64,000 nucleotides of DNA, from assembly GCA_963847445.1 (NCBI GenBank), contig CAWJZV010000009.1, forward strand, positions 32,001 through 96,000, given 5' to 3'. Below are positions 1 to 64,000 of this stretch, piece after piece. The stretch comes from an uncultured delta proteobacterium. GTDB lineage: Bacteria; Desulfobacterota; Binatia; UBA9968. Both the position numbers and the translations under genes were made by a program. How positions within the stretch are numbered: position 1 is the stretch's first letter; every line of letters starts with the position of its first letter. The notes beneath the pieces are model-generated. The model had not been told where the DNA came from and ran no database searches. It worked only from the letters and a program-made list of their open reading frames with translations.

Positions 1-661
1 CGCGAAAGAAACCGTGCAGTTCATAGTCATCATTATTGGCCCGACGGATGAGCGGCAACTGGCTCGCTTCCAGTGCCGCGAGATAGCTGCCCGCCGCGTC
101 AGTTTGGAGCAGCGCGCCGACCGCGCGCGGATCGAGGGTGGTTAATAGCGCCGCATGCCGATAGAACTGCTGCACTGCCGGCGGCTGTTTGCGGTAAAAT
201 TCGTCCGCCAGGGAATCGAAAGCATGCCGTCCCTGAGAATATTGCCGGTCCATCTCCGAGAGCCGCTGGCTCAGCACCGCACAGAAGTGCAGCAGCCAGG
301 TGGCATGCTTGGCGATCAAATCGTCCCAGGACTCACGGCTGAGTTTCCATAGCAGACAATCTTTTACCGCGATCATGGTCGCCGAACGAGGCGCCGACGA
401 GAGCAAAGCCATCTCGCCAAAATACTCCTGGGGCCCGAGCACGGCGATGGTTTCCGACCGGCCGCCGCCACTGTCCACTCGAACATCTACCGCGCCGGAT
501 TGAATCAGATAGAGCGCATCACCCTGGTCGCCTTGGGAAAATATTTTATGGCCGGCGGCACACTCCACTTCGACCAGATAACCCATGATCTTAGCGATGT
601 CTTCACGCGACAGCCCGGAGAACAGCGGGATGTTTCTAATGGTATCGGCTAAATCGGCCAT
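1..661 (-). CDS. cyclic-nucleotide-binding domain protein, N-terminal part (runs off window); paralog of 42192..44825
   Basis: Not in the ORF track. Manual translation from ATG at 661 gives MADLADTIRNIPLFSGLSREDIAKIMGYL...QGDQGDALYLIQSGAV...FGEMALLSSAPRSAT, a cNMP-binding motif closely matching the start of 42192..44825. Confidence 0.85.
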   Translation of the reverse strand, partial: MADLADTIRNIPLFSGLSREDIAKIMGYLVEVECAAGHKIFSQGDQGDALYLIQSGAVDVRVDSGGGRSETIAVLGPQEYFGEMALLSSAPRSATMIAVKDCLLWKLSRESWDDLIAKHATWLLHFCAVLSQRLSEMDRQYSQGRHAFDSLADEFYRKQPPAVQQFYRHAALLTTLDPRAVGALLQTDAAGSYLAALEASQLPLIRRANNDDYELHGFFR

Positions 662-843
662 CGCTAGTTTGCTGGTGGAATTCTCCTGGTCAGAAGTTGT
701 TACTCTAGCGCAAAGGCAGCCCGATTCATAAACTTTCCCACAGAAACGCGCAACCGGCTCTCTCACAGGCGTGGCGACTGCCAATCCAGCGTGGCAATCG
801 CCGGATTGAACTCATCCGTGCCGACCTCTAGGATAGGGTTGAC

Positions 844-2004
844 ATGAAGAGTGAGCCGTTTTCTCTCTACATTCATATACCGTACTGCCTCAGCAAGTGT
901 CCGTACTGCGACTTCAATTCCCACGTCGTCGCGCAGATCCCGGAGACCGGTTATACCGACGCGCTGCTACGGGAACTGGAACTTTATGGCGAGGAAAGCG
1001 GCTGGCGCGGCCGAACCTTACAGAGCATCTTCTTCGGCGGCGGCACGCCGTCGACATTCAAACCGACCAGCATCGGCAAACTTCTGGCCTGGGTCGCCGC
1101 GACTTTTCCCATCGCCAACGACTGCGAAATCACCATGGAGGCGAATCCTGGAACCGTCGACGCCGCTCATTTCGCCGGCTACCGCGACGCCGGGGTCAAT
1201 CGCATCAGCGTCGGCGTGCAGTCGTTTCAAGCGAAACTGTTAAAGTTCTTGGGCCGCGTCCATTCGGCTGACGAAGCCGAGAAGGCTTTGAACATCGTCA
1301 AACAGTCCGGCTTTGACAATTTCAGTTTCGATCTGATTTACGCCAATCCTGGGCAAACCCTGGCCGATCTCGACGCCGATCTCGACACTGCTCTGGAATT
1401 TAATCCGCCGCACCTGTCGGCCTACAATCTCACTTTCGAAGAGGGCACGCCTTTCCATCATGAATACCGCGCCGGCAGAATGGCTAATCTGGACGAAGAT
1501 GTAGAGATCGCCATGGCCGAGCTGATCGATGCAAAACTCGGCGCCGCCGGCTTGAAACGCTACGAGATTTCCAACTATGCACGTCCGTGGTTTCACTCGC
1601 GCCATAATGTGAACTATTGGCATAGCGGCGATTATCTCGGCCTCGGCGCCGGCGCCCACAGCTATCGCCGCAATGACGACGGTGTCACCGGACGACGCTG
1701 GAACAATGAGAAAAGCCCGGCCAAATACATGACTCAGATCGACGACACCCGCCAAGCCGTCGTCGAACGGGAGTCCATCGACGCTCACAAAGCGGCGGCC
1801 GAGTTCATGTTCCTGGGTTTGCGTATGACCGAAGGCATCCGCGCCGACATTTTCCGTCAACGTTTCGGCCAAACAGCGCAGCAGTTTTATCCGCAGATCG
1901 ATACCTGGATCGAAGGCGACCTCATGGTAGAGCAAGGCGAATTTCTCCGTTTCACCGCCAAAGGGCTCATGCTCGCTAACTCGATCTTCGTGCATTTCAT
2001 GTAG
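844..2004 (+). CDS. hemW: radical SAM heme chaperone HemW (HemN-like)
   Basis: YIHIPYCLSKCPYCDF (CxxxCxxC), FFGGGTP, HNVNYW (HNxxYW); 386 aa. Confidence 0.9.
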   Translation: MKSEPFSLYIHIPYCLSKCPYCDFNSHVVAQIPETGYTDALLRELELYGEESGWRGRTLQSIFFGGGTPSTFKPTSIGKLLAWVAATFPIANDCEITMEANPGTVDAAHFAGYRDAGVNRISVGVQSFQAKLLKFLGRVHSADEAEKALNIVKQSGFDNFSFDLIYANPGQTLADLDADLDTALEFNPPHLSAYNLTFEEGTPFHHEYRAGRMANLDEDVEIAMAELIDAKLGAAGLKRYEISNYARPWFHSRHNVNYWHSGDYLGLGAGAHSYRRNDDGVTGRRWNNEKSPAKYMTQIDDTRQAVVERESIDAHKAAAEFMFLGLRMTEGIRADIFRQRFGQTAQQFYPQIDTWIEGDLMVEQGEFLRFTAKGLMLANSIFVHFM

Positions 2005-2025
2005 GGGCGACCGGCGGTCGCCCTT
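2001..2025 (+). repeat. REP-like GTAG-initiated palindrome
   Basis: GTAGGGGCGACCGGCGGTCGCCCTT; the core gggcgaccggcggtcgccctt recurs identically at 37128-37148. Confidence 0.7.
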
Positions 2026-2056
2026 AACGACAGATTATTTCGCTCTGGAGGATACG

Positions 2057-3255
2057 ATGGTACCGCTAACCTTAACAATCTGCGCATCGACCATATCGGC
2101 AGCTTAGTGCGCCCAACGCAGCTCAAAGAGGTCTTTGCCCGCTTCGACCGCGGCCAAGCTAGCAAAGAAGAATTGAGCCGATCTCAGGACGAAGCGATTC
2201 GCGACGTTATTGCGCAGCAGGAAAGTCACGGCTATCCCATAGTCACCGACGGCGAATTTCGCCGTCATAGTTTTCAAGAAAGTTTTTCCGAATGCGTCAC
2301 CGGCTTCGACGTGCCGAAGAATATCGGCCTCTACTACGAGAAACGCGACTTGAACGAAACCCCGCTTGAGCGCGCCGAGCAAAACTTTGAAGAGGCCGGC
2401 CCGGCGATCATCACCCGGCGTGGCGCCGCGGAACGCTTGAAGGTCGTGCGCAACCTGCCGCTGGAAGAGTACCGCTATGCCCAAAGCGTCGCGAAAGTGC
2501 CGGCCAAAATCACGATCCTCGGCCCCGATCGCATCGCCCAGCGCTTCAAATGGGAAGCGTCGTTGAATGTCTACCAAGGCCTCGACGACTTCGTCGAGCA
2601 TATCGTTGCCATCGAACGGCAGATGATCGCCGAGCTCGTGAAAGCCGGCTGCAAGTACATCCAGATCGACGCCCCCGGCTACACCGCCTACGTCGACAAA
2701 GTATCATTGGACAGAATGCGCTCCCGCGGTGAAGATCCCGAAAGAAACTTCCAACGCTCCATCGACGCCGACAACGCGCTGATCGAAGGTTTTCCCGGCG
2801 TGACTTTCGGAATACATATCTGCCGCGGTAACGCCCGCACCATCGATCCGCAAACCGGCAAGCTCGTGCCGCAGTGGCATCGCGAAGGCAGCTACGACGC
2901 CATCGCCGAGAAACTCTTCAACACGCTCAAACATCAAAGACTGCTTTTGGAATACGACAGCGACCGCGCCGGCGGCTTCGAACCGCTTCGCCTGGTGCCG
3001 AAAGACAAAATCGTTGTGTTGGGCTTAGTGTCGACGAAAAATTCCGACATGGAAACCGTCGACGACCTGAAACGCCGCATCGATCAAGCGAGCAAATATC
3101 TGCCCATCGACCAACTCGCCTTGAGCCCCCAGTGCGGCTTCGGCGGTATCGACTCGAAAGTGCTTAGCGAAGCGGAAATGTGGCGGAAGCTCGATACGAT
3201 CGTCGAGACGGCACAACCAAGTGTGGAATTGACCGAGACTAACAATACTCTATGA
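2057..3255 (+). CDS. cobalamin-independent methionine synthase II-like protein (MetE C-terminal-type), probable indels at both ends
   Basis: DHIGSLVRP, TDGEFRR, Zn ligands HICRGN / EYD / PQCGF. GGAGG precedes ATG 2057, which is one base out of frame with ORF 2107..3255. A shifted frame near the 3' end gives ...QVWN* ending at 3232. Confidence 0.8.
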
Positions 3256-3257
3256 CG

Positions 3258-3539
3258 CTAACTGTCTGGCCTGACGCTACTCAGCCACTCTTCGTGCACA
3301 TCGACCCAGATCGAATCTTGATCGTGGCAGGTCGACACTTCGCTTAAGTCGAATTTGACGGTGTAGAGCGGTTTGTGAATGCCGCGGTGATCGCGGATGT
3401 TTTCCAAAACACCGTGGACTAGGCCGATGACGCCGCGCTTGCCGCGAATGTAACGTGGCGTGCGCGGATTGCCAGCCGGGTTATCGTTGGCGACCATGAC
3501 GGCGTCGCCGATATTGTATTTGCTCGTCGTGTCGTTCAT
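3258..3539 (-). CDS. nitrile hydratase beta-subunit C-terminal (SH3-like) domain only; comparable to thiocyanate hydrolase alpha subunit
   Basis: KYNIGDAVMV...NPRTPRYIRGKRGVI...LYTVKF...VDVHEEWL; 93 aa; directly downstream of the NHase alpha gene. Confidence 0.85.
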   Translation of the reverse strand: MNDTTSKYNIGDAVMVANDNPAGNPRTPRYIRGKRGVIGLVHGVLENIRDHRGIHKPLYTVKFDLSEVSTCHDQDSIWVDVHEEWLSSVRPDS

Positions 3540-3548
3540 AGAATTGTC

Positions 3549-4622
3549 TCAATCAGGCCGCACGCGCGGCATCTCCGGCTCGACGTGGGCTGCTTCTCGC
3601 TCGCGCAACTGCGACGGCTCCAGTGCGTAGCCGGCGCCGATCAAACTATCGACCGTGACGAGCTTGGCCAATTCTGCTTCCGACATGCCATCGCTGCCGG
3701 CGGGGCGTTGCGGCAAGACAAAGTAGCGCACGTCTGAGGTGCTATCCCAAACCCGCAGTTCTTTATCGCTGGGAAACTCTAGCTGAAACATGTCCTTCAT
3801 GCAGGCGCGCGGGTTCTGCACGATGTTGGTGCGGTAGCTTTCGTGCTTGTACCACCACGGAGTGTCGCCGAGGATGTCGTAGGGATAACAGGAACATAAC
3901 GTGCAGACGACGACGTTGTGCGTTTTTTCGGTATTTTCGACAACCACCAATTTGCCGACCTTGCCCTGATGCACGCCCATTTCTCTGAGCGCCTCGCGGC
4001 CGGTATCGAGCAAGGCCTTTTTGAACTCCGCGTCGGTCCACGCCTTGGCGACGATCACGCCGCCGGCCCAGGGCCGTTCTTCGTGTAATTGCTTCCAGCG
4101 CTGTGCCAAATCTTCCCGCGTCGCCCAGCCGCGCTGGATCAAGGCTTGGACGAATACTTCCAGCAACTCCTGGTAGTCGTTTAGATCTTGTTCCACGCTC
4201 ACCATGCGCTCTTCGAGGGTGCCATGGTGTTCCTTCTTTTTGATCTTAAAAAAATCGTCATAGTCGCCGCGCTCCTTGCGGTTGTCCTCGGTGACCATAT
4301 CCATGCCTTCGACGGTGCGCGCTGAAACCAAGGCGATGCCTTTGACATACTCATCGAGCCATTCTTCCAAATAGCGCACCCGCGCTTCGACGTTTTTCCC
4401 CTGGGGCTTGCCGATCTTGAAGAAATGATCTTTCTTCTTGAGCGTCGAGCGCACCTTAAGCAAATCGTAAAACGTCACGACGTTACGCCGCAGTAGATAG
4501 AAAATCCGCGGCTCGAAGCGTTTGGCACGGTAATATTCCAGGTCTTCTTCGACGGCTTTAACATGCGCCAGGTAATCGTGCATATGGCCTTCGAACGGCT
4601 TGTGCCCATGTTTTCCTGACAT
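3549..4622 (-). CDS. nitrile hydratase alpha / thiocyanate hydrolase gamma family metal-binding subunit with long N-terminal extension
   Basis: VVCTLCSCYP (Co-type motif), IVAKAWTDAEFK, VWDSTSDVRYFVLPQRP; 357 aa versus about 200-240 aa for typical members. Confidence 0.9.
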   Translation of the reverse strand: MSGKHGHKPFEGHMHDYLAHVKAVEEDLEYYRAKRFEPRIFYLLRRNVVTFYDLLKVRSTLKKKDHFFKIGKPQGKNVEARVRYLEEWLDEYVKGIALVSARTVEGMDMVTEDNRKERGDYDDFFKIKKKEHHGTLEERMVSVEQDLNDYQELLEVFVQALIQRGWATREDLAQRWKQLHEERPWAGGVIVAKAWTDAEFKKALLDTGREALREMGVHQGKVGKLVVVENTEKTHNVVVCTLCSCYPYDILGDTPWWYKHESYRTNIVQNPRACMKDMFQLEFPSDKELRVWDSTSDVRYFVLPQRPAGSDGMSEAELAKLVTVDSLIGAGYALEPSQLREREAAHVEPEMPRVRPD

Positions 4623-4648
4623 CGAATATTCCTCCGAGTCTCGGCCCT

Positions 4649-6364
4649 TTAGTGGCTATCGAAAATCTCTTGGTATTGTTTTAACTTCGCTTTGGCGGCA
4701 TCGGTTTCCGCCTGAGTCGGTTGGGCTGGATCGGCCGCCGGCGGCAAGCAACCGAACTTCATCAAACAAGCCATCAATAGCAGCCGTGCCTTGGTCGCGG
4801 TCAAATTACTGCCGGCAATCGCCAGCGGATCGCGCGTGGCATCGACAAAACCGCCTGCATTGCCGCGGCCGACTTTGACCACCGGCATGCCGCTGAAGGT
4901 CGCGCGCTTTAACGCCGCATCCACCGAATTGCTCATGGCGCCAAAGGGCGCCGAGCCCTCGGCCACAAAGCCGGCGAGTGGCGCCATGCGCAGATTGTTT
5001 TCAATGCGCGCGAGAATATCGACTTCGCTGCTCGCGTTCCCCGAAGTGTCCTCAGGCAGATAACGCGCATGCTTGACTATCGTCACCTTGGGAATCGCCG
5101 CCGCCAGCAAATCACCTGTGGTCTCCTTGATTGGCACCGCGATGATGCCGATCGTTGAACCTTGAACCCTTGAACCTTGAACATCCTTTGGCATTTGGCG
5201 CAGGTTCACCAGCGAGTGATGCGTATGCCGCTTGATCGGTTTGAAAGAAAACTGCGGCGCGCCGGGATGGCCCATTCTGCCGATGATGCCGCCATGACCG
5301 CCCGTGGCAATATAACCGCCGGGGCGAGCATCGGCTTTTTGCACATCGCGCGCGGTAAAAATCTGCTCGTCGAGGATCGCCACCGCGCCGATACAGTCGC
5401 GGCCGTTGTCGTCGGCCCAAATTTTCGACGTTATATAATCCACCGAATCGACGATGTTGCGGTCGCCGTCGTTGCCGATGGCGCCATGGGGACGCTGCGA
5501 GGAATTACCGACAATCGGCACCGTCGTGTCGATCAACAGATTGAGCCAGTAGGTGGTCTCCTCGACGAAGGGACTGCCTTCAAGCCAAATCCCGCCGGCA
5601 TACCTGCCGCTGCCTAAAGCTTGCTGCACGACATTGGTCAACCGTGCCAGCGCCGCCATGGGCGGCTCTTTGCGCAGATAACCGGGGCGGTAGGGAAAGA
5701 AATCGTTGCCACGAATCTCGGCAGGAATGTCGCCGGTGCCGACATCGGTACGTTCGCTCTCACGCCGCCCGGACACGTAACCACCTGACGGCAAGGCGCG
5801 GTAAAAGTCGAAGTCCGCTTTCCCCGTCAGCAGGCAACCCACACCTTCGTCTGAGATTCCTAATCGGTCGATCTCTTCGAACAAGCGCGCGCCATCGGGA
5901 AAGAACGGCACGCGAACCCGATCGGCTGGAATATTTTTCTCCGTGCCGTCCATCTCCCATGGCTGTCCGTTAGCTTGGCGCGCCATGTAGGGGAGCGGAT
6001 AGAGGCCGTCTTCAGGTTTGAGCGTAATCTCGTAAACCGGTTTGTCGTCGGCGCCGGTGCGTTGTTTGTGAAAGATACCCGCCGCGTCGAGATAACCGTC
6101 CGGTGGCGCGTAAAGCTCGGCGTGATCGCGCTCGAGCGGGTGGGCGCTGAATTGCTCGACATAAACGGTCACCGGCGCCGCCAAGCGTTGCGCGCGCAGC
6201 ACGTCGAAACGCATCGGCGAGCCGTCTTTGTGGGTGCGAACAGGTAGGCCGTACTTTTCGCGCGCCTTGTTGCTGGTTACCAACGGCTCACTGTTTTGAA
6301 TCGTCGCCGTCGGTCCGGAAAAAACCGCGATACGCGGTTTCGCCTCGCTGCCTGTGTCAGCCAT
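4649..6364 (-). CDS. L-asparaginase-fold protein with divergent active-site motifs
   Basis: IAVFSGPTATI (cf. ATGGTIA), WLEGSPFVEETTYWL (cf. HGTDTMEETA), GNSSQRP, SNLTATKARLLL; start taken at ATG 6364. Confidence 0.75.
   Translation of the reverse strand: MADTGSEAKPRIAVFSGPTATIQNSEPLVTSNKAREKYGLPVRTHKDGSPMRFDVLRAQRLAAPVTVYVEQFSAHPLERDHAELYAPPDGYLDAAGIFHKQRTGADDKPVYEITLKPEDGLYPLPYMARQANGQPWEMDGTEKNIPADRVRVPFFPDGARLFEEIDRLGISDEGVGCLLTGKADFDFYRALPSGGYVSGRRESERTDVGTGDIPAEIRGNDFFPYRPGYLRKEPPMAALARLTNVVQQALGSGRYAGGIWLEGSPFVEETTYWLNLLIDTTVPIVGNSSQRPHGAIGNDGDRNIVDSVDYITSKIWADDNGRDCIGAVAILDEQIFTARDVQKADARPGGYIATGGHGGIIGRMGHPGAPQFSFKPIKRHTHHSLVNLRQMPKDVQGSRVQGSTIGIIAVPIKETTGDLLAAAIPKVTIVKHARYLPEDTSGNASSEVDILARIENNLRMAPLAGFVAEGSAPFGAMSNSVDAALKRATFSGMPVVKVGRGNAGGFVDATRDPLAIAGSNLTATKARLLLMACLMKFGCLPPAADPAQPTQAETDAAKAKLKQYQEIFDSH
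5155..5182. repeat. heptamer tandem repeat (ttgaacc) inside coding sequence
   Basis: ttgaacc ttgaaccc ttgaacc ttgaac; encodes VQGSRVQGS on the minus strand. Confidence 0.75.
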
Positions 6365-6404
6365 TATGAACTCGCTGAGATAGAATGAGTAAAAGCAACG
6401 ATTC

Positions 6405-6983
6405 TCATTTAAGCGCAAACGGCAGCTGCTTAGGCCCGTAGCCCTGCCAATATTTGTTGGTCGCCGGGTCGTAGCGTCCCTGAAGGAAACCGCCGGCTTT
6501 TTCGGCGCGGACGATAATCGCTACCGTCCGCTCATCGCCGCTCTCCTCGGCGTGAATCGCATAGGGCGGCACCAGGTCGATCTTGCCCGCACTCACTTTG
6601 ACGTTGACCGATTTACGCACCTCGGCGTAGTCAGGCTTTGACTGGTCATCGACGCGTTCATAACGCTCAATGGATTCGGAACCATCGAGCACGCCGTATA
6701 GCGTCCAGTTATGCGCGTGGTCGTGGATCGCCGTGCGCGTGTGCGGCGCCTTGATCAAACCGTTGATGACGAATTTGTAGTCGGGATCCTCATAGAAAAG
6801 TAAGTTCTCAGCGCGCTCGCCGCCCTGAGAACAATCCGGCCAATGCTTCGACTGTTCCCTCACCGCCGGATCGGCGATCAGCTCCCCCAGGAGAGGGGTC
6901 ATCTTCTCCCAGCGTTTTGCCGGATCGATTTCTTCGGCGTGAAGCTGGCGTGCGGACGCGATAAACTTTTGTACTGCGGACAT
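6405..6983 (-). CDS. cysteine-dioxygenase-like cupin (3-His)
   Basis: TAIHDHAHNWTLYGVLDGSE...AIHAE; GGAGG ribosome-binding site before ATG 6983. Confidence 0.7.
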   Translation of the reverse strand: MSAVQKFIASARQLHAEEIDPAKRWEKMTPLLGELIADPAVREQSKHWPDCSQGGERAENLLFYEDPDYKFVINGLIKAPHTRTAIHDHAHNWTLYGVLDGSESIERYERVDDQSKPDYAEVRKSVNVKVSAGKIDLVPPYAIHAEESGDERTVAIIVRAEKAGGFLQGRYDPATNKYWQGYGPKQLPFALK

Positions 6984-7101
6984 CGGTTCCTCCTTCAGCA
7001 TAATGCCTATTTTTGTGAACTAGCGAATTATTAGTCCGATGAGATACTACTCGTCAAGCCGGACTGAAAGATTTCAAATTACAGATTCCAAATTCCAAAA
7101 T

Positions 7102-7141
7102 AAAAAAGGCTCCGACAGCGATCACGCCAGCGGAGCCTTTT
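7102..7141 (-). terminator. intrinsic terminator after ahcY (possibly bidirectional)
   Basis: aaaaggctccg ... cggagcctttt stem flanked by A and T tracts. Confidence 0.75.
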
Positions 7142-7162
7142 GAAGGGGTTAGCAAATCGAAC

Positions 7163-8449
<1,287 letters not shown>

Positions 8450-8495
8450 TCAGTTTGTCGTAATAAAGGTTTGCTAATCAATTGGTGGCAAAACA

Positions 8496-8518
8496 CAGGG
8501 TGCGCGACGCGCACCCTG
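8496..8518. repeat. REP-like palindrome between metK and ahcY
   Basis: cagggtgcgcg-a-cgcgcaccctg perfect inverted repeat. Confidence 0.65.
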
Positions 8519-8576
8519 CTTGCTTATTGTCGTCTTGAGTATGAAAAATGACCGGCTGCCGCCCAGCGAACGATCG

Positions 8577-9755
8577 CTAGACTCGCCCAGCCGCTTTCTT
8601 GAGATCGGCCGCGCGATCGGTTTTTTCCCAAGTAAACATACCCTCTTCCGGAGCTCGGCCGAAGTGGCCGTAGGCTGCCGTGGCGCGATAGATCGGCCGT
8701 TTCAAATCGAGGGTTTGAATGATGCCCTTGGGGCTCAGATCGAAACTGTCTTGGACGATTTTGGCGATCATGTCTTCTGGAATCGCCGCGGTGCCGAAGG
8801 TATCGACGAGCACCGAAACCGGCTGCGCCACACCGATGACGTAAGCCAGTTGGACTTCGCAACGTTGGGCCAGTTCAGCCGCAACGATATTCTTAGCCAC
8901 ATAGCGCGCCATATACGCCGCGCTGCGGTCGACCTTCGATGGGTCCTTCCCAGAGAATGCACCGCCGCCATGACGGCCCATGCCGCCATAGGTGTCGACG
9001 ATAATTTTGCGGCCGGTCAGCCCGCAATCGCCTTGCGGGCCACCGACAACGAACCGGCCCGTCGGGTTGACGTGAAAAATCGTGTCTTTGTCCAAGTAGT
9101 CGGCGGGAATCACGGCTTTGATGACGCCGTCGATGATCGTCTCGCGCAGTTTCGCGTACTCGACATCGGCGCTGTGCTGCGTCGAGATCACGACGTTTTT
9201 GACCTTGACCGGCTTGCCGTCACGATACTCGACGGTAACCTGGGATTTGCTGTCGGGGCGGAGAAAATAAGCTTCGCCGCCTTTGCGGATCTTGGCGAGA
9301 TAGTGAACGAGGTTGTGCGCCATCTGAATCGGCAATGGCATCAGTTCAGGCGTTTCGTCGCAGGCGTAGCCGAACATCATGCCTTGATCGCCAGCCCCTT
9401 GTTCCTTGTGCAAACCTTGGCCTTCGGTAACCCCCTGAGAAATATCCGGCGACTGTTGCTCGATGGCGGTGAGAATCGCGCAGGTGTTGCCGTCGAAACC
9501 CATCGACGAATCCGTGTAGCCGATATCGCGCACTACTTCGCGGACGATATCGACATAAGGAACCTTGGTCTTACTGGTGATTTCGCCGGCAACGACGACC
9601 ATGCCCGTCTTCGCTAAGCTCTCGCAGGCAACGCGGCTATCGGGGTCCCCGGTAAGGTGAGCGTCGAGTATGGCATCGGATACTTGATCGCATAGCTTAT
9701 CCGGATGCCCTTCCGAAACGGACTCCGAAGTGAATAAGAAATTTTTGCCGGCCAT
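8577..9755 (-). CDS. metK: S-adenosylmethionine synthetase
   Basis: [28 protein letters not shown]; GGAGGT ribosome-binding site before ATG 9755. Confidence 0.98.
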
Positions 9756-9832
9756 CAGCAAGACCTCCAAAGTTCTAAGAATGGAAAATTACAATCTGCC
9801 GATTCTATCGGATCGGGAATGGTCATTCAACC

Positions 9833-10108
9833 TTATTCGCTCTCGTTGAAGCGTGCGTCAATGAGCTTTTCGAGCGCCTTTACCGCCTTTTCGGCATCTT
9901 CACCGGTGGCCTCGATCTGAATCTTGCTGCCCTGCGGAACTCCCAAGGACATCACCCCCAAAATGCTCCGGCCATCGGTGGTTTGGCCGTCGGCGGAAAA
10001 ACTGATCTGAGCGGAAAACTTGTTGACGGTCTGCACCAGCAGCGCGGCCGCGCGCGCGTGCACACCCAATTTATTCTTGATTTCGATTTTCTTTACGACT
10101 TTGCTCAT
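9833..10108 (-). CDS. ptsH: phosphocarrier protein HPr/NPr
   Basis: NKLGVHARAA (His15) and DGRSILGVMSL (Ser46 region). Confidence 0.92.
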   Translation of the reverse strand: MSKVVKKIEIKNKLGVHARAAALLVQTVNKFSAQISFSADGQTTDGRSILGVMSLGVPQGSKIQIEATGEDAEKAVKALEKLIDARFNESE

Positions 10109-10112
10109 AAAC

Positions 10113-10979
10113 TTATTTGTCGATATCCCGATGCTTGACATGCACGCGCAAGCTACCGCCACCGAAGCGCTTTTGCAGCTCCTCGACCAACGCCACGGAA
10201 CGGTGGCGGCCGCCGGTGCAACCGAGCCCCAGCGTCAAACTGCTTTTGCCCTCACGTTCGTAGAGCGGCAAAGTAAACTCCAAGAGCGCATAGAGACGAT
10301 CGAGAAAGGCGCGGGTTTCGGCATTGGACAGAACATAATCCTCGACTTCCCGGTCCAGGCCGCTCTTACCACGCAACTCGTTGACGAAATAGGGATTGGG
10401 CAGGAAGCGCACGTCGAGGATTACATCGGTGTCGTGGGGAATCCCGAACTTGTATCCGAAAGAAGTTAGAAACAGCGTCATGCGGCGCGCCGATGGGGCA
10501 TCGCAAAACTGCTGCTCCATCTCGCGCTTGAGCTCATGCACATTGAAGTCGCTGGTATCGATCACCTTGTCGGCCAAAGCGCGGATCGACTCCAAGGCTA
10601 TGCGCTCCCGCGCAATACCGTCTTGGACGGATCCGCCGGCGGCCGAGGGATGAGGCCGGCGGGTTTCACTGAAACGGCGCAACAACACGTCATCGGACGC
10701 GTCGAAAAACAGCACTTGAACATGATGGCCGCCGCCGCGCATCTCGGTCAGCACTTCCGGCAACGCACGCAGAAATTGACTGCCGCGGACATCGACGCCC
10801 AAGGCGATGCGCATGATATCTTCTTGATAACCTTGGCAGAGCTCGACGAATTTCGGTATCAGCGGCGCCGGCAGATTATCGATGCAAAAAAAACCGTTGT
10901 CTTCGAGGGCGCGAATCGCAAAGCTCTTACCTGAACCGGAAAGTCCGGTGATAATAAAGATGTCTAAGCCGTTGGCCAT
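10113..10979 (-). CDS. rapZ: RNase adapter RapZ
   Basis: ITGLSGSGKS, DNLP, RRFSETRRPHP, SFGYKFG, DVRFLPNP, GCTGGRHRSV. Confidence 0.95.
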   Translation of the reverse strand: MANGLDIFIITGLSGSGKSFAIRALEDNGFFCIDNLPAPLIPKFVELCQGYQEDIMRIALGVDVRGSQFLRALPEVLTEMRGGGHHVQVLFFDASDDVLLRRFSETRRPHPSAAGGSVQDGIARERIALESIRALADKVIDTSDFNVHELKREMEQQFCDAPSARRMTLFLTSFGYKFGIPHDTDVILDVRFLPNPYFVNELRGKSGLDREVEDYVLSNAETRAFLDRLYALLEFTLPLYEREGKSSLTLGLGCTGGRHRSVALVEELQKRFGGGSLRVHVKHRDIDK

Positions 10980-10994
10980 ACCGTAACTGGACGA

Positions 10995-11456
10995 TTAGAA
11001 TTTGTCGTCTGCCGCGCTAATCAGTTGAAACAGCTCCTGGCTGGTGCTGCCCGCCATTAAATGTTGGCGAAAAAATTCGTCCTTCAACAATCGTGAAATG
11101 CGCGCCAGCGCTTTGAGGTGATCGGTGGCGGCGTTCTCCGGTGCGATCAGGACAAAAAACAGGTGAGTTGGACCGCCGTCGAGAGAATTGAAGTCGACGC
11201 CCGCCGGACTGCGCGCAAACAGACCGTAGATCTTATCTAGGCCAGGCAATTTGCCATGGGGTATCGCCACGCCGTCACCGATCGCAGTCGAACTGATCCG
11301 TTCCCGTTCCTGAAGCACGGCGAGAACTTGTTTTTGCTCTAAGTTCTGGTGCTTGGCGGCTAACCCAGCCGCGAGTTCTTCCAACACCGAGCTTTTGTCG
11401 CGGTTGACAAGAGCGGGTATGACGGTGTGAACACTGACAAAATCGGTAATCTTCAC
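10995..11456 (-). CDS. ptsN: PTS EIIA (Ntr/fructose-type)
   Basis: ERERISSTAIGDGVAIPHGK, HLKALARISRLL; follows rpoN. Confidence 0.9.
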   Translation of the reverse strand: MKITDFVSVHTVIPALVNRDKSSVLEELAAGLAAKHQNLEQKQVLAVLQERERISSTAIGDGVAIPHGKLPGLDKIYGLFARSPAGVDFNSLDGGPTHLFFVLIAPENAATDHLKALARISRLLKDEFFRQHLMAGSTSQELFQLISAADDKF

Positions 11457-11578
11457 AAACTTCCCTTTTGCTGCCAAGCCGCGCCGGCTCTGATTATTTT
11501 ACCGCCAGAGTCGGCGCGGCTTGGCGAAACCCAACAGCGACTTGAATACCATGCATCGGCCGTTCAACTCCGATCCGG

Positions 11579-13054
11579 CTACTTGCGGATAAAATGGCGT
11601 CGCTTGGACGACGGCAGGACGCCCATGGCTTCGCGGTACTTAGCCACGGTGCGGCGGGCGATTTCGATGGAATCATCGGACAGCATCACGGCGATATGCT
11701 GATCGCTGTAGGGCTTGCGAGGATCTTCGCCGGCAACGATCGCGCGAATTTTTTCTTTGACGCTCTCGCTGGCAACATCGTCGCCGCCGCGGCTCATCAA
11801 GCCGCTCTGAAAGAAAAATTTGAGTTCGAACAAGCCCTGGGGCGTATGCACGTATTTGTTCGCCGTTGCCCGGCTCACCGTTGATTCGTGCATGGAAATA
11901 TCGTCGGCGACCTGGCGCAACACCATGGGTTTCAAATGGCTCACACCGTGATCGAGGAACTCTTCCTGAAATTTGAAAATGCTCTGGGTGACCTTCATCA
12001 GCGTCGCCTGGCGCTGTTGAATGCTCTTGATCAGCCAGGTCGCCGCCCGAACTTTTTCCTGCAGGTACTGCCGAGCCTGCTCTTCCTCGGCCCCTTCCTG
12101 TCCGGCCATGCGGCGATACAGCGAGCTCACGCGCAGCCGCGGCACGCCGTCGTCGTTTAGATAAATCACCCATTCACCGCTGATTTTCTCGACGAAAACA
12201 TCGGGCAGCACGGTGCGCACATCGTCTTGCTCGAATCCGCGGGACGGTTTCGGTTCCAGCGAAGCGATCAAGTGCGCCGCGTCGGCGATCTCATCGACGG
12301 TGACGCCGAGATCCTTAGCGAGCTTTTCATAGCGCTTCGACTCGAGATAATTCAAGTAGCCGTCGGCAATGCGCGCCGCCAGGCTATCCTTGAGCTTTAG
12401 ATTTTCCAGCTGCACCAGAAGACACTCGCGCAGGTCGCGCGCGGCGACCCCAACCGGATCGAAAAACTGGATGCGCTTGAGCACCGCTTCCGCTTCCGCG
12501 GGGGTACATTCCACGGCACTGCAAACTTCATCGAGGGTCAGAGCCAGATAACCATTCTCACTAATATTCTGGATGATGTAGAAGCCGATGTTCGATTCCC
12601 GTTCGCTGATCTTCGACAAACGCAACTGCCAAATCAGATGATCTTCCAGGGAAGTTTTCTTAGTTAAGCTATTTTCCCACGACGGCGGCGAGTCGCCATC
12701 GTCGGACATCGCCTCGGCGGTGAGCGAGCTATGCACGCCGTTGGAATGGCTATCGATATACTCTTGCCAATCCAGGGTGCCGATCTTGTCCACCGTGTTG
12801 GGCTCGCGCGGCGCGACCAATTCGGCGAACTCTTCGGTCGGTTCGCTTTTGGTTTCGGCGCGCGGCGGCTCGGCGACTTCGGGTTCGTCCGTGGCGCCCT
12901 CTTCGAGAGCTGGGTTTTCTTGCAGCTCTTTTAGAACCATTTCTTCGAGCTCGACGCGGGACAACTGCAATAACTTGATCGCCTGCTGTAACTGCGGCGT
13001 CATCACCAGCGTCTGAGCCAGCTTTTGAACTTGGTGTAAATTTAGACCTGCCAT
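11579..13054 (-). CDS. rpoN: RNA polymerase sigma-54 factor
   Basis: MTPQLQQAIKLLQL, HESTVSR, RpoN box ARRTVAKYRE. Confidence 0.98.
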   Translation of the reverse strand: MAGLNLHQVQKLAQTLVMTPQLQQAIKLLQLSRVELEEMVLKELQENPALEEGATDEPEVAEPPRAETKSEPTEEFAELVAPREPNTVDKIGTLDWQEYIDSHSNGVHSSLTAEAMSDDGDSPPSWENSLTKKTSLEDHLIWQLRLSKISERESNIGFYIIQNISENGYLALTLDEVCSAVECTPAEAEAVLKRIQFFDPVGVAARDLRECLLVQLENLKLKDSLAARIADGYLNYLESKRYEKLAKDLGVTVDEIADAAHLIASLEPKPSRGFEQDDVRTVLPDVFVEKISGEWVIYLNDDGVPRLRVSSLYRRMAGQEGAEEEQARQYLQEKVRAATWLIKSIQQRQATLMKVTQSIFKFQEEFLDHGVSHLKPMVLRQVADDISMHESTVSRATANKYVHTPQGLFELKFFFQSGLMSRGGDDVASESVKEKIRAIVAGEDPRKPYSDQHIAVMLSDDSIEIARRTVAKYREAMGVLPSSKRRHFIRK

Positions 13055-13056
13055 GG

Positions 13057-13779
13057 TTAGAACTTAAAGCCTTCTCCCAAATAGAATTTTCGTGCTTTGG
13101 AGCTGGCGGCAATGAATTGCGGCGTGCCCTCCTCCAAAATCGTCCCTTGGTTGACGATGTAAGCCCGGTCACAGATACCCAAGGTCTCTCTGACGTTATG
13201 ATCGGTAATTAATATGCCGATTCCGCTGGTGACTAGGTTGCGGACGATTTTTTGGATCTCCGCCACGGCGATCGGGTCGATGCCGGTAAAGGGTTCGTCG
13301 AGCAAGAGGAAAAACGGCGACAGCACCAATGCTCTGGCAATTTCGACGCGTCGCCGTTCGCCACCGGATAAGGTAAACGCCTTGTGGGTCGCGAGATGAC
13401 TCACGCCGAGCATCTTCATCAGCGCGCCGGCCCGTTCTTTTTGGTCGGCACCGCTCAAATCGAGAGTTTGCAGGATCGCCAGCAAATTCTGCTCGACCGT
13501 CAGACGGCGAAACACCGAGGATTCCTGCGGCAGGTAGCTTATCCCGGCGCGGGCGCGCTGATAGATCGGTGCGTTGGTAAGATCGTCGTCGTTTAGCAAA
13601 ACCTTTCCCTCATCGGGCTGAACTAAACCAACCATCATATGAAACGTAGTTGTCTTACCGGCGCCGTTGGGGCCTAACAAGCCGACCACTTCGCCGCCTT
13701 GGACCGCCAAGCTGACTCCATCGACTACCCGCCGGCCACTGTACGCTTTGGCAACCGACACTGCTTTGAGCAGGCTCAT
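13057..13779 (-). CDS. lptB: LPS export ABC transporter ATPase
   Basis: GPNGAGKTT, LSGGERRRVEIARAL, DEPFTGIDP, ITDHNVRETL. Confidence 0.95.
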   Translation of the reverse strand: MSLLKAVSVAKAYSGRRVVDGVSLAVQGGEVVGLLGPNGAGKTTTFHMMVGLVQPDEGKVLLNDDDLTNAPIYQRARAGISYLPQESSVFRRLTVEQNLLAILQTLDLSGADQKERAGALMKMLGVSHLATHKAFTLSGGERRRVEIARALVLSPFFLLLDEPFTGIDPIAVAEIQKIVRNLVTSGIGILITDHNVRETLGICDRAYIVNQGTILEEGTPQFIAASSKARKFYLGEGFKF

Positions 13780-14330
13780 TTTGACTTGGCATCTCCCTGC
13801 TCCCGGCCCTTCAACTCTTCAGGAAATATCGTCGCCGAAACCCTCGTCTTACCATCGCTTTCGACCATGGCGCGATCCTGGTCGATAAAATAGACTACCT
13901 TCGCACCGCTGACCTGATTATTGCCTTGGCGCATCACCGGGTTACCGGTAAGAGTAACCGTCTTGGCTCTATCGTCGAAAACGGCTCGATCGCCGGTGGC
14001 AACGCGCGTCCCTTGGGTTGCATTGACTTTGCCATCCAGGACGATCTGTTTCATCTGCTTCATCTCAGGATCGTAATATGCGATGAGCGCGTCACTGCGC
14101 ATGGTCATATCGGACTGCACGGCAACGACCCGGCCTTTGTAAACGATCGTGCTCTTCGCCTGATCGACTTCCATCCAGTCGGCGGTGATGTAGATCGGGT
14201 CCTTTTTATTGAACTCGAAGGCGTTGTCGGTCTTTTTCTCGTCCGCTGCCGCGGCCTCGGCTCGCATGGCAGGAAAGGAAGCCGCCAAGGATACTCCCAA
14301 TACGATCGCCGAGAGGATTTGCTGCGTCAT
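13776..14330 (-). CDS. lptA: LPS transport periplasmic protein LptA
   Basis: Signal peptide, PIYITAD, LTGNP; lies between lptC and lptB. Confidence 0.88.
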   Translation of the reverse strand: MTQQILSAIVLGVSLAASFPAMRAEAAAADEKKTDNAFEFNKKDPIYITADWMEVDQAKSTIVYKGRVVAVQSDMTMRSDALIAYYDPEMKQMKQIVLDGKVNATQGTRVATGDRAVFDDRAKTVTLTGNPVMRQGNNQVSGAKVVYFIDQDRAMVESDGKTRVSATIFPEELKGREQGDAKSK

Positions 14331-14331
14331 G

Positions 14332-14959
14332 TCATCCCCCGATCCTTGGGCTGTTGGCGGTCTGGGATTTTTTGTTGGCAAGTTTTTCCGGCTCGATCTT
14401 GGTCTTGACGTCACGCACCATGCGAATCTTCTTCCCCTCTAATTCCACTTCCATGCTCGCTCCCTCAATTGAAATGCCTTCGCCAACGACCTGAGTTCGG
14501 CTCGGTAACGAGATTTGTTCCTTGGCGGGTAGATAGTTGGCCGTTGCCGAAGTCAGCACGTAACCCTTCATCGCGACCCGGACACCGCCTTTGAGCTCCA
14601 ACCGTTCGAGCTCCTTCTCGTTCAGGAAAACATGAGCCGCGTCCGCTGAGGTCTCCGCCGCCTCATCCTTCTTATCGTAGTAAATAAACCGCGGCCGCTT
14701 GATTACCGCTTCCCGCTTGTCCTTGAGGTAATGCGCCTCATCGCCGAAAAGTTCCCATACCTTGCGGCCATTCTCGATCTTGGCGCGATGAAAATCCTTG
14801 ATTTGCAACACGGAGTCCGGCAAGGGCATCGAGGACAGCGACGGGATTTTTTACGTCAACTTTCATCATCTTCTGCACGACCTCGGCGACCTTGAAAGCC
14901 ACCCCGCCGAGAGAAAGAAGAATCACCGCAAGTAAGATCGCCCGTCTGGTTTTGCGCAT
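14332..14959 (-). CDS. lptC: LPS export protein LptC (frameshift near 14825)
   Basis: N-terminal transmembrane segment (MRKTRRAILLAVILLSLGG) in ORF 14738..14974 joins the beta-jellyroll (GRKVWELFGDEAHY) in ORF 14332..14829; synteny kdsC-lptC-lptA. Confidence 0.8.
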
Positions 14960-15060
14960 AATCAGTTCAGCCAAGTAGATGCAAAAATACCACTCTTACG
15001 AATTGCTGTAAAGGAATAGGCACGATATTTGCTTTGCAAATAGGTAACCGGCTGGAGTAA

Positions 15061-15600
15061 TTAAGAATTTGCTTGAAGAGGCAGTAAGTCCGACCACTTA
15101 TTATGGGCTTTAAGGATCAACTCGGCGACCTCGCGTACGGCGCCCATGCCGCCCCTAGCCACGGTAACGTAGTCAGCGAGCGGCTTGAGTTCTGCCGAAC
15201 CATCGCCAACCATTACCGCCAAACCCACCCGCCGCAGCACAGGTAAATCGATGATGTCGTCGCCAACATAGGCAATTTGTGCGTCGGTCAGGCGGCGCTT
15301 CTTTTTGATCCGTTCATAGACCCGCAGCTTGTCCTGCACACCCTGGAATAGCAGCGTGACCCGCAGGTCGTTAGCGCGGTGGCGGACGACGCGAGACGAT
15401 CGTCCGGTGATAAAACCCACCTCGATACCGCTGCGTTTCAACAGTGAGATTCCCTGACCGTCGCGGACGTGAAAATGTTTGGTCTCGACACCGCGGTCGT
15501 CGATGATGATGCGCCCGTCGGTGAGCACACCGTCGACGTCCAACAGCAGGAGGCGAATGTTCGCCGCCTTTCGGCGTAGCGAGGCTGGGATGGTTTTCAC
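15061..15600 (-). CDS. kdsC: KDO 8-phosphate phosphatase
   Basis: LDVDGVLTDG, FHVRDGQG, YVGDDIID, GAVREVAE. Confidence 0.95.
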   Translation of the reverse strand: MKTIPASLRRKAANIRLLLLDVDGVLTDGRIIIDDRGVETKHFHVRDGQGISLLKRSGIEVGFITGRSSRVVRHRANDLRVTLLFQGVQDKLRVYERIKKKRRLTDAQIAYVGDDIIDLPVLRRVGLAVMVGDGSAELKPLADYVTVARGGMGAVREVAELILKAHNKWSDLLPLQANS

Positions 15601-15609
15601 GGCGAGACG

Positions 15610-16581
15610 CTAGAGGCCGGCTTTGATCAGATCGTGCAAATGAACGATGCCGACCGGCTTCTTGGTCTCCGGCTCAAGCACGAATAAAGAGGTTATTGGA
15701 AATTTCTCCATCACCGCTACCGCTTCGCTCGCTAGAGTGTCGGCCGGAATCGTCTTGGGATTGCGCGTCATTAGATCATTTGCCGCCAAGGAGAGAATCT
15801 CGCCCTTGCTCTCCAATCCTCGGCGTAAATCACCGTCGGTGAGAACCCCGACGAGCTGATCCTTCTCGTTGGTCACGCCGGTGACGCCAAGGCGCTTCGC
15901 GGTGATCTCGAACAGCGCGCCCTTTACGCTGGTCGTCTCACGAACCAAAGGTAATCGCTCGCCGCGAAGCATCAAGTCTTCGACCCGCAGCAGCAGCTTA
16001 CGGCCGAGCATGCCGCCGGGATGGCGCATGGCGAAGTCCGCTTCATTGAAGCCGTTCTGCTCGAGTAAAACCACCGCGAGGGCGTCGCCCATGGCCAACG
16101 CGACCGTGGTGCTGGTGGTCGGCGCCAGGCCGAGGGGACACGCCTCCTCCTTGACGCGAACGTTGAGCACCAGTTCACCCGCTTTCGCGAGAGTCGACTC
16201 CGGATTGCCGGTGATCACGATCAGCTTAAGGCCATGATATTTGAAATGGGGCAAGAGCTTGAGGATTTCATCGGTCTCGCCGCTATTGGAAACCGCAACC
16301 ACGATATCGTCCGGCATCACCATGCCGAGATCGCCGTGCACGGCGTCGCCGGAATGAAGATAAAATGCCGGCGTGCCGGTGCTCGACAAGGTCGCGGCGA
16401 TTTTGGCGCAGATCAGGCCCGATTTGCCGACGCCGGTCACCACCACCTTGCCCTTGCAGCTTTGCATCATCTCGACCGCGCGAACGAAATTTTCATCCAG
16501 GTGGTCGATGACGGACAACAGCCCTTGGGCCTCCATCCGCAAAACCTCGGCGGCACGACTGAGAACGGTTTGCTTGTTCAC
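15610..16581 (-). CDS. kdsD: arabinose-5-phosphate isomerase (KpsF/GutQ family, SIS + CBS)
   Basis: TGVGKSG, HGDLGM, SNSGET, LAPTTST, HPGGMLG, CBS pair; GTG start at 16581. Confidence 0.95.
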   Translation of the reverse strand: MNKQTVLSRAAEVLRMEAQGLLSVIDHLDENFVRAVEMMQSCKGKVVVTGVGKSGLICAKIAATLSSTGTPAFYLHSGDAVHGDLGMVMPDDIVVAVSNSGETDEILKLLPHFKYHGLKLIVITGNPESTLAKAGELVLNVRVKEEACPLGLAPTTSTTVALAMGDALAVVLLEQNGFNEADFAMRHPGGMLGRKLLLRVEDLMLRGERLPLVRETTSVKGALFEITAKRLGVTGVTNEKDQLVGVLTDGDLRRGLESKGEILSLAANDLMTRNPKTIPADTLASEAVAVMEKFPITSLFVLEPETKKPVGIVHLHDLIKAGL

Positions 16582-16585
16582 GGTA

Positions 16586-17413
16586 TCAAAGTCCTTTGAC
16601 CAGAGCGTCGATCTCCTTGACCTTGCGGAGCAAGGCTTCGAAGTTTTCCAGCGCCAAGGAATTGGGCCCATCGCTCAACGCCTGGTCGGGGTTCTCATGC
16701 ACTTCCATGAATAGCGCATCGATGCCGGTGGCGACACCAGCCCGCGCCAGGGCGGGAATATACTTGCGCTCGCCGCCGGAAGCATTGCCCAAACCGCCCG
16801 GCAGCTGCAAACTATGAGTCGCGTCGAAGACCACGGGAAAGCCCATGTCGCGCATCACCACGAGGGATCGCATATCGGATACTAAGTTATTATAGCCAAA
16901 CGACGCGCCGCGTTCGGTGACAAGAATCTGCTGATTACCGGTGGAGAGAATCTTGTCGATGACGTTGCGCATGTCCCAGGGCGCGAGGAATTGTCCCTTT
17001 TTGACATTGACGACTCTGCCGGACTGGGCCACCGCGGCAACGAAATCGGTCTGGCGGCACAGGAACGCCGGGATTTGCAGAATGTCGGCGACGTCTTGGA
17101 CCGCCGCCACTTGAGCGGTTTCATGGACATCGGTGAGCACCGGCACGCCGATCTTTGCTTTGACTTCGGCAAGAATCGCCAAGCCCTTGTCGAGACCGAG
17201 CCCGCGAAACGAATCGATCGAACTGCGATTCGCCTTGTCGTAGGAAGCTTTGAAAACATACGGCACGCCGACGCGGTCGGCGCGTTCTTTGAGCGCCGCA
17301 GCGTGGCGCAGCGCCGACTCCCTGCTTTCGATGACGCAAGGTCCGGCAATGACCGCCAGCGGGCCATCGCCACCGATCGAAACATTTCCAACCTGTATCA
17401 GCTTTGTCGGCAT
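16586..17413 (-). CDS. kdsA: KDO 8-phosphate synthase
   Basis: IAGPCVIES, KASYDKANRSS, PAFLCRQT, KKGQF, DATHS, SDGPN. Confidence 0.97.
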   Translation of the reverse strand: MPTKLIQVGNVSIGGDGPLAVIAGPCVIESRESALRHAAALKERADRVGVPYVFKASYDKANRSSIDSFRGLGLDKGLAILAEVKAKIGVPVLTDVHETAQVAAVQDVADILQIPAFLCRQTDFVAAVAQSGRVVNVKKGQFLAPWDMRNVIDKILSTGNQQILVTERGASFGYNNLVSDMRSLVVMRDMGFPVVFDATHSLQLPGGLGNASGGERKYIPALARAGVATGIDALFMEVHENPDQALSDGPNSLALENFEALLRKVKEIDALVKGL

Positions 17414-17432
17414 CGGTTCGGGCAAGTCCCAA

Positions 17433-19088
<1,656 letters not shown>

Positions 19089-19862
19089 TCAGTTCGAACG
19101 TCGCTTTAAATAACTTTCCGCCCGCAGGAGATCGGCTGGTGTATCCACCTCCACCGACCGCTCGTCGACCTGCGCGACGTAAATTCGATAGCCGTTTTCC
19201 AAGGCCCGTAACTGTTCCAAACTTTCAATTTGCTCCAACGCGGTCGGCCGCAGCCGGGCGAATTTCAATAGGAAATCTCGCCGATAAACATATAAGCCGA
19301 GATGACGATAGCCCCAAAGTCGGCGCTGCTTCCGCCGGGCAATCTTTTTGCCGTTGGGATCAATGCCGTCGTTGCGCCGGAAAGGTATCGGCGCCCGGGT
19401 AAAAAACAACGCCAACCTGGCCTTGTCCGTGAGCACCTTCACGATATTCGGATCGCGCCATTCGGACTCACGGTAAATCGCCGTGCATACCGTGCCCATC
19501 GGGATAGCGCGATTGCGCCGCAACGGCTGCACCGCCTGGCCAATCGTTTTGGCGCTAATAAACGGCAAATCGCCCTGGACGTTCACCAGCAGTTCGGCCT
19601 TGATCTTGCGCGCCACCTCGGCCAAACGGTCGGTGCCACTGCTATGATCGGCTGAGGTCATCACAACTTCGCCACCGAATCCTTTCACCACCGCTTCTAT
19701 GCGCCGATCGTCGGTGGCGACGATCACCCGGTCCAGCACTTTAGCTTTGGCAGCGCTCTCGTAGACATGTTGGATCATCGGCCGGCCGCAGATTTGAGCT
19801 AAAGGCTTAGCCGGCAGCCGGGTCGATCCAAAGCGCGCCGGGATAATCGCCACAACGCTCAT
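19089..19862 (-). CDS. kdsB: CMP-KDO synthetase
   Basis: IPARFGSTRLPAKPL, SGTDR, NVQGD, ESLEQLRALE, VDTPADL. Confidence 0.96.
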   Translation of the reverse strand: MSVVAIIPARFGSTRLPAKPLAQICGRPMIQHVYESAAKAKVLDRVIVATDDRRIEAVVKGFGGEVVMTSADHSSGTDRLAEVARKIKAELLVNVQGDLPFISAKTIGQAVQPLRRNRAIPMGTVCTAIYRESEWRDPNIVKVLTDKARLALFFTRAPIPFRRNDGIDPNGKKIARRKQRRLWGYRHLGLYVYRRDFLLKFARLRPTALEQIESLEQLRALENGYRIYVAQVDERSVEVDTPADLLRAESYLKRRSN

Positions 19863-20138
19863 GGACTCACGAATTCACGGATGCAATGACAATCGATTGA
19901 ATGGTTAATACTGGCATGGCGTCGCCAAAAACAAAAAACCGCAATGGCTTTCCCGGAAAGCGCATTACGGAATTCGATAATACGCTGGCAGGTAAAAGCT
20001 GTCAACGCGAATCGCGCCATCAAGCGCGCGCTGACAAAGAAATCTAACCGCGCGAAAGAGTCGATCCTTCGGCGCTTGACTGATCGAGGCACAGTCATGA
20101 TAGGAATGAGGCAAGACCTGCAGAATAGGAAATGGCTC

Positions 20139-21065
20139 ATGGCAGAACTAATCAAAATCAAAGCGGGCTTCGCCACCATCGGCCAAGGCGCAGGGCCGAT
20201 GATGGTCACCTGGAAAGCCGGATTGTTTCGCAAGCATGGCCTCGATGTCGACCGGCCGCCGGTGATGGGCAGCGCCAAGGGCGTCGTGCGCGGCTTGATG
20301 TCGGGAGATATCCAGTTTGGCAACCTGGCGGCGCCAGCGCCGCTGCGAGCCAATCTCAAAGGCGAAGCCGATGTGGTTTTCCTCACCGGCGGCATCAATC
20401 AGCAATTTCTAGTCGGCCGCCCAGGCATCAATAGCCGAGAAGAGCTGTCCGGCAGGAAAATCGGCACGGTCAATGACGGCGGCATCGGCGACGCGCTGGT
20501 GAAGTTCGTTGTCGCCAAACTCGACGCCGCCGGCGTCAAAGGCCTGCAACAAGTGACCATCGGCCATGGCGCCGAGGCAGAAATGGCAGCTTTGCTCAGC
20601 GGCACGGTCGATGTCGTCGTCGGCACACCGCCGGAATGCATCGACTCCATCCGCCATGGCTGCAAGTACCTGATCGATTTTGCCGAATACGGGCTCAACT
20701 ATGCCCTGGGCGGTATCGCCGGACGGCGCGATTATATAGAGAAAAATCCCGAGATCACCCGGCAGTTCGTCAAAGCCTATGTCGAAGGCATGCACCGCTA
20801 TCGCACCGACCGAGAATTCACCGTCGATGTCCAGGCCGACTACAGCGGCATCGCCGACCGCACCATCGCCGAAGAAACCTACGACCTCACCCAACCCGGC
20901 ATGCCGCGCGCTCCCTACCCGGTGGTCGCCTCACTGCAAACCCTGCTTGATTTCATGGCCAAGGAATTACCCGAAGCCCGCGGCGCCGACGCCAGGAAAT
21001 TCGTCGACGACCGCTTTATCCGGGAACTGGAAGACAACGGCTTCATCGCTTCTTTAGGGAGGTAA
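20139..21065 (+). CDS. SsuA/NMT1-THI5-like solute-binding protein (no clear signal peptide)
   Basis: AGLFRKHGLDV, LSGRKIG, YIEKNPEITRQFVKA, FVDDRFIRELEDNGF; start taken at ATG 20139. Confidence 0.75.
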   Translation: MAELIKIKAGFATIGQGAGPMMVTWKAGLFRKHGLDVDRPPVMGSAKGVVRGLMSGDIQFGNLAAPAPLRANLKGEADVVFLTGGINQQFLVGRPGINSREELSGRKIGTVNDGGIGDALVKFVVAKLDAAGVKGLQQVTIGHGAEAEMAALLSGTVDVVVGTPPECIDSIRHGCKYLIDFAEYGLNYALGGIAGRRDYIEKNPEITRQFVKAYVEGMHRYRTDREFTVDVQADYSGIADRTIAEETYDLTQPGMPRAPYPVVASLQTLLDFMAKELPEARGADARKFVDDRFIRELEDNGFIASLGR

Positions 21066-21071
21066 TTCCAG

Positions 21072-22076
21072 ATGGCCAAGCTCAGCTTGAGTTTCGTTAC
21101 TTTGTTGTGGCTGGCGGTCTCGGCAGCAAACATCAGCGCCGCAACCAACGATGGCTTGATCGACGCCGCCAAGCGCGAGGGCGAGCTGGTCTACTACGCG
21201 TCGATGAACCTCGCCGAAGCCAACGCGATCATCGGCGAATTCGAGAAGCGTTATCCATTCATTAAGGTAAGACTGCACCGCACCGGCAGCGAAAAGCTGC
21301 TGACCCGAGTATTGACCGAGTACCGCGCTAAAAAAATCTTCGCCGACGTCATTCAAACCGTTGAGTTCAGCATGCATATTTTCAATCGCACCGGCGTCCT
21401 GGCGCGCTACCTGCCGCAATCGAACGCTTGGTATTCGAAAGACTTCAAGGAAGAAGGGTTTTGGACGACCGTCTATTACAACGCCTACGTGACCGCCTAC
21501 AACACCCGCCTGGTGCCGGCGCGCCAGTTGGCGAAATCCTATGACGACCTGCTCGATAGTAAATGGAAGGGCAAGCTCTTGATGGAGGGCACCAAGGCCG
21601 ATTGGTTCGCCGGCATGTTGCAAATTCTTGGACCGGAGCGCGGCCTCAAATACATGCGCGAACTCGCCAAACAGCAGCCGAGCCCGCGTGAAGGCCATGA
21701 GCTCTTGGCGCAATTGGTCGTCGCCGGCGAAGGTGTTTACGATGTCAATATTCCCGTGTCATCGGTGGAGCGCATGAAAGAGCGCGGCGCGCCCATCGAT
21801 TGGATTGCGCTGGGCCCGGTGCCGGCGATCATGGTCGGCGCCGGCATCGCGACTGGCGCGCCCCACCCCAACGCCGCCAAATTATTTTTAGAATTCGTCC
21901 TGTCGCGCGATGGACAGAAGCTCATGCAGACCCCCGGCCGCCATATCGCCCGCGGCGACCTCGCCAACGAGCAAGCGGCGATGCTTAAAGATCTGAAAAT
22001 CGTCCCAGTCAATCCCGCGCTGGCGGAAAAGCTCGACGAGTACGCCAAGCAGATGCGGACAATCTTCGGCGGCTAA
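21072..22076 (+). CDS. extracellular solute-binding protein (Fe3+/polyamine-type)
   Basis: Signal peptide, AAKREGELVYY, YNTRLV, DLLDSKWKGK, APHPNAAKLFLEF. Confidence 0.8.
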   Translation: MAKLSLSFVTLLWLAVSAANISAATNDGLIDAAKREGELVYYASMNLAEANAIIGEFEKRYPFIKVRLHRTGSEKLLTRVLTEYRAKKIFADVIQTVEFSMHIFNRTGVLARYLPQSNAWYSKDFKEEGFWTTVYYNAYVTAYNTRLVPARQLAKSYDDLLDSKWKGKLLMEGTKADWFAGMLQILGPERGLKYMRELAKQQPSPREGHELLAQLVVAGEGVYDVNIPVSSVERMKERGAPIDWIALGPVPAIMVGAGIATGAPHPNAAKLFLEFVLSRDGQKLMQTPGRHIARGDLANEQAAMLKDLKIVPVNPALAEKLDEYAKQMRTIFGG

Positions 22077-22142
22077 CGATGCTTTGTTGTATTGGTCCTA
22101 TCAGTCTTATAGGTCCTATTCTTAGTCACAAAGGAGAAAATC

Positions 22143-22916
22143 ATGCGTTTCATGTTTTTAAACCACTCGGCGCAGCATCACTCCGCCGAGCTCGAAGTCC
22201 ATATCGCCAAGCTGCTCAAAAGTTACGCCTCGCCCGACACCACTTTTGAGCTCGCCTACCCGGAAGATCTCGGCAGCGGCGCCGTGTTGAGACTGCTCGA
22301 AGAGCGCAAAGCGCTCTCCGGCCTGCATCATATTTTGGAAACCCCGGCGCTGGTGAAGAAAGCCATCGAAGCCGAGCGCCAGGGTTTCGACGCGGTGATT
22401 CAGAGCAATACCTTCGATCCCGGCGTTGAGGCGAGCCGGCTGGCGGTGCGCATCCCGGTGATCGGCCTGTTGCGCGCGTCGTTGCATTTCGCCGCCAGCA
22501 TTTGCGACCGCTTCGGGCTCATCGTGCCGTTGGAAACCCATATGCCGCACACCATGCGCATGGTGCAGACCTATGGCATGACGCCGTTCGTCAGCGGTAT
22601 CCGCACCGTCGGCCTCTACGACACCGGCGATCTGTCGGGTTATCACGATGTCGTCATCGAACGCACTTTGGCGGTGGGCAAAGAGCTGGTAGCCCAAGGC
22701 GCTCAAGCGATCATTCCTTTGGGCGGCAAGATCTACCCCTACGTGGTCACGCCGGAAGAGTTGGAACCCCATCTCGGCGTGCCGGTGATCAACACCAAAG
22801 CGGTGGGCGTTAGTTACGCGGAATTAATGGCGCGCAACAGTATTACGCACAGCATCAAAGCCTATCCCTGCCCCACCGGTCTCGATGCCGATGCGGTATC
22901 CAAGCGTTCGACCTAA
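22143..22916 (+). CDS. Asp/Glu/hydantoin racemase-family protein lacking the catalytic cysteines
   Basis: AERQGFDAVIQSNTFDPG, IPVIG, GAQAIIPLGG, GVPVIN. Confidence 0.75.
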   Translation: MRFMFLNHSAQHHSAELEVHIAKLLKSYASPDTTFELAYPEDLGSGAVLRLLEERKALSGLHHILETPALVKKAIEAERQGFDAVIQSNTFDPGVEASRLAVRIPVIGLLRASLHFAASICDRFGLIVPLETHMPHTMRMVQTYGMTPFVSGIRTVGLYDTGDLSGYHDVVIERTLAVGKELVAQGAQAIIPLGGKIYPYVVTPEELEPHLGVPVINTKAVGVSYAELMARNSITHSIKAYPCPTGLDADAVSKRST

Positions 22917-23004
22917 CCACTGCGGCAGTGAGTTGCAATGGCTTGAGGCAATCACTATGAGTTAAATCTAATATTCCCCGCAGCTTGCTGCGGGCACAAA
23001 ATTG

Positions 23005-23075
23005 CTGGGGTTTCCAAAGGGGGTTGAACATCCCCTTTGGTCGCGAGCGGGGTTCATACCCCGATCGCGAAATGC
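23005..23075. repeat. intergenic double-hairpin element
   Basis: ccaaagggg..cccctttgg followed by tcgcga-cgggg..ccccg-tcgcga. Confidence 0.5.
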
Positions 23076-23114
23076 CCGGTTGATTTGAATTTCACCTGAG
23101 GAGACCCATAGGCA

Positions 23115-24209
23115 ATGATTATCGATGGCGACGGACATTTCTTTGAAACCGAAGAGATCTTCGACAAGTATATGGAGCCGGCTTTGCGCAATTTCCGGCC
23201 GCGTCTTTTGGGCGATGAACAAGGCCACAACTTTTGGGTGGTCGACGGCCAGACTTCTTACAAACGGCCGACCATCAAAGGCGCCGGCGCGCCGGGAACC
23301 GCCGCCCCTCCGGGAAAAGCCTTGCAGTCGGCACGCCGCGCATCGCCGGGCAGCCAGACGCTGAACAATTTAAAGGAGCGTTTGAACGATCTCGATCGCG
23401 AAAAAATCGACTTGCAGTTCATCTATCCAAGCTTTTTGCTCCATGCCAATGCCTGGCCCGACGGCATTTTAGCTAACGGCATCTGCCGTGCCTACAACAC
23501 TTGGCTTAACGAAGCATGCAACCGAGCACCCGACCGTTTGCAGGCGGTCGGCGTGGTGTCGTTGCTCGATCCCCAGGGCGCCGCCAAAGAAATCACCCGG
23601 CTGAGCGACATGGGCGTCAAAGCGGTGATGATCAACGGCACCGCCGGCGCCAGGCGTTTGGATCATCCCGACCATGATGTCTTCTTCGCCGAGTGCGACC
23701 GGGTCAAGATGCCCATCGCCGTTCATTTCAGCTTGCAGTTCCCCTTCGTCGACACATTGTTCGAGCACCATTTTCCCAACCGCGTGCTCGCCGGCATCTT
23801 TCCGATCATGGCCGGCTTGACCAGCGTGTTGTGTTCCGGTCTGTTGGATCGCTATAAGAACTTAAAATTCGCCTTTCTCGAAGGCGGCATCAGCTGGGTG
23901 CCGGCCCATGTCGAGCGCATGGACGATCATTTTGACAACCCGCGCTATGGCGCCAAGGATCTCATCAGCCATCCGCCCAGCGAGTATTTAAAAACCGGCA
24001 GGATTTTCTTCGGCTGCGAGGGCAACGAAGCAACGCTGGCAAAGATCGTCGGCGAAGTCGGCGACGATCTATTCATGTTCTCCTCCGACTATCCCCATGC
24101 CGACCGCACCGAGGGCACGGCGACCATTCTCAAGGATCGCAGCGATATCGCCGCTCCGGTGCGCAAGAAACTCTTGGAAGACAACGCGCGGCAATTTTAC
24201 GGCGTGTAA
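23115..24209 (+). CDS. amidohydrolase_2 family metal-dependent hydrolase/decarboxylase
   Basis: IIDGDGH, RAYNTWL, PIAVH, FLEGGISW, SSDYPH. Confidence 0.85.
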   Translation: MIIDGDGHFFETEEIFDKYMEPALRNFRPRLLGDEQGHNFWVVDGQTSYKRPTIKGAGAPGTAAPPGKALQSARRASPGSQTLNNLKERLNDLDREKIDLQFIYPSFLLHANAWPDGILANGICRAYNTWLNEACNRAPDRLQAVGVVSLLDPQGAAKEITRLSDMGVKAVMINGTAGARRLDHPDHDVFFAECDRVKMPIAVHFSLQFPFVDTLFEHHFPNRVLAGIFPIMAGLTSVLCSGLLDRYKNLKFAFLEGGISWVPAHVERMDDHFDNPRYGAKDLISHPPSEYLKTGRIFFGCEGNEATLAKIVGEVGDDLFMFSSDYPHADRTEGTATILKDRSDIAAPVRKKLLEDNARQFYGV

Positions 24210-24256
24210 ATCGGCATCCAAAAAGCGCGACTTTCGAGCCATTGAACGACCGTAGC

Positions 24257-24292
24257 AAAGGGGTAATCGACGCTGTCGATTACCCCTTTTTT
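24257..24292 (+). terminator. intrinsic terminator
   Basis: aaaggggtaatcgac-gct-gtcgattacccc followed by a T tract. Confidence 0.88.
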
Positions 24293-24348
24293 GCGTCCAA
24301 CGCGATCATCGCGATGAATTTCGACTCACTACCCGCTCCCTGCCTAGC

Positions 24349-24378
24349 TTGATTTATCCTCTGCCAATACGATAAAAT
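24349..24378 (+). promoter_or_regulatory. putative sigma-70 promoter
   Basis: TTGATT-N18-TAAAAT upstream of the small Cys-rich ORF. Confidence 0.45.
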
Positions 24379-24434
24379 TTTAACGCGTGAATGAGGTAAA
24401 CCCAGGTTTGCGGTGTTGATAAGGAGGAGTGGAG

Positions 24435-24617
24435 ATGGATCTGCCGAAATGTCAGAAATGCAACAATGGGGTGTTAATACCGCTGTCGGACTACGGGCAA
24501 GAGGGCGCCTCAGTGATGTACAAAGCCTGGGCTTGTACCAACCCCGACTGTGGATTTTCCTTGCGTATCGACAAAGGCGAGGTTACCTACGGCAAGAAGA
24601 TCGAGCACAAACATTGA
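24435..24617 (+). CDS. small zinc-ribbon-like protein (60 aa)
   Basis: CQKC...CTNPDC; AAGGAGG ribosome-binding site. Confidence 0.75.
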   Translation: MDLPKCQKCNNGVLIPLSDYGQEGASVMYKAWACTNPDCGFSLRIDKGEVTYGKKIEHKH

Positions 24618-24723
24618 GCTGGCGAAGCCGGTAAATCTCGCCCTAGCGCGCGGTTAACCGAGTTAAGCGAGTTTGGACGGACACCCCAATACTCCATCAT
24701 TTCAATACTCCAACACACCATTC

Positions 24724-25380
24724 TTACCCAGGCATGCTCTGATTGAAGCTCTGAATCGCCCGGCCAAACAGCTCACAACCGGTTTTCAATGCGACCAGAC
24801 ATTTCCGCTGCGACTCGGCACCGGTGGCGTAGCGTTTGAGAATCTCCGGCGCGATCCATTCATGGCCTTCTTCCTCGGCCAGCAAGACATCGCGGTAGAT
24901 CGCCGCGGTGGTCGGATCGATGGCGCCGACCCGCTCGATAAACGACTTCGAGGTCCGGGGAAAAAACTCTTCGTGGCCGAACTGCACGCTGGCGATCAGC
25001 TCGCACAACGAACCCAAGCCGGCATGAAAGTCCCACAGCTCCTTCAACTCCGCCAGCGGACTATTCCACAAGCTATCGGGATCGCCCTTGAGGTCGCTTA
25101 TGCGCTGGCGCAGGATCGAGGTATGTTTCAGTTCGTTGACGACATACTCGGACATCGGCTGTTGCAGGTCGAGATCGGGGATCTTGCTCACCCAAGGCGC
25201 GGTGACTTCGGCAGCTTTCCGTTCCATGACCACGCCGAACTGCAAGCGCCGCAGCACGATCGCCGGGGTCAATGGCTTCTCCGCGCCGTAGCTTTTGCGC
25301 TCGGCATTCATCTTTTCCCAGAAGGCCTCACGAGCAGCGATCAATTGCTGCAAAAACTCATCGGGCTGTAGCGCTTCCAT
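24724..25380 (-). CDS. ferritin-like diiron-carboxylate protein
   Basis: E...NELKH...HEE...EEEGH, i.e. two ExxH motifs; GAGGA ribosome-binding site. Confidence 0.65.
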   Translation of the reverse strand: MEALQPDEFLQQLIAAREAFWEKMNAERKSYGAEKPLTPAIVLRRLQFGVVMERKAAEVTAPWVSKIPDLDLQQPMSEYVVNELKHTSILRQRISDLKGDPDSLWNSPLAELKELWDFHAGLGSLCELIASVQFGHEEFFPRTSKSFIERVGAIDPTTAAIYRDVLLAEEEGHEWIAPEILKRYATGAESQRKCLVALKTGCELFGRAIQSFNQSMPG

Positions 25381-25506
25381 GATTCCTCCGCCGGTGGACT
25401 TTACAATGATTGACTCCGCCGATCATTTAGGTTTTAACAATACAAGAAATCTAGCCCTAGTGAAAGCTGCTCGATCTAGCCTAACCGCTCATAATTTAAG
25501 ACTTTA

Positions 25507-26251
25507 ATGGACTCCGGCCAAGCCAAAATCTACGTCGACGATCTTTACGATCAAGTGCATCGCCACTGGCAAAAGCGCATTCACAACGGCGAGTTCATGA
25601 CACGCCTGCGTGACGGCACGCTGCCGCTGCCCTGTCTGCGGCGCTTTTTCAAAGACTGGGGGCTGTTCTCCATCGAGGTGGTCGCCCTCAACGCGGTGTC
25701 ATACTACGTTCATCTGCCCTTCTTCGTGGAAAATTTCGATTTGCTGGCACCGCTTTGCGACAAGGTCGCCGAAGAACTGATCTCACCCAAGCCGCCCGGC
25801 CATATCTTGATCCTGCTGGAAACCGCCAACGCATTGGGCTTAAGCAAGGAAGAATTGTTCGAGCAACCGGCATCGGCGCCGGGGCGCGCCATCAGCGATT
25901 ACTGCCGGCGGGTGTTTCAAGACGGCTCGATCATTGAGCTGTGGGGCGCCCATGTATACGAAGAAACCCTCGGCCACTGGTCGCAGCAATGGAGCCAGGC
26001 GCTGGTCAGCCATTATGGCATGAGCAAACGCCAGGCGATCTATTTCAACGCCCACGCCGAAGCCGACTTGGTCCAGCATGACGATCACATGGGCCACGGG
26101 CCGCTAAATCGCATGATCCTGCAGCGCATTCTGGAGCAGGGCAAGACAGCCAAAAAATTGGGCTACGATCCTAAATATTGCGCCTTCACCATGGTCGATC
26201 TGCAAGCGCTCATGGAACAGCACGCCTTGGACAATCCCTATCCCGGCGTGA
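25507..26251 (+). CDS. heme-oxygenase-like diiron (HDO; CADD/PqqC/TenA-like) redox protein
   Basis: EELISPKPPGH, YEET, YFNAHAEADLVQH ligand pattern; removing one C from tatcccggcgtga gives YPA* at 26251. Confidence 0.7.
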
Positions 26252-26328
26252 TCGTTAACGCTCTAGGCGAAGCCGATGCTTCGCACTGCGACGAAATTGC
26301 CAATTCAAATATCGGTCGAGGTGCTGTC

Positions 26329-27264
26329 ATGCGCGCAATGATTATTTTCGCGTTCAATTTAATCGTGGCAATATCCTTGCCTACAAACGCGTCCGCACAA
26401 CTACCCGGCAAATGGGATACTCGCGCGCCGATGCCGTCGGCGCGCAGCGAGGTCGCCGCGGCGGAGATCGCCGGCAAGATTTACGTCATGGGCGGGTACG
26501 TCAAAGGCGGCAATCTGGTCGAGGCGTACGACCCGGCGGCCAACAGTTGGCGCGGCCGCGCTGCTCTGCCGAAACCGCTGCATCATATCGGCGCCGCCGC
26601 CCTCAACGGCAAAATCTATGTGATCGGCGGCTATATTTCCGGCACCGGTTCGGTGGGTACCGTTTATCAATACGATCCGGCCAAAGATCAGTGGACGACC
26701 AAGAAACCGCTGCCGACCCCGCGGGGCGCCCTCGCCGTCGGCGTTATCTCGGGGAAAATCTACGCCGTCGGCGGCGTCGGTAAGAACGGCCGCAACACAC
26801 CCGCCAACGAGTCCTACGATCCGCTCCAAGACCGTTGGACCAAACACGCACCGATGATCACACAGAGAGACCACCACGCCATCGGCGTCGTCGACGGCAA
26901 GCTCTACGCCATCGCCGGCCGGGTCAACGGCAATCATGATCGCAGCGTCGGCGAAAATGAAGAATACGACCCAGCGAGCAACCGCTGGCGCGCCAGAGCG
27001 CCGATCCCAACCATGCGCAGCGGCATTGTCGCAGCAACCCTCGGCGGAAAAATTTTCGTCTTCGGCGGTGAACACGACCGCCGCAACCGCGCCAACGTCG
27101 AGTCCTACGATCCGGTAAATAACCAGTGGCAAAGCTGGGCGCCCATGCCCACCGCCCGCCACGGCCTCGGCGCCGCCGTCATCGGCAATTCCATCTACGT
27201 CATCGCGGGCGGCCCCCAGCCGGGAACATCGTTCTCGTCGGTAAACGAAGTCCTGACGCCGTGA
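26329..27264 (+). CDS. secreted Kelch-repeat beta-propeller protein
   Basis: Signal peptide MRAMIIFAFNLIVAISLPTNASA with GAGGT upstream; six GKIYxxGG..YDP..W Kelch repeats. Confidence 0.85.
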   Translation: MRAMIIFAFNLIVAISLPTNASAQLPGKWDTRAPMPSARSEVAAAEIAGKIYVMGGYVKGGNLVEAYDPAANSWRGRAALPKPLHHIGAAALNGKIYVIGGYISGTGSVGTVYQYDPAKDQWTTKKPLPTPRGALAVGVISGKIYAVGGVGKNGRNTPANESYDPLQDRWTKHAPMITQRDHHAIGVVDGKLYAIAGRVNGNHDRSVGENEEYDPASNRWRARAPIPTMRSGIVAATLGGKIFVFGGEHDRRNRANVESYDPVNNQWQSWAPMPTARHGLGAAVIGNSIYVIAGGPQPGTSFSSVNEVLTP

Positions 27265-27459
27265 GAGGAGCGGATTTAGGCGGCTTGCGACTGCAAGTAA
27301 GACTGGGTTATAAGAAGTCCGTCTCCGGCATTGCAAAAATTCTAAGTATGGCTTTTCACGCGTCTCAGCGCGGTTTCGCAATGAGAAATATCCTCAAGGA
27401 AGACTTGGAATACGACTCGCCCTCAGATCTTAAACAGTAATCAAAGAAATTTATCTCCC

Positions 27460-28356
27460 GTGCAGTGCGAAAGGTGGTTGAAAGTTGTTTCAAACCTGCG
27501 CGTTGATCGCAAAGGATCCATCGCGCCTCACAAACCGTTGCTGTTATTGGTGCTGGCCGAAATCGCCGAGCAAGGGAAACTAACATCTAAATTTCTTCCT
27601 CTAACCGGCGAACTGGTTTTTCGTTTTCTTGCCTACTGGTCGGTAGTGGCCGAACGGCGACCGCAACGCCCAGACATTCACTTACCCTTTTACCACATGC
27701 GTAGCGACGGTTGCTGGACACCCTTAGATTTAGCCGGCCAGCCCACGCTTGAACGGCGCCGCGCCGTAGCGGTGAATCTCGACGAAACGTTTTTGGCTTG
27801 TTTGAATGACCCAGACTTTCGGAAGGAGATGCGTCGACTTCTCATTGCGAAATATTTTAGGGACTTTGCCGAACGCGCCGGGTTGTATCAACTTGTCGGC
27901 CTGCCCGTACCGCCAGATCCAATCGTTAGAGAGGACGCCCGACTTTATGAAGCGGCCCGTGAGCGAGGCCGTGAAGCCCGATTTCGCTTGACCGTGGTCC
28001 CCGCATATTATTACACCTGCGCGCTTACTCGGTATCGCCTCGTGACTGTGGATAGTGGAAGCATTGTAGAGGCTGCGCATATTCACCAATTTGCAGATAG
28101 CCGAAACAATCATCCTCGCAACGGGATAGCACTTTGCAAAAACGCGCACTGGATGTTTGACGAGGGCCTATGGTCCTTAGACGATGACTACCGTGTGATG
28201 GTAGATAGCAAAAGGTTCGATGAATCAGGTCCCGATGAGTTGCTTTTATCACTCAAGGTAAACACACGAATTCACCTTCCCGCTGATTCAAACTACTGGC
28301 CAGACAAAACCTATTTAACGTGGCATCGCAAACACCACGGTTTTGAGTCCGTATAG
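27460..28356 (+). CDS. SBD-HNH-type (putative phosphorothioate-dependent) restriction endonuclease
   Basis: N-terminal APHKPLLLL and PFYHMRSDGCW; C-terminal CALT, VEAAHI, NGIALCKNAHWMFDEG. Confidence 0.75.
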   Translation: MQCERWLKVVSNLRVDRKGSIAPHKPLLLLVLAEIAEQGKLTSKFLPLTGELVFRFLAYWSVVAERRPQRPDIHLPFYHMRSDGCWTPLDLAGQPTLERRRAVAVNLDETFLACLNDPDFRKEMRRLLIAKYFRDFAERAGLYQLVGLPVPPDPIVREDARLYEAARERGREARFRLTVVPAYYYTCALTRYRLVTVDSGSIVEAAHIHQFADSRNNHPRNGIALCKNAHWMFDEGLWSLDDDYRVMVDSKRFDESGPDELLLSLKVNTRIHLPADSNYWPDKTYLTWHRKHHGFESV

Positions 28357-28462
28357 TGTTTCTTACCGCAAGATGTCGAATCGCGAACAGTTTGATTAAA
28401 GGCTCGTGTGGATTGGACAGTGACGATTGTGGAGCGTTTATATCACTCAAACAAAGTTCTGG

Positions 28463-28620
28463 TCCTAATGAAAAGCGAATATTTGACGCGATGCGTTCGC
28501 ATCAGACTCGTCGTTTTGATTACGTGGGCTGGCTCTTTGAGTCAGCGAGGTATGCCGAGCGGATGACGTGCAAATCCTTCCCTGGTCCAGCAGGATAAGC
28601 AGAGCCGTGGATTCAAAGCC
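28463..28620 (-). pseudogene. decayed duplicate of a cysteine desulfurase 3' end
   Basis: Minus strand reads GFESTALLILLDQGRICTSS/GSAYLADS/EPAHVIK/ASRQ/IRFSLG with frameshifts, matching [47 protein letters not shown] at about 29313-29473. Confidence 0.8.
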
Positions 28621-28656
28621 GGGGAGGGAGAATACGTCGGCGGCTTTCGCCGGCTG

Positions 28657-28899
28657 CTACCCGGTCATCGAGCGCGCGCAGAGGATTTCGTCTTCGCGGA
28701 GCGGTTCGAGGGCAGTGGCGGCAACGGCAGTGACGGCGATGGTGTCACCGATGGCGTTGAAGACCTCGATGGAATAACCCACCGTGCCATCGGGCGCAAC
28801 GTGGTGATCCACGAGTTTGACGATGTCGCCCCGCTTAAGGCGATGCTCGGGGACGTCGCACGCAAGCACGGCGTCCGTGTATAGTTCCAATTGCATCAC
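28657..28899 (-). CDS. DUF4926-like small protein (putative antitoxin/immunity)
   Basis: LKRGDIVKLVD...GYSIEVFNAIGDTIAV; overlaps the stop of the upstream partner gene. Confidence 0.7.
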   Translation of the reverse strand: MMQLELYTDAVLACDVPEHRLKRGDIVKLVDHHVAPDGTVGYSIEVFNAIGDTIAVTAVAATALEPLREDEILCARSMTG

Positions 28900-29228
28900 G
28901 TTCTCCGTTTGTCCGGGATTAGTGTAACGAACTTGGTGATGCCCGACAAGTGCTCCGTCATCCAGATCGTGCGCACCACTCGCTTCACACCGTTGGGACC
29001 GCTCAGCGTGCCGCGAATTTCATAGTACTGGCCAAACTTGCCGGATTCCAAACGCGCCGCGTCTAGCGGCAGGATTTGTGTGCGCAGGTCGTGCAGCAAT
29101 TGATCGACGTTCTCCCGTGTGTAGCCGGCGCCAACCAAAAATGCAGACTTGTCGCCGCGCGCTTGCGGCACAAGCAGGTAGCGCGTGAACTTGTCTGTAG
29201 CGATGAACGTGTCCGCTGGCAGTTTCAC
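28896..29228 (-). CDS. DUF6883-like small protein (putative toxin)
   Basis: KFTRYLL...DKSAFL..GY...FGQYYEIRGTLSGPNG...VRTIW...FVTLIP. Confidence 0.65.
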   Translation of the reverse strand: MKLPADTFIATDKFTRYLLVPQARGDKSAFLVGAGYTRENVDQLLHDLRTQILPLDAARLESGKFGQYYEIRGTLSGPNGVKRVVRTIWMTEHLSGITKFVTLIPDKRRT

Positions 29229-29236
29229 AGGGGAGT

Positions 29237-30369
29237 TCAGCCGCAGAGAAGTTCGGTGGCGCGTTTAACAACCGCGAGCGCCGATTTTACTTCGGTCGTT
29301 GTATTTACGGCATCCAGCGAAAAGCGGACCATCTGCCGTGACGCGGCGGAATCGGGTTTCATAGCTCGGATGACATGTGACGGTTCATCGGAAGCAGCCA
29401 GGCAGGCCGAGCCGCACGAGGCGCAGATGCCTTCTTTGTCGAGCAGGATGAGCAGCGCTTCGGATTCAATGCCGTGAAACGAGATGTTTGTAGTATTGGA
29501 CAGGCGTTGAGTCTTGTCACCGTTCAATTCCGTATTCGGAATCCTCTCAAGAATTCCTTCTTCCAAAGCATCCCTTAGCGGGCGCACTTTCTTACCGTAC
29601 CCTGGAAGAGTTTTGTTGGCCAATTCGGCAGCTTTGCCCATCCCGGCAATCAGGGGAACGCTTTCCGTTCCGCCGCGGAGGTTACGTTCTTGATGACCGC
29701 CATGGATAAACGATGTCATCGGGGTTTTGCGCTTCACGTAAACCGCGCCGATGCCTTTCGGAGCATGGAATTTGTGGGCAGTGAGCGAAAGATAGTTGAT
29801 CGGGAGAGTTCGGAGGTTAATGTCAACCTTACCGGCCGCCTGAACGGCGTCGCAGTGATAAAGCACGCCACGCGACTCGCATATCTCAGCGATCTCTTTA
29901 ACAGGGAACAGTACTCCAGTTTCGTTGTTAGCCCACATGAGCGAAACGATCGCAGTCTCGTCCGTGATAGCGTTTTCTAAGTCAGCAAGTCTTGAGCAAG
30001 CCTTCTCGGTCAACAGGCAAATAAGTGACTCGGTATCCTTCGGTCTCCAATACCATACAGTAGTTCAGAACTGAGGAGTGTTCCACAGCCGAAGTAATGA
30101 TGTGCCGTTTGTTCGGATTGGCCTTCAACGCCGCGTGGATGGCGGTGTTGTTGCTCTCGGTTGCGCAGGAAGTGAAGATCACTTCCATCGGGTGCGCACC
30201 GATTAAGCCGGCCACTTGCTCCCGCGCAGTTTCAATCGCCGTCTTTGATCTTGTAGCCAAACTTGTACGTGCTCGACGGATTGCCCCACTCCGTCGTGAA
30301 GTAAGGCATCATGGCCTCCAGCACTTCAGGCAGTACCGGAGTCGTCGCGTTGTAGTCCAGGTAAATCAT
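29237..30369 (-). CDS. IscS/NifS/DndA-type cysteine desulfurase with two frameshifts (about 30250 and about 29995)
   Basis: [11 protein letters not shown] at ATG 30369, [45 protein letters not shown], catalytic GSAC. Confidence 0.85.
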
Positions 30370-30435
30370 GGGATGGGATTGAGTGAACGGATATAGGTTT
30401 TCTAACTGGTTTTTCTTCCCGTGGCAATTAATTGT

Positions 30436-31410
30436 TTAAATTGCGGCGAAGAACCGCATGATTCGCTGTAACAGCCAATCCAACGATCCTGGAAACTTTC
30501 CTGATACAAAGCCGACATGGCCGCCTGAATCAGGAGATTCTAACGTTACTGATCCAGAAAGTTCCGCGTCCGTCGGCAGCGCCGACGCCGGCAGGAACGG
30601 ATCGTTTTGCGCGTTGATCATCAACGTCGGCACGCAAATATTTTTAAGCCAGGGCTTGCTGCTCGCTCTGGTCCAGTAGTCGTCGGCGTCTTTGAAGCCG
30701 TGCATCGGCGCGGTGTAGATATCGTCGAACTGGCGGAAGGTCGAGCAAGCGTGCATCGCTGCAGGATCGATGTCGAGCCCATGCTGAGAAATCTTCGCCA
30801 GCACTTTTCCCTTCAGCGAGCGGAGAAAACGGCGCGTGTAAATCGCTCGCCTGTAGCCAAAATCCAACAGCGCCGCCGCGGCATGCAAGTCCACCGGCGC
30901 TGACACCGCCACCGCGCCATTGACGATGGCGGCAGCCGCATCGGCCTGTTCACCCAACCATTTGAGCAGCATATTGCCGCCAAGCGAGACGCCGACGACA
31001 TAGATTTCGCATTCGGGATTTTCGCGCTTGAGCCGGCGCAGGATCCAGTCGATCTCGGCGGCATCGCCGGAGTGATAGGCGCGCGGCAGCTTATTGCTCT
31101 CGCCGCCGCATCCGCGAAAGTGCGGCACCACGCCGCGCCAGCCTCGCTGCTGCGCCATTGTCATAAAACTCATTGCATAGTGACTGCGCGAACAACCTTC
31201 AAGACCGTGAAACAACACCAGCACCGTTGAATCCGTAGCAACGGCTCGGGTCCAATCGAGGTCGATGAAATCACCATCCGGCGCCGCCCAACGTTCGCGC
31301 CGATACTGCACCGGGTATCGCCGCGCGAGCCTGCGCGCGTAAATGGTTTGCAAGTTCCCGCCCGGCAACCACGAGGGCGGCGCGTAAGTGGAACTTACTG
31401 ACAAACCCAT
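30436..31410 (-). CDS. YheT-type alpha/beta hydrolase
   Basis: PDGDFIDLDW, HGLEG, GVSLGG, AQNDPF, GGHVGF; start codon uncertain. Confidence 0.85.
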   Translation of the reverse strand: MGLSVSSTYAPPSWLPGGNLQTIYARRLARRYPVQYRRERWAAPDGDFIDLDWTRAVATDSTVLVLFHGLEGCSRSHYAMSFMTMAQQRGWRGVVPHFRGCGGESNKLPRAYHSGDAAEIDWILRRLKRENPECEIYVVGVSLGGNMLLKWLGEQADAAAAIVNGAVAVSAPVDLHAAAALLDFGYRRAIYTRRFLRSLKGKVLAKISQHGLDIDPAAMHACSTFRQFDDIYTAPMHGFKDADDYWTRASSKPWLKNICVPTLMINAQNDPFLPASALPTDAELSGSVTLESPDSGGHVGFVSGKFPGSLDWLLQRIMRFFAAI

Positions 31411-31440
31411 TTTCTGGTTAGGAGTTGGGTCGGTCATCTG

Positions 31441-31480
31441 GACGATTTGAACATTTTGAACGGCTGGAACGATTTGAACG
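31441..31480. repeat. 9-mer tandem array (ttgaac-containing)
   Basis: gatttgaac attttgaac ggctggaac gatttgaac; similar array at about 38048-38096. Confidence 0.7.
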
Positions 31481-31483
31481 CGT

Positions 31484-34414
31484 TTATTTCTTCCCCAGCT
31501 CCGGCGGCACGAAGCCATGGCGCAAAGTATTTTCCGAGATCGTCCGCGGTTCGACAAACTGCAAGAGGTAATCCGGGCCGCCGGCTTTGGAGCCGATGCC
31601 GGAGAGTTTCAAACCACCGAAGGGTTGCCGTTCAACCACGGCGCCGGTGATGCCGCGATTGATGTAGAGATTGCCGACGCGAAACTCTTTGCGCGCTTGC
31701 TCGATGTGCGCCGGCGAGCGCGAAAAGATACCGCCGGTCAGGGCAAATTGCGAGTCGTTGGCGATGGCCAGCGCCTGGGCGAAATTTTTCGCCTTGATGA
31801 CCGCCAGCACCGGGCCGAAAATTTCTTCCTGGGCGATGCGGCTGCGCGGATCGACGTCACGAAAGATCGCCGGACCGACGAAGTAGCCGTCCTTGGGCGC
31901 GGCCATTTCGAGTACGCACTTCGCTTCTTGCTTGCCGATCTCGATGTATTCGGCGATGCGCCGTTGCGCCGCGCCATCGATCACCGGTCCAAGCGAATTG
32001 CGCGGATCTTCGGGCGCGCCGATCTTGAGGCTCTGCACCGCGTCGACCAGCCGCGCCAAAAAGCGCTCGTGTATTTCTTCTAGTAGAATCAGCCGCGACG
32101 CGGCGGAGCATTTTTGCCCCTGATAACCGAAGGCGGAATCGATAACATGCCCCACCGCTTCGTCGAGGTCGGCGTCACTATCGACAATGACGGCGTTCTT
32201 GCCGCCCATCTCGCAGACGACGCGCTTCACATGGGCTTGCCCCGGCCGCTGCGTGTAAGCGTCGCGAAGAATTTCCAAACCGACTTCGCGCGAGCCGGTA
32301 AAGGCGATTAGATGAATCCTCGCCGAGTGCACTAAATGCGCGCCGATCTCGCCGCCGCCCTGGAGCAACTGGCAAGCGCCATCGGGCACGCCGGCGTTGA
32401 ACAGAATATCGGACAACTGCACCGCCATCAGCGGCGACTGTTCGGCGGGCTTCATCAGCACGCAGTTTCCGCTGACCAGTGCCGCCGCCGTCATACCGGC
32501 GAGAATCGCCAGAGGAAAATTCCACGGCGCGATCACCGCGGCGATGCCGCGTGGCTCGTAAAAATAAGTATTGGTTTCGCTGGGCAGCTGCTGGGTCTCG
32601 CGCGGTTGGGCGAGACGCAACATCTCGCAAGCATAATAATCGAGATAATCGATCGCTTCGCAGACATCGGCGTCGGCCTCCCGCCAGCCCTTGCCGACTT
32701 CGATAATCTCCCTTGCGGCGAGCTCCCAACGCTGCTCGCGCATGAGCTCCGCCGCGCGGAAAAGCATCTCGGCGCGCTTGCGCGCCGGCGTGTCGCGCCA
32801 CTCGGGGAAAAAGCGCTCGGCTTTATCGATCGCCTTGTCCGCTTCCGCGATTGTGGTTTTGCGCACCCAGCGAATGATTTCGTCGGCATTGGCGGGATTC
32901 ACCGACTTGAGCCAGATCTCCTCGTCGCGCTCGCGCTGTTTTCTCATTTCGCCGCGCACTTCGCCGAGCGCGGCGGCAAAGCGCTCTTGATTCTCCTCGG
33001 AGGAAAAATCGATTGGCGCTTGGTTACGAAATTCCCTTCGTGCCGCGGCATAGTCCAATAGATGCGTCACCGGCGTTGCCGGTACGGGTGCTTTGATCAA
33101 ACTTTCAACCGCTTTTTTCTCGGCGTAGGTTTGACGCAAAAAAGAAGTGTTCGAGGTGTTCTCCATCAAGCGCCGAATCAGATAAGAAATGCCCGGCAGC
33201 AACTCGCCCACCGGCAGATAGACGCGCACGCGCTGGCCATTCTGCACGATCGCCTGGCGCACCGGCTCGGCCATGCCGTAGAGCATCTGCACCTCGTAAC
33301 CGTTGGCCGGCACGCCGATCTCTTGCGCCGCGACGATGGCGTGGGCCAGGCTGCGCAGATTGTGACTGCCGAAGGCGGCGTCGATCACGTCATGGCCTTC
33401 GAGCAGCAAACGGCTCAGCCGTTCGTAGTTGGCGTCAGTTGCAGCCTTGTCCAAAAAAACTGGAATCGGCCAATTCTTTTGCTTCGCCCAAGCGATCTCA
33501 CTGTCCCAATAGGCGCCTTTGACGAGGCGCACTCCGACGCGGCGCTCTTGGCCACGTGCCCAGCGAATCAAGTCGCTGACATCCTTTTCGGCATCTTTAA
33601 GATACGCTTGGAGCGCGATCGCCGCATAGGGCTGCTCATGAAACTCGTCCTCTTCGAGCACGGCGCAAAAAATCGCCAGGGTTAGTTCGCGAAAAGCATA
33701 TTGCTCCATGTCGACCGTCACTGCGGCGTCCAAGCGAGCCGCTTCGCGAAACAGCTCGCGCAAGCGCGCGCTGACGATGGCGTCGGTATTCGGATCGAGC
33801 GGGTCGAAGCGCGCGCATAAGGATGACAGCTTTACCGAAAGATTGACCTGGGGGATTTTGCCGTTCGGCGATTGATCGATCTGCGCGCACTCGGACCACT
33901 TGGCTCTCGCCGTCACAAGCCGGCGCATGAGCTCGAGATAGCGCTGTTGCATCGCCGCCGCTTCGCCGTCGCTTACCGTCGCCTCGCCGACGACATCGAT
34001 GGTAAACGCGGCGGGCTCCTTGCGCAGACTCGACAGCACCGAGGTCAAATGATTGCCGCTTTCCTCGGCGATGAAGCGGCGCGCGAGCTGGATGACGTTG
34101 CGCCGGACGATGGGCGCAACGAGAGTACCGGCGTGCAGCGCCTGGGCGAGAATCGCCAAGCCGCTCAGCGCATGATCGACCCGGGAAAAGTATTCTTCGA
34201 GATGGCGGCCGATCTCGGAAGATGATTCCAGACTCGGCAGCACGTCGACGAAGCGAAACAGCGCCACCCGCAAAGACTCATCGTCCAACGACCAGTCGAT
34301 CATCCGGCCGAGCAAATCCTGGGCGTCAAACAGCGCTGGCTTCTGCCGCGCCGCTTTCTGGTATAGCTCCCGCGCCAGCCGTTGGACTTCTTGCTCGGAG
34401 GTTACGTTCGCCAT
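31484..34414 (-). CDS. putA: bifunctional proline dehydrogenase / P5C dehydrogenase
   Basis: LFRFVDVLP, RLVKGAYWD, SHNLRS, YLIRRLMENTSN, PWNFP, FTGS, EMGGKN, GQKCSA, EEIFGP. Confidence 0.95.
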   Translation of the reverse strand: MANVTSEQEVQRLARELYQKAARQKPALFDAQDLLGRMIDWSLDDESLRVALFRFVDVLPSLESSSEIGRHLEEYFSRVDHALSGLAILAQALHAGTLVAPIVRRNVIQLARRFIAEESGNHLTSVLSSLRKEPAAFTIDVVGEATVSDGEAAAMQQRYLELMRRLVTARAKWSECAQIDQSPNGKIPQVNLSVKLSSLCARFDPLDPNTDAIVSARLRELFREAARLDAAVTVDMEQYAFRELTLAIFCAVLEEDEFHEQPYAAIALQAYLKDAEKDVSDLIRWARGQERRVGVRLVKGAYWDSEIAWAKQKNWPIPVFLDKAATDANYERLSRLLLEGHDVIDAAFGSHNLRSLAHAIVAAQEIGVPANGYEVQMLYGMAEPVRQAIVQNGQRVRVYLPVGELLPGISYLIRRLMENTSNTSFLRQTYAEKKAVESLIKAPVPATPVTHLLDYAAARREFRNQAPIDFSSEENQERFAAALGEVRGEMRKQRERDEEIWLKSVNPANADEIIRWVRKTTIAEADKAIDKAERFFPEWRDTPARKRAEMLFRAAELMREQRWELAAREIIEVGKGWREADADVCEAIDYLDYYACEMLRLAQPRETQQLPSETNTYFYEPRGIAAVIAPWNFPLAILAGMTAAALVSGNCVLMKPAEQSPLMAVQLSDILFNAGVPDGACQLLQGGGEIGAHLVHSARIHLIAFTGSREVGLEILRDAYTQRPGQAHVKRVVCEMGGKNAVIVDSDADLDEAVGHVIDSAFGYQGQKCSAASRLILLEEIHERFLARLVDAVQSLKIGAPEDPRNSLGPVIDGAAQRRIAEYIEIGKQEAKCVLEMAAPKDGYFVGPAIFRDVDPRSRIAQEEIFGPVLAVIKAKNFAQALAIANDSQFALTGGIFSRSPAHIEQARKEFRVGNLYINRGITGAVVERQPFGGLKLSGIGSKAGGPDYLLQFVEPRTISENTLRHGFVPPELGKK

Positions 34415-34562
34415 GGTCTCGTCCGGAACTCTATCATAAACCTGCCGCGCTGCGGCGGAAAACCGATTGTGACCGGCGCGCGAGCCTGTTACCTTTGGCG
34501 TTAGCTAGGATTTTGGGGTTCAGACTTTTGTCTGGAGCATGTGTCGCGTTCAGTTTGTTTTG

Positions 34563-34716
34563 TTTACCACGAAGGACACGAAGATCACGAAGTTCGGAGT
34601 TCAAATGTCCGAAACCTTCGTGTCCTCCGAACTATTATGCCTCGAAATTTACACGGCTTGCGCATTTTTCCGGTAACGGAATACTAACATGGGTGACTCT
34701 CGCACTTCGTGGTGAA
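34563..34716. repeat. inverted 9-mer array element (cacgaagga / cttcgtg)
   Basis: accacgaaggacacgaagatcacgaag ... cttcgtgtcc ... cttcgtggt between divergent genes. Confidence 0.7.
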
Positions 34717-34754
34717 AACATCTTCACAGTAAACCCGGAAGAAGCGGATTTTCC

Positions 34755-36447
34755 ATGGATCCAACTACCGACACAATCACCGGCGCTGAAGCCGCGGTGG
34801 AAATGCTCAGGCTGCACGGCGTCGAATTTATTTTCGGCCTGTGCGGCGACACCAGTTTGCCGTTCTACGACGCCTTGGCGCGCCTGCCCCACGGCATGCG
34901 CCATATTCTCGCCCGCGACGAGCGCTCCGCCGCTTACATGGCCGACGGCTACGCGCGCGTGTCGGGCAAAGTCGGCGTGTGCGAAGGACCGAGCGGCGGC
35001 GGCGTCACTTATATCTTGCCCGGCTTGGCGGAAGCCAACGAATCTTCCGTGCCGCTCTTGGGCATCAATAGCGACATCTCGGTCGGCGCGCGCGGTCACT
35101 ACACGCTGACCGAACTGGATCAGGGCGCGCTCATGCGGCCGGTGACCAAATGGAACACCGTGGTCGATGGCGCCGAAGATCTGCCCCAAGCATTTCGCCA
35201 AGCATTCAAGCAAATCACTATCGGCGCGGCCCGGCGCGGCCCATATCGCTCTGCCCTTCGACGTGCAGAATGGCTTAGTCGCTCGTTCGGAAGTTTACGG
35301 CGATGCGAGTTTCGGCAGTTGTCCGGCGGAACGGATCGCGCCCGCGGCAAACTCGGTGGAAGCCGCCGCGCGGTTGCTAACTCAAGCGCGCAATCCGGTG
35401 TTTATCTGCGGCGGCGGAGTCGTGATCTCGCAAGCCGAGCCCGAGCTTGTCGAACTCGCCGAGCGGCTCTCGGCGCCGGTGGCGACGACCATCAGCGGCA
35501 AATGCTCGATTGACGAACAGCATGGGCTCGCCGTCGGCGTGGTCGGATCCAACGGCGGCACGCCTGAGACACGCGCGATCGTCGATCAAGCCGATCTGAT
35601 CATTTTCGTGGGCTGCCGCGCCGGCTCGGTGACCACTGAACGTTGGCGCCATCCAGCCAAGGGAAGCACCAAAGTCATTCATCTCGATGTCGATGTCGCG
35701 GTTCCCGGCACCAATTATCCGACAGACGCGGCGTTGGTCGGCGATGCCAAGCTTGGGCTAAAAATGTTGAATGAAGCGCTGGCGGCCACCCGCCGGCCGC
35801 TCGATGCCGCGCGAGTGGAAGCAGCGAAAGAACAGAAGTTCGCAAAGTTCCAAGCGCTCGCTGAGTCGAACGAAACACCGATCAAGCCCGAACGCGTGGT
35901 CGCCGAACTGACGCGCGCGCTCGAACCCGACGCCATCGTCGTCGCCGATGCCGGCACCCCATGTCCGTATTTCTCCGCCTACTATCCGGTGCGAGGCAAC
36001 GGGCGGAAATTTTTTTCCAACCGCGCCCACGGCGCCCTCGGTTACTCGATGGCGGCCGCCATGGGCGCGCACTTCGCGCAGCCGAAAGTGAAATGCGTTG
36101 CGGTCATGGGTGACGGCAGTTTCGGCTTTACCTGCGGCGAGCTGGAGACCGCCGCGCGCTACCGGCTGCCGGTGACATTTATCGTGATTGCCAATGCAAG
36201 CTACGGCTGGATCAAGGCGGGACAACGCTCGGGTTACGGCCAACGTTACTTCGCGGTCGACTTCGCCGTCACCGATCACGCCGCCGTCGCCGCCGCCTTC
36301 GGCGTCAAAAGCTGGCGCGTCACCGAACCGAGTGAATTGGCGAAGACACTGAAAGAAGCGTTAGCACATGACGGACCGAGTCTTGTAGATATCGTCTGTC
36401 AGCCGCTGCACGAAGCCAAGGCGCCGGTGTCGGAATGGATCGCGTGA
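34755..36447 (+). CDS. thiamine-pyrophosphate-dependent enzyme (acetolactate synthase-like), frameshift near 35225
   Basis: RDERSAAYMADGYAR in 34755..35513; PGAAHIALPFDV and GDGSFG...N in 35167..36447. Confidence 0.85.
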
Positions 36448-36454
36448 AGAGATG

Positions 36455-36605
36455 GCGCAAAGAACGCAAAGTACGCAAAAAACTGGAGTAGCTTCGTAGG
36501 GGCAACCCGATGTGGTTGCCTTTCCGAGCGCAGCCCTTTGGCGGCAACGTTCCAAGGATTCGGAAGTTTCTGTTTCCTTACTTGTGACCTTTGCGTTCTT
36601 TCGGC
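36455..36605. repeat. inverted 9-mer array (acgcaaag) enclosing a GTAG REP-like palindrome
   Basis: gcgcaaagaacgcaaagtacgcaaa ... ctttgcgttctttc; GTAGGGGCAACCCGATGTGGTTGCCT at 36496-36521. Confidence 0.7.
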
Positions 36606-36614
36606 TCAAACTTC

Positions 36615-37082
36615 CTAATTCTTCAGCCGCACTCTCGTTCCCAGATTCGCGCAGTCCTCATCGGTCATCAGGCCGGCAGCGCGAATGCCATGGGCGGCGA
36701 GTTCTTCGTCGCGCTCCTGGGTGTCGCCGGTGACGCCGACGGCACCGATGACATCTCCCGCTTGATCTCGGATCAACATGCCGCCGCCCTCGGCAAAAAT
36801 CTGATCGTCCGAGGCGCGCATGAGATACTGCATGAACAGCGGACGCTCTTCGGTGCGCATGCGCACCAGCGATGACGAGCGCCCAAGCGCCAGCGCCGCG
36901 TACGCTTTGCCGTAGGCCATCTCGAAACGCATCATCGCCGAGTCGTCTTCTTTCTGAAATGCTTTGACCTTGGCGCCGGGCTCGACGACGATCACACTCA
37001 TCGGCCGGCAAGCCAGCTCACGGCCGCGCGCGAAGATCGCTTCGATGATGCGATTGGCTTGCGCCAACGTGATCATGCTCAT
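36615..37082 (-). CDS. GlcG/HbpS family heme-binding protein
   Basis: AYGKAYAA, GGGMLI, IGAVGVTG, DEELA. Confidence 0.85.
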   Translation of the reverse strand: MSMITLAQANRIIEAIFARGRELACRPMSVIVVEPGAKVKAFQKEDDSAMMRFEMAYGKAYAALALGRSSSLVRMRTEERPLFMQYLMRASDDQIFAEGGGMLIRDQAGDVIGAVGVTGDTQERDEELAAHGIRAAGLMTDEDCANLGTRVRLKN

Positions 37083-37126
37083 AGGACCTCCTCTGCGATC
37101 TTGGTGCAGTTGTCAACGAAATCGTC

Positions 37127-37148
37127 AGGGCGACCGGCGGTCGCCCTT
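37127..37148. repeat. REP-like palindrome
   Basis: agggcgaccggcggtcgccctt, same core as 2005-2025. Confidence 0.7.
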
Positions 37149-37176
37149 CCCAGGTTAAGCGGCAAGAATTAACCAC

Positions 37177-38031
37177 TCAGCGAAACAGCACCGCCGCCAG
37201 CTCCGAACGATACCGGTCGGTCAATGGATCGTCCGAGCCCAGCACTTCGAAGATTTGGATCATCGCCTTGCGCGCGCCGTCGTCTTTGAACTTGCGGTCG
37301 GCCTTGACGACTTGGAGAAACTCGCTGAGCGCTTCGTCGTACTTCTCGACGCCGGCCAGCGTCTGTGCGAGATCGAAACGCGCCTCGATATTGTTCGGGT
37401 CCGCGGCGATTTTTTCCCTAAGAGCAGCCTCATTTTGCGCGCCGCCGGCCTGAAGATTGAGGCGAGCGATCATGCGCTCGGCTTCTTTGCGCTCGTCTGC
37501 GACGATCGAAATTCTGTCGAGAAATTCCAGCGCCGCGGCGTTATCGCCGCCGTTCATGGCCATGCGAGCCATGCCCAACAGCGCCTGGCCATGATTGGCA
37601 TCGGCGGCCAAGATCGCTTCATAGGCGGCTTTGGCTTCAGCAAGCTTGCCTTCGGCTTCCAGCGCCACGGCGGCCTGCGCTTCCTTGTCGTTCGCCGTGG
37701 GTAAATACTTGGTGAGAAACTCGCGCAGCATCGGCTCGGGCAAGGCACCGGTGAACTCCGAGGCCAGCTCGCCGTCGCGAAATAGTTTCACCGCGGGAAT
37801 TCCCTGGATGCCGAACATGCCCGCCAGGTTGGGGTTTTCGTCGACATTGAGTTTAGCCAGAACAAAGCCGCCGGCGTATTCGTCGGCCAACTTTTCTAGT
37901 ACCGGCCCCAGGGCTTTGCACGGGCCGCACCACTCGGCCCAGAAGTCGACCAACACCGGCACTTCGCTCGAGCGCTCCAGCACCGCCGCCTCAAAAGTTT
38001 CCTCGTTAACGTCGATGGTCCATTGACTCAT
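37177..38031 (-). CDS. cnoX: chaperedoxin CnoX/YbbN (thioredoxin + TPR)
   Basis: WAEWCGPC followed by TPR helices ending DPLTDRYRSELAAVLF. Confidence 0.85.
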   Translation of the reverse strand: MSQWTIDVNEETFEAAVLERSSEVPVLVDFWAEWCGPCKALGPVLEKLADEYAGGFVLAKLNVDENPNLAGMFGIQGIPAVKLFRDGELASEFTGALPEPMLREFLTKYLPTANDKEAQAAVALEAEGKLAEAKAAYEAILAADANHGQALLGMARMAMNGGDNAAALEFLDRISIVADERKEAERMIARLNLQAGGAQNEAALREKIAADPNNIEARFDLAQTLAGVEKYDEALSEFLQVVKADRKFKDDGARKAMIQIFEVLGSDDPLTDRYRSELAAVLFR

Positions 38032-38093
38032 AATTTTGTCGCTTCACTCGAACGTTTGAACTATTTGAACGGTTGAACAGTTTGGAACCCGAA

Positions 38094-38339
38094 CTATTTG
38101 GCGATGATCGCCTTGGCGAAGTTGCGCACCTTGGCCGCCGCTGGGCGCATCGCGTAAACCACCGCTTCGGTGATCTCGTCCTCCGACGCGCCGCACTCGC
38201 GAGCTCTTTTCAAATGCAGCGTGGCGCCCTCTTCGTGGCCGATCGAGATACAGACCGCGAAGAAAATCAGCTGCGCGGTTTTCGCATCGAGCGAACCTTC
38301 TTTGTACTTCACGTTGAAAAATTCTTTATCGATGGTCAT
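38094..38339 (-). CDS. carboxymuconolactone decarboxylase (CMD/AhpD-like) small protein
   Basis: LDAKTAQLI...LHLKRARECGASEDEITEA; AAGGAG ribosome-binding site. Confidence 0.8.
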   Translation of the reverse strand: MTIDKEFFNVKYKEGSLDAKTAQLIFFAVCISIGHEEGATLHLKRARECGASEDEITEAVVYAMRPAAAKVRNFAKAIIAK

Positions 38340-38387
38340 GTTTTCTCCTTATATTTTCCAGCCAATCAGTTTAAACGAAACCAAGGG

Positions 38388-38413
38388 AGGTCGGGTTTCA
38401 AACCCAACCCTAT
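38388..38413 (-). repeat. REP-like palindrome
   Basis: Minus strand ATAGGGTTGGGTTTGAAACCCGACCT. Confidence 0.5.
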
Positions 38414-38514
38414 GAACGCCCATTCTCTTTTGAGTGTTTTGCGCGACGCAGTTCCTTCGCATGCGCTCAGGACAGGCTTTGCGGCAAATTTCTTATGTTA
38501 ATTTCCGCACGCCC

Positions 38515-39006
38515 CTACTTCTTGAACGCCGTCGGATCGAACGCCGCACCGTTGAGCGTGTATTCGCTTTTGACTGCGGTCGGCTTGCGGATCGTCTGGA
38601 TCACATAGCAGCCTGACTCGGCGTTGCGAAGGACCTTGGCGATTTTTTCCGCCGGCTCCGTGGACGTGATCTCGCAGCGCGTCTGGACTCCCAAACCCTC
38701 CGCTTGCACGGTCTCGCGCAGTACCGAGCCTTCGTTCTTGAATCGTGCCGTGACAAACACTTTAGCCTTATCGATGTGAGTCTTGAGCATTTCCCCGTAC
38801 CGGGAAATTTGCGTCAGCAGTCAAAACCCGACCGAAAGTCCGAAGTAGGCGAGCGGCGGTGGCGCAGTATTGTCGCCGCCGATCCGCTCTCCTTCATCGC
38901 AGAAAACCGTAAAGCCGCGCGCGTGTCCCTCCTTGCGCATGCGCTCCAAGGTCTCGGCGTCGGCTTCCAGCACGATCTCACGCTTGATTTGTAGATCTTC
39001 AGCCAT
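38515..39006 (-). CDS. OsmC/Ohr family protein, probable selenoprotein (in-frame UGA at 38821-38823)
   Basis: ORFs 38821..39006 and 38515..38790 are in one frame: ...DEGERIGGDNTAPPPLAYFGLSVGF-UGA-LLTQISRYGEM...AESGCYV; UGA occupies the first catalytic Cys position. Confidence 0.8.
38788..38820 (-). promoter_or_regulatory. putative bacterial SECIS hairpin
   Basis: After UGA: CUGCUGACGCAAA-UUUCCCG-GUA-CGGGGAA; the loop starts with G, 20 nt after UGA. Confidence 0.6.
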
Positions 39007-39077
39007 GATTCCCTCGATGTTTCAATATTTCAGTCGGGATTTAATATATGCGCAATCCGGCCAGGTTGCCAACTTAT

Positions 39078-40152
39078 CTACGGCTCTTTTTGCTCGGCGC
39101 TGGCGTACTCTTCGAAATAGAGATCGAGCAGCGCGCGCAGCAGCGCGAAGATCGCCGGTCCGAGCACGATGCCGACTGGGCCGAACAACGCAATGCCGCC
39201 CAGGATGCCGAAGAAAAGAAACAGCACGGGCAGACCCAAGCGATTGCCGATCAGTAAAGGTTTAAGGACGTTGTCAATGGTTCCGACCACGCCCAAGCAC
39301 CAGGCGAGCAAAATGATGCCGCGAATGGTTTCACCCTGAAGAAACAGGTAAATCGAAACCGGGATGGAAACGAGCGTCGAGCCGCCCACGGGCAAGAGCG
39401 CGACAAACGCCGTGACCACGCCCCATACCGCCGCAAACGGCACGCCCAAGATCCAGAAGGCGAGTCCGGCGAGCAGGCCTTGTACCATGGCCACGACCAA
39501 CGAGCCGTGGATGACGGCGAGCACGGCATCGACGATGTTTTTGAGCAACCTTGTTGATGCTCCTGGTCCATCGGCAGCAGCCGCCGGATCTTGTGCAAGA
39601 ACTGCGGGCCGTCGCGCAGCAGAAAAAAGAGCGTGAACAGCGCGATGACAAAGTTCACGGTGAACAACAGCACGTTCTGCGCCACGCCCGTGACCTTTGA
39701 AACCAGAAAGGCCGACGATGCCTGCGCGCCCTGAACCAATCCCTCTTTCCAATTGATCTTGAAATCAATCAAGCTAAACGAGACCATATTCCACCAACCC
39801 ACGAGCTGTTGTACCCAGGGTTTGGCGCAGCCACTCTTGTTTGCCCGTCGTCGCTCAGGAGCGTGCGCACGGACTGAACCAGCGAGGCAGCTTCGTCGGA
39901 AAGAAACCAGGCGAGTTCGAATCCCGGTACGATCACCAGCAAGGTAATAAAAATCATGACGACGATCGCGGCCAGCGTCGCCCGCCCGCGCAGGAGTTGC
40001 AGCAGCCAAGCGTAGAGCGGATAGACCAGGATCGCCAAGATCACCGCCCAGGTGATCGCCGTGATAAACGGACTGATGATCAGATACGCGCCATAGAGAA
40101 TCAGCAGCAGCAAGGCAAAGAAAAAAGCGGTCACGAGCCAGGTTCGGTTCAC
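39078..40152 (-). CDS. AI-2E family transporter (two frameshifts)
   Basis: Pieces 39769..40152, 39251..40207 and 39078..39752 join into a PerM-like protein: LFFLLRDG, AMVQG, DNVLKPLLIG, FGPVGIVLGP. Confidence 0.85.
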
Positions 40153-40265
40153 CGGTGCGCCTCCATTTCAACCCATCAACTGTACGTAGGAGAGGCCGGA
40201 GCTGCAAGGTTGCCGGCCGCCGGCAACAGGTTTGATCTTTTATTTTTCCGGCAAATCTGCTTTAC

Positions 40266-41191
40266 ATGGCGGCGATGGCACCAGGACGAAACGATTTTCG
40301 CGTGCGCTTTTGGGGTGTGCGCGGCAGCTATCCGACCACCGGTCCGGGCACGCGAGACATCGGCGGCGACACAGCTTGTGTCGAAGTCAACGTCGGCGGC
40401 CAGCGACTGATCTTTGACGCCGGCACGGGGATCATTCCGCTCGGCAAAGAAATCTGCCGGCGCGCCGCGACCGCGCCCCTTGCCTATGTGTTCTTGAGCC
40501 ATACCCATATCGATCACTTGCTAGGGCTGTATTTTTTTGCCCCGCTGTTGACCGCCGGGGCGCGCTCGTTCATTTACGGGCCGGGCCGGTCGAACGGTGC
40601 GTTGTGGCGCACGCTGCAACAGCTAACCCACAGCAATCTGTTTCCGGTTACTTTCGACGAGCTCAAGGGCAAAACCGAAGTCCACTCGCTGGCCGGCGGA
40701 GAAGTCATGCGCTTCAGCGCGCCCGGTGCGCGGCTGACGCTGCGAAAGCCGCCACCACGCGGCGCAATGACGATGGGCAACAACTATCGATCACGACGCA
40801 TAAGAGCTCGGCGCATCCGCGCGACGGCGTCTTGCTCTACCGCGTCGAGTACCATGGTAAAGCGCTCGTCTACGCCACCGATGTCGAAGAGCAGCCGGGC
40901 GGCTACGCCGATGTCATCGAGTTTGCCCGCGGCGCCGACTTGCTGATTCATGACGCGCAGTATTTGCACGGCGAATACCATTCTAAATCGAAGTCGAAAA
41001 AGGGCTGGGGCCACAGCACCGTGGAGATGGCGGCGGCAGTCGCCGCCAAAGCGCAGGTAAAAAAACTCGTGCTGTTTCATCATGAACCGCAGCATGACGA
41101 CCGGGCCATGCGGCGCATCGAACGGCTTGGCAAAAAATTGTTCGCGGAATCTATAGTGGCTTACCAAGGATTGGAGTTGACGCTGCCGTGA
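40266..41191 (+). CDS. metallo-beta-lactamase-fold hydrolase (putative phosphodiesterase), frameshift near 40760
   Basis: FWGVRGSYPT, GGDTACVEV, DAGTG, SHTHIDH, YATDVE, HDAQY, GWGHS, LFHHEP. Confidence 0.85.
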
Positions 41192-42183
41192 AACGCCCGA
41201 CGAAATCACGCTGGCCAAGAACAGGGCAGCTCTTTGCGCTGCTTTTTCTCCTGAGCGCTGCCGCACAGGCCCAATCCCAGAGCAAAAACCGCATCGGTGT
41301 CTTGCTGCCGGAGCTCGGCCGGGCCCAGTCCCAGTCCGTCAAAGGCTTGCACGAGGAGCTCACACGCTTAGGGTATATCGAACACAAGAACCTCACCGTC
41401 GAAACCCGCAATGCCAAAGGCGACCGCGGCGCGCTGCGTCCCGCCGCCGACGACTTGGTGGCGCGCAAAGTCGCGGTGATTTTCACCACCGGCACCCGCG
41501 CGACCATGGCGGCGGCTGGCGCCAGCGCCGAGATTCCCGTCGTCTTCGTCCATCCCGGCGATCCGGTGGCGGCGACAATGGTAAAAAACCTGAACGAGCC
41601 GGCGCAGAATCTCACCGGCATCGCCGGCTTCGCCGTGGAAAAAACCGAGAAACGCTTGGAGTTATTGAAAGAACTGATCCCCGAGCTCCGCGAAGTGCAT
41701 ATTTTTTTCGACAGCAACAATAATTTTTCCCGCGACAACTTCGCCTTGGCCCAGGCCGCGGCGAAAAAGCTCGGTCTGCCGGTGGTCGCACATGGCGTCA
41801 AAGCCGCCGACGAGTTGAAGACTACTCTGAGCAGCATGCGCATCGCGCCGGGCGCCGCGCTGTTTCACGTGCCCGACGATTTGGTCGAGGGCGAGGCGGA
41901 ATTCATCTTCACCACCGCGCGGCAGAAAAAGTTGCCGAGCATGTTCAACGAAGAATCCTGGGCGATCCAGGGCGCCACCGCGGCCTACGGCCCAAGTTAT
42001 CTTGACATGGGGCGGCGCGCCGGCGCTCTCATCGGGCGCATCTTGAAGAACCCGAAAACCGCGCTGCCGGCTGTCCAACGCGCCGACAAATTCGATTTCA
42101 TCGTCAACTACCGGACCGCAAACTTTATGGGCTTGAAGATAGCGCCGGCGGTACTGAAGAAAGCCGACAAGGTCATCCGCTAA
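41188..42183 (+). CDS. orphan ABC-type substrate-binding protein (COG2984/TrpX-like)
   Basis: Signal peptide, LGYIEHKNL, KRLELLKEL, ADKVIR; no permease or ATPase nearby. Confidence 0.85.
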   Translation: MKRPTKSRWPRTGQLFALLFLLSAAAQAQSQSKNRIGVLLPELGRAQSQSVKGLHEELTRLGYIEHKNLTVETRNAKGDRGALRPAADDLVARKVAVIFTTGTRATMAAAGASAEIPVVFVHPGDPVAATMVKNLNEPAQNLTGIAGFAVEKTEKRLELLKELIPELREVHIFFDSNNNFSRDNFALAQAAAKKLGLPVVAHGVKAADELKTTLSSMRIAPGAALFHVPDDLVEGEAEFIFTTARQKKLPSMFNEESWAIQGATAAYGPSYLDMGRRAGALIGRILKNPKTALPAVQRADKFDFIVNYRTANFMGLKIAPAVLKKADKVIR

Positions 42184-42191
42184 CCCAGACC

Positions 42192-44825
42192 ATGGAACCC
42201 CTCGCCGATACCATACTTGGCGTAACGATCTTCTCCGGCCTCTCGCGCGAGGATGTCGCCAAGATCCTCGGCAAACTGGAGGAGTGCAGTTTTACCGCGG
42301 GCGAGACGATAATTCGCCAGGGCGATCAAGGCGATGCGTTTTATTTGATTCAGACCGGCGCGGTGCAGGTGGTGGTCGACAGCGGCGCCGGCAATTCCGA
42401 GATCATCGCGATTTTAGGGCCCCGGGACTGGGTCGGCGAGATGGCCTTGTTCTCGGGCGAGCCGCGCTCGGCGACCATTGTCGCGGTCAAAGACTCCACC
42501 CTATGGCGCCTGAGCCGGCAAGAGTGGGATGACTTGATTGAGAAACATCCGACCTTGCTGTTGCAATGCTGCGCCACCCTGAGCAAGCGCTTGTCCTTTG
42601 CCGACCGGCAGTACTCCAGCGGGCGCGAAGCGTTTAATTCCTTAGCCGAAGAGTTCTACGCCGGCAGATCGCCGCGCCAGCAACAGTTCCTCCGTCACGC
42701 TGCGCTGTTGAGCGCCATAGAGGGTGCCACCATCGAGCAGCTCTTTCAATCGAAAGCGGCAAGCCGCGTGCATGCCGACTTGAGCAAGAGCCAGTCGCCG
42801 CTGGTGCGCCATCACGGCGACGACCGGGTCACATTTCACAGTTTCTTCAAAGACTTCTTGCACGACAAGCTGCTCGCCATCGACGGCAGTGAAATTAAGC
42901 AGCAACTGCACGGCAACTTCGCCAAACGCTACGCCGCCATCGGCGACTGGCAACAGGCGATTCATCATGCTACCGAGGTGCCGGACTGGCCCGAGGTGAT
43001 CAAGCTCGTCAAAGCCCAGAGTAAAGAAACCCTCACCGCGGCAGCGCAATTCGTTAAAAACACTTTTGAGCGCCTGCCGCGCGAGTATTTCATCGCCGAC
43101 ACCGCCCTGGTCAATTTGAAGAGCGATATCTTGGTCCAGCTGGGCGATTTGCCCGGCGCATTGCGCGCCTATCAGGAAGTCTTGGCGCAACGCGCCGCCG
43201 CCGGCGAGGCGGTCGCCAGCTACCGCCGCATGGCCGAAACCTTGGCGCGGCGCAAAGAGTATGGCCAGGCGATCGGCCAACTGCGCAGCGCTCTGAGCTT
43301 GATCGAGCGCGACATGACGCTACCGGAGCACTACAGCGACATGGCGCCCGAGCTGGTGTCGTTTAACGGCGAGCGCAGCGGCGAGGACACGCCGCGCCGC
43401 TGGCGCTTATCGGCCGCGGCATTAAAGTCGGCGCCCTTGAGCAAATGGTTCGGCGCCTTGTTGGGCCTCGCTGTCGGCGGCTATCTCTGGTTTGCCACAC
43501 CGGACATCGGCTTGGAGCCCTCCGGCACGAAGCTGTTGGGACTCATCTCGCTGACCCTGATCTTTTGGGTCTTTCGCACCTTGCCGGACTACGGCGTCGC
43601 GCTGGTCTTCGCCATGACCGTCATCCTGACCAAACTTGAGTCGGCACCGACGGTGATGGGCGGCTTCGCCAGCACGACTTGGTTCATGACCCTCGGCGTC
43701 TTGGGACTGGGCGCGGCGATCACCGGCTGCGGTCTATTTTACCGGCTATCGCTCCATCTGGTCCGGCTCTTCCCGCTGAGTTTTCACTGGCAGATCATCG
43801 CCACCGGCATCATGGGGGTGGTGGTCATGGCGCTGATCCCGCAGCAGACCGCGCGCACCGTGATCACCAGTCAAATGCTCATCAATCTGTCCGAAAGTCT
43901 CGGCTACAAAACGCCGTCGAAGGCATCCACCGGACTTTTCGTCGCGAGCTTTCTCGGCCTGGGCCAACTGGGATTTTTATTTTTGACCGGCTCCACCACC
44001 AGCTTGATTGCCTGGGGCTTGTTGCCGCCGGATGTGCGCGAGCAATTCACTTGGGGCTATTGGTTTTTGGCCGCGCTGCCGCCAACGTTGGTCGTAATCG
44101 TCATCATCTTGGCGGTGGCGGTTTTTCTTTATCGCCCGGAAACCCATTCGAATATTTCTTATAAGATGGTGCAGACCCAGCTCGATATCTTGGGCCGCAT
44201 GTCGCACAAGGAATGGATCAGTCTCGTCGTGCTGCTGCTCACCGTCGTCGGCTGGTTGACCGCGCCCTACCATGGCATCGACGGCGCTTGGATCGCCATC
44301 ATCGCCTTCTCGGTGCTGGTCAACACCGCGATCCTCGATTGGGGCATGATGCGCAAAGGCATCGACTGGGAATTGCTAATCCACATGGGCGTAACCCTAA
44401 GTCTGCCGACGTTGATGAAACAGGCCAAGATCGACGTCTGGCTGGTCGACGTGATCTCGCCGCTAATTCTGCCGTTCATGGACAGTCCGGTATGGTTTTT
44501 CGTCGTCATCGCGCTGCTGACCTATGTCTTGAAACTGGTCTTTACCAGCTTCTTGGCCGTGGTCACGCTCTGTGTCGCGCTCCTGCCGCTGTCCATCGAT
44601 GTCGGCATGAACCCATGGATCATCGCCATGATGATTCTGATCGCTTCGGAAGTATGGTTTTTCCCCTATCAAGTCGACTGGCATATGCTCGCCCATTCCA
44701 CCACCGACGGCAAAGGTTTTTCCTATCCGCTCATGTGCCGGATCAATCCGGTTTACGCTATCGCCTACATCATCGCGCTGCTGGTGGCGATCCCCTACTG
44801 GCGTTTCTTGGGCTTGATGAATTAA
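42192..44825 (+). CDS. cNMP-binding domain + MalT-like winged-helix/TPR + DASS (SLC13) family membrane transporter fusion
   Basis: GEMALFSGEPRSAT phosphate-binding cassette; FHSFFKDFL...QAIHHA; about 460-aa C-terminal membrane domain with GFASTTW, GLFYRLS, IPQQTAR, FLTGS, IDWELL, IPYWRFLG. Confidence 0.85.
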   Translation: MEPLADTILGVTIFSGLSREDVAKILGKLEECSFTAGETIIRQGDQGDAFYLIQTGAVQVVVDSGAGNSEIIAILGPRDWVGEMALFSGEPRSATIVAVKDSTLWRLSRQEWDDLIEKHPTLLLQCCATLSKRLSFADRQYSSGREAFNSLAEEFYAGRSPRQQQFLRHAALLSAIEGATIEQLFQSKAASRVHADLSKSQSPLVRHHGDDRVTFHSFFKDFLHDKLLAIDGSEIKQQLHGNFAKRYAAIGDWQQAIHHATEVPDWPEVIKLVKAQSKETLTAAAQFVKNTFERLPREYFIADTALVNLKSDILVQLGDLPGALRAYQEVLAQRAAAGEAVASYRRMAETLARRKEYGQAIGQLRSALSLIERDMTLPEHYSDMAPELVSFNGERSGEDTPRRWRLSAAALKSAPLSKWFGALLGLAVGGYLWFATPDIGLEPSGTKLLGLISLTLIFWVFRTLPDYGVALVFAMTVILTKLESAPTVMGGFASTTWFMTLGVLGLGAAITGCGLFYRLSLHLVRLFPLSFHWQIIATGIMGVVVMALIPQQTARTVITSQMLINLSESLGYKTPSKASTGLFVASFLGLGQLGFLFLTGSTTSLIAWGLLPPDVREQFTWGYWFLAALPPTLVVIVIILAVAVFLYRPETHSNISYKMVQTQLDILGRMSHKEWISLVVLLLTVVGWLTAPYHGIDGAWIAIIAFSVLVNTAILDWGMMRKGIDWELLIHMGVTLSLPTLMKQAKIDVWLVDVISPLILPFMDSPVWFFVVIALLTYVLKLVFTSFLAVVTLCVALLPLSIDVGMNPWIIAMMILIASEVWFFPYQVDWHMLAHSTTDGKGFSYPLMCRINPVYAIAYIIALLVAIPYWRFLGLMN

Positions 44826-44834
44826 CAAGAAGCC

Positions 44835-46179
44835 GTGGCTGGTAAAATTCTCATCGTCGACGACGAACCGTTCAATCTCGACCTGCTCGAACAGGAATTG
44901 GCCGAGTTGGGCTATGCGACGGAACGGGCGAGCAACGGCGCTCAAGCCTTGCAAAAAATCGCTCGGGCCAATCCCGCTCTCGTCCTGCTCGATTATCAGA
45001 TGCCCGACATGAACGGCATCGAAGTGCTGCGCAACGTGCGTCAGACCGACCTGGATCTGCCGATCGTTTTGATCACCGCCCATGGCAGCATCGAGCGCGC
45101 CGTCGAAGCGGTCAAAGCCGGCGCCGACGATTTCATCACCAAGCCGTTTGACCCGGAGCATCTCGCCGTGGTCGTCAAGAAAGCCCTCGAGCGCGCCCAG
45201 CTCAAACAAGATGTTGAGTTCTTCGCCCAGGAGCTCGGCGGCCGCAATCACCTGGTGGCGGGCAACAGCGAGGCCATGCGCGGCATCATCGACGAGGCTA
45301 AGAAAGCCGCGGCGAGTAAATCGACGATACTGCTGCTCGGCGAGAGCGGCACGGGCAAGGAACTGTTCGCCCGCTCGATGCACGACTGGAGCGAGCGCCG
45401 GTTGAAACCGTTTGTCGCCATCAACTGCGCCGGGCTGGCTAAAGAACTCCTCGAAAGCGAACTGTTCGGCCATGAAAAAGGCGCCTTCACCGGCGCCCAT
45501 CAGTTGAAGAAAGGCAAACTGGAGCTCGCCCATGGCGGCACGGTGTTTCTCGACGAGATCGGCGATCTGGCCTTGGAACTGCAAACCAAACTGCTGCGCG
45601 TCTTGCAGGAACGCGAGTTCGAGCGCGTCGGCGGCACGAGCAAGATTACCGCCGACCTGCGCATCATCGCCGCCACCAATCGCGACCTCGAAGCCGCGGT
45701 GGTGTGCCGGCGCTTTTCGCGCCGATCTTTATCATCGGTTGAACGTCATCGCCGTGACGCTGCCGCCGCTGCGCGAGCGCAAAGAAGACATCCCAGCGCT
45801 GGCGAATTATTTCTTGCAACGTTGCGCCGCCGATACCAAGAAGAAATTTTCCACCATCGCCGCTGACGCCACGGATAAACTCCTGGCTTATAGCTGGCCA
45901 GGCAATGTCCGCGAGCTCGCCAACGTCATCGAACGCGCCGTCGTCTTAGGCGACGGACCGCAATTAACATTGCACCACCTCCCCGCCCGCGTCATCGGCG
46001 CGCAACCGCCCGGCGGTGCGAAAGAGGTGTCATTCCACGACGCCATCAACAGCTACCGCCGCGAGCTCATCGTCCGCGCCCTCGCCGCCGCCCAAGGCAA
46101 CCGCGCCAACGCCGCCAAAGCTCTGGGCATGCACCGCACCCATTTGATGAAGCTGTTGAAGGCGCTGCAAATCACTTGA
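44835..46179 (+). CDS. NtrC-family sigma-54-dependent response regulator (frameshift near 45705)
   Basis: REC domain, [29 protein letters not shown], then [17 protein letters not shown] and a Fis-type HTH in the second frame. Confidence 0.92.
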
Positions 46180-46187
46180 AAACAGTC

Positions 46188-46268
46188 AGGAGTAAATAGT
46201 TAGTAGTAAGGAGATTCGGATTCCGGACTCCTCACTACTTACGCCTTACTTCCCTTTACTCCTTACTG
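46188..46268. repeat. inverted heptamer array (GGNGTAA / TTACNCC), empty form
   Basis: aggagtaaatagttagtagtaagg ... tcactacttacgccttacttccctttactccttactg. Confidence 0.75.
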
Positions 46269-46283
46269 CCGTCCGCGGCCAGG

Positions 46284-46322
46284 TGTCGCATTTTTGCTAC
46301 ACCGAGTAGCAAAACGACTACT
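46284..46322. promoter_or_regulatory. tandem enhancer (UAS) palindromes for a sigma-54 activator
   Basis: TGTCGCATTTTTGCTACA and AGTAGCAAAACGACTACT, about 100-135 bp upstream of a -24/-12 site. Confidence 0.65.
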
Positions 46323-46380
46323 CGGCAACGGCTCGCAGAGCTTTCCCAACGCTCGACTCAATTGCAAAATCTCCCAACTC

Positions 46381-46393
46381 TTTCAATAAGTTA
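46381..46393. promoter_or_regulatory. putative IHF site
   Basis: TTTCAATAAGTTA, one mismatch from WATCAANNNNTTR, between the UAS and the promoter. Confidence 0.55.
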
Positions 46394-46419
46394 GATAGAC
46401 TCTACCGATGCCTCAACCC

Positions 46420-46434
46420 TGGTACACCGCTTGC
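46420..46434 (+). promoter_or_regulatory. sigma-54 (-24/-12) promoter
   Basis: TGGTACACCGCTTGC, GG-N10-GC. Confidence 0.75.
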
Positions 46435-46550
46435 GCTAGAGAAGCTCGGAAGTTCTCTGTGCTGTTTGTGTCCGCTGTTCGCCATCGTTCGCCAATATTT
46501 TGGTTGCTCGCCGCGCCGATGCAGCCCTGCCGGAAGGTTGCCGAAAATTT

Positions 46551-47525
46551 ATGATTGCAAAATTGACCGTTGTCATTGCCATTTGGATGGTCCTGCTTGT
46601 TTCGCCCGCCGCCGCTCAGCAGTCCAACAAACATGCACGGATTGGATTCCTGACCGCCGGTGGGTCCACAATCCCGCCGGCGTTCGTGCAAAAGCTCCGC
46701 GATCTTGGTTATGTCGAAGGCAACAACATCGCCTTTGAAATCCAGATGAGGCGCAGCCCGAACAGCGACTGGTCCGAACCCGTAGCTCAACTCATCAAAC
46801 TGAAAGTCGACATCATCGTCGCCGATGGTTCCGGCCCGGCGACCGCCGCCATGAAAGCGACGAAAACGATTCCCATCGTCATGACCAGCAGTACCGACCC
46901 GGTCGGCATCGGCCTGGTCGCCAGCTTGGCTCAGCCCGGCGGCAACGTCACCGGCCTGTCGAGCGTCAGCGGCGAGTTGGGCGGCAAGCTTTTGGATATC
47001 TTGAAAGAAATCATGCCGCGTCTCAGCCGCGTCGTGATCCCCGGACCAGCGCCGGGGAGCCCGACTCAGGATTTGTTCATGAAGGAAACCATGGCGCCAG
47101 CCCGGGCGTTGAAGGTGGAACTCATTCGAGTCGCCGTGCGCGGACCGGAAGATTACGATCAAGTCTTTCAAACCGCGGCCAAAAGAAAAGCCCAGGCGCT
47201 GGTGGTGCGCATCCCGCCGACTATTGCGCCGGCGCAGCGCCAACAGTTCGTCGAACTGGCGATAAAGCATCGCTTGCCCGCGATCTATCAGGCAACCAAC
47301 TGGGTCGATGCCGGCGGCCTGCTCTCCTACGGCGCCGACCGTAACTACCAGTTCCAACGCACGGCCATCTATGTCGATAAAATTTTGAAAGGCGCCAAGC
47401 CGGCGGAGTTGCCGGTCGAGCAACCCATGAAGTTCGAATTTGTGATAAATCTGAAAGCCGCCAAGCAGATCGGCCTGACGATCCCGCCGAATGTGCTGGT
47501 GCGGGCGGATCGGGTGATTCGATAG
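46551..47525 (+). CDS. orphan ABC-type substrate-binding protein (COG2984-like)
   Basis: Signal peptide, LGYVEGNNI, DPVGIGLVASLAQPGGNVTG, PAELPVEQPMKFEFVINLK. Confidence 0.88.
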   Translation: MIAKLTVVIAIWMVLLVSPAAAQQSNKHARIGFLTAGGSTIPPAFVQKLRDLGYVEGNNIAFEIQMRRSPNSDWSEPVAQLIKLKVDIIVADGSGPATAAMKATKTIPIVMTSSTDPVGIGLVASLAQPGGNVTGLSSVSGELGGKLLDILKEIMPRLSRVVIPGPAPGSPTQDLFMKETMAPARALKVELIRVAVRGPEDYDQVFQTAAKRKAQALVVRIPPTIAPAQRQQFVELAIKHRLPAIYQATNWVDAGGLLSYGADRNYQFQRTAIYVDKILKGAKPAELPVEQPMKFEFVINLKAAKQIGLTIPPNVLVRADRVIR

Positions 47526-47570
47526 ACGTAACCAATGAGTCTGGGCCAGGCGATCAGGACTCGTAGATTA

Positions 47571-47957
47571 TCAGAGCGGGTAAATCGGAAACCGCAGCGC
47601 GCGGGCGGCGGCGATCATGCGGTCGTCGTAGCTTGCCAGGGCAACGTTTTGTCCTTGTTTGTGCAGAAAATCGAGCGCCGCCAAGTGGAGAACGTCGAGA
47701 GTTCTGACCGAAATCGGAAACGGCTCCAGGGCGCGGGTCAATACGGGCGGGGCGAGTTCGACCAAGGCGACGCGCCCCAGCAACGAGCGCACTTCGTCAG
47801 CGTGAGATCGCCCGAGTCTACGCGAATTGATACGCGTCCAGATTTCGTATTCAAGGAGCCGACTGGAGATCAAGTGCTCGTTCCAAAGACTTTCCGGCGG
47901 CGAGCGATCTTCGGCGAGGAGATGCGCCAACGCTACCGAGGTATCTAGATAAATCAC
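47571..47957 (-). CDS. vapC: PIN-domain toxin (VapC family)
   Basis: MIYLDTS, LEYE, RTLDVLHLA, SYDDRM. Confidence 0.85.
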   Translation of the reverse strand: MIYLDTSVALAHLLAEDRSPPESLWNEHLISSRLLEYEIWTRINSRRLGRSHADEVRSLLGRVALVELAPPVLTRALEPFPISVRTLDVLHLAALDFLHKQGQNVALASYDDRMIAAARALRFPIYPL

Positions 47958-48244
47958 CGCTCGCTCCGGTCGTCGTCCAGTTCACCTTTGAGCTCGCTGA
48001 AGGGCATCACCGGATTGCGCGGCGGCACACCCTTCGACGACAACGCCGGCGGCATAATCCAACCCTGGCGCACAGCCTCGGCCAACATCGCGTCGGCAAG
48101 CACCGGGCTCCGGCTCGGCTCCGGCGGCACGATCTCGGCAACCACCCGATCGCGATCCGTCACCAGAATCGTTTCGCCGCGCTCGGCCAAGCGCACGTAC
48201 TCGCTGAGCTTGTTCTTCAGAACTTTTAAACCCACAGATCTCAT
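47954..48244 (-). CDS. Phd/YefM family antitoxin
   Basis: MRSVGLKVLKNKLSEYVRLAERGETILVTDRDRVVAEI; 4-bp overlap with the toxin gene. Confidence 0.88.
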   Translation of the reverse strand: MRSVGLKVLKNKLSEYVRLAERGETILVTDRDRVVAEIVPPEPSRSPVLADAMLAEAVRQGWIMPPALSSKGVPPRNPVMPFSELKGELDDDRSER

Positions 48245-48251
48245 GCGAAAT

Positions 48252-48281
48252 AGTGTAGCTTCTGGTAGCTACCTACGTCAA
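48252..48281 (-). promoter_or_regulatory. toxin-antitoxin promoter with operator palindrome; probably leaderless mRNA
   Basis: TTGACG-N18-TACACT, 7 nt before the ATG; inverted repeat GTAGCT-N6-AGCTAC overlaps the spacer. Confidence 0.65.
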
Positions 48282-48492
48282 GACGAGGGATAGAGCCGGA
48301 CCAGATGAGAAATGGCGAGGTTGGATGGCAACGGCGCCGGTATCGAGCAAAAGCTCATCTTCCACGGGTATCGAGATACTGTTCCAACGCTGCGCGCACG
48401 ACTTCCGAGTGCTGGCGCGTCAAACGCCGCGCCGAACGCTCGAGCCGGGTAGCCAATTCAACCGGCAATCGCAGGGTGAGTTGACGTTCCAT
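48275..48492 (-). pseudogene. remnant second toxin-antitoxin pair (truncated ribbon-helix-helix antitoxin + PIN fragment)
   Basis: 48492..48355 MERQLTLRLPVELATRLERSARRLTRQHSEVVRAALEQYL; followed by ELLLDTGA, a PIN N-terminal motif. Confidence 0.6.
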
Positions 48493-48770
48493 ATGATTTC
48501 GTCTCAGTTTGCATAGCCGTGTAGTGCAATTGACCCATTACAGTCCAGTTTCGGTCGCGCCGGTGGATCCGGTCGCAAGCAAAGGTGTTTTAGCTTGCCC
48601 AGGATGCTGCGTAGCAGATCATCGCTTGGGCCGAATTCGAGTCACCAATGGGTTTTCTTCGCGGCCAAGGTCAGGTACTTATGAGACACTTCAAATCCTC
48701 GGGGTGAGCCTTGCTGCACAACCGCCGATCCCATGAACCAAGCCGCTAACTCCGAAAGCGTGAGCCCACG

Positions 48771-51182
48771 ATGAGCTTTAGAGACTTGCCAATCATTCGC
48801 TACTTCGCCGGGCGCGGCCGCGGCCGGCTGATGCGCGATTACTTTTTGATCTCCGTCCTGCTGGTCGGCAGCGGGCTGATCACCAGCGGCGCCATCGAGA
48901 TCTACTATCGCTATCTCGAAAGCCAAGAGACCTTGGCGCTGTTGCAGCGCGAGGTCGCCGCCGGCGCGGCGTTCAAGATCGAGAACTTCGTCCAGGATAT
49001 TCACAGCACGCTGCGCGGCGCGACGCGCAGCCGGGAGATCGCGCCCAAGGGGCTGACCAACGATTTTCGTTTCGAGCTGGAAAAACTGTTGTTGATCGCG
49101 CCGTCGATCACCGAGGCGATCGCGCTCAATCAAGAAGGCGGCATCCAAGTCCAAGCGTCGCGCCTGCGCACGGTGCTGCCCGACGTCAAGCGCGACTTCG
49201 CCACCGGGGCGCCGTTTCTCCACGCCAAGAAGGGGCAATCTTACTTCGGCCCGGCCTACTTCGTGCGCGGCTCCGAACCCTACATGACCATCGCCGTGCC
49301 GATCGAGCGCTTCGCCGGCGACGTCATCGGCGTGCTCCAGGCCGAGGTCAATCTCAAATACATCGGCGACGTGGTGACGAATCTAAAAATCGGCAAGGCC
49401 GGCTACTCCTACGTCATCAGCCGCGGCGGCGAGCTCATCGCCCATCCCGATATCAGTTTGGTCCTGCAGCGGCGCAACGTGTTGAAATTGGAATCGACCA
49501 AAGCCGCCTTCATGCCGGCCGCCGAACGGCCCAAGCGCCAAGCGCTGGTCACCCCCAACGTCCAAGGTAAAAATGTCTTGACCGCATCGGCGCAGGTCAC
49601 CGGGCTCGAATGGGCGGTCATCGTCGACCGCCCGGTGGAAGAAGCCTACGAACCGCTCTACGCGTCGGTCATGCGTACCTCCACGGTGCTGCTGTTCGGA
49701 CTCGGTCTGGCGCTCATGGCGAGTCTATTCATCGGCCGCCGGGTGGTCCGGCCGGTGGGCATCCTGCGCGAGGGCGTCGAGCGCATCGGCGCCGGCGATT
49801 TGGGTCATCGATTAACGCTCAAAACCGGCGACGAGATCGAAGTCCTGGCCGACGAGTTCAATAAAATGACCGCGCAGCTCCAGGAGTCGTACACCAACTT
49901 GGAGCAAAAGGTCGAAGACCGCACCAAGGAATTGACCGAATCGCTGGCGCAGCAAACCGCGACCAGCGAGATCTTGGGCGTCATCGCCAGCTCGCCGAGC
50001 GATTTGCAGCCGGTCTACCAAACCATTCTCGGTAATATCAATCGCTTGTGCGAAGCCAACATCGCGGCGTTGTTTCTCTACGATGGCGAAACTCTCGCCC
50101 TCGCCAACAGCCAGGGCACCACCAGCGAGTTCGCCGACCACCTGCACAGCAGCCGGCCGCGCCCGAGCCACGCCACGACCACGCGACTGGCCGCGCTGGA
50201 GCATCGCGTGGTGCACGTCACCGATCTGCTCAACGATCCCGCCTTCGCGCCCAGCCCCCGCGAAGTTTACGAAAGAGAAAATATCCGCACCGTCATCTCC
50301 ATGCCGCTGATGCGTGAAAACACCCTGGTCGGCGTGATCACGACCTGGCGGCGCGAGGCCCGGCCGTTTACCGACAAGCAGATCGCTCTGCTCAAAACCT
50401 TCGCCGACCAGGCCGTGATCGCGATTGAGAATGTCCGCCTATTCCGCGAGCTGGGCGAGAAGAACGCCCTGCTCGAAGCCGCCAGTAAACATAAATCGCA
50501 GTTCCTCGCCAACGTCAGCCACGAGCTGCGCACGCCTTTGAATTCGATCATTGGTTTCACCCGTATTGTGCTGCGCCGCACCGAGGGCAAGATCGACCAA
50601 TTGCAAAAAGAAAACTTGCAGAAAGTGTTGGTCAGCTCCGAGCATCTGCTTAGTCTGATCAACGAGCTGCTCGATCTCGCCAAGATCGAAGCCGGGCGCA
50701 TGGATGTGTACTCGGAGCCCTTCAAGCTCGAAGAAGTGCTGCGCATCGCCACCGCCACCGTCGAGCCCATGCTCAAAAACGGCAACGTCAAGCTGGTCAC
50801 CGAAATGCCGCCCGACCTGCCGCCGCTCAAATCCGACCGCGACAAGCTGAAGCAGATCGTTTTGAATCTGCTCAGCAACTCGGCCAAGTTCACGGACAAG
50901 GGCGAGATCAAAGTCGCCGCCGTGCGCGACGACGGCATGCTCCGGCTGACGGTCTCCGACACCGGCATCGGCATGAACCCGGAAGCCTTGAAATATATCT
51001 TCGAGGAGTTTCGCCAAGTCGACATGTCGACGACGAGAAAATACGGCGGCACCGGCTTGGGCCTGGCCATCGTCAGACGTCTCGCCCAGCTCCTCGGCGG
51101 CGACATCACCGTCGCCAGCGAAGAAGGCAAAGGCTCGCAGTTCACCGTGACGATCCCGATGGAGCTAAAAATACAATCGTGA
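48771..51182 (+). CDS. sensor histidine kinase (TM-dCache-TM-HAMP-GAF-HisKA-HATPase)
   Basis: ELIAHPD, TGDEIEVLADEFNKM, FADQAVIAIENVRLF, SHELRTPL, NLLSNSAKFT, DTGIG, GGTGLGL. Confidence 0.93.
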   Translation: MSFRDLPIIRYFAGRGRGRLMRDYFLISVLLVGSGLITSGAIEIYYRYLESQETLALLQREVAAGAAFKIENFVQDIHSTLRGATRSREIAPKGLTNDFRFELEKLLLIAPSITEAIALNQEGGIQVQASRLRTVLPDVKRDFATGAPFLHAKKGQSYFGPAYFVRGSEPYMTIAVPIERFAGDVIGVLQAEVNLKYIGDVVTNLKIGKAGYSYVISRGGELIAHPDISLVLQRRNVLKLESTKAAFMPAAERPKRQALVTPNVQGKNVLTASAQVTGLEWAVIVDRPVEEAYEPLYASVMRTSTVLLFGLGLALMASLFIGRRVVRPVGILREGVERIGAGDLGHRLTLKTGDEIEVLADEFNKMTAQLQESYTNLEQKVEDRTKELTESLAQQTATSEILGVIASSPSDLQPVYQTILGNINRLCEANIAALFLYDGETLALANSQGTTSEFADHLHSSRPRPSHATTTRLAALEHRVVHVTDLLNDPAFAPSPREVYERENIRTVISMPLMRENTLVGVITTWRREARPFTDKQIALLKTFADQAVIAIENVRLFRELGEKNALLEAASKHKSQFLANVSHELRTPLNSIIGFTRIVLRRTEGKIDQLQKENLQKVLVSSEHLLSLINELLDLAKIEAGRMDVYSEPFKLEEVLRIATATVEPMLKNGNVKLVTEMPPDLPPLKSDRDKLKQIVLNLLSNSAKFTDKGEIKVAAVRDDGMLRLTVSDTGIGMNPEALKYIFEEFRQVDMSTTRKYGGTGLGLAIVRRLAQLLGGDITVASEEGKGSQFTVTIPMELKIQS

Positions 51183-51188
51183 GGGGTT

Positions 51189-51814
51189 AGGAGTAAATAG
51201 TAAGGCGTGAAGAGGCAGGAGAACGAGACCAGGAGAAACATCGGAACGAGCTGCGGAGGCAAACATGGACAGGCCGGCACAAAGACTTGACATTGCTAGT
51301 GACGAAATATTCGTTGGACGTTAGTCGAATTTCGATTTTGATGTCGATTGAGGGAAACCGAGAAGATGGAGCCAAGGATGAACGAGCAGGAGTTCAAGAA
51401 ACGAACTAAGCAACTCGCGCTTCGCGTCATAGAATTGGTCGACGAGCTACCGACGCGCAGAACCGCTGACGTGCTCGGCAGGCAATTAGTTCGCTCCGGA
51501 GACTTCGGTTGGCGCGAATTATCGCTCAGCGTGCCGCGGCAAATCGCCGCGGACGTACTCGCCAAGCTGGCCATCGTCGAGGAAGAGGCCGACGAGACGA
51601 TCTACTGGCTAGAGTTGCTCGATCGAACGCGAAGATAGTTGCGAAACTCGAGTTACGGCGATTATGAAAGAATCCAACGAGATTGTCGCAATGACGGTAG
51701 CATCGATCAAAACACTGCGAGGACGAAAATGAACATCAGACTTGCGAGAAAATGCCAAGTAGCTTGCATCCGAACAGTCCGACAATCCAAAATCCAAAAT
51801 CTTACTCCTTACTG
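51189..51814. mobile_element. putative repeat-bounded cassette carrying a four-helix-bundle gene
   Basis: Left end AGGAGTAAATAGT and right end TTACTCCTTACTG are identical to the ends of the empty element at 46188-46268; mobility is inferred, not shown. Confidence 0.45.
51378..51732 (+). pseudogene. four-helix-bundle protein (TIGR02436 / 23S IVP / bAvd-like), several frameshifts
   Basis: FKKRTKQLALRVI...LGRQLVRSG/TSVGANYRSACRGKS/KLAIVEEEADETIYWLELL/KESNEIVAMTVASIKTLR. Confidence 0.8.
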
Positions 51815-51853
51815 TTGATGGCTGCTTACGACGCAAATGAAAGGAATAGTCAT

Positions 51854-52219
51854 ATGGCAACGAAAAAGATACTGATCGTCGACGACACCGAATTTAACCG
51901 CGACTTGGTCATTCAGCTACTCGACGAAGACTACGACATGGTGATCGCGGAGAACGGTGCAGAAGCGTTGACCGTGACCGAGTCCGAGCGGCCGGATCTG
52001 ATTTTGATGGATCTTGGCATGCCGGTCATGGACGGCTGGGAAGCGACGCGAAAGTTGAAAGCCAACGACGCGCTGAAGCATATCCCTATCATCGCCGTCA
52101 CCTCCCACGCCATGGTCGGCGACGAGATCGACGCGCGCAAAGCCGGCTGCGACGATTACCTGCCGAAGCCGATTGACGACGAGCTGCTGCTGCAGAAGAT
52201 TAAGAAATTCATCGGCTGA
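51854..52219 (+). CDS. single-domain response regulator (DivK/CheY-like)
   Basis: KILIVDD, DLILMDLGMPVMDGWE, AVTSHAM, KPID. Confidence 0.92.
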   Translation: MATKKILIVDDTEFNRDLVIQLLDEDYDMVIAENGAEALTVTESERPDLILMDLGMPVMDGWEATRKLKANDALKHIPIIAVTSHAMVGDEIDARKAGCDDYLPKPIDDELLLQKIKKFIG

Positions 52220-52252
52220 TGTGAATTTGGATTCTGGATTTTCGGTTCTGGA

Positions 52253-53377
52253 TTGGGGAGGCGAAAGGTGACGACAGCGACCCAGCCGGTGATTCTGCCA
52301 CGTGATTCAGGCAATCCACAGTCTCTCAATTCGAAAAAACCAAGTTACGCTCGGTTGTTTTCGGGTTCGGACAATCCAAAAGCGGCCCCGCGGACTAAAA
52401 TCGATATTCACAAATCGCTAGCGTTTCTCTCCGCCGTGCTCGCACTGCTGCTTTGCGCTTCCATTGTTCACGCGCAATCGAAGCTCCCCAAGATCGGCTG
52501 GCTCTCCGCCGTGTCCGGTCCCCCCCGCGGGCGCGAGGAAGTTATTCGACGGCTCCGTGAGCTCGGCCATGTCGACGGCAAGACCGTCGCTTACGAGTTT
52601 CGCTATGCTGATAATAAGTTCGAGCGGCTACCGGCACTTGCCGATGAGCTGGTTCGCCTCAAGGTCGATTTACTGATCACGCCGGGCACTGCCGGCGCCC
52701 TCGCCTTGAAGAAGGCGACCAAGACGATCCCAATAGTTTTCTTAGACGTCACCGATCCGGTCGCCGCCGGCCTCGTTGACAGCCTGGCTCATCCCGGCGG
52801 CAATGTCACGGGCTTCAGCAGCGTTGAGTCGCTGTTGGCCGGCAAACGGCTGGAGCTCCTGAAAGAGACCGTCACTAAACTTTCCTCCGCAGCCGCACTG
52901 TGGGATCCGCGCAATCCAAGCTCAAAGCTGGAATGGCAAGACAGTCAAGCCGCGGCGCGCGAGCTCGGCTTGAAACTTCATTCCCTGGAAGTCAGCAGCG
53001 CCGATAAATACGAGAGCGCCTGGCGCGACGCCAATAAAGCCGGTATCGGCGCGGTCACCGTGTTGTCGACGCCGCTAGCCGCTGCCCATCAAGAACAGAT
53101 TACGCGGTTAGCCGCGAAATACCGCCTGCCGGCGATTTATGTTCAAGAAAACTTTGTTACAGGCGGCGGGTTGATGTCCTACGGCCCCGATCAAAACGAA
53201 CGTTTCAAGCGCATCGCCGTTTTCGTCGACAAGATTTTGAAAGGCGCCAAGCCCGCCGAACTCCCCGTCGAACAGCCGATGAAATTTGATTTCATCGTCA
53301 ATCTCAAGGCAGCGAAGCAGATCGGCCTGACGATCCCGCCCAACGTGTTGGTCAGAGCGGACAGAGTAATCCGGTAA
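52253..53377 (+). CDS. orphan ABC-type substrate-binding protein (COG2984-like); start codon uncertain
   Basis: RLPALADELVRLKVD, DPVAAGLVDSLAHPGGNVTG, KRLELLKE, PAELPVEQPMKF. Confidence 0.85.
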   Translation: MGRRKVTTATQPVILPRDSGNPQSLNSKKPSYARLFSGSDNPKAAPRTKIDIHKSLAFLSAVLALLLCASIVHAQSKLPKIGWLSAVSGPPRGREEVIRRLRELGHVDGKTVAYEFRYADNKFERLPALADELVRLKVDLLITPGTAGALALKKATKTIPIVFLDVTDPVAAGLVDSLAHPGGNVTGFSSVESLLAGKRLELLKETVTKLSSAAALWDPRNPSSKLEWQDSQAAARELGLKLHSLEVSSADKYESAWRDANKAGIGAVTVLSTPLAAAHQEQITRLAAKYRLPAIYVQENFVTGGGLMSYGPDQNERFKRIAVFVDKILKGAKPAELPVEQPMKFDFIVNLKAAKQIGLTIPPNVLVRADRVIR

Positions 53378-53434
53378 CAGCTGTTCATCAGCCGTCAGAT
53401 GTCAGTTGTCAGCGCAGACATCGGAGAAAAATTC

Positions 53435-53530
53435 ATGATGAGGGTAATTATCTGTTTGCTAATGGCGAGTGTCATTCTGACTGCCGCCCCTGCCCCCCAG
53501 GCGCAGCTACCGGCGAAAAAGATTTGCTGA
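53435..53530 (+). pseudogene. truncated signal-peptide remnant of a fourth substrate-binding protein
   Basis: MMRVIICLLMASVILTAAPAPQAQLPAKKIC* followed by GFIAV, resembling the AQQxxKxxRIGFL start of the paralogs; GGAG upstream. Confidence 0.5.
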
Positions 53531-53664
53531 GGTTTCATAGCGGTAAACAATGAAGTTCACACTTCCAACGTGGTTTTCGGATAGCCGATCCGACAAGCCA
53601 TATGCGGCCCCGCGGACGGCAATCCAAAAGCAGCCCAGCAGACTAAAAGGGTAAAGGATGACGT

Positions 53665-54750
53665 ATGCCAAACAAAATCTTAATCGTCGACGATGAACCG
53701 TTCAATCTCGATCTGCTCGAACAAGAGCTGATGGAGTACGAATATGTCCTCGAGCGCGCCACCGACGGCATCGACGCGCTGGCGAAAGCTGATAGTTTCA
53801 GTCCGGACATCATCCTGCTCGACTACATGATGCCGAGGATGAACGGCCTCGAAGTCGTCAGGGCGCTACGGCAGAGCGAGCGCCACAAGAGCGTGCCGGT
53901 GATCCTCTTAACCGCCAAAGCGACTCAGGAAGACAAGATCGCCGGCCTCGACGCCGGCGCCGACGATTATGTCACCAAGCCGTTCGATTCTTTCGAGTTA
54001 TTAGCGCGGGTGCGCGCCATGCTGCGCATCAAAGAGCTGCACGACCAACTGGGCGACTGGAATCGCACGCTGGCGGAGAAAGTTCAGCAACAAGTCGGCG
54101 AGCTCAAGCGCATGGAGCGTTTGAAACGCTACCTCTCGCCGCAAATCGCCGAGACCATCCTGGAGAAAGAAGAAAACCTGTTCAAAACCCATCGCCGCGA
54201 GATCACCGTGGTGTTCCTCGACCTGCGTGGCTTCACGGCGTTCTCGGACAATGCGGAGCCCGAGGAGGTCATGGACCTTCTGCGCGATTATCACGCCGAG
54301 ATGGGCAAGTTGATTTTCCAATTTGAAGGCACACTGGAACGTTTCGTCGGCGACGGCATCGTGGTGATCTTCAACGATCCGCTGCCCTGTGAAGACCATG
54401 GCCGCAAAGCCGTCAGCATGGCGATCGAGATGCGCGACCGGGTGAAAGAACTGCGTATCGCGTGGACGAAGAAGGGCTACGATCTCGACCTCGGTGTCGG
54501 CTTAGCCACCGGCTACGCGACCTTGGGCACCATCGGTTTCGAGGGACGCATGGACTATAGCTCGGTCGGTAATTTGCCAAATCTCGCGGCGCGCATGTGC
54601 GCCGAGGCCAAGGGCGGACAGATCCTCACCGACCAAAAAACCATGAGCCGGTTGGAAGAGTTCTTCGATAGCGAAGCCTTCGAGGAATTCCAATTGAAAG
54701 GACTAAGCCGTCCGGTGCGAGTGTTTAATATCGTCGCAACGAAGGCGTAG
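53665..54750 (+). CDS. response regulator-class III nucleotidyl (adenylate/guanylate) cyclase
   Basis: REC domain, [42 protein letters not shown]. Confidence 0.92.
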
Positions 54751-55114
54751 CGGCAATCCCTCCGTGTCACGCTGTCTGCGTCAGAGGTTTTTTTTCCTTG
54801 TCTGCGCCTACTTCAAATTTCGCAACGCGAACCAATTTCCTGCCAGCTTCCGAGTGACAGCGATCGCGTTTCCCATCTGAGTTAGCTTCTATCAGCGCGA
54901 TTCTACGCGACGCGAATGATGATTTTTCAAAAATTGGCCGGGCAATCTTTCTCCAGCGTCATTACAACGCGGCATGGGATCAAGTTTCACGAATAAAACA
55001 ACGCGTCGTTAAATTGTAACGCGTCGTTGCAAGCAAACTCTATCAAGACATCGTAGTTCGGCGCATGCGAATAGAAAATTTTCGGAAAAAAAATTGTAGA
55101 ATAGTATTTTTTTC

Positions 55115-55144
55115 TTGACATACTATTAATTGTGTCATTATACT
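55115..55144 (+). promoter_or_regulatory. strong sigma-70 promoter with AT-rich upstream region
   Basis: TTGACA-N18-TATACT; TGACA...TGTCA inverted repeat overlaps it; A/T tracts at about 55073-55113. Confidence 0.7.
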
Positions 55145-55258
55145 CTGCGCAGGTACAAAATATGGGAGGGTTGCTGATAGTAAACTGTCTTCGCCTGAGT
55201 CAAGCTGTTCTTCCTATCAAGAAAATACCCGCCCGTTTAATCTTACAAGGAGGTGCTT

Positions 55259-55306
55259 ATGGCAGCTAAGAAAAAGGCCAAAAAGAAAGCCAAAAAGAAA
55301 AAGTAG
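55259..55306 (+). CDS. 15-aa lysine-rich micropeptide MAAKKKAKKKAKKKK
   Basis: AAGGAGGT ribosome-binding site 4 nt before the ATG; mixed AAG/AAA codons keep the frame; own promoter and terminator. Confidence 0.7.
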   Translation: MAAKKKAKKKAKKKK

Positions 55307-55390
55307 TCAATTAGTTGTGGGGTTGTGGTGGTGGTAGTATAAACCCTCCTTACTCTCAGGCGACCAGATAACCGTTCTGGTTATCTATCA

Positions 55391-55431
55391 CAGAAGCCCT
55401 CCGGAGATGATTCGGGGGGCTTTCTGCTTTT
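55391..55431 (+). terminator. intrinsic terminator
   Basis: agccctccgga-gatga-ttcggggggct followed by ttctgctttt. Confidence 0.7.
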
Positions 55432-55591
55432 AGAAACTACGTTTCCATAATTCTTGAGCGTCTCAGACCGGCATATCGCCAACATAGCAACGAGTTTTAC
55501 CTGGCCTGCTCATGGGAACCAATTTACCGCGGTGCCGGTTGCATCAGTGTCCTTATTGCGCCGCTTTGAACAGTTGGTTAGAGTGTCGCGA

Positions 55592-56167
55592 ATGTCTAAG
55601 ATCAAGCCTCCGCATATTTACTTGGCTCTCTGTCTGGTTCAGCTGATTTTTCTCGGCTGGACAGCTCGCGCCGGCGACGCCGCCGAGTCCTCAAGCAAAG
55701 CCGACTACAAAGCGGTGCCGATTCTCCAGCCGATGAAAGAGGTCGCGCCGACGCCGGAAATCAATCTCACCACACCCGACGGCAAAAAGATTTCTTTGCG
55801 CGACTTTCGCGGCAAGATCGTTATGTTGAATTTTTGGGCCAGCTGGTGCGTCCCTTGCCGCGAAGAGATGCCGGCGATGGAAAAGCTCTATCAAGAATTT
55901 AAGGACAAAAACTTTGTCATCCTCGCGGTGGCGGTCAAAGATCGCAAACAAGACGCCGTCGATTTCGTCAAGGAACTCAAGCTCACCTATCCAGTCGCCC
56001 TCGATCCAGAGGGGAAAGTCGGCCAGGAATATGGCGCTTGGGGATTGCCCGCGACCTATCTCATCGGTCCCAAAGGCGAGGGTTTGGCGCGCGGTTGGGG
56101 ACCGGCGGAGTGGCATGGCGCGGGCGCGCGTAAACTGATCAAAGACTTGGTCGACGGCAAGCGATGA
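55592..56167 (+). CDS. TlpA/ResA family thiol-disulfide oxidoreductase
   Basis: NFWASWCVPCREEMP, GLPATYLI; N-terminal anchor. Confidence 0.88.
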   Translation: MSKIKPPHIYLALCLVQLIFLGWTARAGDAAESSSKADYKAVPILQPMKEVAPTPEINLTTPDGKKISLRDFRGKIVMLNFWASWCVPCREEMPAMEKLYQEFKDKNFVILAVAVKDRKQDAVDFVKELKLTYPVALDPEGKVGQEYGAWGLPATYLIGPKGEGLARGWGPAEWHGAGARKLIKDLVDGKR

Positions 56168-56901
56168 CCGACGTCAACGCCTTTGTCGCTTTCGCCGCCG
56201 GGATTTTTTCTTTTCTCTCTCCCTGCGTATTGCCGCTGATCCCATCGTATCTTTCTTTCGTTTCGGGGGTTTCCCTTGACGAAATGCGCAGTAAGCAGGC
56301 GCGCTCGCAGGTACGCTGGCGCGTCCTGCTCAACTCGCTGGCGTTTATTTTGGGCTTCTCCTTGGTCTTCGTCTCCCTGGGCGCGTCGGCAAGTTTTCTC
56401 GGCGGCCTGTTTATGGGCTATCGCGACGCCATTCGCATCACCGGTGGGATATTTATCTTGCTCGTCGGACTCTATCTGGTCGGTGCTTTCAAGATCACCG
56501 CTCTCGACCGCTATTTACAGTTCAATTTGAAAGACAAGCCGGCCGGTTACTTAGGTTCGGTCCTGGTCGGCATCACCTTCGCGGTCGCTTGGACGCCTTG
56601 CGTCGGTCCGATCCTCGGCGCCACGCTGGCATTGGCCAGCACCTCCGGCGAAATCGGCCGCGGCACGTTCTTGCTCATGAGCTATGCCGCTGGTCTGGGG
56701 CTGCCATTTTTCTTGAGCGCGCTGGCGATCGACTCATTTTTTCAGTTCTCGCAGAAACTGCGCCACTATATTCAAGCGATTCATGTGGTCGGCGGCATTC
56801 TCTTGATCGTCGTCGGCATCCTGTTGATCACCGACTACATGACCATTTTGAATGCCTACGCGCTTCGTTTTACGCCCCACTGGCTGCTGCAGCGGCTCTA
56901 G
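56164..56901 (+). CDS. ccdA: cytochrome c biogenesis protein CcdA
   Basis: SFLSPCVLPLIPSYL and WTPCVGPILG. Confidence 0.92.
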   Translation: MTDVNAFVAFAAGIFSFLSPCVLPLIPSYLSFVSGVSLDEMRSKQARSQVRWRVLLNSLAFILGFSLVFVSLGASASFLGGLFMGYRDAIRITGGIFILLVGLYLVGAFKITALDRYLQFNLKDKPAGYLGSVLVGITFAVAWTPCVGPILGATLALASTSGEIGRGTFLLMSYAAGLGLPFFLSALAIDSFFQFSQKLRHYIQAIHVVGGILLIVVGILLITDYMTILNAYALRFTPHWLLQRL

Positions 56902-56991
56902 CAGCTAGTTTGTTTGACCCGTCACAGGCTAAATGTTAGCTTTTTGAAACTTAACTCTAGGTCAATGAGTCCCGCCAACAGCGGAGCAATC

Positions 56992-57541
56992 ATGGAAGAA
57001 CAGATTCGGCAAATTCTCAAAGCCATCGGCGAAGATCCCGAGCGTGAAGGACTGCTTAAAACGCCGCAGCGCGTCGCTGAAGCACTGGCCTTTTTGACCC
57101 GCGGTTATGACATGGACCCTGAGAAGGTGATCAACGATGCGCTGTTTACCGAAGATTACTCGGAAATGATCGTCCAGCGCGACATCGATTTTTACTCGTT
57201 GTGCGAACACCACATGTTACCGTTCATCGGCAAAGCTCATGTCGCCTACATTCCGCATCATAAAATTGTCGGTATCTCCAAACTCGCCCGGCTGGTCGAC
57301 ATTTATGCGGCCCGCTTGCAAGTCCAAGAGCGCATGACCAACCAGATCGCCACGACGATCATGGAAAAACTCGACGCCCTAGGTGTCGCCGTGGTGCTCG
57401 AAGCCGAACATCTGTGCATGCGCATGCGCGGCGTGGAAAAACAGAACTCCTACGTCATCACCAGCAGCTTTGCTCGGCGCCTTTCGGACCCGCCAGGAAA
57501 CCCGCGCCGAGTTCATGAATTTGATCCGGCGCAAGGATTGA
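56992..57541 (+). CDS. folE: GTP cyclohydrolase I (frameshift near 57469)
   Basis: [40 protein letters not shown]; the true C-terminus [17 protein letters not shown] lies in another frame. Confidence 0.92.
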
Positions 57542-57552
57542 GCGAGAGCGCC

Positions 57553-59031
57553 ATGATGGAAATCCGTTTTCGCGATAGCACCGCTGACCGCATAAAATCC
57601 GACTTGGTCGTTATCCCCGTGCGCGATAAGCAGCTCGACAACCCGGCGCTGCGCGCCCTCGACCGCCATCTCAAAGGCCAGCTGCGCGCGCGCATGAGCA
57701 AAAGTAATTTCACCGGCGCCGAAGGCAGCGTTTTGCTGCATCCGACCGCGGGCATGCTGCCGGCAGCGTATCTGTTGCTCGTCGGTATCGGCGCTGGCGA
57801 AACCAGTGGCGACACATGGCGCAAGGCCGGCGCCAAGGCGCGCAAAGAAGCCGGCGCCATCGGTGCCGGCGAATTCGCCATGCTCTTGACTGCGGAAAAC
57901 AATCTCGAGAGCGCCGCCGGCGCCATCGTCGAAGGCGCCGCACTGGCCGGCTATCAGTTCAACAAATATCGATCGAACGGCAAGCCCGCTACGGCACTGA
58001 ATCGTTTGACCCTGTTTCGTTCCGGTTTAAAGAAAACCAGCGGGTTGCAGAAATCGGTAGATATCGCGCAAGCCACCGCGCCCGGAGTTTTCCTGGCGCG
58101 CGATTTGGTTAACGAACCGCCGTCGGTGGCGACGGCAAAATTTCTCGGCGCCCAAGCCCAGCGCGCCTGCCAAGGCCGCGGTCTATCGGTGGAAGTGTGG
58201 AACAAGAAAAAAATCGAGGCGATGAAGTTAGCCGGCCTGCTGGCGGTCAATCGCGGCAGCTTGGAAGAGCCGCGCTTCATTCGTATCCGCTACCGGCCCG
58301 CCGGCAAAGCGCGCAAGCGCGTCGCGCTGATCGGCAAAGGCATCACCTTCGACTCCGGCGGCCTGTCGCTCAAGCCGTCGAAATCGATGGAGACCATGAA
58401 GCTCGACATGGCCGGCGGCGCCGCGGTCATCGCCACCATGAGTTGCCTGCCCAAGTTGGGCCTCGATATCGAGGTCACCGGCTACGTGCCGACCACCGAC
58501 AATTTGCCGGGCCATAATGCGCAGAAGCCCGGCGATGTCATTCGTTATATGAACGGCAAGACCATCGAAGTGTTAAACACCGACGCCGAGGGCCGCTTGA
58601 TTCTCGCCGACGCGCTCGCTCTAGCGGCGCAACAAAAACCCGACTACATGATCAATCTGGCCACGCTGACCGGCGCCTGCATGACCGCTCTCGGCACGCA
58701 GGTTGGCGGCATCTTCAGCAACCACCAGCCGTTGGCGGACAGTCTGCTGCGGAGCGGCCAGGAAGCCGGTGAAAAACTCTGGCAACTGCCGCTGGTGAAG
58801 GAATATAAAGAGCTGATCAAGAGCGCTGTCGCCGACATGAAAAACATCGGCGGCGCCCATGGCGGCGCCATCACCGCGGCGCTGATCCTGCAGGAGTTCG
58901 TCGGCGACACCGCCTGGGCCCATCTCGACATCGCCGGCCCCGCCTTTGCCGAAAGCGACAATCTGCTCGGTCCCAAAGGCGGCACCGGCTTCGGCGTGCG
59001 CACGTTAATAAAATTTTTGCTGAGTCTTTAA
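57553..59031 (+). CDS. pepA: leucyl aminopeptidase (M17)
   Basis: [44 protein letters not shown]. Confidence 0.95.
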
Positions 59032-59041
59032 GGAGGCGATC

Positions 59042-59368
59042 GTGGGAAAAATTACCGAAGTGGGCGATCACAATTTCGAAACTGAAGTGCTCAAATCCGC
59101 CGTGCCGGTGCTGGTCGACTTCTGGGCGCCTTGGTGCGGCCCGTGCAAAGCGATCGCGCCGATGGTCGAAGAAATCGCCGGCGAATACGACGGCAAGTTG
59201 AAAGTCGCCAAACTCAACGTCGACGACCATCCCGCCACCGCCGCGAAATACGGCATCCGCGGCATTCCGAATTTGATTATCTTAAAAGGCGGCGCGGTCA
59301 AAGAACAGATCGTCGGCGCGGTGCCGAAGGCAAAATTGGTCGCCGCCATCGATAAAGCGTTACAGTAA
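59042..59368 (+). CDS. trxA: thioredoxin
   Basis: WAPWCGPCK, GIRGIP; AAGGAGG ribosome-binding site with GTG start. Confidence 0.95.
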   Translation: MGKITEVGDHNFETEVLKSAVPVLVDFWAPWCGPCKAIAPMVEEIAGEYDGKLKVAKLNVDDHPATAAKYGIRGIPNLIILKGGAVKEQIVGAVPKAKLVAAIDKALQ

Positions 59369-59454
59369 GCGCCTCAGTTGAATTGCCAACGGCTGGAGTG
59401 GTGGTCGGATTCTGCCCATCGCTCCAGCACTCCGTGACTCCCCCACTCCATTGT

Positions 59455-60558
59455 TCAGAACACGTAGCGCCGCATACTGACGTTGATGATCACGCCGATG
59501 GCGAACATCATCGACGCTAAGGCGGAGCCGCCATAGCTCACCATCGGCAACGGCACGCCGACCACCGGCATGAGCCCGGTGACCATCGAAATGTTGATCG
59601 CCACATGCCAGAAAATGATTGACAGCATGCCGAACACCAAAAGCGCGCCGAATCGGTCCTTGGCCCGCTGCACAATGCCGAGACAGTAAGCGACTATGAT
59701 CACGAACAGTAGCAATAGCGCGGCGCAACCGACAAAGCCCCACTCTTCGGAAAACACCGCGAAGATGAAATCGGTGTGCTGCTCGGGTAGGAAGTTCAAC
59801 CGGTTCTGCGTGCCGTGGAGCCAGCCCTTGCCAAACAATTTGCCCGAGCCGACGGCGATCTGCGACTGAATGACATGGTAACCGGCGCCGAGCGGATCGC
59901 GGTCGGGGTCGAGAAAGGTAAGAATGCGATTGCGTTGATATGGCTTCAAAAACTGCCAAGCGACAGGCAGCAACGCAATTCCGGCGCCAACCAGGTATGA
60001 AAACGATCGCAACCGCAAACCGCCCATCAACACCATGCTCATGAACACGATGCCGAGAATGATCGCCGTGCCTAAGTCAGGTTGGATCAAGGTCAAAAAT
60101 ATCAACGGCGCCACCATGGCAAAGGGCACCAAGAGATTGCGCAGATAATAACCATCGGCCGGCTCGTCGGCCTGAAAATATTTCGCCATGAGCAGCACGA
60201 TGGCGAGTTTGGCGGGCTCCGACGGTTGCAAGCGAAAGAAACCGAGATTGATCCAGCGCTGCGAACCGCCGCCGGAATGGCCGACGATGACGACGAGAAT
60301 CAGCAGCAGCAGCATCAAGCCGTAGAACGGATAGGCCAGCCGGTCGATATAGTGATAGTCAAAACTGATCGCCACGAACATCGCCACCAAGCCGAGACCC
60401 AGCCAAGTCAGCTGGCGCATCGGCAAAGCGCCGGCGTGGCCGGTGGCGAGATTGTAGTTGGCACTGTAGATGGTTGTGATACCGATGGCGACCAAGGTCA
60501 ACACCAGCAAAAAGAGCGTCCAGTCGAAGTGCGAGATCAAGCGCCGGTCAATCTGCAC
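59455..60558 (-). CDS. rodA: rod shape-determining protein RodA
   Basis: QPSEPAK, QPDLGT, GYHVIQS, LPEQHTDFIF, PVVGVPLPMVSYGGS. Confidence 0.95.
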   Translation of the reverse strand: MQIDRRLISHFDWTLFLLVLTLVAIGITTIYSANYNLATGHAGALPMRQLTWLGLGLVAMFVAISFDYHYIDRLAYPFYGLMLLLLILVVIVGHSGGGSQRWINLGFFRLQPSEPAKLAIVLLMAKYFQADEPADGYYLRNLLVPFAMVAPLIFLTLIQPDLGTAIILGIVFMSMVLMGGLRLRSFSYLVGAGIALLPVAWQFLKPYQRNRILTFLDPDRDPLGAGYHVIQSQIAVGSGKLFGKGWLHGTQNRLNFLPEQHTDFIFAVFSEEWGFVGCAALLLLFVIIVAYCLGIVQRAKDRFGALLVFGMLSIIFWHVAINISMVTGLMPVVGVPLPMVSYGGSALASMMFAIGVIINVSMRRYVF

Positions 60559-62419
60559 GGTTTGCTCCCGGCGCCTGCACATGCTGTTTTTCGGCGGCCT
60601 GTTTTTGCAGTTCGATGAACTTCTCGAAGACCTGCTTGGCCATCGGCGCCGCCGCTTCACCGCCGTGACCGCCATGCTCGACCAGCACGGCGATGGCGAC
60701 CTGCGGCGACTGCACCGGCGCGTAGGAAACAAACCAGGCATGGTCGCGGGTGAAGCGGCTCAACTGTTCGCTCTTCACATAGCCACCTTTCATTTCGACC
60801 ACCTGGGCGGTGCCGGTCTTGCCGGCCACGTCGATCAGCGGCGAACGCGCCATGCCGCCGGTGCCGCCTTTGACGACATCGGCGAGCGCGTTATGCACGC
60901 GGTTCAGCGTATCCGGTTTCATTTCGATGGTGCGAATCAGCTCGGGGGCGAATTCACGCACGTTGGATCCATCGAGGGATTCGACCTTGCTGACCAAGCG
61001 CGGCCGATAGAGCTTGCCGCCGTTGGCCACCGCGGCCATCATGTTGGCGAGTTGCAACGGCGTCACCGTGACATAACCCTGGCCGATGGCGACCGACAGG
61101 GTTTCGCCGGGAAACCAGGGTTGCCGGTAGCGTTTCATCTTCCACGCAGTGTCGGGAATCATGCCGCCCCGCTCGTCGTCCAAGGCGATGCCAGTCTTCT
61201 CGCCAAGGCCGAAGGCGCGCGCCCATTTGGCGATCTTGTCGACGCCCAGCTTGTTGCCCAACTGGTAATAGTAAGTGTCGCAGGAGATCACCAAGGAATG
61301 ATGTAAATTTACCAAGCCATGACCGCCCTGTTTCCAGTCGCGAAAATTGCGGTTGCCGAAGTGAAAGAAGCCGGGATCGGAAATCTGTGCGTTGGGATCG
61401 ACGACGCCCTCTTCGAGGCCGGCGATGAACATGACGACTTTAAATGTCGATCCCGGTGGAAACTGCCCTTGGGTGGCCCGGTTACTTAACGGCCGCAGCC
61501 GGTCGGTAATCAGAGCATTCCATTCGTTGCCCTTGATGCCGCGGGCGAAAACGTTGGGATCGAAGGCCGGCGTGCTGGCGAGCGCCAAGATCGCCCCCGA
61601 GTTGACATCGATGGCGACGATGGTGCCTTCCTTGCCTTTAAGCGCTTCGAAGGCGGTCTGCTGCATCTGCCGGTCCAAGGTTAAATGCACCGTATAGCCG
61701 GGCACGTCGCTGACTTGGTGCAGCACGCGCACGCGCCGGCCGAGGGCATCGACTTCGACTTGCTGGCCGCCATGTTGACCGCGCAAGACTTCTTCCCAGC
61801 GCCGCTCTAGTCCGGACTGGCCAATCTCATCGCCGATAAGATATCCTTGCTCTTTGTAATTCTTTAATTGACGCTCGTTGATCTCACCCATGTAGCCCAG
61901 GATATGCGCCGTGGTCTCGCCATCGACGTAGTTGCGGCGCGGACGAATACGCAAACTCACGCCGGGCAAATCGAGCTGGTGAGTCTCCACGGCAACCACT
62001 GCGGCCCATTCGATATCCCGGCCCAAGACAATCTCATCGAAGGCCGAGCGGCTCTTGCTGTCTGCGTAAGTCTGCAGCAGTTCGTCAGCGTCCCGCGTGA
62101 GACGACTGGCGAGCACGCGCAATGTCTGCTCGGGCTCCTTGGAGTCTTCCGGAACGAAAATCAGGTCAAATGACGGCCGGCTATCGACCAACAGCTCGCC
62201 ATGGCGATCGTAAATCATGCCGCGGGTGCCGGGAACGCGCTTGAGCCGCACCCGGTTATTCTCGGAGAGGAATGTGTAGCGTTCACCTTGGACCAACTGC
62301 AAGTGGACCAGGCGAGCGATCAAGCCGATGAACACGATAGCGAGCAGCATATAAAGCAAGCTCGCGCGCCGGCGAATCTCCGGAGCGCCATCTTGTTTAT
62401 TGATTTGCAGTGCCGCCAT
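60548..62419 (-). CDS. mrdA: penicillin-binding protein 2
   Basis: RGMIYDR, PPGSTFK (SxxK), SCD, KTGTAQ. Confidence 0.95.
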   Translation of the reverse strand: MAALQINKQDGAPEIRRRASLLYMLLAIVFIGLIARLVHLQLVQGERYTFLSENNRVRLKRVPGTRGMIYDRHGELLVDSRPSFDLIFVPEDSKEPEQTLRVLASRLTRDADELLQTYADSKSRSAFDEIVLGRDIEWAAVVAVETHQLDLPGVSLRIRPRRNYVDGETTAHILGYMGEINERQLKNYKEQGYLIGDEIGQSGLERRWEEVLRGQHGGQQVEVDALGRRVRVLHQVSDVPGYTVHLTLDRQMQQTAFEALKGKEGTIVAIDVNSGAILALASTPAFDPNVFARGIKGNEWNALITDRLRPLSNRATQGQFPPGSTFKVVMFIAGLEEGVVDPNAQISDPGFFHFGNRNFRDWKQGGHGLVNLHHSLVISCDTYYYQLGNKLGVDKIAKWARAFGLGEKTGIALDDERGGMIPDTAWKMKRYRQPWFPGETLSVAIGQGYVTVTPLQLANMMAAVANGGKLYRPRLVSKVESLDGSNVREFAPELIRTIEMKPDTLNRVHNALADVVKGGTGGMARSPLIDVAGKTGTAQVVEMKGGYVKSEQLSRFTRDHAWFVSYAPVQSPQVAIAVLVEHGGHGGEAAAPMAKQVFEKFIELQKQAAEKQHVQAPGANRAD

Positions 62420-62424
62420 CTTTT

Positions 62425-62937
62425 TTATGAAGCCGTGGGATTAAATTGCTCGACGAAACTCTGGCCGCGGCGCAACAGTGCGAAAACCAATGGCGCGAGC
62501 AGCGCAGCCAGCAAGGCTTCCCACAGCACGTAGCGAGCCGCGCCGGCCCAGAATCCGTCGACGCTGAGAAAGATCGCCCAGATCACCACCATCGCCGCGC
62601 CTTTGACCAGAGCGGCGAGCAAGACCACCACAGAACTGACGATCGGATGATGCAACCAGATCGAGCGCGCGCACAGATAGACTGCTAAATAGACCAACGA
62701 CATGGCAAAGGCATTAAAACCCAAGATCGGGCTTGACACGGTATCGATGGAATAGCCCAAGAGAAACGATCCGAGCGCCGCCCCAACCGACGGATGATAG
62801 AGTCCCAAATAAACGCATAGGACGAGAATCAAGTCGGGCACCACCGGACCGATCGGCAACAGTTGGAAAAATGTCGTCTGTAAAACCACCAGAAAAATCC
62901 CGGCAAAGAAGAACAACAAGAACAGTTTCATGGGCAC
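62425..62937 (-). CDS. mreD: rod shape-determining protein MreD
   Basis: Hydrophobic, VPDLILV; lies between mreC and mrdA. Confidence 0.88.
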   Translation of the reverse strand: MPMKLFLLFFFAGIFLVVLQTTFFQLLPIGPVVPDLILVLCVYLGLYHPSVGAALGSFLLGYSIDTVSSPILGFNAFAMSLVYLAVYLCARSIWLHHPIVSSVVVLLAALVKGAAMVVIWAIFLSVDGFWAGAARYVLWEALLAALLAPLVFALLRRGQSFVEQFNPTAS

Positions 62938-62963
62938 ATCGTTTAGAGTAGCGAATCGGCCGG

Positions 62964-63797
62964 CTACTTTTTCGCCGCTTCGGTTTCGCCACTGACAACC
63001 AAGACTTCTTCGACAAGCGAAGCCTGTACCGCGGGCAAAACCTCAACGGATTGAAACAGCCCCCGGCTTTGTTTGCGCACCTTGATCACGGTACCGGCTA
63101 ACATGCCTTTCGGGAAAACGTTATCCAAACCTGAGGTCACCAAGCGGTCGCCTTCTTGCACGTCTTCGCTGCGTTTGACGTATTTTAGCACGGTACCGCT
63201 CTCGAGCGAACCGGAAACGATGCCGCGGCTGCGCGTGCGCTGAACCAATACGTCGATACCGCTGTTCGGGTCGGTGAGCAAGAGCACTTTCGCCGTCCGT
63301 CCCGTGACGGAAACAACCTTGCCGATAACTCCCAAAGGCGTCACCACCGCCATCCCCTTACGCACCCCGTCGGCGCTACCCTTATTGAGAACGCAACTTT
63401 GGAACCAACTGGTGGCGCTGGCGGCGATAATCGATGCGGTAATCGCGCCGGCCGGCAACTCGCTGCGAAAATCGAGGAGCTGTTGCAAACGGCGGTTGGT
63501 CGCTTCGGCTTCTAACAGTCGCTGGCGTTCGATTTCGAGAGTTTGGAGCCGCTTTCTCAGCCGCTCGTTTTCGCTGCGAAACCCGGCGAGGGTATCGTAA
63601 TTATCGCGAAATCCCTTGATCCAATTGGCGGTGCCTTGCCCGGCGATCTGCAACGGCCGGAGAATCCACATCAACAGCGCGCCAATCGGTTCGTTCTTGA
63701 TCTGGCCGCGCGCCGACGCGGTTAAGATATAAAGCGAAAGTAGCAGACAGAAACAGGAGCTGAAGAATATTTGGTTCCTACGTAGGAAAGCAAGCAT
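62964..63797 (-). CDS. mreC: rod shape-determining protein MreC
   Basis: ENERLRK coiled coil, LNKGSADGV, GDRLVTSG, FPKG. Confidence 0.93.
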   Translation of the reverse strand: MLAFLRRNQIFFSSCFCLLLSLYILTASARGQIKNEPIGALLMWILRPLQIAGQGTANWIKGFRDNYDTLAGFRSENERLRKRLQTLEIERQRLLEAEATNRRLQQLLDFRSELPAGAITASIIAASATSWFQSCVLNKGSADGVRKGMAVVTPLGVIGKVVSVTGRTAKVLLLTDPNSGIDVLVQRTRSRGIVSGSLESGTVLKYVKRSEDVQEGDRLVTSGLDNVFPKGMLAGTVIKVRKQSRGLFQSVEVLPAVQASLVEEVLVVSGETEAAKK

Positions 63798-63843
63798 GGC
63801 AGGCTCGATCATACCCGAAACACGGAATCCATCCGAGCCCGGT

Positions 63844-64000
<157 letters not shown>

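Follow-up and report, generated by a model that had tools for sequence, protein, structure and literature searches.

A lineage-restricted gene pair predicted to encode a two-protein cobalt-type nitrile hydratase variant in uncultured soil Binatia

Uncultured soil Binatia carry a gene pair that encodes a nitrile hydratase (NHase) alpha subunit with a long N-terminal extension, together with only the C-terminal half of the beta subunit (beta-C). We lean modestly towards the view that this pair is a lineage-restricted, two-protein variant of the cobalt-type NHase accompanied by an accessory amide/thiol route. An earlier note on the window (the whole 64,000-nt stretch of DNA that was analysed) had proposed an undescribed two-subunit architecture; this architecture is real and conserved, and an extended alpha subunit with the beta C-half only was not found described in the literature searched.

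The four genes are co-oriented on the minus strand at 3258-6983 in the order cupin, 571-aa asparaginase-fold protein, 357-aa NHase alpha and 93-aa NHase beta C-half, and are separated by gaps of 40 nt (cupin/asparaginase-like), 26 nt (asparaginase-like/alpha) and 9 nt (alpha/beta-C). The cupin (192 aa; 6405-6983; raw ORF 6405-7001) probably starts at its second ATG, at 6983, with AAGGAGG lying 6 nt before this codon, while a start at 7001 is possible. For the long asparaginase-fold amidohydrolase (4649-6364; raw ORF 4649-6418), alignment with relatives places the start at the ATG at 6364, giving 571 aa. The alpha and beta-C genes correspond to the raw ORFs at 3549-4622 and 3258-3539, respectively. 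Between ahcY and the cupin, 3' of the former and upstream of the latter, lies an intrinsic-terminator-like hairpin with a T-run (7097-7141, minus strand), which reads GGCTCCG...CGGAGCC followed by TTTTTTATTTT; it was read by eye and the terminator scan lists its inner stem. The same scan listed no terminator inside the four-gene block. Thus, the layout agrees with the earlier note, which had described short gaps and a terminator after ahcY. Moreover, dN/dS is 0.03-0.22 across the four genes, with dS saturated, and we conclude that all four are real genes under purifying selection.

Residues 153-330 of alpha match Pfam NHase_alpha (PF02979; E-value 9.8e-63, 211 bits versus a cut-off of 27.2 bits). 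By contrast, the protein falls below the cut-offs of both the NCBIfam NHase equivalog model (205.5 versus 249.85) and the thiocyanate hydrolase gamma model TIGR03887 (145.8 bits, 1.4e-42, versus 291.45). Among PDB sequences, alpha matches 4ob1_A at 9.6e-58 and thiocyanate hydrolase 2dd4_C at 2.6e-35; its core is 47-51% identical to solved Co-type alpha subunits and aligns structurally with Z 20.6 and an rmsd of 1.5 A over 152 residues (VIA-align). The sequence VVCTLCSCYPY (residues 238-248) is invariant in 21/21 orthologues and aligns to VCTLCSCY of solved Co-type NHases; it contains the putative metal-binding/oxidised-cysteine motif C240-T-L-C243-S244-C245-Y246 (3885-3905, minus strand). The Thr and Tyr of the V-C-T-L-C-S-C-Y motif are the mark of the cobalt type. 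Tyr248, three residues past the last Cys, is also invariant; going by how entries 3vyg and 3vyh are titled, we take the residue at this position to be Arg136 in thiocyanate hydrolase and Trp116 in the Pseudonocardia thermophila NHase. In total, the protein is predicted to have a Co-type NHase alpha fold with an intact Cys-Thr-Leu-Cys-Ser-Cys-Tyr site.

The beta-C protein (3258-3539) matches Pfam NHase_beta_C (5.9e-15) over profile positions 7-97 of 98, and its sequence NPRTPxYxRGxRG, R26 included, is invariant (21/21). In known enzymes, two beta arginines bind the oxidised cysteines. Of these enzymes' residues, betaArg56 is described as essential (PMC7193024). Judged from its sequence, the beta-C barrel retains the arginine that hydrogen-bonds the oxidised cysteine ligands in these enzymes. 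A complex of the alpha core with beta-C was predicted with an ipSAE of 0.87 compared to 0.07 for the best of three controls, a pass that may reflect likeness only because like complexes have already been solved; the mark for this score was reached by 116/157 solved complexes and 2/215 mismatched pairs. The prediction runs share at least 72% of contacts, the partner pLDDT is at least 80, and R26-P28 of beta-C are predicted to contact alpha residues 241-242.

The earlier note had found no N-terminal beta half, no P14K/NhlE activator and no amidase-signature or nitrilase-family amidase in the window. A scan of 61 ORFs of the window bore this out: none matched NHase_beta_N or the amidase-signature, nitrilase or formamidase families, and neither the four genes nor the other ORFs scanned included an activator of the P14K/NhlE or COG0523 type. 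Matches to NHase_beta_N (PF21006) do exist elsewhere in the genome, which could suggest that a normal beta N-half joins alpha and beta-C to form a conventional enzyme. However, these matches lie only on contigs C2 and C48 and not on the window contig C9, and are part of two separate NHase loci that have beta-C and alpha genes of their own. Moreover, 4/10 carrier genomes, including a one-contig and a two-contig genome, have no PF21006 match at E<=0.01, which argues that a stray beta N-half does not complete the enzyme, while beta-C is present in 10/10 carriers; in one of the four, G1072, beta-N is missing and alpha and beta-C occur once each. We therefore regard this explanation as close to refuted.

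A candidate for the missing half is the N-terminal extension of alpha (residues 1-152; 4167-4622, minus strand), which is of uncertain origin. In the AF2 model it is helical (residues 17-45, 51-60, 78-98, 118-125 and 136-163). The extension of about 150 aa has a mean column identity of 88% among 20 orthologues and a dN/dS of 0.03-0.06 versus 0.04-0.09 for the alpha core; it is as constrained as the catalytic core. It matched nothing in Pfam or among PDB sequences, and hhalign detected no significant similarity either to five beta-N sequences (1.9% and 1.1% probability) or to the corresponding extension of a sister family (1.6% probability). Fold matches to beta N-halves (Z 3.7-4.6, rmsd 8-9 A) are within noise for helical models. 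No residue of alpha could be identified as the equivalent of the N-half arginine; R115 in the invariant V-x-[ED]-D-x-R-x-E is a candidate, via a non-significant alignment only.

The sister family is found in the same bacterial order (loci L119-L121) and consists of a beta-C gene and, after it, a gene for an alpha of 305 aa. In this alpha, residues 35-101 match Pfam NHase_beta_N (3.8e-7, 30.6 bits, above the cut-off of 21.5 bits), and its N-terminal region matches beta-N by hhalign (78% probability, E 1.8e-5). As read from these matches, alpha in the sister family carries a fused beta-N that can still be recognised, and beta-C has a gene of its own. By analogy, the extension of the window alpha probably derives from a beta N-half that was fused to alpha and has diverged greatly, and we infer that it replaces the missing half in closing off the active site and in providing the second arginine.

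Relative to the Co-type NHase of P. thermophila (1ire/4ob1), the alpha core, the VCTLCSCY motif, the fold and the beta-C Arg are alike; the differences are that the variant has no beta N-domain, 150 additional N-terminal residues in alpha, no adjacent P14K/NhlE-type activator and no amidase-signature amidase. Likewise, an NHase holoenzyme with a full beta subunit of helical N- and barrel C-domains is not matched, as only NHase_beta_C is present. In the toyocamycin NHase ToyJKL, beta is also split into two small subunits; however, both halves are present there and only the C-half here. The thiocyanate hydrolase of Thiobacillus thioparus (2dd4) resembles the variant in that the beta C-half is a separate small protein and the cysteine-claw subunit is homologous, but in its three-gene layout (given in part of PMC7193024) the N-half is kept as a subunit of its own, while none is encoded here, and alpha is below the TIGR03887 cut-off. 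Finally, in the fused eukaryotic NHase of Monosiga brevicollis, beta material precedes alpha, as in the sister family; in the account in part of PMC7193024, the whole beta is fused via a His-rich linker, whereas in the variant the fusion would include no more than the N-half, the C-half having its own gene.

Among 151 sampled Binatia genomes, the alpha/beta-C pair was found in 10, all from one bacterial order, and we conclude that the variant is lineage-restricted and that the pair is its constant core. In the main clade, linkage to the pair at evaluable loci was 39/40 for the asparaginase-like gene, 36/37 for the cupin and 38/38 for beta-C, while the flanks vary (ahcY at 26/33 loci and a convergent metE-like gene at 25/35), with unrelated neighbours at some loci. 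Diverged clades, in which alpha is 47-61% identical, have the orders asparaginase-like>alpha>beta-C>cupin, alpha>beta-C>cupin>asparaginase-like or alpha>beta-C>cupin. At L090, L091, L095 and L099, the cluster adjoins ahcY and metK despite internal reshuffling. Co-conservation of all four genes, as the earlier note would have it, thus holds in the main clade, and the genes are linked in other orders elsewhere; it does not hold throughout the nine other carrier genomes, of which four lack the asparaginase-like gene (E<=1e-60) and five an adjacent cupin, and G955 and L052 have the pair alone. An obligatory four-part system is not supported, since both genes are missing from some carriers and the asparaginase-like family also occurs without NHase (7 other contexts inspected, including Alpha- and Betaproteobacteria). 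The cupin and asparaginase-like genes look like accessory pathway genes rather than obligatory parts.

The same pattern raises the question whether alpha and beta-C function alone, with the other two genes merely inherited-synteny neighbours in unrelated metabolism. Both genes are missing or unlinked in several carriers and both families are found without NHase elsewhere, as this explanation would have it. Against it, linkage holds through four different gene orders and many flanks, the gaps are short and the block has no internal terminator. Moreover, one RNA-library contig, with 1 mismatch in 151, extends from the end of the asparaginase-like gene into the start of alpha, although this is weak evidence because DNA carry-over is not excluded. 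Altogether, we consider mere neighbourhood unlikely and favour an accessory route.

The asparaginase-fold protein matches the Pfam Asparaginase N-domain at 1.6e-10, and its AF2 model (pLDDT 82.5) retrieves type II L-asparaginases in Foldseek (E 5.5e-14, about 340 aligned columns), with a TM score (target) of 0.72 to 6rue_B. By contrast, it scores 59.4 bits with the type II family model TIGR00520, below the cut-off of 314.3 bits. The catalytic residues of type II L-asparaginases are Thr12, Thr89-Asp90 and Lys162 (E. coli numbering). In 20 sequences that are 46-87% identical, T21, P265 and K343 do not vary, and at least 90% have S264; T21 and K343 are at the Thr12 and Lys162 positions, and S264-P265 replace Thr89-Asp90. 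Thus, the protein is similar to E. coli EcAII (3eca) in the fold of both domains and in the catalytic Thr and Lys positions, but it is about 230 residues longer, only 18-22% identical and has Ser-Pro for Thr89-Asp90. With Pro in place of Asp90, amino-acid amides may not be among its substrates. The earlier note's suggestion that this protein serves as the amidase is one that we infer as well.

The cupin has no Pfam match at 0.01, CDO_I included. Its best PDB match by phmmer is mercaptosuccinate dioxygenase 8vni (4.6e-8), and a profile of 16 sequences matches 8vni at 7.3e-10 over residues 4-159 and 3-mercaptopropionate dioxygenases at 6e-5. H87, H89 and H144 are invariant (16/16) and correspond in the alignment to the His residues of 8vni, 4wvz and 6xb9, so that the protein is like mercaptosuccinate (8vni) and 3-mercaptopropionate dioxygenases (4tlf, 6xb9) in being a cupin with three His ligands. 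However, the Ser-His-Tyr motif of the thiol dioxygenase family (described in part of PMC10966181) is not kept: AIIVRAE of the cupin aligns to SIHVYGA of 4wvz, with Ile and the invariant Arg159 at the His and Tyr positions.

The earlier note had suggested that the cupin either matures the cysteine ligands or supplies a sulfur-containing substrate. Thiol dioxygenases act on free or protein cysteine. As a maturation factor, the cupin would either convert the cysteine ligands to sulfinate and sulfenate by oxygenation or deliver the metal, and would replace the beta-like P14K/NhlE activators. In line with this, the operon has no P14K-type gene, and P14K-type activators match PF21006 (40.2 bits for the activator next to the canonical NHase on C2), a family that is absent altogether from the 4/10 carriers mentioned above. 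Moreover, the diverged order alpha>beta-C>cupin mimics the usual NHase order of structural genes followed by activator (given in part of PMC7193024), the cupin remains adjacent where the asparaginase-like gene is lost (G1056; loci L091-L096), and identity between clades is 63-71% for the cupin but only 51-61% for alpha. On the other hand, paralogues with the same invariant residues adjoin Amidohydro_2 genes and not NHases, and at least six further cupin copies are present in the window's own genome; with so many paralogues beside other enzymes, a metabolic role is favoured. Similarly, the conserved Arg and Tyr residues would fit a small-molecule pocket, and six carriers (G1072, G989, G971, G998, G1064 and G955) have the pair without an adjacent cupin, with cupin homologues 57-68% identical elsewhere. 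Maturation by the cupin is therefore doubtful, and we prefer a metabolic role.

In the window genus, the pair appears to share its operon with the long asparaginase-fold amidohydrolase and the three-His, thiol-dioxygenase-family cupin, and the three activities most likely form a short pathway for catabolism or detoxification. In it, the hydratase would convert a nitrile to an amide, the asparaginase-fold enzyme would convert the amide to acid and ammonia, and the cupin would use O2 to oxidise part of the substrate or product, probably one with a thiol. If the substrate were instead an S-cyano compound of the thiocyanate type, hydration of R-S-CN would yield an S-carbamoyl compound. Removal of its carbamoyl amide would then fall to the asparaginase/glutaminase-fold enzyme, and the thiol set free, e.g. 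cysteine or homocysteine, would be oxidised by the cupin. Such chemistry would place all three enzyme types in a single reaction sequence; in its favour are also the matches of alpha to thiocyanate hydrolase (gamma model and 2dd4_C) and the ahcY/metK neighbours in several clades, together with ahcY and the convergent MetE-like gene in the main clade. However, alpha scores higher with the NHase model (205.5 bits) than with the thiocyanate hydrolase model (145.8 bits), it has the invariant Tyr248 where the latter presumably has Arg136, and a terminator separates ahcY from the operon. We consider an S-cyano substrate improbable.

A further possibility is only slightly less remote. The cupin may serve solely to oxygenate protein cysteines, or may be a maturase for both metal and oxygen, in an NHase that has lost any beta-N-like part, the beta-like self-subunit-swapping chaperones included; the alpha extension would then be what is left of a beta N-half after remodelling that has made it unrecognisable. 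If so, the cupin would be the first known case of an enzyme that introduces the Cys-sulfinate/sulfenate ligands in enzymes of this class.

The four genes of the block form a head-to-tail series on the minus strand, with ahcY on one side and a convergent MetE-like gene on the other; all four are intact in the assembly. The cupin gene (6405-6983) probably starts at its second ATG, with AAGGAGG 6 nt upstream, and its product has no Pfam or NCBIfam match; the asparaginase-like gene (4649-6364) encodes 571 aa from MADTG, a start that aligns with those of relatives, and matches the Asparaginase N-domain at 1.6e-10 (Pfam/NCBIfam). The nitrile hydratase (NHase) alpha gene (3549-4622; 357 aa; NHase_alpha, 9.8e-63, residues 153-330) and the gene for beta-C, the C-terminal half of NHase beta (3258-3539; 93 aa; NHase_beta_C, 5.9e-15), follow. 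The successive gaps are 40, 26 and 9 nt, and in the ahcY-cupin interval a GC-rich hairpin is followed by TTTTTTATTTT. The earlier note was right to describe an operon of cupin, asparaginase-like, extended alpha and half-beta genes, co-oriented with gaps of 9-40 nt behind that element. A candidate promoter, TTGACG-18-TAATAA, was read by eye between ahcY and the cupin gene and is absent from the scan listing. The flank labels ahcY, MetK, HemN-like radical SAM protein and MetE-like protein were checked, and Rfam gave no riboswitch in bases 1-12000, only two sub-threshold chance matches.

Among the 61 window ORFs scanned, no amidase-signature, nitrilase or formamidase family member and no NHase_beta_N was found, confirming the earlier statement that the window holds neither a beta N-terminal half (beta-N) nor an amidase-signature or nitrilase amidase. 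Elsewhere in the window, a 705-aa ORF at 56914-59028 (+) joins GTP cyclohydrolase I (27-189) to a full M17 leucyl aminopeptidase (233-699) and may be a real fusion or the result of a lost stop codon; a 585-aa protein at 25507-27261 (+) has a TENA/haem-oxygenase-like N-terminal part and at least five Kelch repeats; and a separate gene run at 19944-24206 (+), ~13 kb from the NHase block, encodes NMT1-like and solute-binding proteins, an Asp/Glu/hydantoin racemase and an Amidohydro_2 enzyme.

Most sequencing runs in which the stretch occurs are of DNA from soil, sediment or biofilters. One sediment metatranscriptome library yielded small contigs (1 mismatch in 151) over 4380-4530 and 4525-4675, the latter crossing the alpha start and extending 27 nt into the asparaginase-like gene; RNA-library contigs cover 11 of 30 bins, uncovered bins being uninformative. 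Because DNA carry-over in the library is possible, this contig is a weak indication that alpha and the asparaginase-like gene are cotranscribed.

We surveyed 151 genomes of the class for the extended alpha (E≤1e-70) and found it in 10, the window's genome included. The nine other carriers fall in two families of one order, the window's own (7 of 8 genomes) and a second one (2 of 2); the extended alpha was found in 0 of 8 genomes in the order's third family and in none of the 16 other families sampled.

The window's assembly (7.19 Mb, 48 contigs, 91.8% complete) contains two further NHase loci, C2:92135-93698 and C48:49782-50917 (L001 and L002), both of which encode a full set of alpha, beta-N and beta-C; at the former, a beta-N-like open frame of 129 aa occupies the place of a P14K-type activator. 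In both, beta or alpha is interrupted by frame breaks, as is a PEPCK-like gene nearby; thus, the assembly probably carries indel errors, and the two loci are probably not pseudogenes. The genome has no orphan beta-N gene that could complete a conventional enzyme, as the earlier note had considered. We also searched the nine sampled carriers and one further carrier, G955, with PF21006 (NHase_beta_N) and PF02211. Beta-C was found in all ten genomes and a beta-N match (E≤0.01) in only six, in a scan that passed over weak beta-N stretches fused in the alphas of a sister family. The genomes with no match are G998 (one contig), G1064 (two contigs), G955 and G1072 (98% complete), which has exactly one alpha, one beta-C and zero beta-N. 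We therefore consider completion of the alpha/beta-C pair by a stray beta-N close to refuted; the reading of alpha and beta-C as a two-subunit enzyme is well supported. A different arrangement was seen in a Paracoccaceae MAG (L057:5823-7576), in which NHase beta consists of two overlapping ORFs, beta-N (100 aa) and beta-C (105 aa), with an additional beta-N-like ORF upstream; this split resembles the three-subunit layout of thiocyanate hydrolase.

The complex prediction for alpha and beta-C, proposed in the earlier note, scored 0.87 vs 0.07 for the best of three controls, with at least 72% contact agreement between runs and a partner pLDDT of at least 80. Among solved complexes, 116 of 157 reach the score mark, as do 2 of 215 mismatched pairs; these counts are only rough here because custom alignments were used. 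The confident interface joins alpha residues 223-298, including T241-L242 of the metal motif, to beta-C residues including R26-P28, and the N-terminal extension of alpha (residues 1-152) lies outside it. Since solved NHases resemble the pair, the pass may reflect this likeness only.

The extension is conserved like the alpha core (mean column identity 88%), and its dN/dS is 0.03-0.06 vs 0.04-0.09 for the core, values that are rough since dS exceeds 1. AF2 predicts helices at 17-45, 51-60, 78-98, 118-125 and 136-163, which are of moderate value because the whole alpha model has a pLDDT of 73.3 and was built on 21 rows of close relatives. A search of ESM Atlas yielded nothing usable for the extension, and the extension's profile drew only chance matches from PDB sequences and Pfam (a designed fibre, E 1.2; a coiled coil, 0.022); Pfam PF27793 is a label on some orthologues. 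A short repeat, D-[HD]-F-F-K-I-x-K, was seen by eye only, and BLASTP of the extension against itself and against canonical alpha was not significant. Short proteins matching the extension are mostly fragments; P0330, a 160-aa protein from a Binatia MAG, is the extension alone, stops right where the alpha core would begin, and may be a naturally split form or a frameshift.

In NHases, the substrate pocket and an essential arginine both come from the beta subunit. G998, G1064 and G955, which have no free beta-N, each carry a second NHase pair, beta-C (87 aa) followed by an alpha of 305-318 aa (L119:909-2100 in G998; also L120 and L121). Residues 35-101 of this sister alpha match Pfam NHase_beta_N (3.8e-7; 30.6 bits vs a 21.5-bit cut-off) and align with five beta-N sequences at 78% probability (E 1.8e-5), and the alignment takes in the D-E-x-R stretch with the essential arginine. 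Thus, beta-N has been fused to alpha at least once in the window's order, with beta-C kept separate. The extension of the window's family sits in the same place as the sister's fused beta-N, i.e. N-terminal of alpha.

Homology of the extension to beta-N is unsupported by sequence: hhalign gave 1.9% probability against five beta-N sequences and 1.1% with a broader profile. The comparison with the sister family's extension was likewise not significant (1.6%); in this local alignment, the invariant E-D-N-R115 of the extension falls opposite the sister's E-D-G-R52, a pairing that is no more than a lead. With the complete alpha model as Foldseek query, the matches were confined to alpha chains. By VIA-align against 48,161 chains, three beta N-halves were within the first 24 entries listed for the extension, 2dd4_B (Z 4.6, rmsd 9.2 Å), 4fm4_B (Z 4.5, rmsd 8.1 Å) and 3qxe_B (Z 3.7, rmsd 8.2 Å), a predicted likeness that is within the noise of helical models and a hint only. 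Altogether, we lean slightly towards the extension being a diverged beta-N.

A conservation scan with one genome per species gave 45 loci, of which 41 have an extended alpha 75-95% identical to the window's and form the main clade. These are labelled Binatia (15), 'delta proteobacterium' or Deltaproteobacteria (14), Syntrophobacter(aceae) (5), Thermodesulfobacteriota (2) and other phyla (5); because the adjacent metK and ahcY share 82-98% identity with those of the window, we infer one lineage with uneven naming or binning. The asparaginase-like gene is directly upstream of alpha in 39 of 40 evaluable loci (1 without sequence), the cupin gene upstream of it in 36 of 37 (4 without sequence) and beta-C downstream of alpha in 38 of 38 (3 without sequence); ahcY is upstream in 26 of 33 (8 without sequence) and a MetE-like gene downstream in 25 of 35 (6 without sequence). 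Where the flanks differ, they hold unrelated genes (SCO1/VKOR, TctC, PLD, glycosyltransferases, solute-binding proteins, Amidohydro_2); therefore, the four-gene block moves as a unit. At the single main-clade exception (L052, in G955), alpha and beta-C stand by themselves; the sole asparaginase-like paralogue of this genome (63% identical) lies beside a dienelactone hydrolase gene, and its cupins are 60, 51 and 41% identical, two of them directly behind Amidohydro_2 genes.

With P0330, whose sequence is a diverged form of the extension, as query, we obtained 31 metagenome loci; by tblastn, five (L098-L102, alpha 76-82%) belong to the main clade and 26 have an alpha 46-61% identical to the window's. 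Gene order in the diverged clades, surveyed by tblastn and a quick IQ-TREE tree, is asparaginase-like, alpha, beta-C, cupin (L088); ahcY, alpha, beta-C, cupin, asparaginase-like (L095); metK, ahcY, asparaginase-like, alpha (L090); or a ~290-aa protein followed by alpha, beta-C and cupin (L091-L094, L096), while L097, L104, L106, L108, L110 and L113 have alpha and beta-C alone. The ~290-aa protein, encoded directly upstream of alpha (L091:2692-3570, L093:3021-3893, L094:4-684) in a clade without the asparaginase-like gene, may, from the look of its sequence, have a glyoxalase/VOC-type fold and has no match in Pfam, NCBIfam or PDB sequences. Identity to the window's proteins in the diverged clades is 63-71% for the cupin and 71-74% for the asparaginase-like protein but only 51-61% for alpha. 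The linkage, kept through four gene orders, argues that the cupin and asparaginase-like genes are functionally tied to alpha and beta-C; its absence from other clades argues against an obligatory tie. Among the nine other carriers of the class survey, three, all of the same genus, have the full block; one (G1056) has the cupin gene directly upstream of alpha in a genome without an asparaginase-like gene; five have no adjacent cupin; and four (97-100% complete) have no asparaginase-like gene at E≤1e-60. Thus, co-conservation of all four genes holds in the main clade and breaks down in several clades and carriers.

The asparaginase-fold protein was modelled by AF2 with a pLDDT of 82.5 and a pTM of 0.85, and its alignment with type II asparaginases spans ~340 columns (18-22% identical), so that ~230 residues are additions. 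In 20 sequences (46-87% identity), T21, P265 and K343 never vary, and S264 hardly does; from phmmer alignments and the E. coli numbering, we take these to stand for Thr12, Asp90, Lys162 and Thr89, respectively. With proline in place of Asp90, plain L-asparagine is a less likely substrate. The family is small, with 1276 matches at E≤0.001 among 1.84 billion representatives and ~20 full-length clusters at 45-57% identity; hosts include Devosia, Streptomyces and plasmids of Rhizobium, Agrobacterium and Burkholderia. Searches of 401 alphaproteobacterial genomes gave two matches, and the Streptomyces homologue as query gave none in 401 genomes of the class around a Pseudonocardia genome. The non-Binatia contexts examined contain no NHase; they comprise formamidase, asparaginase-like gene and urease operon close to amidases and a peptide transporter; flavin monooxygenases and an ABC transporter; RidA and CMD; two SDRs with a TauE-type exporter; and MBL hydrolase, ChaC, CDO-like cupin and RidA. 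CDO-like and MetE-like neighbours in G713 were rejected as counterparts of the window's genes, being only 25% and 22% identical. On Rhizobium tumorigenes plasmid pRt932 (L065, 8051-15732), the homologue overlaps the stop of an acetamidase/formamidase gene and precedes a complete urease operon, a context hinting at a role of the family in freeing nitrogen from an amide or ureide. The NHase-free contexts fit a general amide- or nitrogen-releasing hydrolase recruited to the hydratase by Binatia.

The cupin profile (16 sequences) matches mercaptosuccinate dioxygenase 8vni (7.3e-10, residues 4-159) and 3-mercaptopropionate dioxygenases (~6e-5 to 2e-4), and the three His ligands are invariant. In contrast to the Ser-His-Tyr motif given for thiol dioxygenases in PMC10966181, the cupin has Ile and invariant Arg159 at the His and Tyr positions. 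The window's genome encodes at least six further homologues, and the G955 paralogues behind Amidohydro_2 genes share the same invariant residues; this distribution favours a small-molecule enzyme rather than a dedicated maturase. Amidohydro_2 genes recurrently adjoin this cupin family (L076:6274-8114 and L077:5870-7775, both in G955; L049:8409-9413; L094:2692-3627) and twice adjoin the NHase block itself.

The 2020 review PMC7193024 lists six NHase gene layouts, i.e. alpha-beta-activator, beta-alpha-activator, three-subunit thiocyanate hydrolase, alpha-AnhE-beta, fused beta-alpha and solo-subunit forms; the window's alpha/beta-C layout matches none of these. In full-text literature other than subscription journals and supplements, we found no description of an NHase in Binatia/Binatota and nothing joining NHase, asparaginase and cupin; 'asparaginase domain-containing protein' was not found in full texts. 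Judged by titles and opening lines of abstracts, a search for NHase with a cysteine dioxygenase gene cluster gave a fungal genome paper only, and NHase with thiol dioxygenase gave, among the matches listed, papers on how thiol dioxygenases work, on protein-derived cofactors and on cysteine sulfinic acid, none with such a cluster. Of the undescribed two-subunit architecture proposed in the earlier note, the two-subunit part stands; the putative roles it gave the asparaginase-fold protein, as amidase, and the cupin, in cysteine maturation or substrate supply, are plausible and clearly not universal.

Maturation of cobalt-type NHases depends on beta-like chaperones, and Binatia are abundant uncultured soil bacteria. 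A conserved, strongly constrained NHase without a beta N-half, in some genomes without any beta-N-like protein, raises the questions of where the pocket comes from and how the metal and oxidised cysteines are installed. Its layout would be a seventh beside the six of PMC7193024. The enzyme's substrate range may also be different, a point of practical interest for making amides, and the enzyme suggests that Binatia have a nitrile or cyanide-derived route that has gone unrecognised.
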